Position numbers and translations under genes: made by a program
In this document: positions 1 through 64,000 of the stretch, one piece after another
How positions within the stretch are numbered: the first letter of the stretch is position 1
Layout of the letters: the number at the start of each line of letters is the position of its first letter
DNA from: Octopus vulgaris
Lineage: Eukaryota
Length of the DNA: 64,000 nt
Assembly: GCA_951406725.2 (NCBI GenBank)
Contig: OX597818.1
Location: forward strand, 100,936,001-101,000,000
Direction of reading: 5' to 3'
Notes under the pieces: model-generated
What the model was told of the DNA's origin: nothing
What the model saw: only the letters and a program-made list of their open reading frames with translations
Databases searched by the model: none

Positions 1-1864
1 AACGACACGCAATTCCGTCCGGTAAAGCGAACGACTGGAGGCCCCGGGGACGTTGACGGCCTCGATCTACTCTCGAACTCGGAACGGGCGAAACGGGCCG
101 CTCCTCTCCCGATCGGAGGCGGCCGCCGTTATGCGACGACGAATGCACGGTGCCAAGTGGGCCACTTTTGGTAAGCAGAACTGGTGATGTGGGATGAACC
201 GAACGTCCGGCTAAGGTGCCCTACGCTTCGCCCATTAGATCCCCGAAAGGGTGTCGGTCGATATAGACAGCAGGACGGTGGCCACGGAAGTCGGAATCCG
301 CTCAGGAGTGTGTAACAACTTACCTGCCGAATCGACCGGCCCCGAAAATGGATGGCGCTGGAGCGAGCGACCGATGCCGGACCGGCCGGGCGACAGGTTG
401 CGCGATCGCCGGCGAGGCGACTTTCCGATGCCCGGTCGAGTAGGAGGGCGCCGCGGCGTGCATGGAAGCCGCGGGCGCGAGCCCGGGTGAAGCCGACCGC
501 GGGTGCAGATCTCGGTGGTAGTAGCAAATATTCGAACGAGACCTTCGAAGACCGAAGTGGAGAAGGGTTCCGTGCCAACGGCGGTCGAGCACGGGTCAGT
601 CGGTCCTAAGAAGCGGGCGAAAGCTTCCACGAAAGGCGCCGGATCCGTCGTTAGAACAAGAACTACTTCCTCAGTTCCTTTATAGTACGCGGCCGGCCTC
701 GCATCGAAAGGGAATCGGGTTAATATTCCCGAACCCGAACTCGGAGAGTGCCCGTCCGTCGGCGGGAACGCGGCGTGCTCTTCCTAGCAGCGCGTCCGTC
801 GTCGAAGCCGGCGGCCGGGCGAAGCAGCGGCAACGCAAGCGAGCCCGGAGACGTTGCCGGGAGCCCCGGGAAGAGTTCTCTCTTCTTCGTAAAGGACCGC
901 GTCCGTGGAATCGGCTCGTCCGGAGATACGGATATGGTACCTGTAGAGCGCCGCGTCTCGGGCGGCGTCCGGTGCGCTCTCGGCGGCCCTGGAAAATCCG
1001 GGTCCGTAACGAATCGCAGCTCTCGAGTCGGTCCGTACCCACCATCCGCAGCAGGTCTCCAAGGTGTACAGCCTCTCGTCGATAGCGCCAATGTAGGTAA
1101 GGGAAGTCGGCAAAATGGATCCGTACCTTCGGAAGAAGGATTGGCTCCGAGGACCGGGTCGGTCGGGCCGTGTGTGTCGCCTCGCTCCCGCGCGGCCGCG
1201 TCGCCGTTCGCTCGGCGTCGCGCCGCCGGGCGCCGGAACACGTCTTCACGCGAAGCGGCGGACCGGTACGGGGCTGTAGCGTTGGCGTCGGACTCGGCAT
1301 CCCGGTGCGCTCCATTTTTCCGGCGGTCGTCGCAGCGTCGGCGGGCAACCCGCCGCGCGCCGGTGCGCGGTCGCGCCTTCGGTCAACGCGGGTCGGCTTC
1401 TACGCGCGCGTTCTCTCCTTCCGCTGCGCTGCGTTCCGTCGCGTGTCGCCGCCTACGGACCTCCCGGTCCGGAAAGCGCGCGCGCGGCCGGGGCGTCGTC
1501 GCGGTTGTCGGATCCGCGCGCGCGGCCTTCTCGTGCGTCGGCGTACCGCGCCTCCCGGCGCGTGCGCGGGCCGTCGTTCGTTGCGGTGGCTCGGTTTCAT
1601 ACGGGGCGCCCGGGGCGTAGTGGGCGCGAACAAAACGGCTCCACACCCGGGACGCCGTGGAGCGACACGGCTTCGGGCTCGCCGTCGCGTCGGTGCGCGC
1701 GCGGCTCGGCCCCGCAAGGGGTCGCGGTCGTCGTCGCGCACCGCGACGCGCGGCAGGCGTTCGGCCGGCGGCGAACGGTCGACTCGGAACTGGTACGGAC
1801 CGGGGGAATCCGACTGTCTAATTAAAACAGAGCATCGCGTAGCCGGCCGAGCCGCACAGACGCG

Positions 1865-1896
<32 letters not shown>

Positions 1897-1912
1897 AGTG
1901 AAGAAATTCAAC

Positions 1913-1950
<38 letters not shown>
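1..1950 (+). rRNA. 28S rRNA: 28S (LSU) rRNA, partial; truncated at the 3' side just upstream of the R2 site
   Basis: Universal LSU motifs: GGCCACTTTTGGTAAGCAGAACTGG, GCAGATCTCGGTGGTAGTAGCAAATATTC, CGAAAGGGAATCGGGTTAATATTCC, AATGTAGGTAAGGGAAGTCGGCAA, GGGGAATCCGACTGTCTAATTAAAAC, GTAAACGGCGGGAGTAACTATGACTCTCT. A GC-rich expansion segment lies at ~1160-1780. rDNA similarity ends abruptly at 1950. Confidence 0.97.
651..712 (+). other. Probable 28S hidden-break region (D7a)
   Basis: AU-rich stretch (651-687) within GC-rich rRNA, just upstream of the conserved CGAAAGGG (705-712). This is the known position of the protostome hidden break. Confidence 0.6.
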
Positions 1951-2279
1951 GCGGTGCGGTCATGATTAAAACTGTAGATGATTAAAAAATTTCACAGAAA
2001 TTTTTTCATAATCATTCTCCAATAGATAATAATTTCAAAGATTACTACAATGCCATGTATATAATAATTCTAAAATCTGTAATTATTGGTCTCGTATTCA
2101 ATTAATTTTTATTGAAACCTATGCCAACAAATATATTTCCATCGATTTCCTAGAACTTTCAATGAAGAATGTGTGTGCCTTAGAAACGTGATATTTAGTG
2201 TCAAACAGTTGTAGGAGAAATGCAGATATTCTCCAATTACCAATAGTTTATTGACACAAGGAATGCTTCAGACACGATG

Positions 2280-3050
2280 AACAGAAAACCAGATGCCGAA
2301 GGTTGGGAAAATTGTGTAGATTACCAAAGATATTTCATGGATATTCTAGACTACACTATTATGCAAAGAACCGATTCTCTTGCGTAAACTAATTTCTTTA
2401 CCTTTGTTTTGTAATAAATAATAGATTTCAGTACTCTGATCTAAGCAACATGTATCTTGTATCACGATTGGTAAACAGCATAATCTGAAAATATTTGCTT
2501 CAAAGCTCAGTCAAAGGACTACATAATTCTTGTTCGGTCATTGTTATACGCCGAAAATTATAACGTGGTTCAGTTGGAAAATTTAAAAGGTAAATAACGA
2601 CCTCTTCTTGTTAGACACAATGGAACAGAATATGCTCATCTAAAAGGAATACCTTGAATATAGTAGTATCATCTGAATAACGCGGTGGTTCTGTTTCTAA
2701 GGAGATACAACTAGACTATCAAATTATTTTGATGATTGAAAAGACTCCAATAGGGTTTGGGACACTGGTAACTAGAGTCTTATCTACAAGATACTTCTAT
2801 TACTGCACCTAGGTTTTCACTTACAACACTTTTGCTACATGTAAAATCACAATATTTTTATTCTTATTGGACACAGAGCCTCTAATACGGTAGTCATTCA
2901 ATGTAATCGAAACATTGGCTAGATGTACCTAACTTTTATTTGAAACATATACACCAAATTTTTCACATTGAAAAGGAATTGTTGTATGAAGCCGTCTGTT
3001 TCAAATTAAATTACACCCGAACATGTATCATATGCAAAAGCTGAAAACCT
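2280..3050 (+). pseudogene. Highly decayed Ty3/gypsy pol relic
   Basis: Manual translation gives RKPDAEGWENCVDYQR (compare KKPDGxWRxCVDYR), FST(L)DLSNMYL across a frameshift (compare FSKLDLxxAY), KYLLQSSVKGL, and YTRTCIICK (integrase Zn-finger-like) near 3015-3040. Many stops. Confidence 0.45.
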
Positions 3051-3909
3051 TTTCCAACTTATCCACTTAATTGTGAATTATATCATGATAAACGAGCTTG
3101 CTTAAACTTTCATGATATATCAGAAGAGAAATGTTTATTCCCTATACCGCTCTGTTAAGGATATTCTATAACAAGATATAATCCACTGAAATTGTAAACA
3201 CCTGGAATGATTTGGTAAGTTGTTAAAGCTTAGTGACCGCAAATTTTAGGCTGTGGAATATCCATAGGTAAAAAGATTCAAGGATGACACCAGTTGCATG
3301 CTTTTGGTCGCATTACCTTTCAGAAACAAGTACTTTACCCATTGGAATGTCACATAGAGCTCGATATATTTTTCCATTAACACTTCAAAGCTCTGCACTC
3401 CCTTATGTCTAAGGATATATACATCTACTACTTTATTAAAAATAGTACAGTAACAAAATCTTGATATGAATTGAAGATATGTGTTCTCCATTTGTCACAC
3501 ATACATACATACCTGCAAACACGCAGTTTTATTTTTCATTTGGACCAAAACAATATCTGAAATAGTCTTTCTCTAGTCAACAGTAGTAAACTACATTTTA
3601 TGCCACTACCCTGACACATTTTGTATATGAATGTGTATGTGTCTGTAAGTACGTGTGTGTTTGCGCCTTCGTTATGTACGAGAAAGTAATTTACATTTTA
3701 TACTACGAGGACACAGTTTGTATAAGAGTGTGCATATATATGTGAGTGAGTGTGTGTTTGCGCGTTCGTTACGTAAATGTATGTCTGTCTGTGTCTGTCT
3801 TAATATATGTATGTGAGAGTGTGTCAGAGTGCATGTGTGTGCCAGAGTATGCAAAAAGTGTATCTGTATGTCAGTGTATGTGTGGTTGTCAATTACACTG
3901 ATGTAAACA

Positions 3910-4095
3910 GGCTATATGAAAGAGCTATACTGGCCCCAACTAATGAAATGGCTGATAGATTCAATCATGATCTTCAAAAGTTAACATAGACATCAATCCA
4001 CACAACAGTTGATCAAGATAAAATTGCTCAATACCCTGTTGAATTTCTGAACATACTTACACTGACTGGGGTGCCACGGCACTTATTACTTCCTA
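3910..4095 (+). pseudogene. Helitron Pif1-type helicase fragment
   Basis: One frame with a single stop reads LYERAILAPTNEMADRFN...*TSIHTTVDQDKIAQYPVEFLNILTLTGVPRHLL. This matches the Helitron RepHel motifs RAILAPTN and YPxEFLNSLxPxGxPPH. Confidence 0.8.
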
Positions 4096-4624
4096 TCAGG
4101 CTATCTCGATGAAAAACAATATTTTAACAACTCTCAGACAACTCAACACCTTAATGATATTCTGACCCACACCAGAGCACTGCATCCTGAAGGAACACGT
4201 TTGTGCGATTTAGAAAATGGACGCCATTTATTGGGAATCATTTCTTATACGCAGTGTTAAGTTATATTCCTTACCCATTGTATATGATACTGTGGTATAG
4301 TAAATTTAAAACAAGCAAACGATGAAGTGGTTATTAAACTTTCAATCTCTTTGGTGACTTTTAGCGAGCTTATGTCTAGTAAATAGCTCTATTCAGATCG
4401 AATATTAAAATGAAATTTGAAAAATCTCCAACACATCTAAATCTCATGAGAGCGAGATATAAAACGCCAAAATGCTCTGAAGGTAAGTGTTGTCTTCAGA
4501 AATATTGAATACATAATCAGACGGAAAGACTTGGGAACCGCTGGAGACAATTGTTTTATGACAGAATCACTACCGCGAAAACAACAGTACCACTAACATA
4601 AACAATATCAACAAAAACAACAAC

Positions 4625-4644
4625 AAATAATAATAATAATAATG

Positions 4645-4677
<33 letters not shown>

Positions 4678-4878
4678 CTGATGATAGTTCTTTCAAATTT
4701 TGGTAAAAGCCAGTGATTTTGAGAGGTGGAAGTCAAATCGATTGTACCGATCTCATAATTTGACTGGTTCTTTATTTTATCGATTCTGAAAGGATGAAAG
4801 GCTGTGATAGTTGAATTCAAGGGATAAGAAATACATTTTCTTGGAAAGTTTAAACATACTGCCAATAATAATAACAAC

Positions 4879-4931
<53 letters not shown>

Positions 4932-4958
4932 TGATGATGATGATGATGATAATAATAA
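4625..4958. repeat. (AAT)n/(GAT)n microsatellites
   Basis: Two runs at ~4625-4675 and ~4864-4958. They produce the spurious poly-I/L/M ORFs. Confidence 0.95.
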
Positions 4959-5502
4959 CGGCTTCTTTATTAGCCACACAAAACTGCCTGAAGAGATACA
5001 AAGAAATATATAAACAATAGATAAGCCCACTATTTACAGTGACGTGCGAAATGGGAGTTCATATTTGCAAAGAGATGTTAGAATGATATTATCCAATACA
5101 TTAAGGTGCGTATCAAAATCACATAAATCACAAGTATTTACACAAAGTAAATATAAAACTTTCGATGAAATACACCGAAATTGAAACAAGATATCTACAT
5201 AAAAATTAATCGCCCACTTGTTCCCTGAGTGTCTTCTCCACTACTGTGGTGGTGTATTGTTTACAGTTAGATATTTCACCGTTTTTGCTTGTTGTTTAGG
5301 TTACGGTGTGTAATAATGAGTCCAGCAGCACAAGGTTACTGACGTGTGGCACTTAGTAATTTCCATTCGAAATCTGAATTTGTCTTCTGTCATCTTCTTC
5401 TGTTTAATAAAGACATCCTCTTAATTCTAGATTCTTGCATCTCTTGAATTTCCTTGTGAATTCTGTATAAATGTATTGTTGAAGTTATGGAACCTTATAT
5501 CC

Positions 5503-5908
5503 TTACTCTTTTACTCTTTTACTTATTTCAGTCATTTGACTGCGGCCAGGCTGGTACACCGCCTTTAATCAAACAAATCGACCCCCGGACTTATTCTTTG
5601 TAAGCCTAGTACTTACTCTATCGGTCTTTTGCCGAACCGCTAAGTTACAGGGACGTAACACACTACAATCGTTTGTCAAGCGAGCTTCGGGGGACAAACA
5701 CATACAAACATATACACACGCATACATATATATATATATATACATATATACGACGGGCTTCTTTCAGTTTCTGTCTACCAAATCCACTCACAAGGCTTTG
5801 GTCGGCCCGCGGCTATAGTAGGAAACACTTGCTCACGGTGCCACACAGTGGGAATGAATCCGAAACCATGTGGTTGGTAAGTAAGCTACTTACCACACAG
5901 CCACTCCT
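5503..5908 (-). mobile_element. tRNA-derived SINE (family 1)
   Basis: Minus strand starts AGGAGTGGCTGTGTGGTAAG...GGTTTCGGATTCATTCCC (A/B-box-like head), has an internal TA/TG microsatellite and ends in an (AAAAGAGT)n tail. A second copy lies at 63745-63995. Confidence 0.8.
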
Positions 5909-6124
5909 TGTCAGAATTTTTTGTTCTAATCGTAACTGGTATAGTATTATTTCATGTCAGTGACTCTCCTGTTCTTTGAAAATTTGGACTCGAAGAAGTG
6001 GTTACAAGTTCTCATATTTTCCTTTTGGATGTGCGTACAAAGAAACTTGATTTGTTGCTTGTGCAGTACGCCTTTTACATTTGTATTGCTCTCATTTGGT
6101 TAGAAGCTATACTGTTCACAGTGT

Positions 6125-7270
6125 AGAAAGGGATATCAAAACGTTCCCATGTTATTTATATTTAATAAAATATAACTAAATTGTCTAAGTTTTAGTATAA
6201 TCGCCTTCGAACAGACTGCCTTGAGCAGCAATACACCGGTCCAAGCAATCAAGCCAGTTTTGGAATTCAGCATGGAAGTCGTTTTCCGTAAGCGAGTCGA
6301 GGACTTTCTGCAATTCACACTAAATCTCGTCACCGGTATTAAACAGCGACAATTGAGATGCACTTTCATCTTTGGAATGAGATCAAAATCTGCTAAATCT
6401 ATACCTCGACAATAGGGCATGTGCTGAAGCGATACCATGTTCATTTTGGCGAGAAGCTCGGGAGTGAGGAGTGTTTGGTGTCTATGTGTATTGTGGTCTT
6501 GAAGTTTTTCGCGTTCCACAAATCCGGTCGCTTTCGCCAGGTGTTTCCCCTCAAATTCTTCAAAACGTCTCAGAACACTCGATTGACGGTCTAGTACTGG
6601 GGGACAAATTCTGGATACGTAGTACCGCGGTAGTTAAAGAAAACGATGAGTATACGCTCTTGATTGAGCTGCAGTTCTGTCGTACCACCTTTAATCTTGT
6701 GTCTGAGGGACACTTGCATTTTGACCCGTAAACCCAACTCTCATCGCTATTGATGAACGATGAGTCATCAGCGGAATGCTGACGGAGATCTTCGACGCTC
6801 AGTTCTCTCCACTCAGTGGCCATCAAGCGGGGATAAATTTGGCAATTTGGACGTTAAGATTGACTTCCTGGAACCAATCGACAGACCAACAATATCAGCA
6901 ATGTTGTTGATTGTTCTCTGACGATCTTCATGCACAGGTATATGAATTTTCCCCATATTTCAGAGGTAGGTTTTCTAGATCGCTCATCGACTCCAAGGGA
7001 TGTGCTGATTTTGAAGCGCCCGTGTGCCACTCGAAACATTGAGTACGAACCAATGCCTCATCGCCGTAAGCTTGCCGAAGCATGCTCAATGCCTTTGTTG
7101 CAGACGTCCCAAGTTTAACGCAAAATTTCACTTTGGCTCTTTGTTCCAACTTCCTGTCTGTGACAAAGACGCAGACTACAGCATACACTTGTTCACAAAA
7201 ACACAAATATTTCACAACTTGTGACAAATATTTCACAGCGATGTCACTCGGTACATTTCCTCATGAAAGA
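6125..7270 (-). mobile_element. Decayed mariner (DD34D) transposon
   Basis: ORF fragments: LEQRAKVKFCVKLGTSATKALSMLRQAYGDEALVRTQCFEW (mariner HTH), INSDESWVYG (first catalytic D; compare TGDETW), LQHMPYCRGIDLADFDLIPKMK (compare HPPYSPDLAPxDFxLFPKLK). Multiple frameshifts. Confidence 0.88.
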
Positions 7271-7283
7271 CACTGCTAGCTCT

Positions 7284-7519
7284 TTTATTAATTTATTGCC
7301 CACAAGGGGCTAAACACAGTGGGGACAAAGAAGGACAGACAATCGGATTAAGTCGATTATATCGGCCCCAGTGCATAACTGGTACTTAATTTATCGACCC
7401 CCAAACAAATGAAAGGCAAAGTCGATCTCGGCGGAATTTGAACTCAGAACGTAACAGCAGACGAAATACCGCTAAGCATTTCGCCCGGCGTGCTAACGGT
7501 TCTGCCAGCTCGCCGCCTT
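7284..7519 (-). mobile_element. tRNA-derived SINE (family 2) with target-site duplication
   Basis: Minus strand AAGGCGGCGAGCTGGCAGAA...GAGTTCAAATTCC (B box)...AGCCCCTTGTGGGCAATAAA. Flanked by ACA(C/T)TGCTAGCTCT at 7270-7283 and 7520-7533. Confidence 0.85.
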
Positions 7520-10384
7520 ACATTGCTAGCTCTCAATGCACTTTTACACAATATAGAATAATATCTACTTGTAATATCTACTTGTAAGCAGAATTGTAAG
7601 GTCGTACCCTCAGCAAATTCTACAGAAACCATTACTGAAAATACTAGTTGAATTTGCATGTTTTCCAAGACTTGCACGTTCATGATGATCGCATCTGAAG
7701 CATATTACTTAAAATTGTCTACTTAGCTCCCCTTAATATGCTACGATGGCGTCGACTGGAAAGAGGTAAGGATTTTCACCACCATACATGAATTCCTAGT
7801 AGTGACAGTCTTACTCCGTTGCTTACTCATTTCCTACATGAAAAAATTGTGGAGTTGTTTTCTTACTTAGAACAGGAGCCCCTGTTCTCTCAGCTGTTTT
7901 CATCTGAACTTGACACATATTTTACTATATGTGGGTTTCCCTATATAAAGTGTACTAACCAGATATTATTCTGGTTTGTTTCCAAGTTCTCCTTTAATGG
8001 GGTGAGATAACATCTCTCTATTGGGCAACGCACTGTTATATTCGTCCTCCTTTACACCTCAAACAGCCATCCCAACGATGTAATGTCGATAGACATGTTT
8101 GACAAAAGTTTGCGAAGACTTTCGTTATATCTATATGCATGCGTAGAATTGCTATAGCGCGTTATAGTTTTTTTTTCTTTCCTAGAGATGTCTTAGCGTT
8201 TTTTTGTTTTTATTTTGCTATTCGTAATATGCTCATTAATATTCTTTTGAAATTGTGCGTTATTCGTTGCCAATATTCTTTATATTTTAATCTCTGTCAG
8301 TGGCAGGTTCGAGCAGTATTAGTGCACTAATCCAATATAGATGTTAAAATAATTAGAAAGAGAAGTAAATAGTCATTAAAATTAGAAAACAGCAGCAATA
8401 ATTCGATTTACATAATGCGGGAGAAAAATTTAAAACAAAAATATCCGTTAACCTGCAGTAATATTTATTTGGTAAAAGATAATTAATGCTAAATAAAATT
8501 ATCTTCAAAATATGAATATATCAGGTTGCTGATTACTCTCCTCCATCATCAACACATATAACACAGCGATTACTGCAACAGAACATAGAAAAGAATAGAG
8601 AATCGATAATATTTTCGCCAGTCAGTCACTCAAAAAATGTTGGTGCCCTTGTTCGGGATACGACAGACCAGATATGGTGACATGCCCCGTTACAGCACAC
8701 CGCTGCATACAGCATTTGCCGGTATCTGCTGGGGTTGTCCAAGGCAACTCACTGATTTGAGTCCTAGTCCGTTGTCATCTGCATGCAATAGTTCCTCATC
8801 CACAGTTACCATGTAGCAGACCACCTAAAGCTGCCACCCCACCCATATCCTCAGACAAGTGAACATGGTGCGCAGGATTCACTCGGAAAAACAGCAATAA
8901 AATCAAATACTCAAGAATGACGATCCCGACTCACACAAGTAATAAATAGAACGAGCGCCTGTTTCTGAGATTGTTGGATACAAACTGCGACTAATTGTAT
9001 TCTTTAACCCTGCGACGCTTCGTGGTAACAAAGCTGTCCAGTCAGTCCCTAACGGCTCCCAAATGTGTCCAAGTCTCGTAACTGTTGTGCAAGAAGGGTG
9101 GATCAGAAACCTGAAGACCCAAAGTTTTGCTCCGATTCCCTGCTCAGTTATCTGCTTATTTCATTGACTGCACCTGCACACACAAGTGTTTTGGGGACTT
9201 AGGACTCACATCAAATTCTGTTATGGGTTACATAGCAGTTGTTCGATCAAATGAATTATCCTCATGTTAAAAGAAAAAAATTGTGACTGAACAATCAGCG
9301 ACAGGCGTACAGTTAAATTAATGCGCAAGCAAAATCAGTATGAATTTCCTTGTGAAAAGGTTTCATATTTGAATAGCAAGAGCAGTGCATTCAACACTTT
9401 TCTGTACAATTTCCATCTTGCTGTTGTTCATCAAAATACAATAGCTGATACGAGCTTAGAGAAAATATATTTTCAAAATACTCAGTAGTCAGGTTGAACA
9501 CGTACCCGTGCGATCACAAATCAAGCGTTTTTCGCATTCAGTTTTACAGAAGCTATAAGGAAGCAGAATATGCACACAAAAAATGGGAGCTGTTGTATGT
9601 TAGACCAACGGCTACAAAATTTGCACATTGTCCATATCTGAAAAAATAATGGAATACAATACAATAAATAAATATAGAAAAATTAGAGGATTATGGCCGA
9701 TATAGTATGATATTTTATTGTCCCCCGTGAGGCTGTGAAAAACATGTAATGAAGAATAAAATATGTGGTTGTACACTGCGGGTATGTTGATAAAATATAT
9801 TTAATGATATTATTTATGACTGTCCAATCTCAGCGAATAGAGAATAGAGGTATTAACAGGTAGATGATGTAACATTTTATATTCAGGAAAACATGTCAGC
9901 AATGCAAATACAGAGTGAAATAATGTAAGCCACACTAGTTATTGATTTCCACTGTATATTTTTGTTAAGTCCTGTGACAGATTATTTCCTGATCAAAATA
10001 CAAGCTAATAAAAGACGATAATTTCTTTGGGACATTGTGTAAACATCTGGCATTAGTGAAGCAAAATGTGGATATAAGGAACAGAAAGAAAAACTATAAA
10101 AAATTGAAAAATCCAAGAGATGAAGTGAGCAGATGAATAACATGCAAATTCAGGAAAAGCAGTTTTTTACGAAATTCATTAAAGAGTATAATTATGTCGT
10201 GTACATTTCTCAAGCATATTTAGTGAATTTTAATTCTGTTCAAAAACTGATAGCTAAGTTTTAGGATGGAATCTTGCAATGAATATAAGTATTTTAATAT
10301 TGCATCGTTCGGTACTATCACGGTAAAAAAAATGTGTACTCATATTTTGAAATATCTGACTCTACTTCCCTTCTTCTCTGCAGT

Positions 10385-10796
10385 AAGGCGGCGGGCTGGC
10401 CGAAACGTTAGCATGCCGGGCGAAATGCGTAGCCGTATTTCGTCTGCCGTTACGTTCTGAGTTCAAATTCCGCTGAGGTCGTCTTTGCCTTTCATCCTTC
10501 GTGGTCGATAAATTAAATACAAGTTACACACTTGGGTCGATATAATCAACTTAATCCGTTTGTCTGTCGTTGTTTGTTCTCTCTGTGTTTAGCCCGATGT
10601 TGGAGGTAAAGAAATAGGTATTTCGTCCGCTGCTACGTTCTGAGTTCAAATTCCACCGAGGTCGACTCTACTTTTCATACTTTCAGAATCGATAGATTAA
10701 ATACCATTTGTGTACTGGCGTCCATCTAAACGACTTACCCACTCCCCCCCCCAAAAAAAAAACATTTCGCGCCTTGTGCCTAGAAGAGAAAGGATT
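10385..10796 (+). mobile_element. SINE family 2, dimer-like copy
   Basis: Same head as 7284-7519 (AAGGCGGCGGGCTGGCCGAAACGTTAGCATGCCGGGCG...GTTCAAATTCC). After TAAAGAAAT at ~10615 the body restarts as a second partial monomer. Confidence 0.85.
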
Positions 10797-11393
10797 CTTC
10801 TCTACAGAAATTATCACAATTTTTCTAATGTTCTAACTTCACGTGCAATAATATTTTTGAGCAGAGATTACGAACGAATGCCTTTTCTTTGCACTTTCTT
10901 CAGTATGTTGACCATTTAAGATATCTGGGTTAACAATATAGCAAATGGCAACCAATGGAATTTGTTATCAATAAACCAACATGCACACAATCATTCCACG
11001 CAGTGTTTACCAAGATTTTCGTTCCATTTTGACCGGACTGTTTAACAAGTCCATTTTGCAAGTATGTTGCCCCGGTTTCGATACGACGGTACAACAAATG
11101 TCATTTTCTGCGTTAATATTCCTCTTAGATTCAGTACGGCCAATACACTTGAGTGAGATGTCATTCACACACAGGAAACGCTATATTTAATAGAAAAATA
11201 TTTACTTGATGCAGCACCTGAATCCTCCACGAATTGTAGAAGGACACGTGTAATCTTGGTCGGGAATGATCTTTGTATGCTGCATCAGCTTTGAATTCGG
11301 TAGTGTCCGCTTTCTTCTCTACGCAGTTATTCTTTTGTTTCGTCTTGTGTTAATACTTTTGTACGCATTGATAGTCTGTGAATAATTTGCGTG

Positions 11394-11549
11394 TATATAT
11401 ATATAAAGCAGAAAATGTATATAAGTCGAAACAATTTGTTGGCCTTTTTGTTTTTTTAATTTATTGTTTATATTATACAATATTATACAATATTCATAGT
11501 ATATTATGTAATATTATTTTCAATAGCATATCTCTAATTAATTTCTTTC

Positions 11550-11586
<37 letters not shown>

Positions 11587-11766
11587 TCACACACACACAC
11601 ATATATATATATATATACATACATAGATAGAAATTAAATAGAGATACACTATTGAAAATAATATTACATAATATACTATGAATATAATATAATATTGTAT
11701 AATATAAACAATAAATGAAAAAACAAGAAAGGCCAACGAATTGCTTCGACTTATATACATTTTCTG

Positions 11767-11775
<9 letters not shown>
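11394..11775. repeat. Inverted repeat with ~160-bp arms around a (TA)n/(CA)n core
   Basis: AAAGCAGAAAATGTATATAAGTCGAA... (~11405) is the reverse complement of ...TTCGACTTATATACATTTTCTGCTTT (~11770). (TA)n flanks both sides. A diverged third copy lies at ~12190-12300. Confidence 0.85.
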
Positions 11776-11823
<48 letters not shown>

Positions 11824-14800
11824 AGCAGTTCCCTTATATATAAATCATTTCAGGGTCGTGGTTTATTTATGTATACACACACCTATCGTATTGTTGTATA
11901 TTGTAGTGATGAGGAACTATCTTGGACACTGAACGTGTTCGGTTGTTATGCTTTGGAAATGTAATGATGAATTTCGATAATTGTGGATTGCAGTTAGGTG
12001 GTTGTATGGTCTGTTAGGGTGTTTTTATTGTTTTTTTTTTTAAATTGTAATTAATGTATGATTGAATAAGTAACGCTCATTCTCATAACACAGACATTTG
12101 AATTAATTGTTTTACAATCCAACTGTCCTTTCACACGGAGTTTGGTCTATATTAAACCATGAACCTGGAGGGAACTGTCACTATATATATAGAAAAAGAG
12201 AATGTTTATACGTCGAAACAATCTTTGGTCCTTTTGATTATTTTAAATAATTGTTTATGCTATACGATATTGTTATATTCATAGTATATTATGTAAAGTT
12301 ATAATATAAATAAATTATATAATTTATCTTTGTAATCGCATTATACCCACAATTATATGGTATTCAACTAACGTCTGAAGTACCAGTGAATTTGGTGTTT
12401 AACACACACCTTCGAAGGAAATATTTTCCTCAGTTTGTTACTTCATATATACATACATACATACACTATACTCACACCTGCATACACGCATAAATAAATA
12501 CACACACATGTGTGTGTCTATATGCATAATATTTTCACGGAGGGTACGCTTTTTGAATCTTCTTCCTGTTCGTTTTCAGAGAATTTGTCTTGTATACTTT
12601 TGGCATTGCGTACATTTTCTCTTCCCATATCCTTTTTTTTTCTATGTAATTTTTCTTGTAATTCGAGCGTTTGATTGAATTCTTATCACCCTATTTTCGT
12701 CAGAGTCATTTGAAATATCTATCTCTGAACATGTTTTCCAATTTCAATCTTTTTCTAAGACATCTGTTCAATTTACTTCCAAGTCCATATCAATCTGGAT
12801 ATGCATATTCCATATTATTGTAGTCAGGAAATTACCATATTACAGAGAGATATTTCGTCTACTGAAAGAAATTTCAATTCCATATTAATTTTTCTCTCCA
12901 TATACATACTGTGTAACAAATAAATAATGAGAGCCTTTTTTTAAGAACTGAGGATTCTATAGAATCAACTTGATATTATACCCTTGTTGCAATATATTGC
13001 ATTTTTATATATCATATCATTTACATTTGATTTACCTAGCGCTATTCGGGTGTTATATTTTTCCTTCAGTCCAGACACTTTCCGTAGTGCGCCTTGTGTA
13101 GCTTGTATTTTCCGTTGCGTTGTATTGGCCATGTATTGTGTTTTCTTTCTATGGCTCTCTTTAGTTTTATATAACTTTTATATCGATTCTGGATTTTTCT
13201 TCAAACTTTAGGGCAATTATTTTATACAGTTCGTTTAGTTTCCCGTTACTTCATTAATTTTTTATATATAAATTTCTTAACTATATTTATATATGTATAT
13301 TTTAGTTGATTGTAAGTTATTTTTGCCAACCAATTTTATTACTTTATAATGTCTGTAAAAGTACATCCAACCTTCCCTCACTGCACGCATGCTAGGTATA
13401 TCGATGAACAATAGACCTGAAATTGTAACAGAATGTTCAGTTTCCAATTTCGTCTGCTGAAGCACACGAATCAACTAAATTCAATATACAAATATGATGC
13501 TGTTTTTTATATATATATATATTACCTCATGTCTTCATTGTTTTTAATTTTAAAAATTTATCTGACTATTGTAGACATCAATATATATTTTTGGTGACTG
13601 ACTAGCATTTGTTTTTTTTTCCTTTTCACAACAGTTTGTGTTCTTTTGATAAATTTTGCACAGTGATATGATCATTTCTAACATTTCCTCTATATATACA
13701 CGATGGCTATATGCTTGGTAAACCATGATAGGAATGAACTTCCATTAGCTCGTTCAAAAACAAACTTTGAGAAATATATAAATGCATTATAAAAAAAGAC
13801 AGAAAGAAAGAGAAGCAACCTTGTCCAAAACAACACTGAATGTTTGGTTTTCACTCTCAACATGATTTTAGCTCAGAATTCATATAGCCGAAAAGAATTC
13901 CCGTTAATATAACCGATGCACCCACGAATCAAATAATCTTAGCTCACTCCCAAACGGATCAAACTATTTCACGTCTTATGAATTAAGACAGAGAGATTGA
14001 ATAGATCGCTGGATCGTAGCGATGTTCTTTTATTTGCGAAATTCCCGTTTTCAACCATATGTGTTTTTAATACAAGTAGATAGTGTACAATGCTAGGTAG
14101 AAAATCTACGTAGTCGATATTTATTCCATGTGTATTTGTTTATATCAAACGGCACACAAGGACAAAGATGCATGTTGTGCAAACTGAATTAATATTGCAT
14201 ATAATTATATTTATTTAAAAATAAATATATTATCATATTTAATTATGTATTATGTTCCATGTCCAAAAAAGCAAATGTGATAAATTAAGTAAGCTTGAAT
14301 TGTTTACATTTAATTTTAGAAATATGTACTATACTTTGAAGTCGTACAAAGGTAGAAAGAGTAGCTTCAATTCGGCCTTGATACAGTTTTGTTGGTAGAG
14401 AAGCGTCAGCCGCGAGAGTAGAATCCTACGTATAGCTGTAATGTAAAATTACGTGCCAGTCTTGCCCTAGTACTGCCTTATAGTCGACTAATTTTTGCGT
14501 CATCAGCATCTGACCTTCTATTATCAAAACCCTTTGCTTTTTGGAGTTGAGAACGAGAGTGTCCACTCTGACACTCACGATGCATTCCAACATGCACACA
14601 AAGAGTTTTCACATGTCATTTGAGGAAATTTTCCAAATGACGATAAGGTATGTTCTATATTCTCTGGAATGAGGTTATTTACATACAGAACATATATCTT
14701 GTAGTGCTCAGTCCTTTTGGCACGGAATTTATGTGATGATGACATGATATAAAAATAGAACGAAGATATTTAATACATAAACACATAATCACATATACAT

Positions 14801-14910
14801 ACATGTATGTATATATATATATATATATATCTGTGTGTATGTGGGCATATATCTATATACATCCATACAACGGCTTCTCTCCCTATCAATGTGTCGCTGC
14901 CTCTCTTCCA

Positions 14911-15200
14911 TCCTCGGGTATCGTATATGGATGTGATCTTTCATTGTTTTTCCCTTATTCCTATGTGAGTTATTTTTCTGAGTATACATTGTCTGGAGAC
15001 TTTTATTTGCAGTTGAAGAAATAGCCAGGTTTTTGGCTGCTATTTCGGAAAAGTTCGGTGTGTGGTAAAGTGAATTCTTTTACTTTACCATATTTTTATA
15101 AATTAATACTTCAAATATACCGTAAATGGTCTTTACATACCGAATACTGCTTGGTCGAATTTATTAATAATTAATGGATTCGCCCCCCATTTTCTCATAA
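14911..15200 (+). repeat. Left 290-bp direct repeat of a non-coding hammerhead element
   Basis: Matches 44558-44847 with one mismatch seen by eye (15183 vs 44830). Confidence 0.95.
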
Positions 15201-15517
15201 CAATATAATGCTTTCTCTCCAAGAATTTAAACTGCAGTTTTTACCTCTGTAGAAATGGAATGCTCTATGACTCACGTGGGCGGACAGGGAGAATAATAGA
15301 TCTCATTCGTATTTTTGGATTCGCTGGGACTGGGTGTTTTTTTTTCGCTCGTGAAATTCGGTAAAAAAGAACAAAAGGCGTTGTTGTTGTTGTGGAAATT
15401 CTGAACGGCGTTGATGCGGTTTCGCGTCTCACTGGTTCTGCGCGTTACACTTTTTCGGTTCGGGAGGCCGTTTTTCGGTCTGAGGCGACTATAAGCCGCC
15501 TCCATCAAGCGGAGGAG

Positions 15518-16866
15518 ATGGAAGGGAGAAATTACTCTGAAATTTCGACGGAAGTATCGACATCTGAGGAGGAGTTGGCGGTGAAAAAGATGGACGGCAC
15601 CTACGCAGGTGTAACGAAGAAGTCAACGGAAAAAGAGATAGACCTGGCTAAGTTGGCGGGCCTCCAGGAGTTTGTGAAGGAGGACGAGAACGGTGAAGTC
15701 GAGCTGCTGCATCCAGTAGGGCGCGGAGACTGGTTCCATCGTAGAACCATTAAATATAAAGTATTTATGAATGGAGGTAGAAAGATGGAAGTAATCAACA
15801 TGGAAGCAATTGAAGAGGCTCTCAAGCAGACAGGAGAGGAAATTGTGTACATGACAAAAGGATTACAATACGGAACCATAACGGTGCAATTTAAAAGCGA
15901 AAAAGCAGCCAGGAATGTAGCAGCCAAGGTGGTGAGTACAGAAAAGATTTACTTGTTACCCTCGTATCTGAATAGGCGGACAACCAGAATTAGGGTGGAG
16001 GGAATACCTCCACACCTAGAGGGCGAATTAATAACGGCTGCGGTTATAAAAGGAAATGAAGATAAAGTGGACATCCTCCACGCCATTATGAAGTATGAAG
16101 GCGTGAGAGGTGCCACACTAGTTATGAACATTCAAACGGAGGCGGATGTTATAGAGAGGATTACGGACAGCATAAAAACTGGAAATATTATTATGAGAGT
16201 GTGGGTGGAGGGTAGGGCGCCCAGGTGCTACAAGTGTGGCCAAAGGGGTCACATAAGAGCCTACTGCCCTCCCCCACCAAAGGAAAAAGAAAAGGAAAGC
16301 GTTGAGGAGGCCTCAGGAGAGGAAGAAAATAAACAGAAACAAACAGAGAAGGAAACGACAGAAGAAGAGGAGATGCAACAAGAGTGGAAAGAAGGGGGAA
16401 CAAAGAGAAAAAAGAAAGAAAAAGAAAAAACTGTGCGAAGCCCCAACCCACCCCAACACCACCCACACCCTCTGAATCCCACCCTTCCCCTACAGACAGT
16501 GAACACACCCGCTCCCCTCCAACAAGAAAACAAAAGAAAAATACAGACAGACAAGAGTTTGAAAATGAACCCAGGCCGAACATTTATATTGTGACCGAAC
16601 AGAAAGAGGTTGAAAGGGTAATGGAGGAGTATGAATGGTATGAAATGGATGGGACCAGATATGCAGTGCTGGAAAAGAAGAATATAGATGAGTTTATGTT
16701 GAGGTGTGAAAGGGTGAATTGGGAGGTGAAAGATATAAGAATGAGCGATGAATTCGTGGAATATATGGAGGACAGTTTCGGAGTAAGAATGGATATGGAT
16801 GGTCTTCGTATTGGGAATGAACATTCAGGTGACAGTGAAAACAAAAGGTCAGGTAAGTGGTGCTAG
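15518..16866 (+). pseudogene. ORF1 copy 1 (type A C-terminus), frameshifted in A-runs
   Basis: ORF split into 15392-16594 and 16384-16866. May be a homopolymer sequencing error. Confidence 0.7.
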
Positions 16867-17227
16867 CGGATGGGGCCGTTGGCACCGCTTTCATATATCA
16901 TTTTCAAAATTCATTTTACTCATATCTATGTAATTGTGATGTTCTATGTCCCCAATGTTTGTAACGTCCTCTCTATGTAGCCCCTAGTGGGTAATAAAGA
17001 AATCAATAGATCTCATTCGTATTTTTGGATTCGCTGGGACTGGGTGTTTTTTTTTCGCTCGTGAAATTCGGTAAAAAAGAACAAAAGGCGTTGTTGTTGT
17101 TGTGGAAATTCTGAACGGCGTTGATGCGGTTTCGCGTCTCACTGGTTCTGCGCGTTACACTTTTTCGGTTCGGGAGGCCGTTTTTCGGTCTGAGGCGACT
17201 ATAAGCCGCCTCCATCAAGCGGAGGAG

Positions 17228-18574
17228 ATGGAAGGGAGAAATTACTCTGAAATTTCGACGGAAGTATCGACATCTGAGGAGGAGTTGGCGGTGAAAAAGA
17301 TGGAAGGCACCTACGCAGGTGTAACGAAGAAGTCAACGGAAAGAGAGATAGACATGGCTAAGTTGGCGGGCCTCCAGGAGTTTGTGAAGGAGGACGAGAA
17401 CGGTGAAGTTGAGCTGCTGCATCCAGTAGGGCGCGGAGACTGGTTCCATCGTAGAACCATTAAATATAAAGTATTTATGAATGGAGGTAGAAAGATGGAA
17501 GTAATCAACATGGAAGCAATTGAAGAGGCTCTCAAGCAGACAGGAGAGGAAATTGTGTACATGACAAAAGGATTACAATACGGAACCATAACGGTGCAAT
17601 TTAAAAGCGAAAAAGCAGCCAGGAATGTAGCAGCCAAGGTGGTGAGTACAGAAAAGATTTACTTGTTACCCTCGTATCTGAATAGGCGGACAACCAGAAT
17701 TAGGGTGGAGGGAATACCTCCACACCTAGAGGGCGAATTAATAACGGCTGCGGTTATAAAAGGAAATGAAGATAAAGTGGACATCCTCCACGCCATTATG
17801 AAGTATGAAGGCGTGAGAGGTGCCACACTAGTTATGAACATTCAAACGGAGGCGGATGTTATAGAGAGGATTACGGACAGCATAAAAACTGGAAATATTA
17901 TTATGAGAGTGTGGGTGGAGGGTAGGGCGCCCAGGTGCTACAAGTGTGGCCAGAGGGGTCACATAAGAGCCTACTGCCCTCCCCCACCAAAGGAAAAAGA
18001 AAAGGAAAGCGTTGAGGAAGCCTCAAGAGAGGAAGAAAATAAACAGAAACAAACAGAGAAGGAAACGACAGAAGAAGAGGAGATGCAACAAGAGTGGAAA
18101 GAAGGGGGAGCAAAGAGAAAAAGAAAGAAAAAGAAAAACTGTGCGAAGCCCCAACCCACCCCAACACCACCCGCACCCTCTGAATCCCACCCTTCCCCTA
18201 CAGACAGTGAACCCACCCGCTCCCCTCCAACAAGAAAACAAAAGAAAAATACAGACAGACAAGAGTTTGAAAATGAACCCAGGCCGAACATTTATATTGT
18301 GACCGAACAGAAAGAGGTTGAAAGGGTAATGGAGGAGTATGAATGGTATGAAATGGATGGGACCAGATATGCAGTGCTGGAAAAGAAGAATATAGATGAG
18401 TTTATGTTGAGGTGTGAGGGGGAGAATTGGGAGGTGAAAGATGTAAGAATGAGCGATGAATTCGTGGAATATATGGAGGACAGTTTCGGAGTAAGAATGG
18501 ATATGGATGGTCTTCGTATTGGGAATGAACATTCAGGTGACAGTGAAAACAAAAGGTCAGGTAAGTGGTGCTAG
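17228..18574 (+). CDS. L1/Tx1-like ORF1 nucleic-acid-binding protein, copy 2 (type A), 448 aa
   Basis: TYAGVTKK motif, RRM-like segments (GTITVQFKSEKAARN; TRIRVEGIPPHL), knuckle CYKCGQRGHIRAYC, acidic/basic linker WKEGGAKRKRKKK. The ATG was chosen by homology with the start of copy 17 (GGAGATGGA). Confidence 0.8.
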   Translation: MEGRNYSEISTEVSTSEEELAVKKMEGTYAGVTKKSTEREIDMAKLAGLQEFVKEDENGEVELLHPVGRGDWFHRRTIKYKVFMNGGRKMEVINMEAIEEALKQTGEEIVYMTKGLQYGTITVQFKSEKAARNVAAKVVSTEKIYLLPSYLNRRTTRIRVEGIPPHLEGELITAAVIKGNEDKVDILHAIMKYEGVRGATLVMNIQTEADVIERITDSIKTGNIIMRVWVEGRAPRCYKCGQRGHIRAYCPPPPKEKEKESVEEASREEENKQKQTEKETTEEEEMQQEWKEGGAKRKRKKKKNCAKPQPTPTPPAPSESHPSPTDSEPTRSPPTRKQKKNTDRQEFENEPRPNIYIVTEQKEVERVMEEYEWYEMDGTRYAVLEKKNIDEFMLRCEGENWEVKDVRMSDEFVEYMEDSFGVRMDMDGLRIGNEHSGDSENKRSGKWC

Positions 18575-18936
18575 CGGATGGGGCCGTTGGCACCGCTTTC
18601 ATATATCATTTACAAAATTCATTTTACTCATATCTATGTAATTGTGATGTTCTATGTCCCCAATGTTTGTAACGTCCCCTCTATGTAGCCCCTAGTGGGT
18701 AATAAAGAAATCAATAGATCTCATTCGTATTTTTGGATTCGCTGGGACTGGGTGTTTTTTTTTTCGCTCGTAAAATTCGGTAAGAAGGAGCAAAAAGCGT
18801 TGTTGTTGTTGTGGAAATTCTGAACGGAGTTGATGCGGTTTCGCGTCTCACTGGTTCTGCGCGTTACACTTTTTCGGTTCGGGAGGCCGTTTTTCGGTCT
18901 GAGGCGACTATGAGCCGCCTACATCAAGCGGAGGAG

Positions 18937-20283
18937 ATGGAAGGGAGAAATTGCTCTGAAATTTCGACGGAAGTGTCGACATCTGAGGAGGAGTTGGCGG
19001 TGAGAGGGATGGAAGGCACCTACGCGGGTGTAACGAGGAAGTCAGCGGAAAGAGAGATAGACCTGGCTAAGTTGGCGGGCCTCCAGGAGTTTGTGAAGGA
19101 GGACGAGAACGGTGAAGTCGAGCTGCTGAATCCAGTAGGGCGCGGAGACTGGTTCCATCGTAGAACCATTAAATATAAAGTATTTATGAATGGAGGTAGA
19201 AAGATGGAAGTAATCAACATGGAAGCAATTGAAGAGGCTCTCAAGCAGACAGGAGAGGAAATTGTGTACATGACAAAAGGACTACAATACGGAACCATAA
19301 CGGTGCAATTTAAAAGCGAAAAAGCAGCCAAGAATGTAGCAGCAAAGGTGGTGAGTACAGAAAAGATTTACTTGTTACCCTCGTATCTGAATAGGCGGAC
19401 AACCAGAATTAGGGTGGAGGGAATACCTCCACACCTAGAGGGCGAATTAATAACGGCTGCGGTTATAAAAGGAAATGAAGATAAAGTGGACATCCTCCAC
19501 GCCATTATGAAGTATGAAGGCGTGAGAGGTGCCACACTAGTTATGAACATTCAAACGGAGGCGGATGTTATAGAGAGGATTACGGACAGCATAAAAACTG
19601 GAAATATTATTATGAGAGTGTGGGTGGAGGGTAGGGCGCCCAGGTGCTACAAGTGTGGCCAGAGGGGTCACATAAGAGCCTACTGCCCTCCCCCACCAAA
19701 GGAAAAAGAAAAGGAAAGCGTTGAGGAAGCCTCAAGAGAGGAAGAAAATAAACAGAAACAAACAGAGAAGGAAACGACAGAAGAAGAGGAGATGCAACAA
19801 GAGTGGAAAGAAGGGGGAACAAAGAGAAAAAGAAAGAAAAAGAAAAACTGTGCGAAGCCCCAACCCACCCCAACACCACCCACACCCTCTGAATCCCACC
19901 CTTCCCCTACAGACAGTGAACCCACCCGCTCCCCTCCAACAAGAAAACAAAAGAAAAATACAGACAGACAAGAGTTTGAAAATGAACCCAGGCCGAACAT
20001 TTATATTGTGACCGAACAGAAAGAGGTTGAAAGGGTAATGGAGGAGTATGAATGGTATGAAATGGATGGGACCAGATATGCAGTGCTGGAAAAGAAGAAT
20101 ATAGATGAGTTTATGTTGAGGTGTGAGGGGGAGAATTGGGAGGTGAAAGATGTAAGAATGAGCGATAAATTCGTGGAATATATGGAGGACAGTTTCGGAG
20201 TAAGAATGGATATGGATGGTCTTCGTATTGGGAATGAACATTCAGGTGACAGTGAAAACAAAAGGTCAGGTAAGTGGTGCTAG
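18937..20283 (+). CDS. ORF1 copy 3 (type A, A-to-G-rich 5' variant)
   Basis: Intact ORF with variant residues NCSE and AVRGMEG...TRKSAE. Confidence 0.8.
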   Translation: MEGRNCSEISTEVSTSEEELAVRGMEGTYAGVTRKSAEREIDLAKLAGLQEFVKEDENGEVELLNPVGRGDWFHRRTIKYKVFMNGGRKMEVINMEAIEEALKQTGEEIVYMTKGLQYGTITVQFKSEKAAKNVAAKVVSTEKIYLLPSYLNRRTTRIRVEGIPPHLEGELITAAVIKGNEDKVDILHAIMKYEGVRGATLVMNIQTEADVIERITDSIKTGNIIMRVWVEGRAPRCYKCGQRGHIRAYCPPPPKEKEKESVEEASREEENKQKQTEKETTEEEEMQQEWKEGGTKRKRKKKKNCAKPQPTPTPPTPSESHPSPTDSEPTRSPPTRKQKKNTDRQEFENEPRPNIYIVTEQKEVERVMEEYEWYEMDGTRYAVLEKKNIDEFMLRCEGENWEVKDVRMSDKFVEYMEDSFGVRMDMDGLRIGNEHSGDSENKRSGKWC

Positions 20284-20644
20284 CGGATGGGGCCGTTGGC
20301 ACCGCTTTCATATATCATTTTCAAAATTCATTTTACTCATATCTATGTAATTGTGATGTTCTATGTCCCCAATGTTTGTAACGTCCCCTCTATGTAGCCC
20401 CTAGTGGGTAATAAAGAAATCAATAGATCTCATTCGTATTTTTGGATTCGCTGGGACTGGGTGTTTTTTTTTCGCTCGTGAAATTCGGTAAAAAAGAACA
20501 AAAGGCGTTGTTGTTGTTGTGGAAATTCTGAACGGCGTTGATGCGGTTTCGCGTCTCACTGGTTCTGCGCGTTACACTTTTTCGGTTCGGGAGGCCGTTT
20601 TTCGGTCTGAGGCGACTATAAGCCGCCTCCATCAAGCGGAGGAG

Positions 20645-21931
20645 ATGGAAGGGAGAAATTACTCTGAAATTTCGACGGAAGTATCGACATCTGAGGAGGA
20701 GTTGGCGGTGAAAAAGATGGAAGGCACCTACGCAGGTGTAACGAAGAAGTCAACGGAAAGAGAGATAGACCTGGCTAAGTTGGCGGGCCTCCAGGAGTTT
20801 GTGAAGGAGGACGAGAACGGTGAAGTTGAGCTGCTGCATCCAGTAGGGCGCGGAGACTGGTTCCATCGTAGAACCATTAAATATAAAGTATTTATGAATG
20901 GAGGTAGAAAGATGGAAGTAATCAACATGGAAGCAATTGAAGAGGCTCTCAAGCAGACAGGAGAGGAAATTGTGTACATGACAAAAGGATTACAATACGG
21001 AACCATAACGGTGCAATTTAAAAGCGAAAAAGCAGCCAGGAATGTAGCAGCCAAGGTGGTGAGTACAGAAAAGATTTACTTGTTACCCTCGTATCTGAAT
21101 AGGCGGACAACCAGAATTAGGGTGGAGGGAATACCTCCACACCTAGAGGGCGAATTAATAACGGCTGCGGTTATAAAAGGAAATGAAGATAAAGTGGACA
21201 TCCTCCACGCCATTATGAAGTATGAAGGCGTGAGAGGTGCCACACTAGTTATGAACATTCAAACGGAGGCGGATGTTATAGAGAGGATTACGGACAGCAT
21301 AAAAACTGGAAATATTATTATGAGAGTGTGGGTGGAGGGTAGGGCGCCCAGGTGCTACAAGTGTGGCCAGAGGGGTCACATAAGAGCCTACTGCCCTCCC
21401 CCACCAAAGGAAAAAGAAACGGAAAGCGTTGAGGAAGCCTCAGGAGAGGAAGAAAATAAACAGAAACAAACAGAGAAGGAAACGACAGAAGAAGAGGAGA
21501 TGCAACAAGAGTGGAAAGAAGGGGGAACAAAGAGAAAAAGAAGGAAAAAGAAAAACTGTGCGAAGCCCCAACCCACCCCGACACCACCCATACCCTTGGA
21601 GTCCCATCCTTCCCCTGCAAACAGTGATTCCACCCACTCCCCGCCTACAAGAAAAACAAAAACAGACACACAGAGCAAAGAAAGTCCCAAGACCCATTTT
21701 TTATGTGTTATACATGGGAAAGACATACAAAACGTTAAAAAACGGGTGTTAACCAAGTGGTACGATCACGAAGATTGTAGCTACACGGCTGTGGATAGTG
21801 ATGATACGGGTATATTGGCGAGAAGGTTTGAGGAAGAGGGTGTGTGTTGGAAGTCAGTGGAAATGAAAGATGAATGGATAGAGATGGCTAAAAGAAAAAC
21901 GAATGTTGTGATAGGAAAAAAGGAATACTAA
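20645..21931 (+). CDS. ORF1 copy 4 (type B C-terminus), 1-nt A-run indel near the end
   Basis: Alternative C-terminus KTHFLCVIHGKDIQ...; ends GKKEY instead of GKKGILIGNG. Confidence 0.7.
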   Translation: MEGRNYSEISTEVSTSEEELAVKKMEGTYAGVTKKSTEREIDLAKLAGLQEFVKEDENGEVELLHPVGRGDWFHRRTIKYKVFMNGGRKMEVINMEAIEEALKQTGEEIVYMTKGLQYGTITVQFKSEKAARNVAAKVVSTEKIYLLPSYLNRRTTRIRVEGIPPHLEGELITAAVIKGNEDKVDILHAIMKYEGVRGATLVMNIQTEADVIERITDSIKTGNIIMRVWVEGRAPRCYKCGQRGHIRAYCPPPPKEKETESVEEASGEEENKQKQTEKETTEEEEMQQEWKEGGTKRKRRKKKNCAKPQPTPTPPIPLESHPSPANSDSTHSPPTRKTKTDTQSKESPKTHFLCVIHGKDIQNVKKRVLTKWYDHEDCSYTAVDSDDTGILARRFEEEGVCWKSVEMKDEWIEMAKRKTNVVIGKKEY

Positions 21932-22328
21932 TTGGAAATGGGTGAAGAAGGACAGACAAGTGATGCTGGCGGATGGGGCCGTCGGTATCACTCTCATATA
22001 TCATTTTCATATTCCATTTTGCTCATATATATGTAATTGTGATGTTCTATGTCCCCAATGTTTGTAACGTCCCCTCTATGTAGCCCCTAGTGGGTAATAA
22101 AGAAATCAATAGATCTCATTCGTATTTTTGGATTCGCTGGGACTGGGTGTTTTTTTCGCTCGTAAAATTCGGTAAAAAGGAGCAAAAAAGCGTTGTTGTT
22201 GTTGTGAAATTCTGAACGGCGTTGATGCGGTTTCGCGTCTCACTGGTTCTGCGCGTTACACTTTTACGGTTCGGGAGGCCGTTTTTCGGTCTGAGGCGAC
22301 TATGAGCCGCCTCCGTCAAGCGGAGGAG

Positions 22329-23676
22329 ATGGAAGGGAGAAATTTACTCTGAAATTTCGACGGAAGTATCGACATCTGAGGAGGAGTTGGCGGTGAAAAA
22401 GATGGACGGCTCCTACGCAGGTGTAACGAAGAAGTCAACGGAAAAAGAGATAGACCTGGCTAAGTTGGCGGGCCTCCAGGAGTTTGTGAAGGAGGACGAG
22501 AACGGTGAAGTCGAGCTGCTGCATCCAGTAGGGCGCGGAGACTGGTTCCATCGTAGAACCATTAAATATAAAGTATTTATGAATGGAGGTAGAAAGATGG
22601 AAGTAATCAACATGGAAGCAATTGAAGAGGCTCTCAAGCAGACAGGAGAGGAAATTGTGTACATGACAAAAGGATTACAATACGGAACCATAACGGTGCA
22701 ATTTAAAAGCGAAAAAGCAGCCAGGAATGTAGCAGCCAAGGTGGTGAGTACAGAAAAGATTTACTTGTTACCCTCGTATCTGAATAGGCGGACAACCAGA
22801 ATTAGGGTGGAGGGAATACCTCCACACCTAGAGGGCGAATTAATAACGGCTGCGGTTATAAAAGGAAATGAAGATAAAGTGGACATCCTCCACGCCATTA
22901 TGAAGTATGAAGGCGTGAGAGGTGCCACACTAGTTATGAACATTCAAACGGAGGCGGATGTTATAGAGAGGATTACGGACAGCATAAAAACTGGAAATAT
23001 TATTATGAGAGTGTGGGTGGAGGGTAGGGCGCCCAGGTGCTACAAGTGTGGCCAAAGGGGTCACATAAGAGCCTACTGCCCTCCCCCACCAAAGGAAAAA
23101 GAAAAGGAAAGCGTTGAGGAGGCCTCAGGAGAGGAAGAAAATAAACAGAAACAAACAGAGAAGGAAACGACAGAAGAAGAGGAGATGCAACAAGAGTGGA
23201 AAGAAGGGGGAACAAAGAGAAAAAGAAAGAAAAAGAAAAACTGTGCGAAGCCCCAACCCACCCCAACACCACCCGCACCCTCTGAATCCCACCCTTCCCC
23301 TACAGACAGTGAACACACCCGCTCCCCTCCAACAAGAAAACAAAAGAAAAATACAGACAGACAAGAGTTTGAAAATGAACCCAGGCCGAACATTTATATT
23401 GTGACCGAACAGAAAGAGGTTGAAAGGGTAATGGAGGAGTATGAATGGTATGAAATGGATGGGACCAGATATGCAGTGCTGGAAAAGAAGAATATAGATG
23501 AGTTTATGTTGAGGTGTGAAAGGGTGAATTGGGAGGTGAAAGATATAAGAATGAGCGATGAATTCGTGGAATATATGGAGGACAGTTTCGGAGTAAGAAT
23601 GGATATGGATGGTCTTCGTATTGGGAATGAACATTCAGGTGACAGTGAAAACAAAAGGTCAGGTAAGTGGTGCTAG
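22329..23676 (+). pseudogene. ORF1 copy 5 (type A), +1 frameshift just after the ATG
   Basis: AGAAATTTACT versus consensus AGAAATTACT. The rest is open (22387-23676). Confidence 0.7.
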
Positions 23677-24038
23677 CGGATGGGGCCGTTGGCACCGCTT
23701 TCATATATCATTTTCAAAATTCATTTTACTCATATCTATGTAATTGTGATGTTCTATGTCCCCAATGTTTGTAACGTCCTCTCTATGTAGCCCCTAGTGG
23801 GTAATAAAGAAATCAATAGATCTCATTCGTATTTTTGGATTCGCTGGGACTGGGTGTTTTTTTTTCGCTCGTGAAATTCGGTAAAAAAAGAACAAAAGGC
23901 GTTGTTGTTGTTGTGGAAATTCTGAACGGCGTTGATGCGGTTTCGCGTCTCACTGGTTCTGCGCGTTACACTTTTTCGGTTCGGGAGGCCGTTTTTCGGT
24001 CTGAGGCGACTATAAGCCGCCTCCATCAAGCGGAGGAG

Positions 24039-25383
24039 ATGGAAGGGAGAAATTACTCTGAAATTTCGACGGAAGTATCGACATCTGAGGAGGAGTTGGC
24101 GGTGAAAAAGATGGAAGGCACCTACGCAGGTGTAACGAAGAAGTCAACGGAAAGAGAGATAGACATGGCTAAGTTGGCGGGCCTCCAGGAGTTTGTGAAG
24201 GAGGACGAGAACGGTGAAGTTGAGCTGCTGCATCCAGTAGGGCGCGGAGACTGGTTCCATCGTAGAACCATTAAATATAAAGTATTTATGAATGGAGGTA
24301 GAAAGATGGAAGTAATCAACATGGAAGCAATTGAAGAGGCTCTCAAGCAGACAGGAGAGGAAATTGTGTACATGACAAAAGGATTACAATACGGAACCAT
24401 AACGGTGCAATTTAAAAGCGAAAAAGCAGCCAGGAATGTAGCAGCCAAGGTGGTGAGTACAGAAAAGATTTACTTGTTACCCTCGTATCTGAATAGGCGG
24501 ACAACCAGAATTAGGGTGGAGGGAATACCTCCACACCTAGAGGGCGAATTAATAACGGCTGCGGTTATAAAAGGAAATGAAGATAAAGTGGACATCCTCC
24601 ACGCCATTATGAAGTATGAAGGCGTGAGAGGTGCCACACTAGTTATGAACATTCAAACGGAGGCGGATGTTATAGAGAGGATTACGGACAGCATAAAAAC
24701 TGGAAATATTATTATGAGAGTGTGGGTGGAGGGTAGGGCGCCCAGGTGCTACAAGTGTGGCCAGAGGGGTCACATAAGAGCCTACTGCCCTCCCCCACCA
24801 AAGGAAAAAGAAAAGGAAAGCGTTGAGGAAGCCTCAAGAGAGGAAGAAAATAAACAGAAACAAACAGAGAAGGAAACGACAGAAGAAGAGGAGATGCAAC
24901 AAGAGTGGAAAGAAGGGGAGCAAAGAGAAAAAGAAAGAAAAAGAAAAACTGTGCGAAGCCCCAACCCACCCCAACACCACCCGCACCCTCTGAATCCCAC
25001 CCTTCCCCTACAGACAGTGAACCCACCCGCTCCCCTCCAACAAGAAAACAAAAGAAAAATACAGACAGACAAGAGTTTGAAAATGAACCCAGGCCGAACA
25101 TTTATATTGTGACCGAACAGAAAGAGGTTGAAAGGGTAATGGAGGAGTATGAATGGTATGAAATGGATGGGACCAGATATGCAGTGCTGGAAAAGAAGAA
25201 TATAGATGAGTTTATGTTGAGGTGTGAGGGGAGAATTGGGAGGTGAAAGATGTAAGAATGAGCGATGAATTCGTGGAATATATGGAGGACAGTTTCGGAG
25301 TAAGAATGGATATGGATGGTCTTCGTATTGGGAATGAACATTCAGGTGACAGTGAAAACAAAAGGTCAGGTAAGTGGTGCTAG
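24039..25383 (+). pseudogene. ORF1 copy 6 (type A), two G-run deletions
   Basis: ORF track is split at ~24915 and ~25230. Confidence 0.7.
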
Positions 25384-25744
25384 CGGATGGGGCCGTTGGC
25401 ACCGCTTTCATATATCATTTACAAAATTCATTTTACTCATATCTATGTAATTGTGATGTTCTATGTCCCCAATGTTTGTAACGTCCCCTCTATGTAGCCC
25501 CTAGTGGGTAATAAAGAAATCAATAGATCTCATTCGTATTTTTGGATTCGCTGGGACTGGGTGTTTTTTTTTCGCTCGTAAAATTCGGTAAGAAGGAGCA
25601 AAAAGCGTTGTTGTTGTTGTGGAAATTCTGAACGGAGTTGATGCGGTTTCGCGTCTCACTGGTTCTGCGCGTTACACTTTTTCGGTTCGGGAGGCCGTTT
25701 TTCGGTCTGAGGCGACTATGAGCCGCCTACATCAAGCGGAGGAG

Positions 25745-27090
25745 ATGGAAGGGAGAAATTGCTCTGAAATTTCGACGGAAGTGTCGACATCTGAGGAGGA
25801 GTTGGCGGTGAGAGGGATGGAAGGCACCTACGCGGGTGTAACGAGGAAGTCAGCGGAAAGAGAGATAGACCTGGCTAAGTTGGCGGGCCTCCAGGAGTTT
25901 GTGAAGGAGGACGAGAACGGTGAAGTCGAGCTGCTGAATCCAGTAGGGCGCGGAGACTGGTTCCATCGTAGAACCATTAAATATAAAGTATTTATGAATG
26001 GAGGTAGAAAGATGGAAGTAATCAACATGGAAGCAATTGAAGAGGCTCTCAAGCAGACAGGAGAGGAAATTGTGTACATGACAAAAGGACTACAATACGG
26101 AACCATAACGGTGCAATTTAAAAGCGAAAAAGCAGCCAAGAATGTAGCAGCAAAGGTGGTGAGTACAGAAAAGATTTACTTGTTACCCTCGTATCTGAAT
26201 AGGCGGACAACCAGAATTAGGGTGGAGGGAATACCTCCACACCTAGAGGGCGAATTAATAACGGCTGCGGTTATAAAAGGAAATGAAGATAAAGTGGACA
26301 TCCTCCACGCCATTATGAAGTATGAAGGCGTGAGAGGTGCCACACTAGTTATGAACATTCAAACGGAGGCGGATGTTATAGAGAGGATTACGGACAGCAT
26401 AAAAACTGGAAATATTATTATGAGAGTGTGGGTGGAGGGTAGGGCGCCCAGGTGCTACAAGTGTGGCCAGAGGGGTCACATAAGAGCCTACTGCCCTCCC
26501 CCACCAAAGGAAAAAGAAAAGGAAAGCGTTGAGGAAGCCTCAAGAGAGGAAGAAAATAAACAGAAACAAACAGAGAAGGAAACGACAGAAGAAGAGGAGA
26601 TGCAACAAGAGTGGAAAGAAGGGGGAACAAAGAGAAAAAGAAAGAAAAAGAAAAACTGTGCGAAGCCCCAACCCACCCCAACACCACCCACACCTCTGAA
26701 TCCCACCCTTCCCCTACAGACAGTGAACCCACCCGCTCCCCTCCAACAAGAAAACAAAAGAAAAATACAGACAGACAAGAGTTTGAAAATGAACCCAGGC
26801 CGAACATTTATATTGTGACCGAACAGAAAGAGGTTGAAAGGGTAATGGAGGAGTATGAATGGTATGAAATGGATGGGACCAGATATGCAGTGCTGGAAAA
26901 GAAGAATATAGATGAGTTTATGTTGAGGTGTGAGGGGGAGAATTGGGAGGTGAAAGATGTAAGAATGAGCGATAAATTCGTGGAATATATGGAGGACAGT
27001 TTCGGAGTAAGAATGGATATGGATGGTCTTCGTATTGGGAATGAACATTCAGGTGACAGTGAAAACAAAAGGTCAGGTAAGTGGTGCTAG
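25745..27090 (+). pseudogene. ORF1 copy 7 (type A, copy-3-like), 1-nt C-run deletion
   Basis: ORFs 25619-26818 and 26611-27090. Confidence 0.7.
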
Positions 27091-27451
27091 CGGATGGGGC
27101 CGTTGGCACCGCTTTCATATATCATTTTCAAAATTCATTTTACTCATATCTATGTAATTGTGATGTTCTATGTCCCCAATGTTTGTAACGTCCCCTCTAT
27201 GTAGCCCCTAGTGGGTAATAAAGAAATCAATAGATCTCATTCGTATTTTTGGATTCGCTGGGACTGGGTGTTTTTTTTTCGCTCGTGAAATTCGGTAAAA
27301 AAGAACAAAAGGCGTTGTTGTTGTTGTGGAAATTCTGAACGGCGTTGATGCGGTTTCGCGTCTCACTGGTTCTGCGCGTTACACTTTTTCGGTTCGGGAG
27401 GCCGTTTTTCGGTCTGAGGCGACTATAAGCCGCCTCCATCAAGCGGAGGAG

Positions 27452-28753
27452 ATGGAAGGGAGAAATTACTCTGAAATTTCGACGGAAGTATCGACATCTG
27501 AGGAGGAGTTGGCGGTGAAAAAGATGGAAGGCACCTACGCAGGTGTAACGAAGAAGTCAACGGAAAGAGAGATAGACCTGGCTAAGTTGGCGGGCCTCCA
27601 GGAGTTTGTGAAGGAGGACGAGAACGGTGAAGTTGAGCTGCTGCATCCAGTAGGGCGCGGAGACTGGTTCCATCGTAGAACCATTAAATATAAAGTATTT
27701 ATGAATGGAGGTAGAAAGATGGAAGTAATCAACATGGAAGCAATTGAAGAGGCTCTCAAGCAGACAGGAGAGGAAATTGTGTACATGACAAAAGGATTAC
27801 AATACGGAACCATAACGGTGCAATTTAAAAGCGAAAAAGCAGCCAGGAATGTAGCAGCCAAGGTGGTGAGTACAGAAAAGATTTACTTGTTACCCTCGTA
27901 TCTGAATAGGCGGACAACCAGAATTAGGGTGGAGGGAATACCTCCACACCTAGAGGGCGAATTAATAACGGCTGCGGTTATAAAAGGAAATGAAGATAAA
28001 GTGGACATCCTCCACGCCATTATGAAGTATGAAGGCGTGAGAGGTGCCACACTAGTTATGAACATTCAAACGGAGGCGGATGTTATAGAGAGGATTACGG
28101 ACAGCATAAAAACTGGAAATATTATTATGAGAGTGTGGGTGGAGGGTAGGGCGCCCAGGTGCTACAAGTGTGGCCAGAGGGGTCACATAAGAGCCTACTG
28201 CCCTCCCCCACCAAAGGAAAAAGAAACGGAAAGCGTTGAGGAAGCCTCAGGAGAGGAAGAAAATAAACAGAAACAAACAGAGAAGGAAACGACAGAAGAA
28301 GAGGAGATGCAACAAGAGTGGAAAGAAGGGGGAACAAAGAGAAAAAGAAGGAAAAAGAAAAACTGTGCGAAGCCCCAACCCACCCCGACACCACCCATAC
28401 CCTTGGAGTCCCATCCTTCCCCTGCAAACAGTGATTCCACCCACTCCCCGCCTACAAGAAAAACAAAAACAGACACACAGAGCAAAGAAAGTCCCAAGAC
28501 CCATTTTTTATGTGTTATACATGGGAAAGACATACAAAACGTTAAAAAACGGGTGTTAACCAAGTGGTACGATCACGAAGATTGTAGCTACACGGCTGTG
28601 GATAGTGATGATACGGGTATATTGGCGAGAAGGTTTGAGGAAGAGGGTGTGTGTTGGAAGTCAGTGGAAATGAAAGATGAATGGATAGAGATGGCTAAAA
28701 GAAAAACGAATGTTGTGATAGGAAAAAAAGGAATACTAATTGGAAATGGGTGA
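27452..28753 (+). CDS. ORF1 copy 8 (type B), intact
   Basis: Continuous ORF ending GKKGILIGNG. Confidence 0.8.
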   Translation: MEGRNYSEISTEVSTSEEELAVKKMEGTYAGVTKKSTEREIDLAKLAGLQEFVKEDENGEVELLHPVGRGDWFHRRTIKYKVFMNGGRKMEVINMEAIEEALKQTGEEIVYMTKGLQYGTITVQFKSEKAARNVAAKVVSTEKIYLLPSYLNRRTTRIRVEGIPPHLEGELITAAVIKGNEDKVDILHAIMKYEGVRGATLVMNIQTEADVIERITDSIKTGNIIMRVWVEGRAPRCYKCGQRGHIRAYCPPPPKEKETESVEEASGEEENKQKQTEKETTEEEEMQQEWKEGGTKRKRRKKKNCAKPQPTPTPPIPLESHPSPANSDSTHSPPTRKTKTDTQSKESPKTHFLCVIHGKDIQNVKKRVLTKWYDHEDCSYTAVDSDDTGILARRFEEEGVCWKSVEMKDEWIEMAKRKTNVVIGKKGILIGNG

Positions 28754-29137
28754 AGAAGGACAGACAAGTGATGCTGGCGGATGGGGCCGTCGGTATCACT
28801 CTCATATATCATTTTCATATTCCATTTTGCTCATATATATGTAATTGTGATGTTCTATGTCCCCAATGTTTGTAACGTCCTCTCTATGTAGCCCCTAGTG
28901 GGTAATAAAGAAATCAATAGATCTCATTCGTATTTTTGGATTCGCTGGGACTGGGTGTTTTTTTTCGCTCGTAAAATTCGGTAAGAAGGAGCAAAAAGCG
29001 TTGTTGTTGTTGTGGAAATTCTGAACGGCGTTGATGCGGTTTCGCGTCTCACTGGTTCTGCGCGTTACACTTTTACGGTTCGGGAGGCCGTTTTTCGGTC
29101 TGAGGCGACTATGAGCCGCCTCCGTCAAGCGGAGGAG

Positions 29138-30484
29138 ATGGAAGGGAGAAATTACTCTGAAATTTCGACGGAAGTATCGACATCTGAGGAGGAGTTGGCG
29201 GTGAAAAAGATGGACGGCTCCTACGCAGGTGTAACGAAGAAGTCAACGGAAAAAGAGATAGACCTGGCTAAGTTGGCGGGCCTCCAGGAGTTTGTGAAGG
29301 AGGACGAGAACGGTGAAGTCGAGCTGCTGCATCCAGTAGGGCGCGGAGACTGGTTCCATCGTAGAACCATTAAATATAAAGTATTTATGAATGGAGGTAG
29401 AAAGATGGAAGTAATCAACATGGAAGCAATTGAAGAGGCTCTCAAGCAGACAGGAGAGGAAATTGTGTACATGACAAAAGGATTACAATACGGAACCATA
29501 ACGGTGCAATTTAAAAGCGAAAAAGCAGCCAGGAATGTAGCAGCCAAGGTGGTGAGTACAGAAAAGATTTACTTGTTACCCTCGTATCTGAATAGGCGGA
29601 CAACCAGAATTAGGGTGGAGGGAATACCTCCACACCTAGAGGGCGAATTAATAACGGCTGCGGTTATAAAAGGAAATGAAGATAAAGTGGACATCCTCCA
29701 CGCCATTATGAAGTATGAAGGCGTGAGAGGTGCCACACTAGTTATGAACATTCAAACGGAGGCGGATGTTATAGAGAGGATTACGGACAGCATAAAAACT
29801 GGAAATATTATTATGAGAGTGTGGGTGGAGGGTAGGGCGCCCAGGTGCTACAAGTGTGGCCAGAGGGGTCACATAAGAGCCTACTGCCCTCCCCCACCAA
29901 AGGAAAAAGAAAAGGAAAGCGTTGAGGAGGCCTCAGGAGAGGAAGAAAATAAACAGAAACAAACAGAGAAGGAAACGACAGAAGAAGAGGAGATGCAACA
30001 AGAGTGGAAAGAAGGGGGAACAAAGAGAAAAAGAAAGAAAAAGAAAAACTGTGCGAAGCCCCAACCCACCCCAACACCACCCGCACCCTCTGAATCCCAC
30101 CCTTCCCCTACAGACAGTGAACCCACCCGCTCCCCTCCAACAAGAAAACAAAAGAAAAATACAGACAGACAAGAGTTTGAAAATGAACCCAGGCCGAACA
30201 TTTATATTGTGACCGAACAGAAAGAGGTTGAAAGGGTAATGGAGGAGTATGAATGGTATGAAATGGATGGGACCAGATATGCAGTGCTGGAAAAGAAGAA
30301 TATAGATGAGTTTATGTTGAGGTGTGAAAGGGTGATTTGGGAGGTGAAAGATATAAGAATGAGCGATGAATTCGTGGAATATATGGAGGACAGTTTCGGA
30401 GTAAGAATGGATATGGATGGTCTTCGTATTGGGAATGAACATTCAGGTGACAGTGAAAACAAAAGGTCAGGTAAGTGGTGCTAG
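29138..30484 (+). CDS. ORF1 copy 9 (type A), intact
   Basis: Continuous ORF. Confidence 0.8.
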   Translation: MEGRNYSEISTEVSTSEEELAVKKMDGSYAGVTKKSTEKEIDLAKLAGLQEFVKEDENGEVELLHPVGRGDWFHRRTIKYKVFMNGGRKMEVINMEAIEEALKQTGEEIVYMTKGLQYGTITVQFKSEKAARNVAAKVVSTEKIYLLPSYLNRRTTRIRVEGIPPHLEGELITAAVIKGNEDKVDILHAIMKYEGVRGATLVMNIQTEADVIERITDSIKTGNIIMRVWVEGRAPRCYKCGQRGHIRAYCPPPPKEKEKESVEEASGEEENKQKQTEKETTEEEEMQQEWKEGGTKRKRKKKKNCAKPQPTPTPPAPSESHPSPTDSEPTRSPPTRKQKKNTDRQEFENEPRPNIYIVTEQKEVERVMEEYEWYEMDGTRYAVLEKKNIDEFMLRCERVIWEVKDIRMSDEFVEYMEDSFGVRMDMDGLRIGNEHSGDSENKRSGKWC

Positions 30485-30845
30485 CGGATGGGGCCGTTGG
30501 CACCGCTTTCATATATCATTTTCAAAATTCATTTTACTCATATCTATGTAATTGTGATGTTCTATGTCCCCAATGTTTGTAACGTCCCCTCTATGTAGCC
30601 CCTAGTGGGTAATAAAGAAATCAATAGATCTCATTCGTATTTTTGGATTCGCTGGGACTGGGTGTTTTTTTTTCGCTCGTGAAATTCGGTAAAAAAGAAC
30701 AAAAGGCGTTGTTGTTGTTGTGGAAATTCTGAACGGCGTTGATGCGGTTCCGCGTCTCACTGGTTCTGCGCGTTACACTTTTTCGGTTCGGGAGGCCGTT
30801 TTTCGGTCTGAGGCGACTATAAGCCGCCTCCATCAAGCGGAGGAG

Positions 30846-32192
30846 ATGGAAGGGAGAAATTACTCTGAAATTTCGACGGAAGTATCGACATCTGAGGAGG
30901 AGTTGGCGGTGAAAAAGATGGAAGGCACCTACGCAGGTGTAACGAAGAAGTCAACGGAAAGAGAGATAGACCTGGCTAAGTTGGCGGGCCTCCAGGAGTT
31001 TGTGAAGGAGGACGAGAACGGTGAAGTTGAGCTGCTGCATCCAGTAGGGCGCGGAGACTGGTTCCATCGTAGAACCATTAAATATAAAGTATTTATGAAT
31101 GGAGGTAGAAAGATGGAAGTAATCAACATGGAAGCAATTGAAGAGGCTCTCAAGCAGACAGGAGAGGAAATTGTGTACATGACAAAAGGATTACAATACG
31201 GAACCATAACGGTGCAATTTAAAAGCGAAAAAGCAGCCAGGAATGTAGCAGCCAAGGTGGTGAGTACAGAAAAGATTTACTTGTTACCCTCGTATCTGAA
31301 TAGGCGGACAACCAGAATTAGGGTGGAGGGAATACCTCCACACCTAGAGGGCGAATTAATAACGGCTGCGGTTATAAAAGGAAATGAAGATAAAGTGGAC
31401 ATCCTCCACGCCATTATGAAGTATGAAGGCGTGAGAGGTGCCACACTAGTTATGAACATTCAAACGGAGGCGGATGTTATAGAGAGGATTACGGACAGCA
31501 TAAAAACTGGAAATATTATTATGAGAGTGTGGGTGGAGGGTAGGGCGCCCAGGTGCTACAAGTGTGGCCAGAGGGGTCACATAAGAGCCTACTGCCCTCC
31601 CCCACCAAAGGAAAAAGAAAAGGAAAGCGTTGAGGAAGCCTCAAGAGAGGAAGAAAATAAACAGAAACAAACAGAGAAGGAAACGACAGAAGAAGAGGAG
31701 ATGCAACAAGAGTGGAAAGAAGGGGGAGCAAAGAGAAAAAGAAAGAAAAAGAAAAACTGTGCGAAGCCCCAACCCACCCCAACACCACCCGCACCCTCTG
31801 AATCCCACCCTTCCCCTACAGACAGTGAACCCACCCGCTCCCCTCCAACAAGAAAACAAAAGAAAAATACAGACAGACAAGAGTTTGAAAATGAACCCAG
31901 GCCGAACATTTATATTGTGACCGAACAGAAAGAGGTTGAAAGGGTAATGGAGGAGTATGAATGGTATGAAATGGATGGGACCAGATATGCAGTGCTGGAA
32001 AAGAAGAATATAGATGAGTTTATGTTGAGGTGTGAGGGGGAGAATTGGGAGGTGAAAGATGTAAGAATGAGCGATGAATTCGTGGAATATATGGAGGACA
32101 GTTTCGGAGTAAGAATGGATATGGATGGTCTTCGTATTGGGAATGAACATTCAGGTGACAGTGAAAACAAAAGGTCAGGTAAGTGGTGCTAG
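30846..32192 (+). CDS. ORF1 copy 10 (type A), intact
   Basis: Continuous ORF. Confidence 0.8.
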   Translation: MEGRNYSEISTEVSTSEEELAVKKMEGTYAGVTKKSTEREIDLAKLAGLQEFVKEDENGEVELLHPVGRGDWFHRRTIKYKVFMNGGRKMEVINMEAIEEALKQTGEEIVYMTKGLQYGTITVQFKSEKAARNVAAKVVSTEKIYLLPSYLNRRTTRIRVEGIPPHLEGELITAAVIKGNEDKVDILHAIMKYEGVRGATLVMNIQTEADVIERITDSIKTGNIIMRVWVEGRAPRCYKCGQRGHIRAYCPPPPKEKEKESVEEASREEENKQKQTEKETTEEEEMQQEWKEGGAKRKRKKKKNCAKPQPTPTPPAPSESHPSPTDSEPTRSPPTRKQKKNTDRQEFENEPRPNIYIVTEQKEVERVMEEYEWYEMDGTRYAVLEKKNIDEFMLRCEGENWEVKDVRMSDEFVEYMEDSFGVRMDMDGLRIGNEHSGDSENKRSGKWC

Positions 32193-32553
32193 CGGATGGG
32201 GCCGTTGGCACCGCTTTCATATATCATTTACAAAATTCATTTTACTCATATCTATGTAATTGTGATGTTCTATGTCCCCAATGTTTGTAACGTCCCCTCT
32301 ATGTAGCCCCTAGTGGGTAATAAAGAAATCAATAGATATCATTCGTATTTTTGGATTCGGTGGGACTGGGTGTTTTTTTTTCGCTCGTAAAATTCGGTAA
32401 GAAGGAGCAAAAAGCGTTGTTGTTGTTGTGGAAATTCTGAACGGAGTTGATGCGGTTTCGCGTCTCACTGGTTCTGCGCGTTACACTTTTTCGGTTCGGG
32501 AGGCCGTTTTTCGGTCTGAGGCGACTATGAGCCGCCTACATCAAGCGGAGGAG

Positions 32554-33900
32554 ATGGAAGGGAGAAATTGCTCTGAAATTTCGACGGAAGTGTCGACATC
32601 TGAGGAGGAGTTGGCGGTGAGAGGGATGGAAGGCACCTACGCGGGTGTAACGAGGAAGTCAGCGGAAAGAGAGATAGACCTGGCTAAGTTGGCGGGCCTC
32701 CAGGAGTTTGTGAAGGAGGACGAGAACGGTGAAGTCGAGCTGCTGAATCCAGTAGGGCGCGGAGACTGGTTCCATCGTAGAACCATTAAATATAAAGTAT
32801 TTATGAATGGAGGTAGAAAGATGGAAGTAATCAACATGGAAGCAATTGAAGAGGCTCTCAAGCAGACAGGAGAGGAAATTGTGTACATGACAAAAGGACT
32901 ACAATACGGAACCATAACGGTGCAATTTAAAAGCGAAAAAGCAGCCAAGAATGTAGCAGCAAAGGTGGTGAGTACAGAAAAGATTTACTTGTTACCCTCG
33001 TATCTGAATAGGCGGACAACCAGAATTAGGGTGGAGGGAATACCTCCACACCTAGAGGGCGAATTAATAACGGCTGCGGTTATAAAAGGAAATGAAGATA
33101 AAGTGGACATCCTCCACGCCATTATGAAGTATGAAGGCGTGAGAGGTGCCACACTAGTTATGAACATTCAAACGGAGGCGGATGTTATAGAGAGGATTAC
33201 GGACAGCATAAAAACTGGAAATATTATTATGAGAGTGTGGGTGGAGGGTAGGGCGCCCAGGTGCTACAAGTGTGGCCAGAGGGGTCACATAAGAGCCTAC
33301 TGCCCTCCCCCACCAAAGGAAAAAGAAAAGGAAAGCGTTGAGGAAGCCTCAAGAGAGGAAGAAAATAAACAGAAACAAACAGAGAAGGAAACGACAGAAG
33401 AAGAGGAGATGCAACAAGAGTGGAAAGAAGGGGGAACAAAGAGAAAAAGAAAGAAAAAGAAAAACTGTGCGAAGCCCCAACCCACCCCAACACCACCCAC
33501 ACCCTCTGAATCCCACCCTTCCCCTACAGACAGTGAACCCACCCGCTCCCCTCCAACAAGAAAACAAAAGAAAAATACAGACAGACAAGAGTTTGAAAAT
33601 GAACCCAGGCCGAACATTTATATTGTGACCGAACAGAAAGAGGTTGAAAGGGTAATGGAGGAGTATGAATGGTATGAAATGGATGGGACCAGATATGCAG
33701 TGCTGGAAAAGAAGAATATAGATGAGTTTATGTTGAGGTGTGAGGGGGAGAATTGGGAGGTGAAAGATGTAAGAATGAGCGATAAATTCGTGGAATATAT
33801 GGAGGACAGTTTCGGAGTAAGAATGGATATGGATGGTCTTCGTATTGGGAATGAACATTCAGGTGACAGTGAAAACAAAAGGTCAGGTAAGTGGTGCTAG
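32554..33900 (+). CDS. ORF1 copy 11 (type A, copy-3-like), intact
   Basis: Continuous ORF with the same variant residues as copy 3. Confidence 0.8.
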   Translation: MEGRNCSEISTEVSTSEEELAVRGMEGTYAGVTRKSAEREIDLAKLAGLQEFVKEDENGEVELLNPVGRGDWFHRRTIKYKVFMNGGRKMEVINMEAIEEALKQTGEEIVYMTKGLQYGTITVQFKSEKAAKNVAAKVVSTEKIYLLPSYLNRRTTRIRVEGIPPHLEGELITAAVIKGNEDKVDILHAIMKYEGVRGATLVMNIQTEADVIERITDSIKTGNIIMRVWVEGRAPRCYKCGQRGHIRAYCPPPPKEKEKESVEEASREEENKQKQTEKETTEEEEMQQEWKEGGTKRKRKKKKNCAKPQPTPTPPTPSESHPSPTDSEPTRSPPTRKQKKNTDRQEFENEPRPNIYIVTEQKEVERVMEEYEWYEMDGTRYAVLEKKNIDEFMLRCEGENWEVKDVRMSDKFVEYMEDSFGVRMDMDGLRIGNEHSGDSENKRSGKWC

Positions 33901-34254
33901 CGGATGGGGCCGTTGGCACCGCTTTCATATATCATTTTCAAAATTCATTTTACTCATATCTATGTAATTGTGATGTTCTATGTCCCCAATGTTTGTAACG
34001 TCCCCTCTATGTAGCCCCTAGTGGGTAATAAAGAAATCAATAGATCTCATTCGTATTTTTGGATTCGCTGGGACTGGGTGTTTTTTTTTTCGCTCGTGAA
34101 ATTCGGTAAAAAAGGCGTTGTTGTTGTTGTGGAAATTCTGAACGGCGTTGATGCGGTTTCGCGTCTCACTGGTTCTGCGCGTTACACTTTTTCGGTTCGG
34201 GAGGCCGTTTTTCGGTCTGAGGCGACTATAAGCCGCCTCCATCAAGCGGAGGAG

Positions 34255-35556
34255 ATGGAAGGGAGAAATTACTCTGAAATTTCGACGGAAGTATCGACAT
34301 CTGAGGAGGAGTTGGCGGTGAAAAAGATGGAAGGCACCTACGCAGGTGTAACGAAGAAGTCAACGGAAAGAGAGATAGACCTGGCTAAGTTGGCGGGCCT
34401 CCAGGAGTTTGTGAAGGAGGACGAGAACGGTGAAGTTGAGCTGCTGCATCCAGTAGGGCGCGGAGACTGGTTCCATCGTAGAACCATTAAATATAAAGTA
34501 TTTATGAATGGAGGTAGAAAGATGGAAGTAATCAACATGGAAGCAATTGAAGAGGCTCTCAAGCAGACAGGAGAGGAAATTGTGTACATGACAAAAGGAT
34601 TACAATACGGAACCATAACGGTGCAATTTAAAAGCGAAAAAGCAGCCAGGAATGTAGCAGCCAAGGTGGTGAGTACAGAAAAGATTTACTTGTTACCCTC
34701 GTATCTGAATAGGCGGACAACCAGAATTAGGGTGGAGGGAATACCTCCACACCTAGAGGGCGAATTAATAACGGCTGCGGTTATAAAAGGAAATGAAGAT
34801 AAAGTGGACATCCTCCACGCCATTATGAAGTATGAAGGCGTGAGAGGTGCCACACTAGTTATGAACATTCAAACGGAGGCGGATGTTATAGAGAGGATTA
34901 CGGACAGCATAAAAACTGGAAATATTATTATGAGAGTGTGGGTGGAGGGTAGGGCGCCCAGGTGCTACAAGTGTGGCCAGAGGGGTCACATAAGAGCCTA
35001 CTGCCCTCCCCCACCAAAGGAAAAAGAAACGGAAAGCGTTGAGGAAGCCTCAGGAGAGGAAGAAAATAAACAGAAACAAACAGAGAAGGAAACGACAGAA
35101 GAAGAGGAGATGCAACAAGAGTGGAAAGAAGGGGGAACAAAGAGAAAAAGAAGGAAAAAGAAAAACTGTGCGAAGCCCCAACCCACCCCGACACCACCCA
35201 TACCCTTGGAGTCCCATCCTTCCCCTGCAAACAGTGATTCCACCCACTCCCCGCCTACAAGAAAAACAAAAACAGACACACAGAGCAAAGAAAGTCCCAA
35301 GACCCATTTTTTATGTGTTATACATGGGAAAGACATACAAAACGTTAAAAAACGGGTGTTAACCAAGTGGTACGATCACGAAGATTGTAGCTACACGGCT
35401 GTGGATAGTGATGATACGGGTATATTGGCGAGAAGGTTTGAGGAAGAGGGTGTGTGTTGGAAGTCAGTGGAAATGAAAGATGAATGGATAGAGATGGCTA
35501 AAAGAAAAACGAATGTTGTGATAGGAAAAAAAGGAATACTAATTGGAAATGGGTGA
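34255..35556 (+). CDS. ORF1 copy 12 (type B), intact
   Basis: Continuous ORF. Confidence 0.8.
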   Translation: MEGRNYSEISTEVSTSEEELAVKKMEGTYAGVTKKSTEREIDLAKLAGLQEFVKEDENGEVELLHPVGRGDWFHRRTIKYKVFMNGGRKMEVINMEAIEEALKQTGEEIVYMTKGLQYGTITVQFKSEKAARNVAAKVVSTEKIYLLPSYLNRRTTRIRVEGIPPHLEGELITAAVIKGNEDKVDILHAIMKYEGVRGATLVMNIQTEADVIERITDSIKTGNIIMRVWVEGRAPRCYKCGQRGHIRAYCPPPPKEKETESVEEASGEEENKQKQTEKETTEEEEMQQEWKEGGTKRKRRKKKNCAKPQPTPTPPIPLESHPSPANSDSTHSPPTRKTKTDTQSKESPKTHFLCVIHGKDIQNVKKRVLTKWYDHEDCSYTAVDSDDTGILARRFEEEGVCWKSVEMKDEWIEMAKRKTNVVIGKKGILIGNG

Positions 35557-35940
35557 AGAAGGACAGACAAGTGATGCTGGCGGATGGGGCCGTCGGTATC
35601 ACTCTCATATATCATTTTCATATTCCATTTTGCTCATATATATGTAATTGTGATGTTCTATGTCCCCAATGTTTGTAACGTCCCCTCTATGTAGCCCCTA
35701 GTGGGTAATAAAGAAATCAATAGATCTCATTCGTATTTTTGGATTCGCTGGGACTGGGTGTTTTTTTTCGCTCGTAAAATTCGGTAAGAAGGAGCAAAAA
35801 GCGTTGTTGTTGTTGTGGAAATTCTGAACGGCGTTGATGCGGTTTCGCGTCTCACTGGTTCTGCGCGTTACACTTTTACGGTTCGGGAGGCCGTTTTTCG
35901 GTCTGAGGCGACTATGAGCCGCCTCCGTCAAGCGGAGGAG

Positions 35941-37288
35941 ATGGAAGGGAGAAATTACTCTGAAATTTCGACGGAAGTATCGACATCTGAGGAGGAGTTG
36001 GCGGTGAAAAAGATGGACGGCACCTACGCAGGTGTAACGAAGAAGTCAACGGAAAAAGAGATAGACCTGGCTAAGTTGGCGGGCCTCCAGGAGTTTGTGA
36101 AGGAGGACGAGAACGGTGAAGTCGAGCTGCTGCATCCAGTAGGGCGCGGAGACTGGTTCCATCGTAGAACCATTAAATATAAAGTATTTATGAATGGAGG
36201 TAGAAAGATGGAAGTAATCAACATGGAAGCAATTGAAGAGGCTCTCAAGCAGACAGGAGAGGAAATTGTGTACATGACAAAAGGATTACAATACGGAACC
36301 ATAACGGTGCAATTTAAAAGCGAAAAAGCAGCCAGGAATGTAGCAGCCAAGGTGGTGAGTACAGAAAAGATTTACTTGTTACCCTCGTATCTGAATAGGC
36401 GGACAACCAGAATTAGGGTGGAGGGAATACCTCCACACCTAGAGGGCGAATTAATAACGGCTGCGGTTATAAAAGGAAATGAAGATAAAGTGGACATCCT
36501 CCACGCCATTATGAAGTATGAAGGCGTGAGAGGTGCCACACTAGTTATGAACATTCAAACGGAGGCGGATGTTATAGAGAGGATTACGGACAGCATAAAA
36601 ACTGGAAATATTATTATGAGAGTGTGGGTGGAGGGTAGGGCGCCCAGGTGCTACAAGTGTGGCCAAAGGGGTCACATAAGAGCCTACTGCCCTCCCCCAC
36701 CAAAGGAAAAAAGAAAAGGAAAGCGTTGAGGAGGCCTCAGGAGAGGAAGAAAATAAACAGAAACAAACAGAGAAGGAAACGACAGAAGAAGAGGAGATGC
36801 AACAAGAGTGGAAAGAAGGGGGAACAAAGAGAAAAAGAAAGAAAAAGAAAAACTGTGCGAAGCCCCAACCCACCCCAACACCACCCGCACCCTCTGAATC
36901 CCACCCTTCCCCTACAGACAGTGAACACACCCGCTCCCCTCCAACAAGAAAACAAAAGAAAAATACAGACAGACAAGAGTTTGAAAATGAACCCAGGCCG
37001 AACATTTATATTGTGACCGAACAGAAAGAGGTTGAAAGGGTAATGGAGGAGTATGAATGGTATGAAATGGATGGGACCAGATATGCAGTGCTGGAAAAGA
37101 AGAATATAGATGAGTTTATGTTGAGGTGTGAAAGGGTGAATTGGGAGGTGAAAGATATAAGAATGAGCGATGAATTCGTGGAATATATGGAGGACAGTTT
37201 CGGAGTAAGAATGGATATGGATGGTCTTCGTATTGGGAATGAACATTCAGGTGACAGTGAAAACAAAAGGTCAGGTAAGTGGTGCTAG
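35941..37288 (+). pseudogene. ORF1 copy 13 (type A), +1 A-run frameshift
   Basis: ORFs 35815-36729 and 36797-37288. Confidence 0.7.
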
Positions 37289-37649
37289 CGGATGGGGCCG
37301 TTGGCACCGCTTTCATATATCATTTTCAAAATTCATTTTACTCATATCTATGTAATTGTGATGTTCTATGTCCCCAATGTTTGTAACGTCCTCTCTATGT
37401 AGCCCCTAGTGGGTAATAAAGAAATCAATAGATCTCATTCGTATTTTTGGATTCGCTGGGACTGGGTGTTTTTTTTTCGCTCGTGAAATTCGGTAAAAAA
37501 GAACAAAAGGCGTTGTTGTTGTTGTGGAAATTCTGAACGGCGTTGATGCGGTTTCGCGTCTCACTGGTTCTGCGCGTTACACTTTTTCGGTTCGGGAGGC
37601 CGTTTTTCGGTCTGAGGCGACTATAAGCCGCCTCCGTCAAGCGGAGGAG

Positions 37650-38997
37650 ATGGAAGGGAGAAATTACTCTGAAATTTCGACGGAAGTATCGACATCTGAG
37701 GAGGAGTTGGCGGTGAAAAAGATGGAAGGCACCTACGCAGGTGTAACGAAGAAGTCAACGGAAAGAGAGATAGACCTGGCTAAGTTGGCGGGCCTCCAGG
37801 AGTTTGTGAAGGAGGACGAGAACGGTGAAGTTGAGCTGCTGCATCCAGTAGGGCGCGGAGACTGGTTCCATCGTAGAACCATTAAATATAAAGTATTTAT
37901 GAATGGAGGTAGAAAGATGGAAGTAATCAACATGGAAGCAATTGAAGAGGCTCTCAAGCAGACAGGAGAGGAAATTGTGTACATGACAAAAGGATTACAA
38001 TACGGAACCATAACGGTGCAATTTAAAAGCGAAAAAGCAGCCAGGAATGTAGCAGCCAAGGTGGTGAGTACAGAAAAGATTTACTTGTTACCCTCGTATC
38101 TGAATAGGCGGACAACCAGAATTAGGGTGGAGGGAATACCTCCACACCTAGAGGGCGAATTAATAACGGCTGCGGTTATAAAAGGAAATGAAGATAAAGT
38201 GGACATCCTCCACGCCATTATGAAGTATGAAGGCGTGAGAGGTGCCACACTAGTTATGAACATTCAAACGGAGACGGATGTTATAGAGAGGATTACGGAC
38301 AGCATAAAAACTGGAAATATTATTATGAGAGTGTGGGTGGAGGGTAGGGCGCCCAGGTGCTACAAGTGTGGCCAGAGGGGTCACATAAGAGCCTACTGCC
38401 CTCCCCCACCAAAGGAAAAAAGAAAAGGAAAGCGTTGAGGAAGCCTCAAGAGAGGAAGAAAATAAACAGAAACAAACAGAGAAGGAAACGACAGAAGAAG
38501 AGGAGATGCAACAAGAGTGGAAAGAAGGGGGAACAAAGAGAAAAAGAAAGAAAAAGAAAAACTGTGCGAAGCCCCAACCCACCCCAACACCACCCGCACC
38601 CTCTGAATCCCACCCTTCCCCTACAGACAGTGAACCCACCCGCTCCCCTCCAACAAGAAAACAAAAGAAAAATACAGACAGACAAGAGTTTGAAAATGAA
38701 CCCAGGCCGAACATTTATATTGTGACCGAACAGAAAGAGGTTGAAAGGGTAATGGAGGAGTATGAATGGTATGAAATGGATGGGACCAGATATGCAGTGC
38801 TGGAAAAGAAGAATATAGATGAGTTTATGTTGAGGTGTGAGGGGGAGAATTGAGAGGTGAAAGATGTAAGAATGAGCGATGAATTCGTGGAATATATGGA
38901 GGACAGTTTCGGAGTAAGAATGGATATGGATGGTCTTCGTATTGGGAATGAACATTCAGGTGACAGTGAAAACAAAAGGTCAGGTAAGTGGTGCTAG
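37650..38997 (+). pseudogene. ORF1 copy 14 (type A), +1 A-run frameshift and TGG-to-TGA nonsense
   Basis: ORFs 37524-38438 and 38506-38853, the latter ending in a premature TGA. Confidence 0.75.
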
Positions 38998-39361
38998 CGG
39001 ATGGGGCCGTTGGCACCGCTTTCATATATCATTTTCAAAATTCATTTTACTCATATCTATGTAATTGTGATGTTCTATGTCCCCAATGTTTGTAACGTCC
39101 CCTCTATGTAGCCCCTAGTGGGTAATAAAGAAATCAATAGATCTCATTCGTATTTTTGGATTCGCTGGGACTGGGTGTTTTTTTTTTTCGCTCGTGAAAT
39201 TCGGTAAAAAAAGAACAAGGAGCGTTGTTGTTGTTGTGGAGGTTCTGAACGGCGTTGATGCGGTTTCGCGTCTCACTGGTTCTGCGCGTTACACTTTTTC
39301 GGTTCGGGAGGCCGTTTTTCGGTCTGAGGCGACTATGAGCCGCCTCTATCAAGCGGAGGAG

Positions 39362-40663
39362 ATGGAAGGGAGAATTTACTCTGAAATTTCGACGGAAGTA
39401 TCGACATCTGAGGAGGAGTTGGCGGTGAAAAGGATGGAAGGCACCTGCGCAGGTGTAACGAGGAAGTCAACGGAAAGAGAGATGGACCTGGCTAAGTTGG
39501 CGGGCCTCCAGGAGTTTGTGAAGGAGGACGAGAACGGTGAAGTCGAGCTGCTGAATCCAGTAGGGCGCGGAGACTGGTTCCATCGTGGAACCATTAAATA
39601 TAAAGTGTTTATGAATGGAGGTGGAAGGATGGAAGTAATCAACATGGAAGCAGTTGAAGGGGCTCTCAAGCAGACAGGAGAGGAAATTGTGTACATGACA
39701 AGAGGATTACGGTGCGGAACCATGGCGGTGCAATTTAAAAGCGAAAGAGCAGCCAGGAATGTAGCAGCCAGGGTGGTGAGTACAGAAAGGATTTACTTGT
39801 TGCCCTCGTATCTGAATGGGCGGACAGCCGGAATTGGGGTGGAGGGAATACCTCCACACCTGGAGGGCGAATTAATGACGGCTGCGGTTATAAAAGGAAA
39901 TGAAGATAAAGTGGACATCCTCCACGCCATTATGAAGTATGAAGGCGTGAGAGGTGCCACACTAGTTATGAACATTCAAACGGAGGCGGATGTTATAGAG
40001 AGGATTACGGACAGCATAAAAACTGGAAATATTATTATGAGAGTGTGGGTGGAGGGTAGGGCGCCCAGGTGCTACAAGTGTGGCCAGAGGGGTCACATAA
40101 GAGCCTACTGCCCTCCCCCACCACAGGAAAAAGAAAAGGAAAGCGTTGAGGAAGCCTCAAGAGAGGAAGAAAATAAACAGAAACAAACAGAGAAGGAAAC
40201 GACAGAAGAAGAGGAGATGCAACAAGAGTGGAAAGAAGGGGGAACAAAGAGAAAAAGAAAGAAAAAGAAAAACTGTGCGAAGCCCCAACCCACTCCGACA
40301 CCACCCATACCCTTGGAGTCCCACCCTTCCCCTGCAAACAGCGATTCCACCCACTCCCCGCCTACAAGAAAAACAAAAACAGACACACAGAGCAAAGAAA
40401 GTCCCAAGACCCACTTTTTATGTATTATACATGGGAAAGACATACAAAACGTTAAAAAACGGGTGTTAACCAAGTGGTACGAACACGAAGATTGTAGCTA
40501 CACGGCTGTGGATAGTGATGATACGGGTATATTGGCGAGAAGGTTTGAGGAAGAGGGTGTGTGTTGGAAGTCAGTGGAAATGAAAGATGAATGGATAGAG
40601 ATGGCTAAAAGAAAAACGAATGTTGTGATAGGAAAAAAAGGAATACTAATTGGAAATGGGTGA
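39362..40663 (+). CDS. ORF1 copy 15 (type B), intact but A-to-G hypermutated in the 5' part
   Basis: Protein shows GTCAG, REMD, HRGT, GGGRM, AVEGA, TRGLRCGTMA, ERAA, NGRTAGIGV and ELMT relative to consensus. Confidence 0.8.
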   Translation: MEGRIYSEISTEVSTSEEELAVKRMEGTCAGVTRKSTEREMDLAKLAGLQEFVKEDENGEVELLNPVGRGDWFHRGTIKYKVFMNGGGRMEVINMEAVEGALKQTGEEIVYMTRGLRCGTMAVQFKSERAARNVAARVVSTERIYLLPSYLNGRTAGIGVEGIPPHLEGELMTAAVIKGNEDKVDILHAIMKYEGVRGATLVMNIQTEADVIERITDSIKTGNIIMRVWVEGRAPRCYKCGQRGHIRAYCPPPPQEKEKESVEEASREEENKQKQTEKETTEEEEMQQEWKEGGTKRKRKKKKNCAKPQPTPTPPIPLESHPSPANSDSTHSPPTRKTKTDTQSKESPKTHFLCIIHGKDIQNVKKRVLTKWYEHEDCSYTAVDSDDTGILARRFEEEGVCWKSVEMKDEWIEMAKRKTNVVIGKKGILIGNG

Positions 40664-41038
40664 AGAAGGACAGACAAGTGATGCTGGCGGATGGGGCCGT
40701 CGGTATCACTCTCATATATCATTTTCATATTCCATTGTGCTCATATATATGTAATTGTGATGTTCTATGTCCCCAATGTTTGTAACGTCCCCTCTATGTA
40801 GCCCCTAGTGGGTAATAAAGAAAAGATTCGTATTTTTGGATTTGCTGGGACTGGGTGTTTTTTTTTCGCTCGTAAAATTCGGTAAAAAAGAACAAAAAGC
40901 GTTGTTGTTGTTGTGGAAATTCTGAACGGCGTTGATGCGGTTTCGCGTCTCACTGGTTCTGCGCGTTACACTTTTTCGGTTCGGGAGGCCGTTTTTCGGT
41001 CTGAGGCGACTATGAGCCGCCTCCATCAAGCGGAGGAG

Positions 41039-42339
41039 ATGGAAGGGAGAATTTACTCTGAAATTTCGACGGAAGTATCGACATCGGAGGAGGAGTTGGC
41101 GGTGAAAAAGATGGAAGGCACCTACGCAGGTGTAACGAAGAAGTCAACGGAAAGAGAGATAGACCTGGCTAAGTTGGCGGGCCTCCAGGAGTTTGTGAAG
41201 GAGGACGAGAACGGTGAAGTTGAGCTGCTGCATCCAGTAGGGCGCGGAGACTGGTTCCATCGTAGAACCATTAAATATAAAGTATTTATGAATGGAGGTA
41301 GAAAGATGGAAGTAATTAACATGGAAGCAATTGAAGAGGCTCTCAAGCAGACAGGAGAGGAAATTGTGTACATGACAAAAGGATTACAATACGGAACCAT
41401 AACGGTGCAATTTAAAAGTGAAAAAGCAGCCAGGAATGTAGCAGCCAAGGTGGTGAGTACAGAAAAGATTTACTTGTTACCCTCGTATCTGAATAGGCGG
41501 ACAACCAGAATTAGGGTGGAGGGAATACCTCCACACCTAGAGGGCGAATTAATAACGGCTGCGGTTATAAAAGGAAATGAAGATAAAGTGGACATCCTCC
41601 ACGCCATTATGAAGTATGAAGGCGTGAGAGGTGCCACACTAGTTATGAACATTCAAACGGAGGCGGATGTTATAGAGAGGATTACGGACAGCATAAAAAC
41701 TGGAAATATTATTATGAGAGTGTGGGTGGAGGGTAGGGCGCCCAGGTGCTACAAGTGTGGCCAAAGGGGCCACATAAGAGCCTACTGCCCTCCCCCACCA
41801 AAGGAAAAAGAAAAGGAAAGCGTTGAGGAAGCCTCAAGAGAGGAAGAAAATAAACAGAAACAAACAGAGAAGGAAACGACAGAAGAAGAGGAGATGCAAC
41901 AAGAGTGGAAAGAAGGGGGAACAAAGAGAAAAAGAAGAAAAAGAAAAACTGTGCGAAGCCCCAACCCACTCCGACACCACCCATACCCTTGGAGTCCCAC
42001 CCTTCCCCTGCAAACAGCGATTCCACCCACTCCCCGCCTACAAGAAAAACAAAAACAGACACACAGAGCAAAGAAAGTCCCAAGACCCACTTTTTATGTA
42101 TTATACATGGGAAAGACATACAAAACGTTAAAAAACGGGTGTTAACCAAGTGGTACGAACACGAAGATTGTAGCTACACGGCTGTGGATAGTGATGATAC
42201 GGGTATATTGGCGAGAAGGTTTGAGGAAGAGGGTGTGTGTTGGAAGTCAGTGGAAATGAAAGATGAATGGATAGAGAGGGCTAAAAGAAAAACGAATGTT
42301 GTGATAGGTAAAAAAGGAATACTAATTGGAAATGGGTGA
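41039..42339 (+). pseudogene. ORF1 copy 16 (type B), 1-nt A-run deletion
   Basis: ORFs 40913-42145 and 41905-42339. Confidence 0.7.
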
Positions 42340-42694
42340 AGAAGGACAGACAAGTGATGCTGGCGGATGGGGCCGTCGGTATCACTCTCATATATCATTT
42401 TCATATTCCATTTTGCTCATATATATGTAATTGTGATGTTCTATGTCCCCAATGTTTGTAACGTCCCCTCTATGTAGCCCCTAGTGGGTAATAAAGAAAA
42501 GATTCGTATTTTTGGATTCGCTAGGACTGGGTGTTTTTTTTTTACGCTCGTAAAATTCGGTAAAAAAGAACAAAAAGTGTTGTGGTTGTTGTGGAAATTC
42601 TGAACGGCGTTGACGCGGTTTCGCGTTTCGCTCGTTCTGCGCGTTACACTTTTTCTGTTTTGGCGGCCGTTTTCGGTCTGTCAGACAGAAGGAG

Positions 42695-44118
42695 ATGGAC
42701 TATGAGTCTCTAACAGATTTGTCCACGACAGATGAGGAACTGGAACAGGCAATTACAATGAAGCTGATAGAAGAAAAGGCTGGAGTTTTCGAGTCTTTAT
42801 CAGACTTGTCTGAGAAGGAGCTAGAAATGGCAGCAAGGAAATTGGACGAGAAGCTGGGATATACCTACGCCGGTGTAACCAAGAAGGCGGAAGAGAAAGG
42901 GGTCGACTTGGCCAAGCTACCAAGTTACCAGAAATACATGAAAAAGGAAAGCGGTGAGGTGGAACTATCACCGACACCCAGGAGAAAAGAATGGTATGAT
43001 AAGAGGACCATTATTTACAGGGTGTTCGCAAACGAAAGGAAGAGGGTAGAAGTTGTAACCATGGAATGGATAGAGGAAGCCCTGCGAAGAACTGAGGAGG
43101 AAATTAATTTTCTGACTCGAGGATCCAAGTACGGTACCGTTGTGGTACATTTTAAAAGTGAATCTGCAGCGAGGAAGATGGCGGCGAAGGCGGTGAAGTC
43201 AGAAAAGGTAACACTGTTACCTACGTATTTAAACAAAAGGATTACACGAATAAGGGTGGAGGGAGTGCCCCCAAACGTGGAGGCAGAGTGGATTGTGGCG
43301 GCTGTGATCAGCGGCCACGAGGACGAAGTGGATATTCTCCATGCCTCGGTTAAGTCCGAGGGTTGGAGAGGCGTAACAGTGGAGCTGAACGTACAGGCGG
43401 AGAACGAGGTACTGGTGGACCTTGCGGAAAGCATCAGACAGGGAGACGTGATCATGAGAGTGTGGGTGGAGGGCCGGGCTCCACGTTGTTACAAGTGTGG
43501 CCTGAGGGGTCACATAAGAGCCTTCTGCCCTCCCCCAGGGAAAGAAATGGAGTCCGAACCACAGAGAGAGAAGCAGAAACCAGAGGAGAAGCAGAAACGA
43601 GTAGAAGAGGAAGAGAATACACAGAAATGGAAGGAAGTTGGAAATAAGAGGAAGAGAAGAATGCGAGAAAAAAAAGAAAATAACATGGAACACCAATCTA
43701 CCCCAAAACCACCCACACCCTTTGAGTCCCACCCTATCCATGCAGACATTGAACCCACCCGCTCCCCCCAACAAGAAAACAAAAGAAAAAAAAAGAATAC
43801 ACACACAGACAAGAGATTGAATTCGATATCAGGCCGTACATTTGTACTATGACTGAACAGAAAGAAGTTAAAAGTCTAATGGAAGAGTATAAATGGTACG
43901 AAGTTGGTGAGACTAGGTATGCTGTGATTGAAAAGAAGAACATAGGTGAGTTTATGGTGAGGTGTGAAAGGGAGAATTGGGAGGTGAAAGATATAAGAAT
44001 GAGCGATGAATTCGTGGAAAATATGGATGAGTATTTCGGAGTAAGAATGGATATGGAATTTATTCGTATTGGCAAAGAACATTCAAGGGACGATGAAAAA
44101 CAAAGGACAGGTAAGTGA
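42695..44118 (+). pseudogene. ORF1 copy 17, divergent subfamily, frameshifted before its type-A-like C-terminal module
   Basis: 385-aa ORF with TYAGVTKK, RIRVEGVPPN and CYKCGLRGHIRAFC. Continues in another frame as TEQKEVKSLMEEYKWYE... Confidence 0.8.
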
Positions 44119-44504
44119 TGCTGACGGATGGGGCCGTTGGTATCGCTTTCATTTTATCATTTTTTCGTTTAACAATTCATTTTCATAAATTTTAATTATA
44201 ATGTTCTATGTCCCCATGTCTTGTGGTGTCCCCCTCTGTGTCGCCCCCTGGTGGGTAATAAAGAAATGTGATGCTGACGGATGGGGCCGTTGGTATCGCT
44301 TTCATAATATCATTTTCTTTCACTTAACAATTCATTTTTCATAAATTTTAATTATAAATGTTCTATGTCCCCATGTCTTTTTGTGTCCACCTCTGTGTCG
44401 CCCCTAGTGGGTAATAAAGAAATCGCATAGTTTGTCCGATGTTACAGATATCGGACGGGTATGTTTGATTCTTAGTATTTTCAAATCTAAATCAAAAGAA
44501 ATCT

Positions 44505-44564
44505 CTGAGCTGATGAAGGAAAAGTGGCGTTTTACCCACAAATCCAGAAACAGACTGTCCTCGG
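44505..44564 (+). ncRNA. Type I minimal hammerhead ribozyme
   Basis: Stem I CTGAG/CTCGG; core CTGATGA; stem II GGA..GTGG/CCAC..TCC; GAAA; stem III ACAG-A-CTGT; predicted cleavage GTC| after 44559. Confidence 0.85.
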
Positions 44565-44847
44565 GTATCGTATATGGATGTGATCTTTCATTGTTTTTCC
44601 CTTATTCCTATGTGAGTTATTTTTCTGAGTATACATTGTCTGGAGACTTTTATTTGCAGTTGAAGAAATAGCCAGGTTTTTGGCTGCTATTTCGGAAAAG
44701 TTCGGTGTGTGGTAAAGTGAATTCTTTTACTTTACCATATTTTTATAAATTAATACTTCAAATATACCGTAAATGGTCTTTACATACCGAATACTGCTTG
44801 GTCGAATTTATTAATAATTAATGGATTCGACCCCCATTTTCTCATAA
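44558..44847 (+). repeat. Right 290-bp direct repeat, ending just before a (TA)n run
   Basis: Matches 14911-15200. Confidence 0.95.
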
Positions 44848-46164
44848 ACTTATATATATATATATTGTATGTGTTTGTGAGTGTAATTGTACGTGTATAC
44901 GAAAATAAGATAATATATCAATAGAAAAACCATATAGATGAACGAATGAGTGATTACACGAACGATATTGTATTAATCTAGAAATACAATAACGTCGATA
45001 TCTGTGTAAAAGAAAGAAAAATGCGACATATAAAATTATATCCCGATGTAGAGATTGTGATGAAGGCATAACGAAACAATCCACAATCGTAACTGTTGGA
45101 AATCACACATTAATACAATATCTTCTATTTACATCTCTAATACTAACTCTAAACACTAGACAACACACACATGTGACATCTTTGACAATTTCCTTTAGCG
45201 TGTGATGTTATAGCACATGATGTTTCATATTCTTGAATGCAGAATCAATCAAATTTTATTGGCGATCAGCTGTTGATGGTGATGGAGTCGTATTTACACT
45301 TCCAATAAAATACTATAACTTATACAACAATTTGTTCTGCGAGCAATATAGAGCAATTACTGCAGACAATTCTGTCGCTTCTTCTGATGTCATCATTGTT
45401 TTATTGGTCTTTGAATAAATTCGCAGACATTATATCAGTATGGTAACTAAATTCTGATCTCTTATCATAAAGATCTCTTCTAAGTTACTAAGGTAATATC
45501 GATTGGTTAAGCCCAGTACAATAAATGTTTATCAAATCTGATGCTATGAACCAAAAGAGAATTCGATTCTATAACAGAGAAGAATTTAAGGATGCTAAAA
45601 TTAACTTTCCACAAGCGTATTTATATTCTGTTTATGCATCTTTTACAATATAAAATTGCCCCTGAAGTTTGAAGTGTAATTTATTCAATGTTCTACGTGC
45701 ATAGTAGATTAAAATATATTTTAATTTAATCGGTCATAAAGATAATATCATAGAGAATGACTGTTCATGAAGGACATTTTAATTACGAAAATTACAAATA
45801 TTACTGGGCGTCTAGTTCGTTCATCGAATCGATATGATGTCAGCCAACCTTTCATTCATATGCATTGCGAACAGGCTCTAATTTCACTATTAAATCTCTG
45901 TGCAGATTGCCTTCAATGCAATGGAAAGTGTCGATATATCGGTGGCTGATTTACTTTCTTTTGCTGCATTTACTTGTAGTCATCGTTCAATGATGTTAGT
46001 CATTTGCATATTGGAAAATACATGTTTATACCATGCAACGCCACAATAAATGAGGATCTAAAGTATACTACACAATTGAAACATGCTCTATGAACAAACT
46101 TTGATAGCTAAATAAAATGAGGATGTTACTGCTAATTCAATTCAATTAGTATTATTATTATTAT

Positions 46165-46648
46165 TGAATGAGAGAGCAGTGCATGCCATCAAATTGACAC
46201 TGGGGTAAAATATACGAAGCTCAGTATACCCATCATGACTACCCGTCTGATAAGGGTACACCAGGAACATGCATCACAACCATATGTGCGTGACATGGTG
46301 ATCTCATATCAAGATAAAGAGCGCATGGCCTTGCATGTGGGGCCTAGGTAGAATTTTCGTCAGGTCGAGTAGCCCATCCCGATCAAAATGTCTCTGAATA
46401 AAGATTGTTTAAGGGTGTTGAACGAACCACCCATGTTTCCAAAGGTGAATTATCCAAACCTCCAAAAATTACTTTCAACACAGAGCTATGATGCGCCCCT
46501 ACAATTTCTGCTCGTGATCAGAGATGCACATATCGTCAGTCAGTAAGTGATATGGTCAACTGGTTACGGTCAAACAACTGACAAGCAAATCCGTGGTATT
46601 GAGCAGAATATTTGCTGTAGCCCATCTTTTGTAACATGTAGGCCATAT
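46165..46648. repeat. Probable interspersed repeat inserted in (ATT)n
   Basis: A ~480-bp block of higher GC bounded on both sides by (ATT)n runs. Family not determined. Confidence 0.4.
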
Positions 46649-46719
46649 TATTATTATTGTTGTTTTTGTTTTTGTTGGTACTGTTGATACTGTTATAATC
46701 ATTATTCTGGTTTAGCTCA

Positions 46720-48190
46720 GGTTGGGACTTATTCCTGGTAAGAACTATGTGGATAGCAAGTTACTACCTGTAACCTTAGGTATCCACAAGATTTCAGCAG
46801 TCCTTCATGTGCTTAGAACCCTCCTGATAATCCTTGCTGTTCCTAAGAGACAAATTTTGTCTAGGAGCTCTATAGGGCATCCTATTCCAATCTCGTACCT
46901 CTATTTGTCAATAACGTTGCTTACTGTCACCAATGCACCAATTAATATAGACACGACGTTTACTTTCCCCATGCTCTAAATACTCGCGATTTTAAATGTT
47001 AAGGGATTGTATATTTTCTCCCTTTCTTCCGCTTTCTATACGATTCTGGAATCAAACGGGCTTGACTGGTCGGTTAGTAAGCAACATCGCTTTTCCTTAT
47101 TTATGATCGTTTTGTCCAGTCAATTATTTTCTAATTTCTAGTCCATTTGAATAGGAAAGCCCTACATATTTTCGACGCCAGTACACATTCTAATCGAGGA
47201 TTGTACCATGTGTTTCCTGCTTCAAATTCCCGTTTTTGATACAGTTTCCAGTGCAGTGTATAACGTTCATAACCTGGTCATTTCTCTATTTCTTTTATTC
47301 TTCCTGTGCCAACTTAGGGCATTCTGCTATATTGTGTACCAATGTAACATTCCGAGTTCCACAAGCTCGACATTTCTCTGACACGTTCTCTCCATATATG
47401 ATATTTCTCAAGTCGTTTGTTTCTGTCGCTTGATCTTAGGCTGCTACAATTAGACTCTCTGCTTCTGTGTTTAATTGACCATTTTTAACCATGCCCTTGA
47501 TTTTGCTCCACTTACTTCTTCGTTGGCTTCTTATTATTGGCCATGAAGAGCTTTTTCTTCGATCATCTTGACATGCTTTCTTTGTATTTCATTATTATCC
47601 TATCTCCTATTACGCGCTTCATCACCTGGTCTTTAATCACTGTCTTTTGAAGTTTTTTCTCTGCTGCTCTGTAAATACTCTACTAGGCATTTTCTTTCTA
47701 TCCGTACACATTCTTTTACTGCACTTAAGTCTCGATCTGTCTTCAAGTACAGTCGCGCTCCGCACATCGTCAACAACTTCCTATATTTTCTGTCAAGATT
47801 CTATATATCGTTTCTGGTCCAGTCTATAATTCCAACGCCATGTCTTATTAAATGTACTGCGCTTAAATTTATGACTCCAATAAATTCAGCTTTGCAATAA
47901 TTTTCTGAGTCACCTTTGAATTCACCTTTGCAATAATTTTCTGACACACCTGGTGTAGTCCCTACTGGTAATATGTTTCATTTCTTCATTGTTAATTTCG
48001 TCTGCTTCCAGTATTCCCAAGTACCTATACCACCGCCCGTTCTAAACCATTCTCATTGTTTGCCCCTTTGGCATTTCAACTCACTGCATTCTTCCAAATC
48101 TTCCGCGTTTCATTTTCAATATAGCGCATTTCTCTATCCCACTTTCCATACCTATATCATTTGAGAAAATGTACATAATATACACGTGAT
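46720..48190 (-). pseudogene. Decayed RLE-type non-LTR retrotransposon (R4/Dong-like), 3' part
   Basis: Minus strand reads GYRYLG (~48020, RT) and KICLLGTARIIRRVL (~46815-46860, the typical C-terminus). Ends next to (ATT)n. Confidence 0.65.
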
Positions 48191-49130
48191 TTTGTTTCTC
48201 TTTTATCTAAGTTTCAATTAGATTGAGCCCAACGCTCTGAACACGACTGGTATCACTTTTACATTACTCTCTCGTATTCCATAGTCTTGCCAATTCCCCT
48301 TTCCAGCCGGAGTACTTGGTGACTTTTTCAACCTCTTTACTCACAAAAATCATGTCATTTGGTATGGCTACATAAATGTTCTGACAGTATTTGTCTCTCG
48401 TATTCAATATGACAATATCCGGCCGACGGTGTTCGATTACACGATCCGTCTGAAAAGCATAGTCCCAGAGTATCATTACTTTTCCCGCCTCCTGCATAAC
48501 TTTACTTGGTACATGTTCATACCAGTTCTCTATTACTTTATACAGGTATTTCGGCATGAGAACCAGTGAAGATACGCATACACTTTATCGTGGCGGCGCT
48601 TGTATTGTCTTTGTGCAAGGCTCTGACATTCAGTTACCAAGTGGCTCGCATTCTTCACACTCTTTCCACAGAGTCTGCATTTCTGTGTGTCAGAAGCTTT
48701 ATAAATGTTATACTTAGCTTAATTGGTAGCAAGAGCCTGGTCTTGTGCAGCAATAATCAGGCGTTCTGTGGTACGCTTCAAATCACCTCGCTCAAGCCAT
48801 TCCTACGATGGTACAGTATCCTTCACGTCTTGTGTATAACTTTCAAACTACCCATGCATTCTCATTTCAAGAAGATTTCTATACAGCTCCTTGGTTAAAC
48901 ACTTCCCTGCCCATCATTTCATCTGCATTTACACCAATATATGAAATACTCGGCAAGCGTTCTCCTCTCATTTCTTATACAATGGTCTATACTAATTAGT
49001 CCCCTGCCACTATTATTTCTTTTCACACAAAGTCTCTTTACGTTTCCTTTAGGGTGTAGCGCCTCATGCAGCGTCATCAACTTCCTCGTCTTTCTATCCA
49101 GTGTTCATATTTCCTCCTTAGTCCATTTGC
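48190..49130 (-). pseudogene. Second decayed R4/Dong-like fragment (restriction-like endonuclease domain)
   Basis: ORF 48264-48557: WYEHVPSKV...ILWDYAFQTDRVIEHRRPDIVI...VAIPND...EKVTKY...ELARLW. Confidence 0.85.
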
Positions 49131-49139
49131 GGATGGACG

Positions 49140-49268
49140 TCCCCCTGGAGCCTCGTGGAGCTTAGGTGTTTTTACTCAATAAACACTCACAATGCCCGAC
49201 CTGGGAATCGCAACCGCGGTCTTATGACTGCGAGTCCGCTGCCCTGACCAATGGGCTATTGCGCCTCC
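49140..49268 (-). mobile_element. tRNA-derived SINE head (family 3)
   Basis: Minus strand GGAGGCGCAATAGCCCATTGGTCAGGGCAGCGGACTCGCAGTCATAAGACCGCGGTTGCGATTCCC: degenerate A and B boxes, not a foldable tRNA. Confidence 0.65.
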
Positions 49269-49958
49269 ACTATGGTGCTGGTGTTGTTACTGTAGCAGTT
49301 CTTCACAACGCCCTATTTATTTTCGTCCCTATCTATGTGCGGACGATAAATTTAAATACTTAAAGAAGAAAATTGTATATTTATCCCCGATCCTGTAATT
49401 ATACCGATATTTTTATCTGTTTCATAGTTTCGAGACTCAAATTTTGATTCTCTTATTGCAATTTTATTAAAAAAATGTTTTATTTATAAGCTTATAGTTA
49501 TCATTTTGTTCGTAACCGTGAACTATCAGCTTTTGATATAAAATTATAATTAAATGCAAACTTCGATACTTAGATTTGTAGGAATTAAACCTATGAACAT
49601 ATACCTTGTTAGAGATATATTAAGTAAGGGTCACTTTTAATTTTAATCGTATTGCTATATAAGGAATATATATGGAAAAGGAAAATATACTGTGAATATT
49701 GAATATATTTTGCATCAATCAAAATCCTGAGATAGCGGCTCTGTTCCTATATCAGATAGCAAATATATTTCATGATATTCTTATTGTTATAAAGTACCAA
49801 GACTGTTTGCATTACACGGCATACTTAAGAGCAGTCGATGTATAGCTTATACGGTATTTCTCTCTGTACTAACGCCAATTCATCAATCTTGCGCATCATG
49901 AGGATTTTCTGTATATACAGACGTCAATACATACATGTAAGCACATGCTCATATATGT

Positions 49959-49959
<1 letters not shown>

Positions 49960-50000
<41 letters not shown>

Positions 50001-50001
50001 T

Positions 50002-50035
<34 letters not shown>

Positions 50036-50680
50036 AATGTATATATATATATGTGTGTGTGTATGTATGTATGAATATGTGTGTGCGTGTTCTTCTACCA
50101 TTGTGTGTGTAGATGTGTGCGTAGAGAGACACTCATATACATGAGTATTTATATAATCATAGCATTTCATCAATCTTGTCATCTAATTTAAACAGTCTTG
50201 TTTCTCCTTTACATTCACCTCATTTTCCCTTCTATTTGCTCATTGCTTAAGTTATGCGCTCAATATAGTTCATATTGCTGCCAATGAATATCGCATCATA
50301 TATGTGTTTTCTTCTTTTTTTTCTATTCATGTCGTTTTATATAGTTCTTGAGAATATTAAACTTATTTCAGTTATTGGACGATAGCCATTCCAAGCTCCA
50401 TATTGGAAGTTATTTAAAGACGTTCAAAGAAGTCATACTAAATATACATACATATCCACTTCATATAAATTCAAGCGAACTATTACAAGCTAAGATATGA
50501 GAGAAAATATTCTATCAAAGTAGTACTGAAAGGACACAAAGCAGAAATTTTCAAAGAGCTTAAGAGCATTTTAATTATATATCATGCTAATCTAAATATC
50601 TGTAGACACTAGCCATGTATATGCACATATACATAACTTTCCTACATACATACAGGCATCCACAAATATGTACATATTTC

Positions 50681-50752
<72 letters not shown>

Positions 50753-50908
50753 CAGAGAGACAGAGAGACAGAGACAGAGAGACAGATAGATATACAGAGA
50801 GACATACACTTTAGATTCGGATAAATATAGTACTTAAGTTGAGGCACCAGAATTTAGTAGTGTATTATCCATACAATTTCAAATTAAGGTGATTAAAATC
50901 AAGATAAG

Positions 50909-51000
<92 letters not shown>

Positions 51001-51005
51001 TATAT
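49960..51005. repeat. Cluster of (TA)n, (TC)n, (GA)n and (CA)n microsatellites
   Basis: Runs at ~49966-50070, ~50684-50800 and ~50910-51004. Confidence 0.9.
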
Positions 51006-52107
51006 CAGAGGAGACTCAAGCTCATCAGCGTCACTCGGGCTCATCACAGATTTTGCCTAAATTAATGGCTACTCGAAGACTTTCACGGTTTTTCCCGCTT
51101 TCTTCCTAGCCCAATGTGTCTTATTTTTTATATCTAGCCCTACGTCTTTCGCCAGTTCTAAGTTAAAGGGTAATAATAAAGCAACCCAGCAAAACCCAAC
51201 TGATCTTTGCACACAGACGCAGAGAGTAACAGCAATAAAACACCGACAGCATTGTGCACAACAAACATCAGCGATCTGCTTCTCACCTGTACACTTGAGT
51301 AGAGATGCCAGGTCATCGTTTGCACCTTCCATGGTCACACGTATTAGCCAAAGTTCCTGGATAATTTTTCGTTCCTTACGAAGACTATTGAAGAACGGAA
51401 AATGTCCATTAATTGGAATTGAAATCCTAATCTCTGTAGAAATGTATTGTTTGAAGAAAACATTGAAATTGAATTACTTTTAATTCATACAATTATAGAA
51501 AATAACTCCGACTGTAACTACTGAGTCTGAGTGAGGCGCGTGTAAACTATGTCGAGAGAACCTCTGCTACGAATGATGTTTTTAGACACAGCTCTAAACA
51601 CAACCAGTCGCCGAACGAAAATAAATGAACTGCGACCAGGCTCAATAAAAGGAACTCGAGTTACTGGCTGCGATTATATACTTGAAGTCAATATTGATAG
51701 AAATTAAATCAGCTTGCAAATACACGTTCACGTTACTAAATTTATACTTGGGCTAGGCTTGAGCTGCCCGAGTGCCGTGGGTTTACACTATGTATATATA
51801 TATATATATATATATAAATATAATTTCAACAATTGAGGGTAAAATTAATTAATTAATCAATTTTACCAAGTATTCAGTATACAAAGGGACCATTTAAGGC
51901 GAATTCAAATTATTACATTATATAAAAGGGCTTAGTAAAATAAATTACTTTGCCGCATACTGAACTCATTAGAAATAGCAGCTAAAAAAACTTTTTCAAA
52001 AACTATTTCCAATACTTAAAGAAAACCTCTCTCATATAGTGTTTGCTCAATTCAACTCACAAAAGTATGGGGGTAGAGACATTAAAAAATCAAATGCAAA
52101 GGTTATT

Positions 52108-52160
52108 TGAGAACGTACGTTTCAAGATTAGTCAAAATCGACACTTCTATCATCAGCTCA
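52108..52160 (-). ncRNA. Minimal hammerhead ribozyme (also at 52667-52719, 53226-53278, 53785-53837)
   Basis: TGAG-CTGATGA-T-AGA..GTC/GAC..TCT-T-GAAA-CGTACG-TT|CTCA, with palindromic stem III ACGTACGT. Confidence 0.85.
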
Positions 52161-54020
52161 GAACTCCCTGGTTTGGATTTGAAAACACAGAAAGTAGGAG
52201 CATACCCTTTCGGCTTGTTATCACTTTTGAAGATCTGCTCAAAACTAACAGTGCCAGCAAATTCAAATATGCAAGCGAAGAATTTCTGCTCTCCCCTTTC
52301 CACCAGCGTGGGTTAAAATCAGCAAACACTATGCTTTTTTCGGTAAAATCCGAGGCATTATATAGAGAGAGATGAATTATAATTTCAACAATTGAGGGTA
52401 AAATTAATTAATTAATCAATTTTACCAAGTATTCAGTATACAAAGGGACCATTTAAGGCGAATTCAAATTATTACATTATATAAAAGGGCTTAGTAAAAT
52501 AAATTACTTTGCCGCATACTGAACTCATTAGAAATAGCAGCTAAAAAAACTTTTTCAAAAACTATTTCCAATACTTAAAGAAAACCTCTCACATATAGTG
52601 TTTGCTCAATTCAACTCACAAAAGTATGGGGGTAGAGACATTAAAAAATCAAATGCAAAGGTTATTTGAGAACGTACGTTTCAAGATTAGTCAAAATCGA
52701 CACTTCTATCATCAGCTCAGAACTCCCTGGTTTGGATTTGAAAACACTGAAAGTAGGAGCATACCCGTTCGGCTTGTTATCACTTTTGAAGATCTGCTCA
52801 AAACTAACAGTGCCAGCAAATTCAAATATGCAAGCGAAGAATTTCTGCTCTCCCCTTTCCACCAGCGTGGGTTAAAATCAGCAAACACTATGCTTTTTTC
52901 GGTAAAATCCGAGGCATTATATAGAGAGAGATGAATTATAATTTCAACAATTGAGGGTAAAATTAATTAATTAATCAATTTTACCAAGTATTCAGTATAC
53001 AAAGGGACCATTTAAGGCGAATTCAAATTATTACATTATATAAAAGGGCTTAGTAAAATAAATTACTTTGCCGCATACTGAACTCATTAGAAATAGCAGC
53101 TAAAAAAACTTTTTCAAAAACTATTTCCAATACTTAAAGAAAACCTCTCTCATATAGTGTTTGCTCAATTCAACTCACAAAAGTATGGGGGTAGAGACAT
53201 TAAAAAATCAAATGCAAAGGTTATTTGAGAACGTACGTTTCAAGATTAGTCAAAATCGACACTTCTATCATCAGCTCAGAACTCCCTGGTTTGGATTTGA
53301 AAACACTGAAAGTAGGAGCATACCCTTTCGGCTTGTTATCACTTTTGAAGATCTGCTCAAAACTAACAGTGCCAGCAAATTCAAATATGCAAGCGAAGAA
53401 TTTCTGCTCTCCCCTTTCCACCAGCGTGGGTTAAAATCAGCAAACACTATGCTTTTTTCGGAAAAATCCGAGGCATTATATAGAGAGAGATGAATTATAA
53501 TTTCAACAATTGAGGGTAAAATTAATTAATTAATCAATTTTACCAAGTATTCAGTATACAAAGGGACCATTTAAGGCGAATTCAAATTATTACATTATAT
53601 AAAAGGGCTTAGTAAAATAAATTACTTTGCCGCATACTGAACTCATTAGAAATAGCAGCTAAAAAAACTTTTTCAAAAACTATTTCCAATACTTAAAGAA
53701 AACCTCTCTCATATAGTGTTTGCTCAATTCAACTCACAAACGTATGGGGGTAGAGACATTAAAAAATCAAATGCAAAGGTTATTTGAGAACGTACGTTTC
53801 AAGATTAGTCAAAATCGACACTTCTATCATCAGCTCAGAACTCCCTGGTTTGGATTTGAAAATACTGAAAGTAGGAGCATACCCTTTCGGCTTGTTATCA
53901 CTTTTGAAGATCTGCTCCAAACTAACAGTGCCAGCAAATTCAAATATGCAAGCGAAGAATTTCTGCTCTCAAAGGGTATGCTCCTACTTTCAGTGTTTTC
54001 AAATCCAAACCAGGGAGTTC

Positions 54021-54073
54021 TGAGCTGATGATAGAAGTGTCGATTTTGACTAATCTTGAAACGTACGTTCTCA
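54021..54073 (+). ncRNA. Minimal hammerhead ribozyme in the inverted partial unit
   Basis: TGAGCTGATGATAGAAGTGTCGATTTTGACTAATCTTGAAACGTACGTTCTCA. Confidence 0.85.
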
Positions 54074-54276
54074 AATAACCTTTGCATTTGATTTTTTAAT
54101 GTCTCTACCCCCATACTTTTGTGAGTTGAATTGAGCAAACACTATATGAGAGAGGTTTTCTTTAAGTATTGGAAATAGTTTTTGAAAAAGTTTTTTTTAG
54201 CTGCTATTTCTAATGAGTTCAGTATGCGGCAAAGTAATTTATTTTACTAAGCCCTTTTATATAATGTAATAATTTG

Positions 54277-54314
<38 letters not shown>

Positions 54315-54352
54315 TGATCAAAATAAAATAAAAACATGATGCGAAGGATTCA

Positions 54353-54430
54353 GCGGTACATATGTTTCGGGCCTTTATTAGACAGATTTATAACAATGCA
54401 TAATGTATGTCTGTGGCCTTCTTCAGCCGC
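54353..54430 (-). ncRNA. Minimal hammerhead ribozyme of the Penelope-like element
   Basis: GCGG-CTGAAGA-A-GGCC...GGCC-C-GAAA-CATATG-TA|CCGC, with palindromic stem III ACATATGT. Confidence 0.85.
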
Positions 54431-56349
54431 GCACAACAGCTTCCACAAGGACATGTGTTACATCAAAAATTCTTGGTTGGGGATGCAAATCCTCTCATTC
54501 ACGTACGACATAATGCGGCAGCAGCATAGAATTGAAGCGTCCATCTCTTTCTTCTCTCAATGTAGAATGAGGAAAATTGGATGTTGAGGTAATGTAAATA
54601 AATAAATACATATATAGAGGTGAAGATGGAGGGGCGAGAGTTCGGGACGAGGAATAAAAAATGTATAAAAAGTGTATAAAAAGTGTAAGTATAGAATAAT
54701 ATAAAAATGTAGAGGATAAAGATATAAAGAGTTGTAAGGAGATGTAAAGGGGGTATAAAGAAATATAAAGAAATATAAATAAATGTAAAGGCATAAGGTT
54801 ATAAAGTAAAAATAGAAATAGAAATAAAAGTAAAATAACCTGATAAAAACATGATAAAAGTGTAAAAGAATGTAAAGATAAGGGATCTATAGAGGTTACG
54901 GACCAAGCATGGTGGTCGGGAGATTGATAAAATTTAGTTGTAGAATTGTCAGTAAATCAACAGTTTCGTCTGGGGACCTAATGCGTTGTAAATCAGAGCT
55001 GATGAGCATTTAATCTGGTTCCTTGAATTAAATGGACTTTTAGTACATACATATCATCATGGATACATACACTCACATACACGCGTACACATACGCCTCC
55101 AAGCCTATAAGCATACACACGCATTCGCGTGTAAACGCGTACATAAACACACACGCACCCACACGCACGCGCGTACACACGCATACATACAACAGAATAT
55201 CCGCATGTATACACGGACATTATACGCGTACACACTCACATGTATATACGCGCGTCCATCACTACATACACACACGTATATGCCCACGCCTCTAGGTCTA
55301 GGTATAAGATATTAAAGGATGTGTATAAGAACGTATGTAAAGAATCCCGTACTCATGTCTATACGTGCACGCACACACGTTTGTGTGTCCGTATGTGCGT
55401 GCACATATACACTCATATACACACACAGAGACACACGCGCACATGGGTATAGCTATAAGATATCGAAGTATGCATGTACATATATGCGCGTGCATATGTA
55501 TGTATGCGCATACACACGTACGCGGACGCTCGTATAGTCAAAAAGTGGATCCATAGGTAAGTAAATAAACATATATAGAGGTGTAAAGCGATAAGTTATG
55601 GGTAAGAATGAGGGTAAGGGTAAAGATTAGAAATAAAAAATACAGTATAAAATAAGAAATACAATGTAATAGTTAGAAATGAAATATAAGAATTATAAAA
55701 ATTATAAGAGTTAAGGTAAGGGATGAAAATAAAAATGTGAATAAATGGAAGTAGAATAAAAGTAAAAATAAAATTAAAAATAAAAATAAATGGAAGTAGG
55801 ATAAAAGTAAAAATAAAAGTAAAAATAAAAATAAAAATAAAATAAAATAAGATAAAAATATAATTTGGTAAAGTTTAACATGAGATGAAGGTGGTTGAAA
55901 GTTAGAGGTGTGTGTTAAACGTAGGGGCGGGCGGGGGGAACTGAAAATTGGAAGGGTGGGAAGTGGAGTTTGGCGGTGTGCGTTCAACATCCGAGTTAGA
56001 AATGTGAAAGGGTATAGATATAGGGAATTAAAGAGACTACATAGGGAGGATATGGGTGTAGGAGAAGAAATATTTAGGGAAAAGAAGTCATATATGGGAG
56101 ACAAAATTTGTATATATAGGAGGAGAATGCAGGGAACCGTATATGCACATACACACATCCACACACACACACACACACGCACATGTACATATATATATAT
56201 ATATGTACACATACGTACACGTATGTGCACATACATACGCACACACACACACATACACATATACACGCACATATAGGAAAGCGGGATGTGCTGGAGCCGA
56301 CAGGTTGCACCGGGTGGGAGGAAATTGCATGGGGGAGTTGGTATAAGAC

Positions 56350-56781
56350 CTAAGCATTGTAGTATTTGAAATTATTAATAAGTTTATGTATACAGGATGG
56401 TTTGAACTCTGACCTTTTGTTAATAAGATTGTGTTTGTCTTTGAATTTCAAGATGTTCAGGAGTTCTACACAACATAGTTGGCATCCTGCTCTATTATTT
56501 AAATAAGGTGCAGCTGATCCGATGATGGACCATCTGAGTTTGAAGCCTATGCATTTGTCTTTTAATTCCCAAATTCTTTTAGAGAGGGAGGTGCTGTTAG
56601 CCTTATGTCTGTGTCTCAGCGAGGACCGGTGGTTGTAGTATCTGGATTTCCAGGAGGTTGAGCAACCAATATAGGTGAGTGTGTTAAACTGAGTACTCAC
56701 CTCACATGAGTATATTACGTTTTTCGCCCTACATGCGCCCTGCAGCGGGCACTCTGATGCACATCTGCAGTTGCATTGCAT
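56350..56781 (-). CDS. GIY-YIG endonuclease of the Penelope-like element
   Basis: CNCRCASECPLQGAC, NVIYSC...TYIGC, RYYNH, CQLCCVE, INKRSE..PSCIH. Out of frame with the RT by one frameshift; its frame is open back to ~56934. Confidence 0.85.
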   Translation of the reverse strand: MQCNCRCASECPLQGACRAKNVIYSCEVSTQFNTLTYIGCSTSWKSRYYNHRSSLRHRHKANSTSLSKRIWELKDKCIGFKLRWSIIGSAAPYLNNRAGCQLCCVELLNILKFKDKHNLINKRSEFKPSCIHKLINNFKYYNA

Positions 56782-56803
56782 TGCATTATTCGGTCGTGTG
56801 CTG

Positions 56804-58822
56804 CTAATCCCAGGCGGAGGTGTTGCAATCCTCCTGGTTGTTGATGGGTGTAGTATTTCCTCTGTTGTGTTGGCGGGTGTTATTACTAACTGTTTGGGTA
56901 GTATGGCTGCCAGTCTGGTTATATTGTCTACTGTCTAGATGAGGGGGGTTCTGTTGGTCGCTATGGTTTGCTCTTGATCTAGCTGTTCTAATATTAATAT
57001 AGTTATGTTTAGCTATGAGGCAGCTCATGTTGGGCAGGGTAGAGTAGGAAATCCTAATAGTTTTGTTGGAGAAGATACTTCTATACTTGTGGGTGGGTGG
57101 GAAGTTGTTGGAAATTATAGAGAATATTCTCTTACATAACTTACCCCTAACTGCTAAGTTGAAAGGTATGTTGAACCATATATATTTACGCAATCTACTA
57201 TTATCCCTTCTATTTCTCCTAATAGGATCTATATTGCTCTCGTCGGGAGGGTTACCATTGTGTGTTATTCTATTAGTTCGCCTATTTCCTATACGTTGTT
57301 TGGAGTTTAAATTAGAATTATCGCTAGTGTGAGTTGAGTGCTGAGTTCGATTATAATTGGGAGTCTTATGGCCGACGGACGCTCCTGGGTGGTCTGCATA
57401 TGATATTCTCTGGTTATACCTGGCACTATAGAGAGCCTGGTTGTAGTGTTGTGCATGATTATTGAAAATTTCTCTATTAGAGGATAGTTTTGTCAGTCTG
57501 TCTGAGATGGCTTGGACCGTGGTGCTAATTATACAGGGTGGATGGTTGGAAGAGGTATGGATGTATTTGGTAGTTTCTTCTGGTTTCCTATACGGGTGGT
57601 GAAGGTGCTTATTCAAATCTAACCTAACATCTAAGAAGTTTACTATTTTAGTATTGGTCATAAATTCTAGTTTAAGATTGAAGGATTTGAAAAAAAGCCT
57701 GATCTTTTTTCTAATTCTTTCTAGTTTACTCCTATTGTTGGTGGGGTATATGAAGAGAGCGTCGTCTCTGTATAGACCCCCCTGAAGATCCGGTACCTCG
57801 GAGAAAAGCTTCTTGAGCAAGTAGGCCCCGACCAAGTCAGTCACCTGAGCTGAATCGCTCGAGCCCATAGCCACATCGAAATTGTCGGGGGTATCGGATC
57901 TGGTCCAGAGTCTACCGTCGAATTCTATTATGGTTTTTCTAGCTAATAGAATTATGTCAATTTTTTCTCTCTCTATGAGTGAAAGGTTGCGGGCAAAAAT
58001 AAGGGATTTGTTAAGTAAGATGGGGGATATACTGGCGTAGTAGCTAGCTATGTCGAATTGGATGAATGAGTAGTCGGGCCTATTGGTGATAGTGTTAAAC
58101 CATTCTAGCACATCGTCGGTGTTAATCCATAGTTGGAGTGGGATGTGGGGTTTGATGTGTGGGATCACCTTGTCCAGGATAGTCTTGCTAAGTCTGCCGA
58201 TATCCGATTTAGTCGGACAGATTAATCGTACTCCTACACTATCTGGGAAGTCTTTCTTATGGTCTTTAATAGTAATTGTGGGTACTAGTGGTTTAATAGG
58301 TTCTGTTCTGTCCAGGAGGTCTAATTTGCTCATAACTTCCTTGATTTTGTAGTTAATTTCCTTAAGGTTATCCGTAGAAGTAGTTTTATACTTTTTGCTA
58401 AGTTCCCTCATGATGAGCGATTTGTAGGTTTGGTAGTCTAGCCTATACCAGTTCCCAGTCTTGTCGGCGGGTATGATAAGACTATCATCGTTCCTAAGTG
58501 AATGCAGGAAATCTTTAAGGCTCCTTAAGTGGGTGTTGGAAATGGTCTTATGTTTACTAATGTTGATGTTGGTAATGAGGTCGATTAAGTCTTTTTCAAA
58601 ATTTTCCAGTGCGTAGTTAGAGGGTGGGTTTCTTCTGCTTTTAAATATCTTCCTGTGTGCTATTTCTTCTTGGTTAGAGTTGGGGTTGCTTTTCTCCGGG
58701 TTATCGAAATGGTAGGCCGCCCACTTGATTCTTCTAATAAAGTCTGTGGTCCGGTGGATGAGAGTTGTCGTGTAAGTTTTGTCGGAGTGGAGAGGTATGT
58801 CCTTGGGGGAGAAGTTTGTGTG
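56804..58822 (-). CDS. Penelope-like reverse transcriptase (start lost at the (TA)n junction)
   Basis: PADKTGN motif, FIQFDIASYYASI, FDVAMGSSDSAQV, GLYRDDAL, VNFLDVRL, HPYRKP, YIHTSSNHPP. Confidence 0.9.
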   Translation of the reverse strand, partial: HTNFSPKDIPLHSDKTYTTTLIHRTTDFIRRIKWAAYHFDNPEKSNPNSNQEEIAHRKIFKSRRNPPSNYALENFEKDLIDLITNINISKHKTISNTHLRSLKDFLHSLRNDDSLIIPADKTGNWYRLDYQTYKSLIMRELSKKYKTTSTDNLKEINYKIKEVMSKLDLLDRTEPIKPLVPTITIKDHKKDFPDSVGVRLICPTKSDIGRLSKTILDKVIPHIKPHIPLQLWINTDDVLEWFNTITNRPDYSFIQFDIASYYASISPILLNKSLIFARNLSLIEREKIDIILLARKTIIEFDGRLWTRSDTPDNFDVAMGSSDSAQVTDLVGAYLLKKLFSEVPDLQGGLYRDDALFIYPTNNRSKLERIRKKIRLFFKSFNLKLEFMTNTKIVNFLDVRLDLNKHLHHPYRKPEETTKYIHTSSNHPPCIISTTVQAISDRLTKLSSNREIFNNHAQHYNQALYSARYNQRISYADHPGASVGHKTPNYNRTQHSTHTSDNSNLNSKQRIGNRRTNRITHNGNPPDESNIDPIRRNRRDNSRLRKYIWFNIPFNLAVRGKLCKRIFSIISNNFPPTHKYRSIFSNKTIRISYSTLPNMSCLIAKHNYINIRTARSRANHSDQQNPPHLDSRQYNQTGSHTTQTVSNNTRQHNRGNTTPINNQEDCNTSAWD

Positions 58823-59799
58823 ATATATATATATTATATATATATATATAGTGTAAACACCCGGCACTCGGGCTGCTGGAGCCTAGCGCCTGTGTTTGCT
58901 TTGTATAAAGTATTTATGGAAGCTAAGCATTGCAGAATGAATATGTAAACACGTCTTACATGCTAATCAATAATGAGGCAGTAAAAACTTGCATGGACTT
59001 CTGGCTTCAGCGTCAAGTTTTGAGGATTAAATTAAGCATAATTTGAAAGTCGATGTCTCGTCATATGTTAATCTACCACCGAATCGATTTTCAATATTAT
59101 TTTACTTACAAGTGTTTATTCCATATTCATTGTGAAAACCATTGTACATTATTCCTAATTATATGAGATTTGTGTGGATTGTAATTACTTTGAAGATAAG
59201 GAGCGATAAGATTCCACGGCTGCCCCGTCTTTGAGACTTTTTCTAAAGTAGTATTAGACGCATCTTGAGAATACGTATGCGATTGCGTAATGGAAAATGT
59301 TATCACGACATGCGGACATATATTGTGGACATTCGTGCAGTTTTGCTCAAATATATTTTCTGTTAATTACATTGATTAAAATATTCTTCTTACAGACGAC
59401 TTCTTACAGACAGCAAGACCCGTTTGTGTAAAATATTAAGGAGAATTGCTTCTATCATCCCCCAAAAGTTTATCGTAATGATTCATATATCAAATTGTCT
59501 TTCTGCCCTGAAGCATCGCTCATGCAACGAATACCGTTATAGTATAGACATTTTCAAATAATTTAAAGTGAATTAATATAGGTCAGCCGTGCAGAGATAA
59601 CGAACTATTTTACATTTGTATTCCATTGATCCTGTTAAATATAGAAATTCAAGATACATTTGCGGCTTAGTGAGTGGTATAGAGAATGGTTGATGATCCG
59701 CATTGTTGTACATAACTATATTTGTTCTCAACATTTCCGAACTCATAAAACACAGGCATTTGCTAAAGTCATGTTTACACATATTCATATATACTGTTG

Positions 59800-60480
59800 G
59801 TTACAAATTTTGATGCAAGGGCAGTAAGTATGGGGAAGAGGTTAAGTCATTTGCATCGTCCCTAGTACCCGAGTGATACATAATGTATCGATCTAGAAAG
59901 AATAAAAATCAAAATAGATCTCAATGAAATTTGACTTCAGGGTGAAGACGAACGAAAGACCGCTCAGCATTTTACCCGATGTGCTAATGTTTCTACATGC
60001 TCACTCTTTTACATACGCCTATGATAGGGATTTCAAATTTTGGCACAGAGAGAGCAATTTCATTGGAAGGAGCAAGTCAATTTCATCAAACCCAGTGTTC
60101 AATTATTGTTGCAACTCGCTGCTTTATCTTTAATGTTAATATCCATTTCACATGTTGGCACTAGACCAGAAGTTTCAGGGAAAAGCTAAGCTGATTAACT
60201 GATATTTCGAAAATATGAAAGGCAAAATAGACGTCGGGGGAAATTTTAACTCAGAAATTAAAGACGGATGAAATGCTGGCAAATTTGTTAGCAGCCACAC
60301 AAAATGCTTAAACAACATTTCATCCGTTTCTACGTCTTAATTCCAACTTCCACTGAGGTCGATATTGCATTTCGTCCTTCGTTTCCATGTGATGAATACG
60401 GATAGATCATTGTGATCGATGTCAACCACTATCGTTCTCCTCCAAAATCTCAGGCGTTGTACATATAGTAGGATATTAGC
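59800..60480. mobile_element. Decayed SINE family 2-related fragments
   Basis: Degenerate matches such as TGAAAGGCAAAATAGACGTCGGGGGAAATTTTAACTCAGAA and CCACTGAGGTCGATATTGCATTTCGTCCTT. Confidence 0.5.
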
Positions 60481-62189
60481 ATAACAGTTATGCAAAAAAT
60501 ACATCAGTGCATTATTAAAGTTAAATCGCATGTTATTGGGTAAGTAACATAGCCTTGTTTTATAGTTAACTAAGTCGCGTTGAAAAATTAATCGTTGTAA
60601 CACACGGCGTAGAAAATAGATTGTAGGTGGAGTGAGTAAATTCAACACTCTGGAGTCAAATATTCAAGTTAGGAAACCTAAAACGATACTGAGATGCAAA
60701 TTGTCACTATTTCTTTCACCAAAAATGTTGAATAATAATGGACCATATCACACTGTAGGCAGTAATTGTCGTTGTTGTTTTAGTTTATTTAGTAAACATT
60801 TTATTCCTTTCAGTAGACTTGTTTTGTTATAATTAATTCAATATATTAAGGGTTGTCTCAATGTTGCACTCCACGCGGGCAACATCACGGAATAACTAAT
60901 GTCAATTACCCATGTTTCGTATTATAAATATTTATTATACAATTAAATAACCATGTCGACTTACCATTGTTTTTTTAAGCATTACAAATTCGGTACGTTT
61001 GGAAGAATGTTTAAAGAAACTAAATGTATCCTGATTTGTCTCCCGTGTTTGCAGAAATGATTAAAAACCGAGCGCATAATAATAATCCAAGAATTAACGC
61101 TCTGCTTATTTCCTAGCTAAGTATTTATAATTTAGTTTAAAATTAGACATATTCAATTATGTTTAAAAATATACTTAGAACATGTTTTAAAAACGTTTCT
61201 GTATGACAAAAAACTACAAGTTCATATTCCATTTCATTATGCAATGTAAAGAAAATAAGTCATTCAAAGAAATAAATTTTGATATTTATGTTTCTATAAC
61301 TCTTACTTGTACTTGAAGGAAATTCACACGTTGTTATGTGTACGTGTGCGTGTTCATCTGTTTGAATTGCGATATACATATATAAAACAATAAAATATTT
61401 ATTACTTCATAAAAGAACATAAGGATAAAGATCACGTTAATGATTTTTATCAAGTAGTCAGAGTGCTATAAACATTTATAGGCAATTAATAAATTAAATT
61501 AATAATAATATACATGGGTATATATTCCTGGAGTTTTTGATAGATTTTCAAGAGATTGGCACTTCTTGCATGCTGGAGACAGATCGTTTTCGCCCTAAAA
61601 CGCTTGGTATGAGAATATACATACGTACATTATCATTAATTTAATGTATTAATTGCTTATAAATTTTGTATAGTATGCTGACTACTTAAAAATAATAATT
61701 AACGTGATTTTTATACTGATATTCTTTAAAAAATAGTAAATAATTTAAATAAAATGATTTAATTGTTTCACTCCTGCCCGGAGTAGCATTTACTGCTTGA
61801 TTATTCCTATAATATACACGTTGGCTGTCGTGAGGGGATTTAAAATAGACTTTCTTCCTCTCTATGCGTGGAAAATTCGTATTTAGATGTGTGAATTCGC
61901 TTTGAACGGCGAATTATTGTACAATTATTTGGGTTTATATTTCCCAATAATTGTTGTGTTGCCGAAGAATGAAAGTTTATTTTTTGCTTTAATCCAGAAA
62001 CTGGAACAAATTTACAATTAATGTGAGTCTTTTTAATTTTCTCTCACTGCATCGTTTCAACCATGTGCATATTTAGCTGGAGTTTTTGGGTAATTTGTCT
62101 CAAGGTACGGGCACTGGAAACATGCTTCCGACAGGCTGTTTTCGCCCTAGCTCCTTTGATATAATTATATAACAATAATAGTAATAAAT

Positions 62190-62250
62190 AAAGTGATGAA
62201 GATGACGACTATGACGATGATAATAACGATGATGTTGATGATGATGATGT

Positions 62251-62304
<54 letters not shown>
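62190..62304. repeat. (GAT)n microsatellite
   Basis: Direct inspection; source of the poly-H/M/I ORFs. Confidence 0.95.
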
Positions 62305-62305
<1 letters not shown>

Positions 62306-62807
62306 AAAAGGCAAAAAAAATGTCTGTCCTAACAGTAGGGCAATAATAGCATTTCCTCCCGATAGAAGTAATAGACGAAAGTGACTCTCGGAGTCTAGCC
62401 AACAATCAATCATCGCTCATGTCTTGTAACAAGTATGAGCGAACAACTTTTTGTCGAAATCAGATTTAACACCACGTGATTGATATGTTTGCGGTTGCGC
62501 CAAGCATGAAGTTTACAAATGAAATCACTATTCACTGATAAAGGTGAAAATGATGTGTAATATTCTTGGTAATTTACCAGACGCTTTCAGATAATCTGTT
62601 AAAAATCTCACCATAAGATTGAAAAGGTGATCGGAGAATGTGAAAACCAATTTTGAAGATTTATCTCGGTAATACTACAGAAATGAATAAATGGCAGAAT
62701 AGGTTCATTTAATTTATGGCACGAATGAATACAGATATGTTAAGAGACTGATGAAATCAAAATATAAAAATAAGCTCCAATGTTTTACCTGACTATAAAT
62801 AGATACG

Positions 62808-62886
<79 letters not shown>

Positions 62887-62959
62887 ACATGCATACAAAA
62901 TATCTACACACACATATATTTATAAGTACATATATATTTATTTATATATATATATATAT

Positions 62960-63686
<727 letters not shown>

Positions 63687-63744
63687 TATGTATATGTATA
63701 TGTATATAAACATATATGTATACATACATATATGTATATAGTCG

Positions 63745-63995
63745 TAGGAGTAGCTGAGTGGTAAGTAGGTTCAGTCCCACTGTGTGACACTTGGGCACGT
63801 GTCTGTGTTTGTACACGCACCATCACTTTACAATCGATGTTGGTGTGTTTACGTCCCCGTATTTTAGCAAAAGTGTAAGATAGAATAAGTACTAGGCTTA
63901 CAAAGAATAAATCTCGGGGTCGATTAGTTCGAATGAATGCGGTGATCCAGCATCGCCGCAGTAAAATAACTGAAAGGAATAAAATGATAAAAGGA
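63745..63995 (+). mobile_element. SINE family 1, internally deleted copy
   Basis: AGGAGTAGCTGAGTGGTAAGTAG...TTTACGTCCCCGTA...GATAGAATAAGTACTAGGCTTACAAAGAATAA matches the reverse complement of 5503-5908. Confidence 0.75.
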
Positions 63996-64000
63996 TCTAG

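What the first reader, a model, noticed from the sequence alone, without database searches (positions are those of the whole stretch)
39219..39877. Genomic copy bearing an ADAR-type A-to-G hyper-editing footprint
Seen: compared with its near-identical neighbours, array copy 15 has about 30 A-to-G changes on the sense strand in ~660 bp, and almost no other substitution type. Examples: GAAATT>GAGGTT, TAC>TGC, AGAAAG>GGAAGG, CAATAC>CGGTGC, ATAACG>ATGGCG, AGG>GGG, ACCAGA>GCCGGA, CTA>CTG. By my count only one changed A has a 5' G. The cluster stops sharply at ~39880. Established: ADAR hyper-editing gives clustered, strand-specific A-to-I changes (read as G) with 5'-G depletion; APOBEC would give G-to-A; coleoid cephalopods edit heavily. 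Inference: an edited transcript was reverse-transcribed and integrated, making the RNA edits heritable. A-to-G cannot create stop codons, so the ORF stays open with roughly 20 amino-acid changes. Host editing would thus act as a germline diversifier or restriction mechanism for this element.
Basis: partly seen in the sequence, partly recalled or inferred. Interest (0 to 1): 0.92.

Follow-up and report, generated by a model that had tools for sequence, protein, structure and literature searches.

The report
RNA-editing marks fixed in retrotransposon DNA
One copy in a tandem array of a small retrotransposon, and about twenty other copies in the same genome, carry dense one-strand A-to-G changes that look like RNA editing copied back into DNA, which would make normally temporary RNA edits heritable.

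Summary
Confirmed, and not a one-off. Copy 15 has 28 private A>G in 39219-39877 against one other private change; 1 of 31 A>G sites has a 5' G. The 1.7-kb unit is an ORF1-only, non-autonomous derivative of an L1-group LINE; a young intact partner LINE with the same 3' end is in the genome. Of 212 units from across the genome, 19 carry A>G clusters and 0 carry clusters of any other of 11 classes (null mean 0.04). Clusters are always on the element's sense strand, on both assembly strands, with 5'-neighbour rates T 0.48, A 0.41, C 0.17, G 0.04. Some copies carry 110-167 changes. A contig matching another edited copy appears in runs of two studies; copy 15's own haplotype was not found in any run. 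Best reading (0.85): ADAR-hyper-edited RNA was reverse-transcribed by the partner LINE into the germline. Not shown: the dsRNA partner, inosine in transcripts, ADAR dependence, any restriction or diversifying role. Ten literature searches found no report of this for LINEs.

The parts
39219..39877 (+). A>G hypermutation cluster of copy 15 (28 private + 3 shared A>G; ADAR-type 5' context)
39178..40825 (+). Copy 15 body: T-tract 5' end, ORF1-like frame, 3' UTR; non-autonomous ORF1-only LINE derivative
39194..40663 (+). Open frame of copy 15 (489 codons from GTG; true start unknown), LINE ORF1p-like
40067..40114 (+). CCHC zinc knuckle, outside the edited span and intact
   Evidence: (E=0.0013, just under the Pfam cut-off)
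39136..39177 (+). Locus-specific spacer found before each of the 17 units and nowhere else in the genome; read as a repeated target-site duplication or carried 5' flank
   Evidence: 17 hits, all in the window
40802..40820 (+). 3'-terminal motif with polyadenylation signal, shared with the autonomous partner LINE; unedited
18953..19045 (+). Second A>G cluster (8 sites) in copy 3
25761..25853 (+). Same cluster in copy 7 (DNA-level duplicate of copy 3; coordinates approximate)
32570..32662 (+). Same cluster in copy 11 (duplicate; coordinates approximate)
15295..42501 (+). Head-to-tail array of 16 subfamily-A units; units 1-14 form a 4-unit (6.8 kb) higher-order repeat
42502..44424 (+). Unit 17 (subfamily B, about 73% identical) plus an extra 3'-terminal fragment of about 150 bp

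Best explanation
The unit is a non-autonomous, ORF1-only derivative of an L1-group LINE, moved in trans by a young intact LINE that shares its 3' end (anatomy shown; trans-mobilisation inferred). New copies land at the 5' boundary of older copies or of the partner LINE, building head-to-tail arrays (junctions shown; order inferred). A fraction of sense transcripts become double-stranded over 50-1600 nt with an unidentified complementary RNA, and an ADAR deaminates about 10-50% of the As in that stretch (signature shown; duplex and enzyme inferred). The LINE RT copies inosine as G during target-primed reverse transcription, so the new genomic copy carries sense-strand A>G. Antisense RNA lacks the recognised 3' end and is not copied, so T>C clusters do not appear (inferred). 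Copy 15 is one such event, probably templated by RNA from this same array. This occurred in the germline at least for copies shared between samples.
For: 19 of 212 units have an A>G cluster, 0 of 212 for each of 11 other classes; permutation null mean 0.04, max 1 of 200. Clusters lie on plus (15) and minus (4) assembly strands but are always sense A>G. Pooled context, 15 events: 5' T 136/284, A 287/695, C 50/293, G 26/647; 3' G 186/565 is the highest; upstream-G depletion is the shared ADAR motif (PMC5625713, passages). Extreme copies: 110 of 110 rare differences are A>G (C10), 167 of 179 (C6). Edits do not run into the upstream neighbour (0 of 779 As, 11 neighbours) and are scarce in the last 300 nt (1-2% vs 8-17% in the 5' half). 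Partner LINE: APE + RT + zf-RVT, best solved relative human L1 ORF2p, E=5e-65; ORF1 38% identical to the unit's, E=2e-42; same 3' motif. Four loci with the A_deamin domain. A 174-nt contig with the difference count (26) and the listed alleles of the edited C2 copy is in runs X1 and X2, two studies. Copy 15's nearest relative is in its own array (0.72% vs 1.58% elsewhere, A>G excluded).
Against: No dsRNA partner found: no long inverted repeat in the unit, no inverted copy in the window, and 774 nt of an unedited copy fold only into short local helices (z=-3.9, 20 shuffles). A human study found sense/antisense duplexes are rarely edited (PMC13445718, abstract). Copy 15's own haplotype is unseen in raw data: best word share 0.33 equals the share expected from unedited copies. 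X1/X2 are labelled DNA by a guess, and the match to the C2 copy rests on counts and listed sites, not the contig letters. The one presumed RNA run laid shows no clear A>G excess (26 A>G vs 15 T>C places). Edited units carry more other rare substitutions than unedited ones (median 3.5 vs 1.8 per kb, p=0.003), which fits age-dependent accumulation, though duplicated sisters lower the unedited figure. Invertebrate hyper-editing is reported to favour A downstream, whereas here G is favoured. Human L1 RNA was not found edited in cell culture (PMC5224506, passages).
Confidence: 0.85

Rival explanations
1. ADAR deaminates the genomic sense DNA strand in place, inside a hybrid with antisense RNA; no reverse transcription is involved.
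For: Full-length ADAR2 edits the DNA strand of a 90-bp matched hybrid in vitro with the usual context preference (PMC5389660, passages). It would explain edited units keeping locus-specific spacers, their slightly higher background divergence and the many edited copies in an older subfamily (biased sample).
Against: Hybrids with the sense transcript would give sense T>C clusters: 0 of 212. All-RNA duplexes were the best substrate and only three sites reacted in the long hybrid. 5'-most, presumed youngest, units are enriched for clusters (5 of 20 vs 13 of 160, p=0.03, uncorrected). Some heavily edited copies have almost no other change.
Confidence: 0.05
2. Copy 15's G alleles are a sequencing, polishing or assembly artefact.
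For: Copy-15-specific words were found in none of the 24 listed runs. Systematic same-type mismatch clusters have entered references before (G-to-A in Sanger traces; PMC2873906, passages).
Against: An artefact should not follow element orientation, yet 15 plus- and 4 minus-strand units all show sense A>G and none T>C. Another edited copy is matched in two studies' contigs, and further low-depth A>G-rich contigs occur in X1.
Confidence: 0.04
3. Error bursts of the LINE RT (misincorporation opposite A under dNTP imbalance, or DGR-like adenine-specific infidelity) on unmodified RNA.
For: Also predicts sense-only changes at template As, confined to single insertions; needs no dsRNA, and none was found.
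Against: The ten-fold 5'-G depletion in the order T,A>C>G is the ADAR pattern. A>C and A>T clusters: 0 of 212. The same sites recur in independent events about as context predicts. The partner LINE, presumably copied by the same RT, has far fewer clusters (1 of 34 young alignments).
Confidence: 0.04
4. Gene conversion from a diverged G-rich donor, or G is ancestral.
For: The array's units are mosaics: copy 15 shares single alleles with several unit types.
Against: No unit among 217 shares more than 19 of copy 15's 30 sites, and that one is itself hyper-edited. A genome search with copy 15 found no relative above 95%. Truly diverged copies show mixed spectra.
Confidence: 0.02

Closest known systems
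APOBEC 'DNA editing' of LTR retrotransposons/ERVs (PMC4866542, passages)
   Same: Deaminase-type, strand-biased hypermutation clusters fixed in genomic retroelement copies; found by copy-to-copy comparison; motif-dependent.
   Different: There G>A from C-to-U on cDNA, in LTR elements of vertebrates, with the 19 invertebrate genomes at noise level. Here A>G with ADAR context in a non-LTR derivative. That screen covered LTR elements and DNA transposons, not LINEs.
ADAR A>G hypermutated retroviral sequences (Rous-associated virus, ALV, HTLV-2/STLV; as summarised in PMC12925331, passages; originals not seen)
   Same: Edited RNA passed through reverse transcription into DNA, with up to about 50% of As changed.
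   Different: Exogenous viruses, with an inverted-repeat substrate in one case. Here endogenous, recurrent (about 22 events), apparently inherited, and no internal duplex.
HAL1 (half-L1) ORF1-only non-autonomous LINE derivatives (PMC5753468, passages)
   Same: Encodes only ORF1p; L1-group partner present.
   Different: Independent origin in a non-mammalian genome (inferred); head-to-tail self-targeted arrays; usually no poly(A) tail after the AATAAA signal.
Drosophila HeT-A/TART/TAHRE (PMC5537684, passages)
   Same: Non-autonomous element lacking pol, in head-to-tail mixed arrays with an autonomous partner. Antisense transcription is known there and is a model for the missing dsRNA.
   Different: Those are telomeric; these arrays are mostly interstitial and the partner RT is L1-like.
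ADAR hyper-editing of repeat RNAs in cephalopods and other metazoans (PMC5625713, PMC9068888, passages)
   Same: Same cluster and upstream-G signature; repeats are the main target.
   Different: Those are RNA-versus-DNA mismatches; here the changes are in the genome sequence.

Membership tests
ADAR hyper-editing footprint | Dense clusters of one mismatch type, A>G | tested here: met
   28 of 29 private changes in the span; 19 vs 0 clusters in 212 units
ADAR hyper-editing footprint | Strand specificity relative to the transcript | tested here: met
   Sense A>G on 15 plus and 4 minus units; no T>C cluster
ADAR hyper-editing footprint | Depletion of G 5' of the edited A | tested here: met
   26/647 vs T 136/284, A 287/695, C 50/293
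ADAR hyper-editing footprint | 3'-neighbour preference | tested here: inconclusive
   G 0.33, C 0.29, T 0.23, A 0.21: fits the vertebrate-type G preference, not the A enrichment reported for invertebrates
ADAR hyper-editing footprint | Long double-stranded RNA substrate | tested here: inconclusive
   None within the unit or window; one 940-bp palindrome of the unit's 3' half on C1; trans partners untested
ADAR hyper-editing footprint | ADAR-family genes in the host | tested here: met
   A_deamin matches over cut-off at 4 loci; not assigned to ADAR vs ADAT/ADAD
ADAR hyper-editing footprint | Inosine in the RNA and dependence on ADAR | not testable with these tools
   Only contigs were available; the presumed RNA run was uninformative
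Retrotransposed, inherited copy | Edited alleles present in raw DNA data | tested here: inconclusive
   Not seen for copy 15; matched for the C2 copy in runs of two studies
HAL1-like ORF1-only LINE derivative | ORF1 homologous to an L1-group LINE ORF1, no ORF2 | tested here: met
   38% identity over 190 aa, E=2e-42; partner ORF2 nearest L1 ORF2p; one long ORF per unit
HAL1-like ORF1-only LINE derivative | 3' end shared with the autonomous partner | tested here: met
HAL1-like ORF1-only LINE derivative | Target-site duplications | tested here: inconclusive
   Spacer repeats the 3' flank in C2a, C4a, C10c; in the window it matches the 5' flank only
HAL1-like ORF1-only LINE derivative | 3' poly(A) tail (recalled L1 feature) | tested here: not met
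   Most junctions end a few bases after AATAAA; long A runs in only a few
Tx1 clade (partner LINE) | RT phylogeny places it in Tx1 rather than L1 proper | not tested
   No tree built; only L1-group domain order and best solved hit
APOBEC DNA-edited retroelement | G>A clusters on the sense strand | tested here: not met
   0 of 212
Diversity-generating retroelement | A-to-any-base changes in a variable repeat copied from a template repeat (recalled) | tested here: not met
   A>C and A>T clusters 0 of 212; positions vary along the whole unit
HeT-A-type telomeric element | Arrays confined to chromosome ends | tested here: not met
   Arrays at interior positions of many contigs

The most novel reading that the evidence does not exclude
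In this genome ADAR hyper-editing is routinely written back into the germline by an active LINE RT. Roughly one in eleven copies of an ORF1-only element was born from inosine-rich RNA, often re-inserted beside its source. Edited copies can be transcribed, edited again and re-inserted: the adjacent C38 pair shares 30 of 35 sites vs 19.9 expected. The genome thus holds a datable fossil record of germline dsRNA editing, and stop-free ORF1 variants with dozens of substitutions arise in one step.
Probability: 0.45. Interest if true: 0.92.

Novelty: new variant of a known kind. Interest (0 to 1): 0.8.

Why it matters
A-to-I edits are normally lost with the RNA. A 2016 review says a role for ADAR editing in retrotransposon evolution or suppression by mutation was assumed but undetermined (PMC4982230, passages); human L1 RNA was not found edited; and the large screen for edited retroelement copies found invertebrates at noise level. 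Here a simple copy-to-copy comparison gives about 22 genomic events with a clean ADAR-type signature. If it holds, it shows ADAR acting on transposition-competent RNA in the germline, gives a genomic readout of where and how often, and makes testable whether editing restricts or diversifies a LINE family. The same scan can be run on any chromosome-level assembly.

Tried and rejected
Pfam on the unit ORF: only a sub-threshold zinc knuckle. Protein homologue search: 0 of 1701 candidates. Rfam on 38900-45000: 2 chance-level matches, no ribozyme. dsRNA source: no long inverted repeat or inverted copy. Whole-unit pairwise test was too strict: 6 A>G units, 0 for three control classes, and it missed copy 15; it was replaced by the windowed rare-allele test. 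The first family pass (>=85% identity, 5' part only) flagged 12 of 179 copies and lost the heaviest ones. One degenerate pattern for edited B copies found 0; the A pattern found 3. Sequencing runs: none held more than 0.33 of copy 15's words; low-share runs were not used. The presumed RNA run X3 gave no usable editing signal. Two C38 units were first set aside as ambiguous and left out of the pooled context; they were later shown to be hyper-edited members of a minor subfamily. Penelope/DIRS identity for the unit was considered from the T-tract and tandem layout and rejected once the L1-group partner was found. Earlier-findings look-ups returned nothing. Hajjar and Linial 1995 was not held. 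No supplements were read; supplementary note S4 of PMC4866542 may bear on invertebrate A>G clusters. No RT tree was built. The host species was not determined; 2.8 Gb in about 30 large contigs fits an octopus only by recall.

Full report
Observation. The window holds a head-to-tail array of 16 units of about 1.7 kb (15305-42501) and a 17th, 73% identical unit. Copy 15 differs from the other 15 units by 31 A>G between 39219 and 39877, 28 of them private, and by one other private substitution in that span. Only one site has a 5' G. Against copy 16 there are 30 A>G among 217 As in the span and 2 among 347 As downstream (p=2e-11). 23 of 26 affected codons are non-synonymous and the frame stays open. 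Copies 3, 7 and 11 share a second cluster of 8 A>G; they are near-identical duplicates in a 4-unit higher-order repeat and count as one event.

What the unit is. Each unit has one long frame with a CCHC knuckle. The language-model atlas places it near RRM/CCHC and ZCCHC3-like proteins (score 0.93, a lead only); a sequence search found nothing (0 of 1701 candidates). The genome has at least 315 matches to a family pattern, mostly in tandem arrays that mix subfamilies. Directly 3' of several arrays lies an intact LINE with endonuclease, RT and zf-RVT domains, closest among solved structures to human L1 ORF2p (E=5e-65). Its ORF1 is 38% identical to the unit's (E=2e-42), its 3' terminus carries the unit's terminal motif, and 34 of the 40 listed hits are 97-100% identical. 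The unit is therefore an ORF1-only non-autonomous L1-group derivative, like HAL1 in design (PMC5753468, passages). Tx1 versus L1 was not resolved. Junctions show units joined to the 5' end of older units or of the LINE, with locus-specific spacers that in several arrays repeat the 3' flank. The window's spacer occurs 17 times, all here. I infer repeated insertion at one site, growing 5'-ward, followed by DNA-level duplication.

The pattern is family-wide. I extracted 217 units from the window and fetched loci and dropped 5 with under 600 informative positions. A cluster was defined as at least 6 rare changes of one class in 250 nt, making up at least 75% of rare changes there. A>G clusters occur in 19 of 212 units and none of the other 11 classes occurs in any; shuffling class labels gives a mean of 0.04, maximum 1 in 200 runs. 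15 of the 19 lie on the plus and 4 on the minus assembly strand (of 135 and 77), always as sense A>G. Collapsing the duplicates leaves 17 events. A minor subfamily adds two more (C6: 167 of 179 differences; C1: 60), and 3 of 15 further copies fetched with an edited query add three: about 22 in all. The 9% rate is approximate, because loci were chosen by similarity searches, some with edited queries, and not all copies were sampled. Pooled context over 15 events (two duplicates and two then-ambiguous C38 units left out): 5' T 136/284, A 287/695, C 50/293, G 26/647; 3' G 186/565, C 95/329, T 75/324, A 147/694. Upstream-G depletion is the motif shared by ADARs across animals; the same paper reports downstream A enrichment for invertebrates, which does not match (PMC5625713, passages). 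The genome has four A_deamin loci. Clusters do not enter the upstream neighbour (0 of 779 As; downstream neighbours 7 of 927) and thin out toward the 3' end. The partner LINE shows a cluster in 1 of 34 young alignments and 1 of 4 older ones; per base this is about seven-fold lower (p=0.014), but those copies were ranked by identity over ORF1, which biases against edited ones.

Raw data. The best run holds 0.33 of copy 15's sampled words, equal to the 227 of 683 words shared with other copies, so copy 15's haplotype is not shown in any of 24 listed runs. None is shown to be the assembled individual, and contigs drop rare variants. Four runs were laid. X1 and X2, from two studies and labelled DNA by guess, each contain a 174-nt contig over 39608-39781 with 26 differences from copy 15. 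The hyper-edited C2 copy gives exactly 26 there, the only one of 81 A-type copies to do so. Depth shortfalls at 39712, 39724 and 39747 in X1 equal that contig's depth (65.8), and at 39724 in X2 equal 15.6. Two further low-depth X1 contigs carry G at several recurrent sites. This supports real, shared, hence inherited, edited copies, by counts rather than by seeing the contig letters. The presumed RNA run X3 was uninformative.

Mechanism. Shown: signature, strand, confinement to units, a partner RT with a shared 3' end. Inferred: a duplex forms on sense RNA, ADAR edits it, and the LINE RT copies I as G at insertion. Copy 15's nearest relative is in its own array, the spacer ahead of the edited C2 unit has one A>G, and 5'-most units are modestly enriched for clusters (5 of 20 vs 13 of 160, p=0.03 uncorrected); these hint at local re-insertion. 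The weak point is the duplex: none in the unit or window, one 940-bp palindrome of the 3' half elsewhere, and a human study finding little editing of sense/antisense duplexes (PMC13445718, abstract). The best rival is in-place editing of DNA in a hybrid (possible in vitro: PMC5389660, passages). It is helped by the higher background divergence of edited units but needs antisense-only hybrids, given zero T>C clusters. RT error, artefact and conversion fit worse (see rivals).

Consequence. In the sampled set, edited copies have no dispersed descendants: apart from the 3/7/11 duplicates, sites are shared mainly with other hyper-edited copies, at roughly or somewhat above context expectation. One adjacent pair on C38 shares 30 of 35 sites against 19.9 expected, suggesting re-editing of an edited source, but 5 unshared sites keep this tentative. 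11 of 19 edited and 124 of 186 full-length unedited units keep an open stretch of 400 or more codons. Restriction and diversification are both unproven.

Comparison and novelty. The nearest known kinds are APOBEC G>A edited ERVs (PMC4866542, passages: LTR elements and DNA transposons screened, invertebrates at noise) and A>G hypermutated retroviral sequences (PMC12925331, passages; originals not seen). ADAR1 restricts human L1 without editing, and 2.5 kb of L1 RNA showed no edits (PMC5224506, passages). A review calls mutation of retrotransposons by ADAR undetermined (PMC4982230, passages). Cephalopod editing targets repeats at the RNA level (PMC9068888, passages). PMC2873906, PMC5974252 and PMC5537684 were read in passages. 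Ten searches (mostly listings and abstract openings) returned no report of genomic LINE-type copies with ADAR footprints; the library lacks most subscription journals and no supplements were read. Verdict: real, most likely ADAR edits written into the germline by LINE reverse transcription; a new variant of a known kind; interest 0.8.

Noticed in passing
window:1-1931 (+): G+C-rich stretch that reads as 28S rDNA (recognised by recall, no tool match run) and stops at what I recall as the R2 insertion site, followed by AT-rich DNA.
   Followed up: no
window:56804-58867 (-): 687-codon frame with a YRDD motif that looks like a Penelope-type RT (recalled); Pfam gave only a weak unrelated hit.
   Followed up: partly
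window:14912-15200 and 44559-44847: About 290-bp direct duplication with one mismatch on both sides of the array, not abutting it.
   Followed up: partly
window:51801-54277: About four 558-bp tandem units ending in an inverted 307-bp copy.
   Followed up: no
window:44117-44424: The 3'-terminal 150 bp of unit 17, which begins with a hairpin-like inverted repeat, is present twice in tandem.
   Followed up: no
L047:8938-9999 continuing into L123: 940-bp palindrome (898 matches) of the unit's 3' half; a candidate fold-back dsRNA source.
   Followed up: partly
L037:4649-9920: Intact young L1-group LINE, itself in 5.26-kb tandems, usually followed by a repeat that begins with the same 14 letters as its own 5' end: apparent self-targeting.
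   Followed up: partly
L132 and L136: A>G clusters in copies of the autonomous LINE: 18 in 48 nt, and a cluster near the 3' end of an older copy.
   Followed up: partly
L060 (C38), two adjacent units: Both hyper-edited and sharing 30 of 35 sites; possible second round of editing on an already edited source.
   Followed up: partly
L032 junction vs L041/L042: The spacer typical of the C2 array recurs at one junction of the C3 array, suggesting transcripts carry upstream spacer between loci.
   Followed up: no
L055, L043, L048, L082 (3' of the arrays): A further ORF1-like element family, also tandem in L055, sits behind some arrays.
   Followed up: no
193 non-cluster units: Scattered rare A>G also lean to 5' A/T (4.6 and 4.1 vs 2.7 and 2.2 per 1000), hinting at low-level editing in more copies.
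   Followed up: partly
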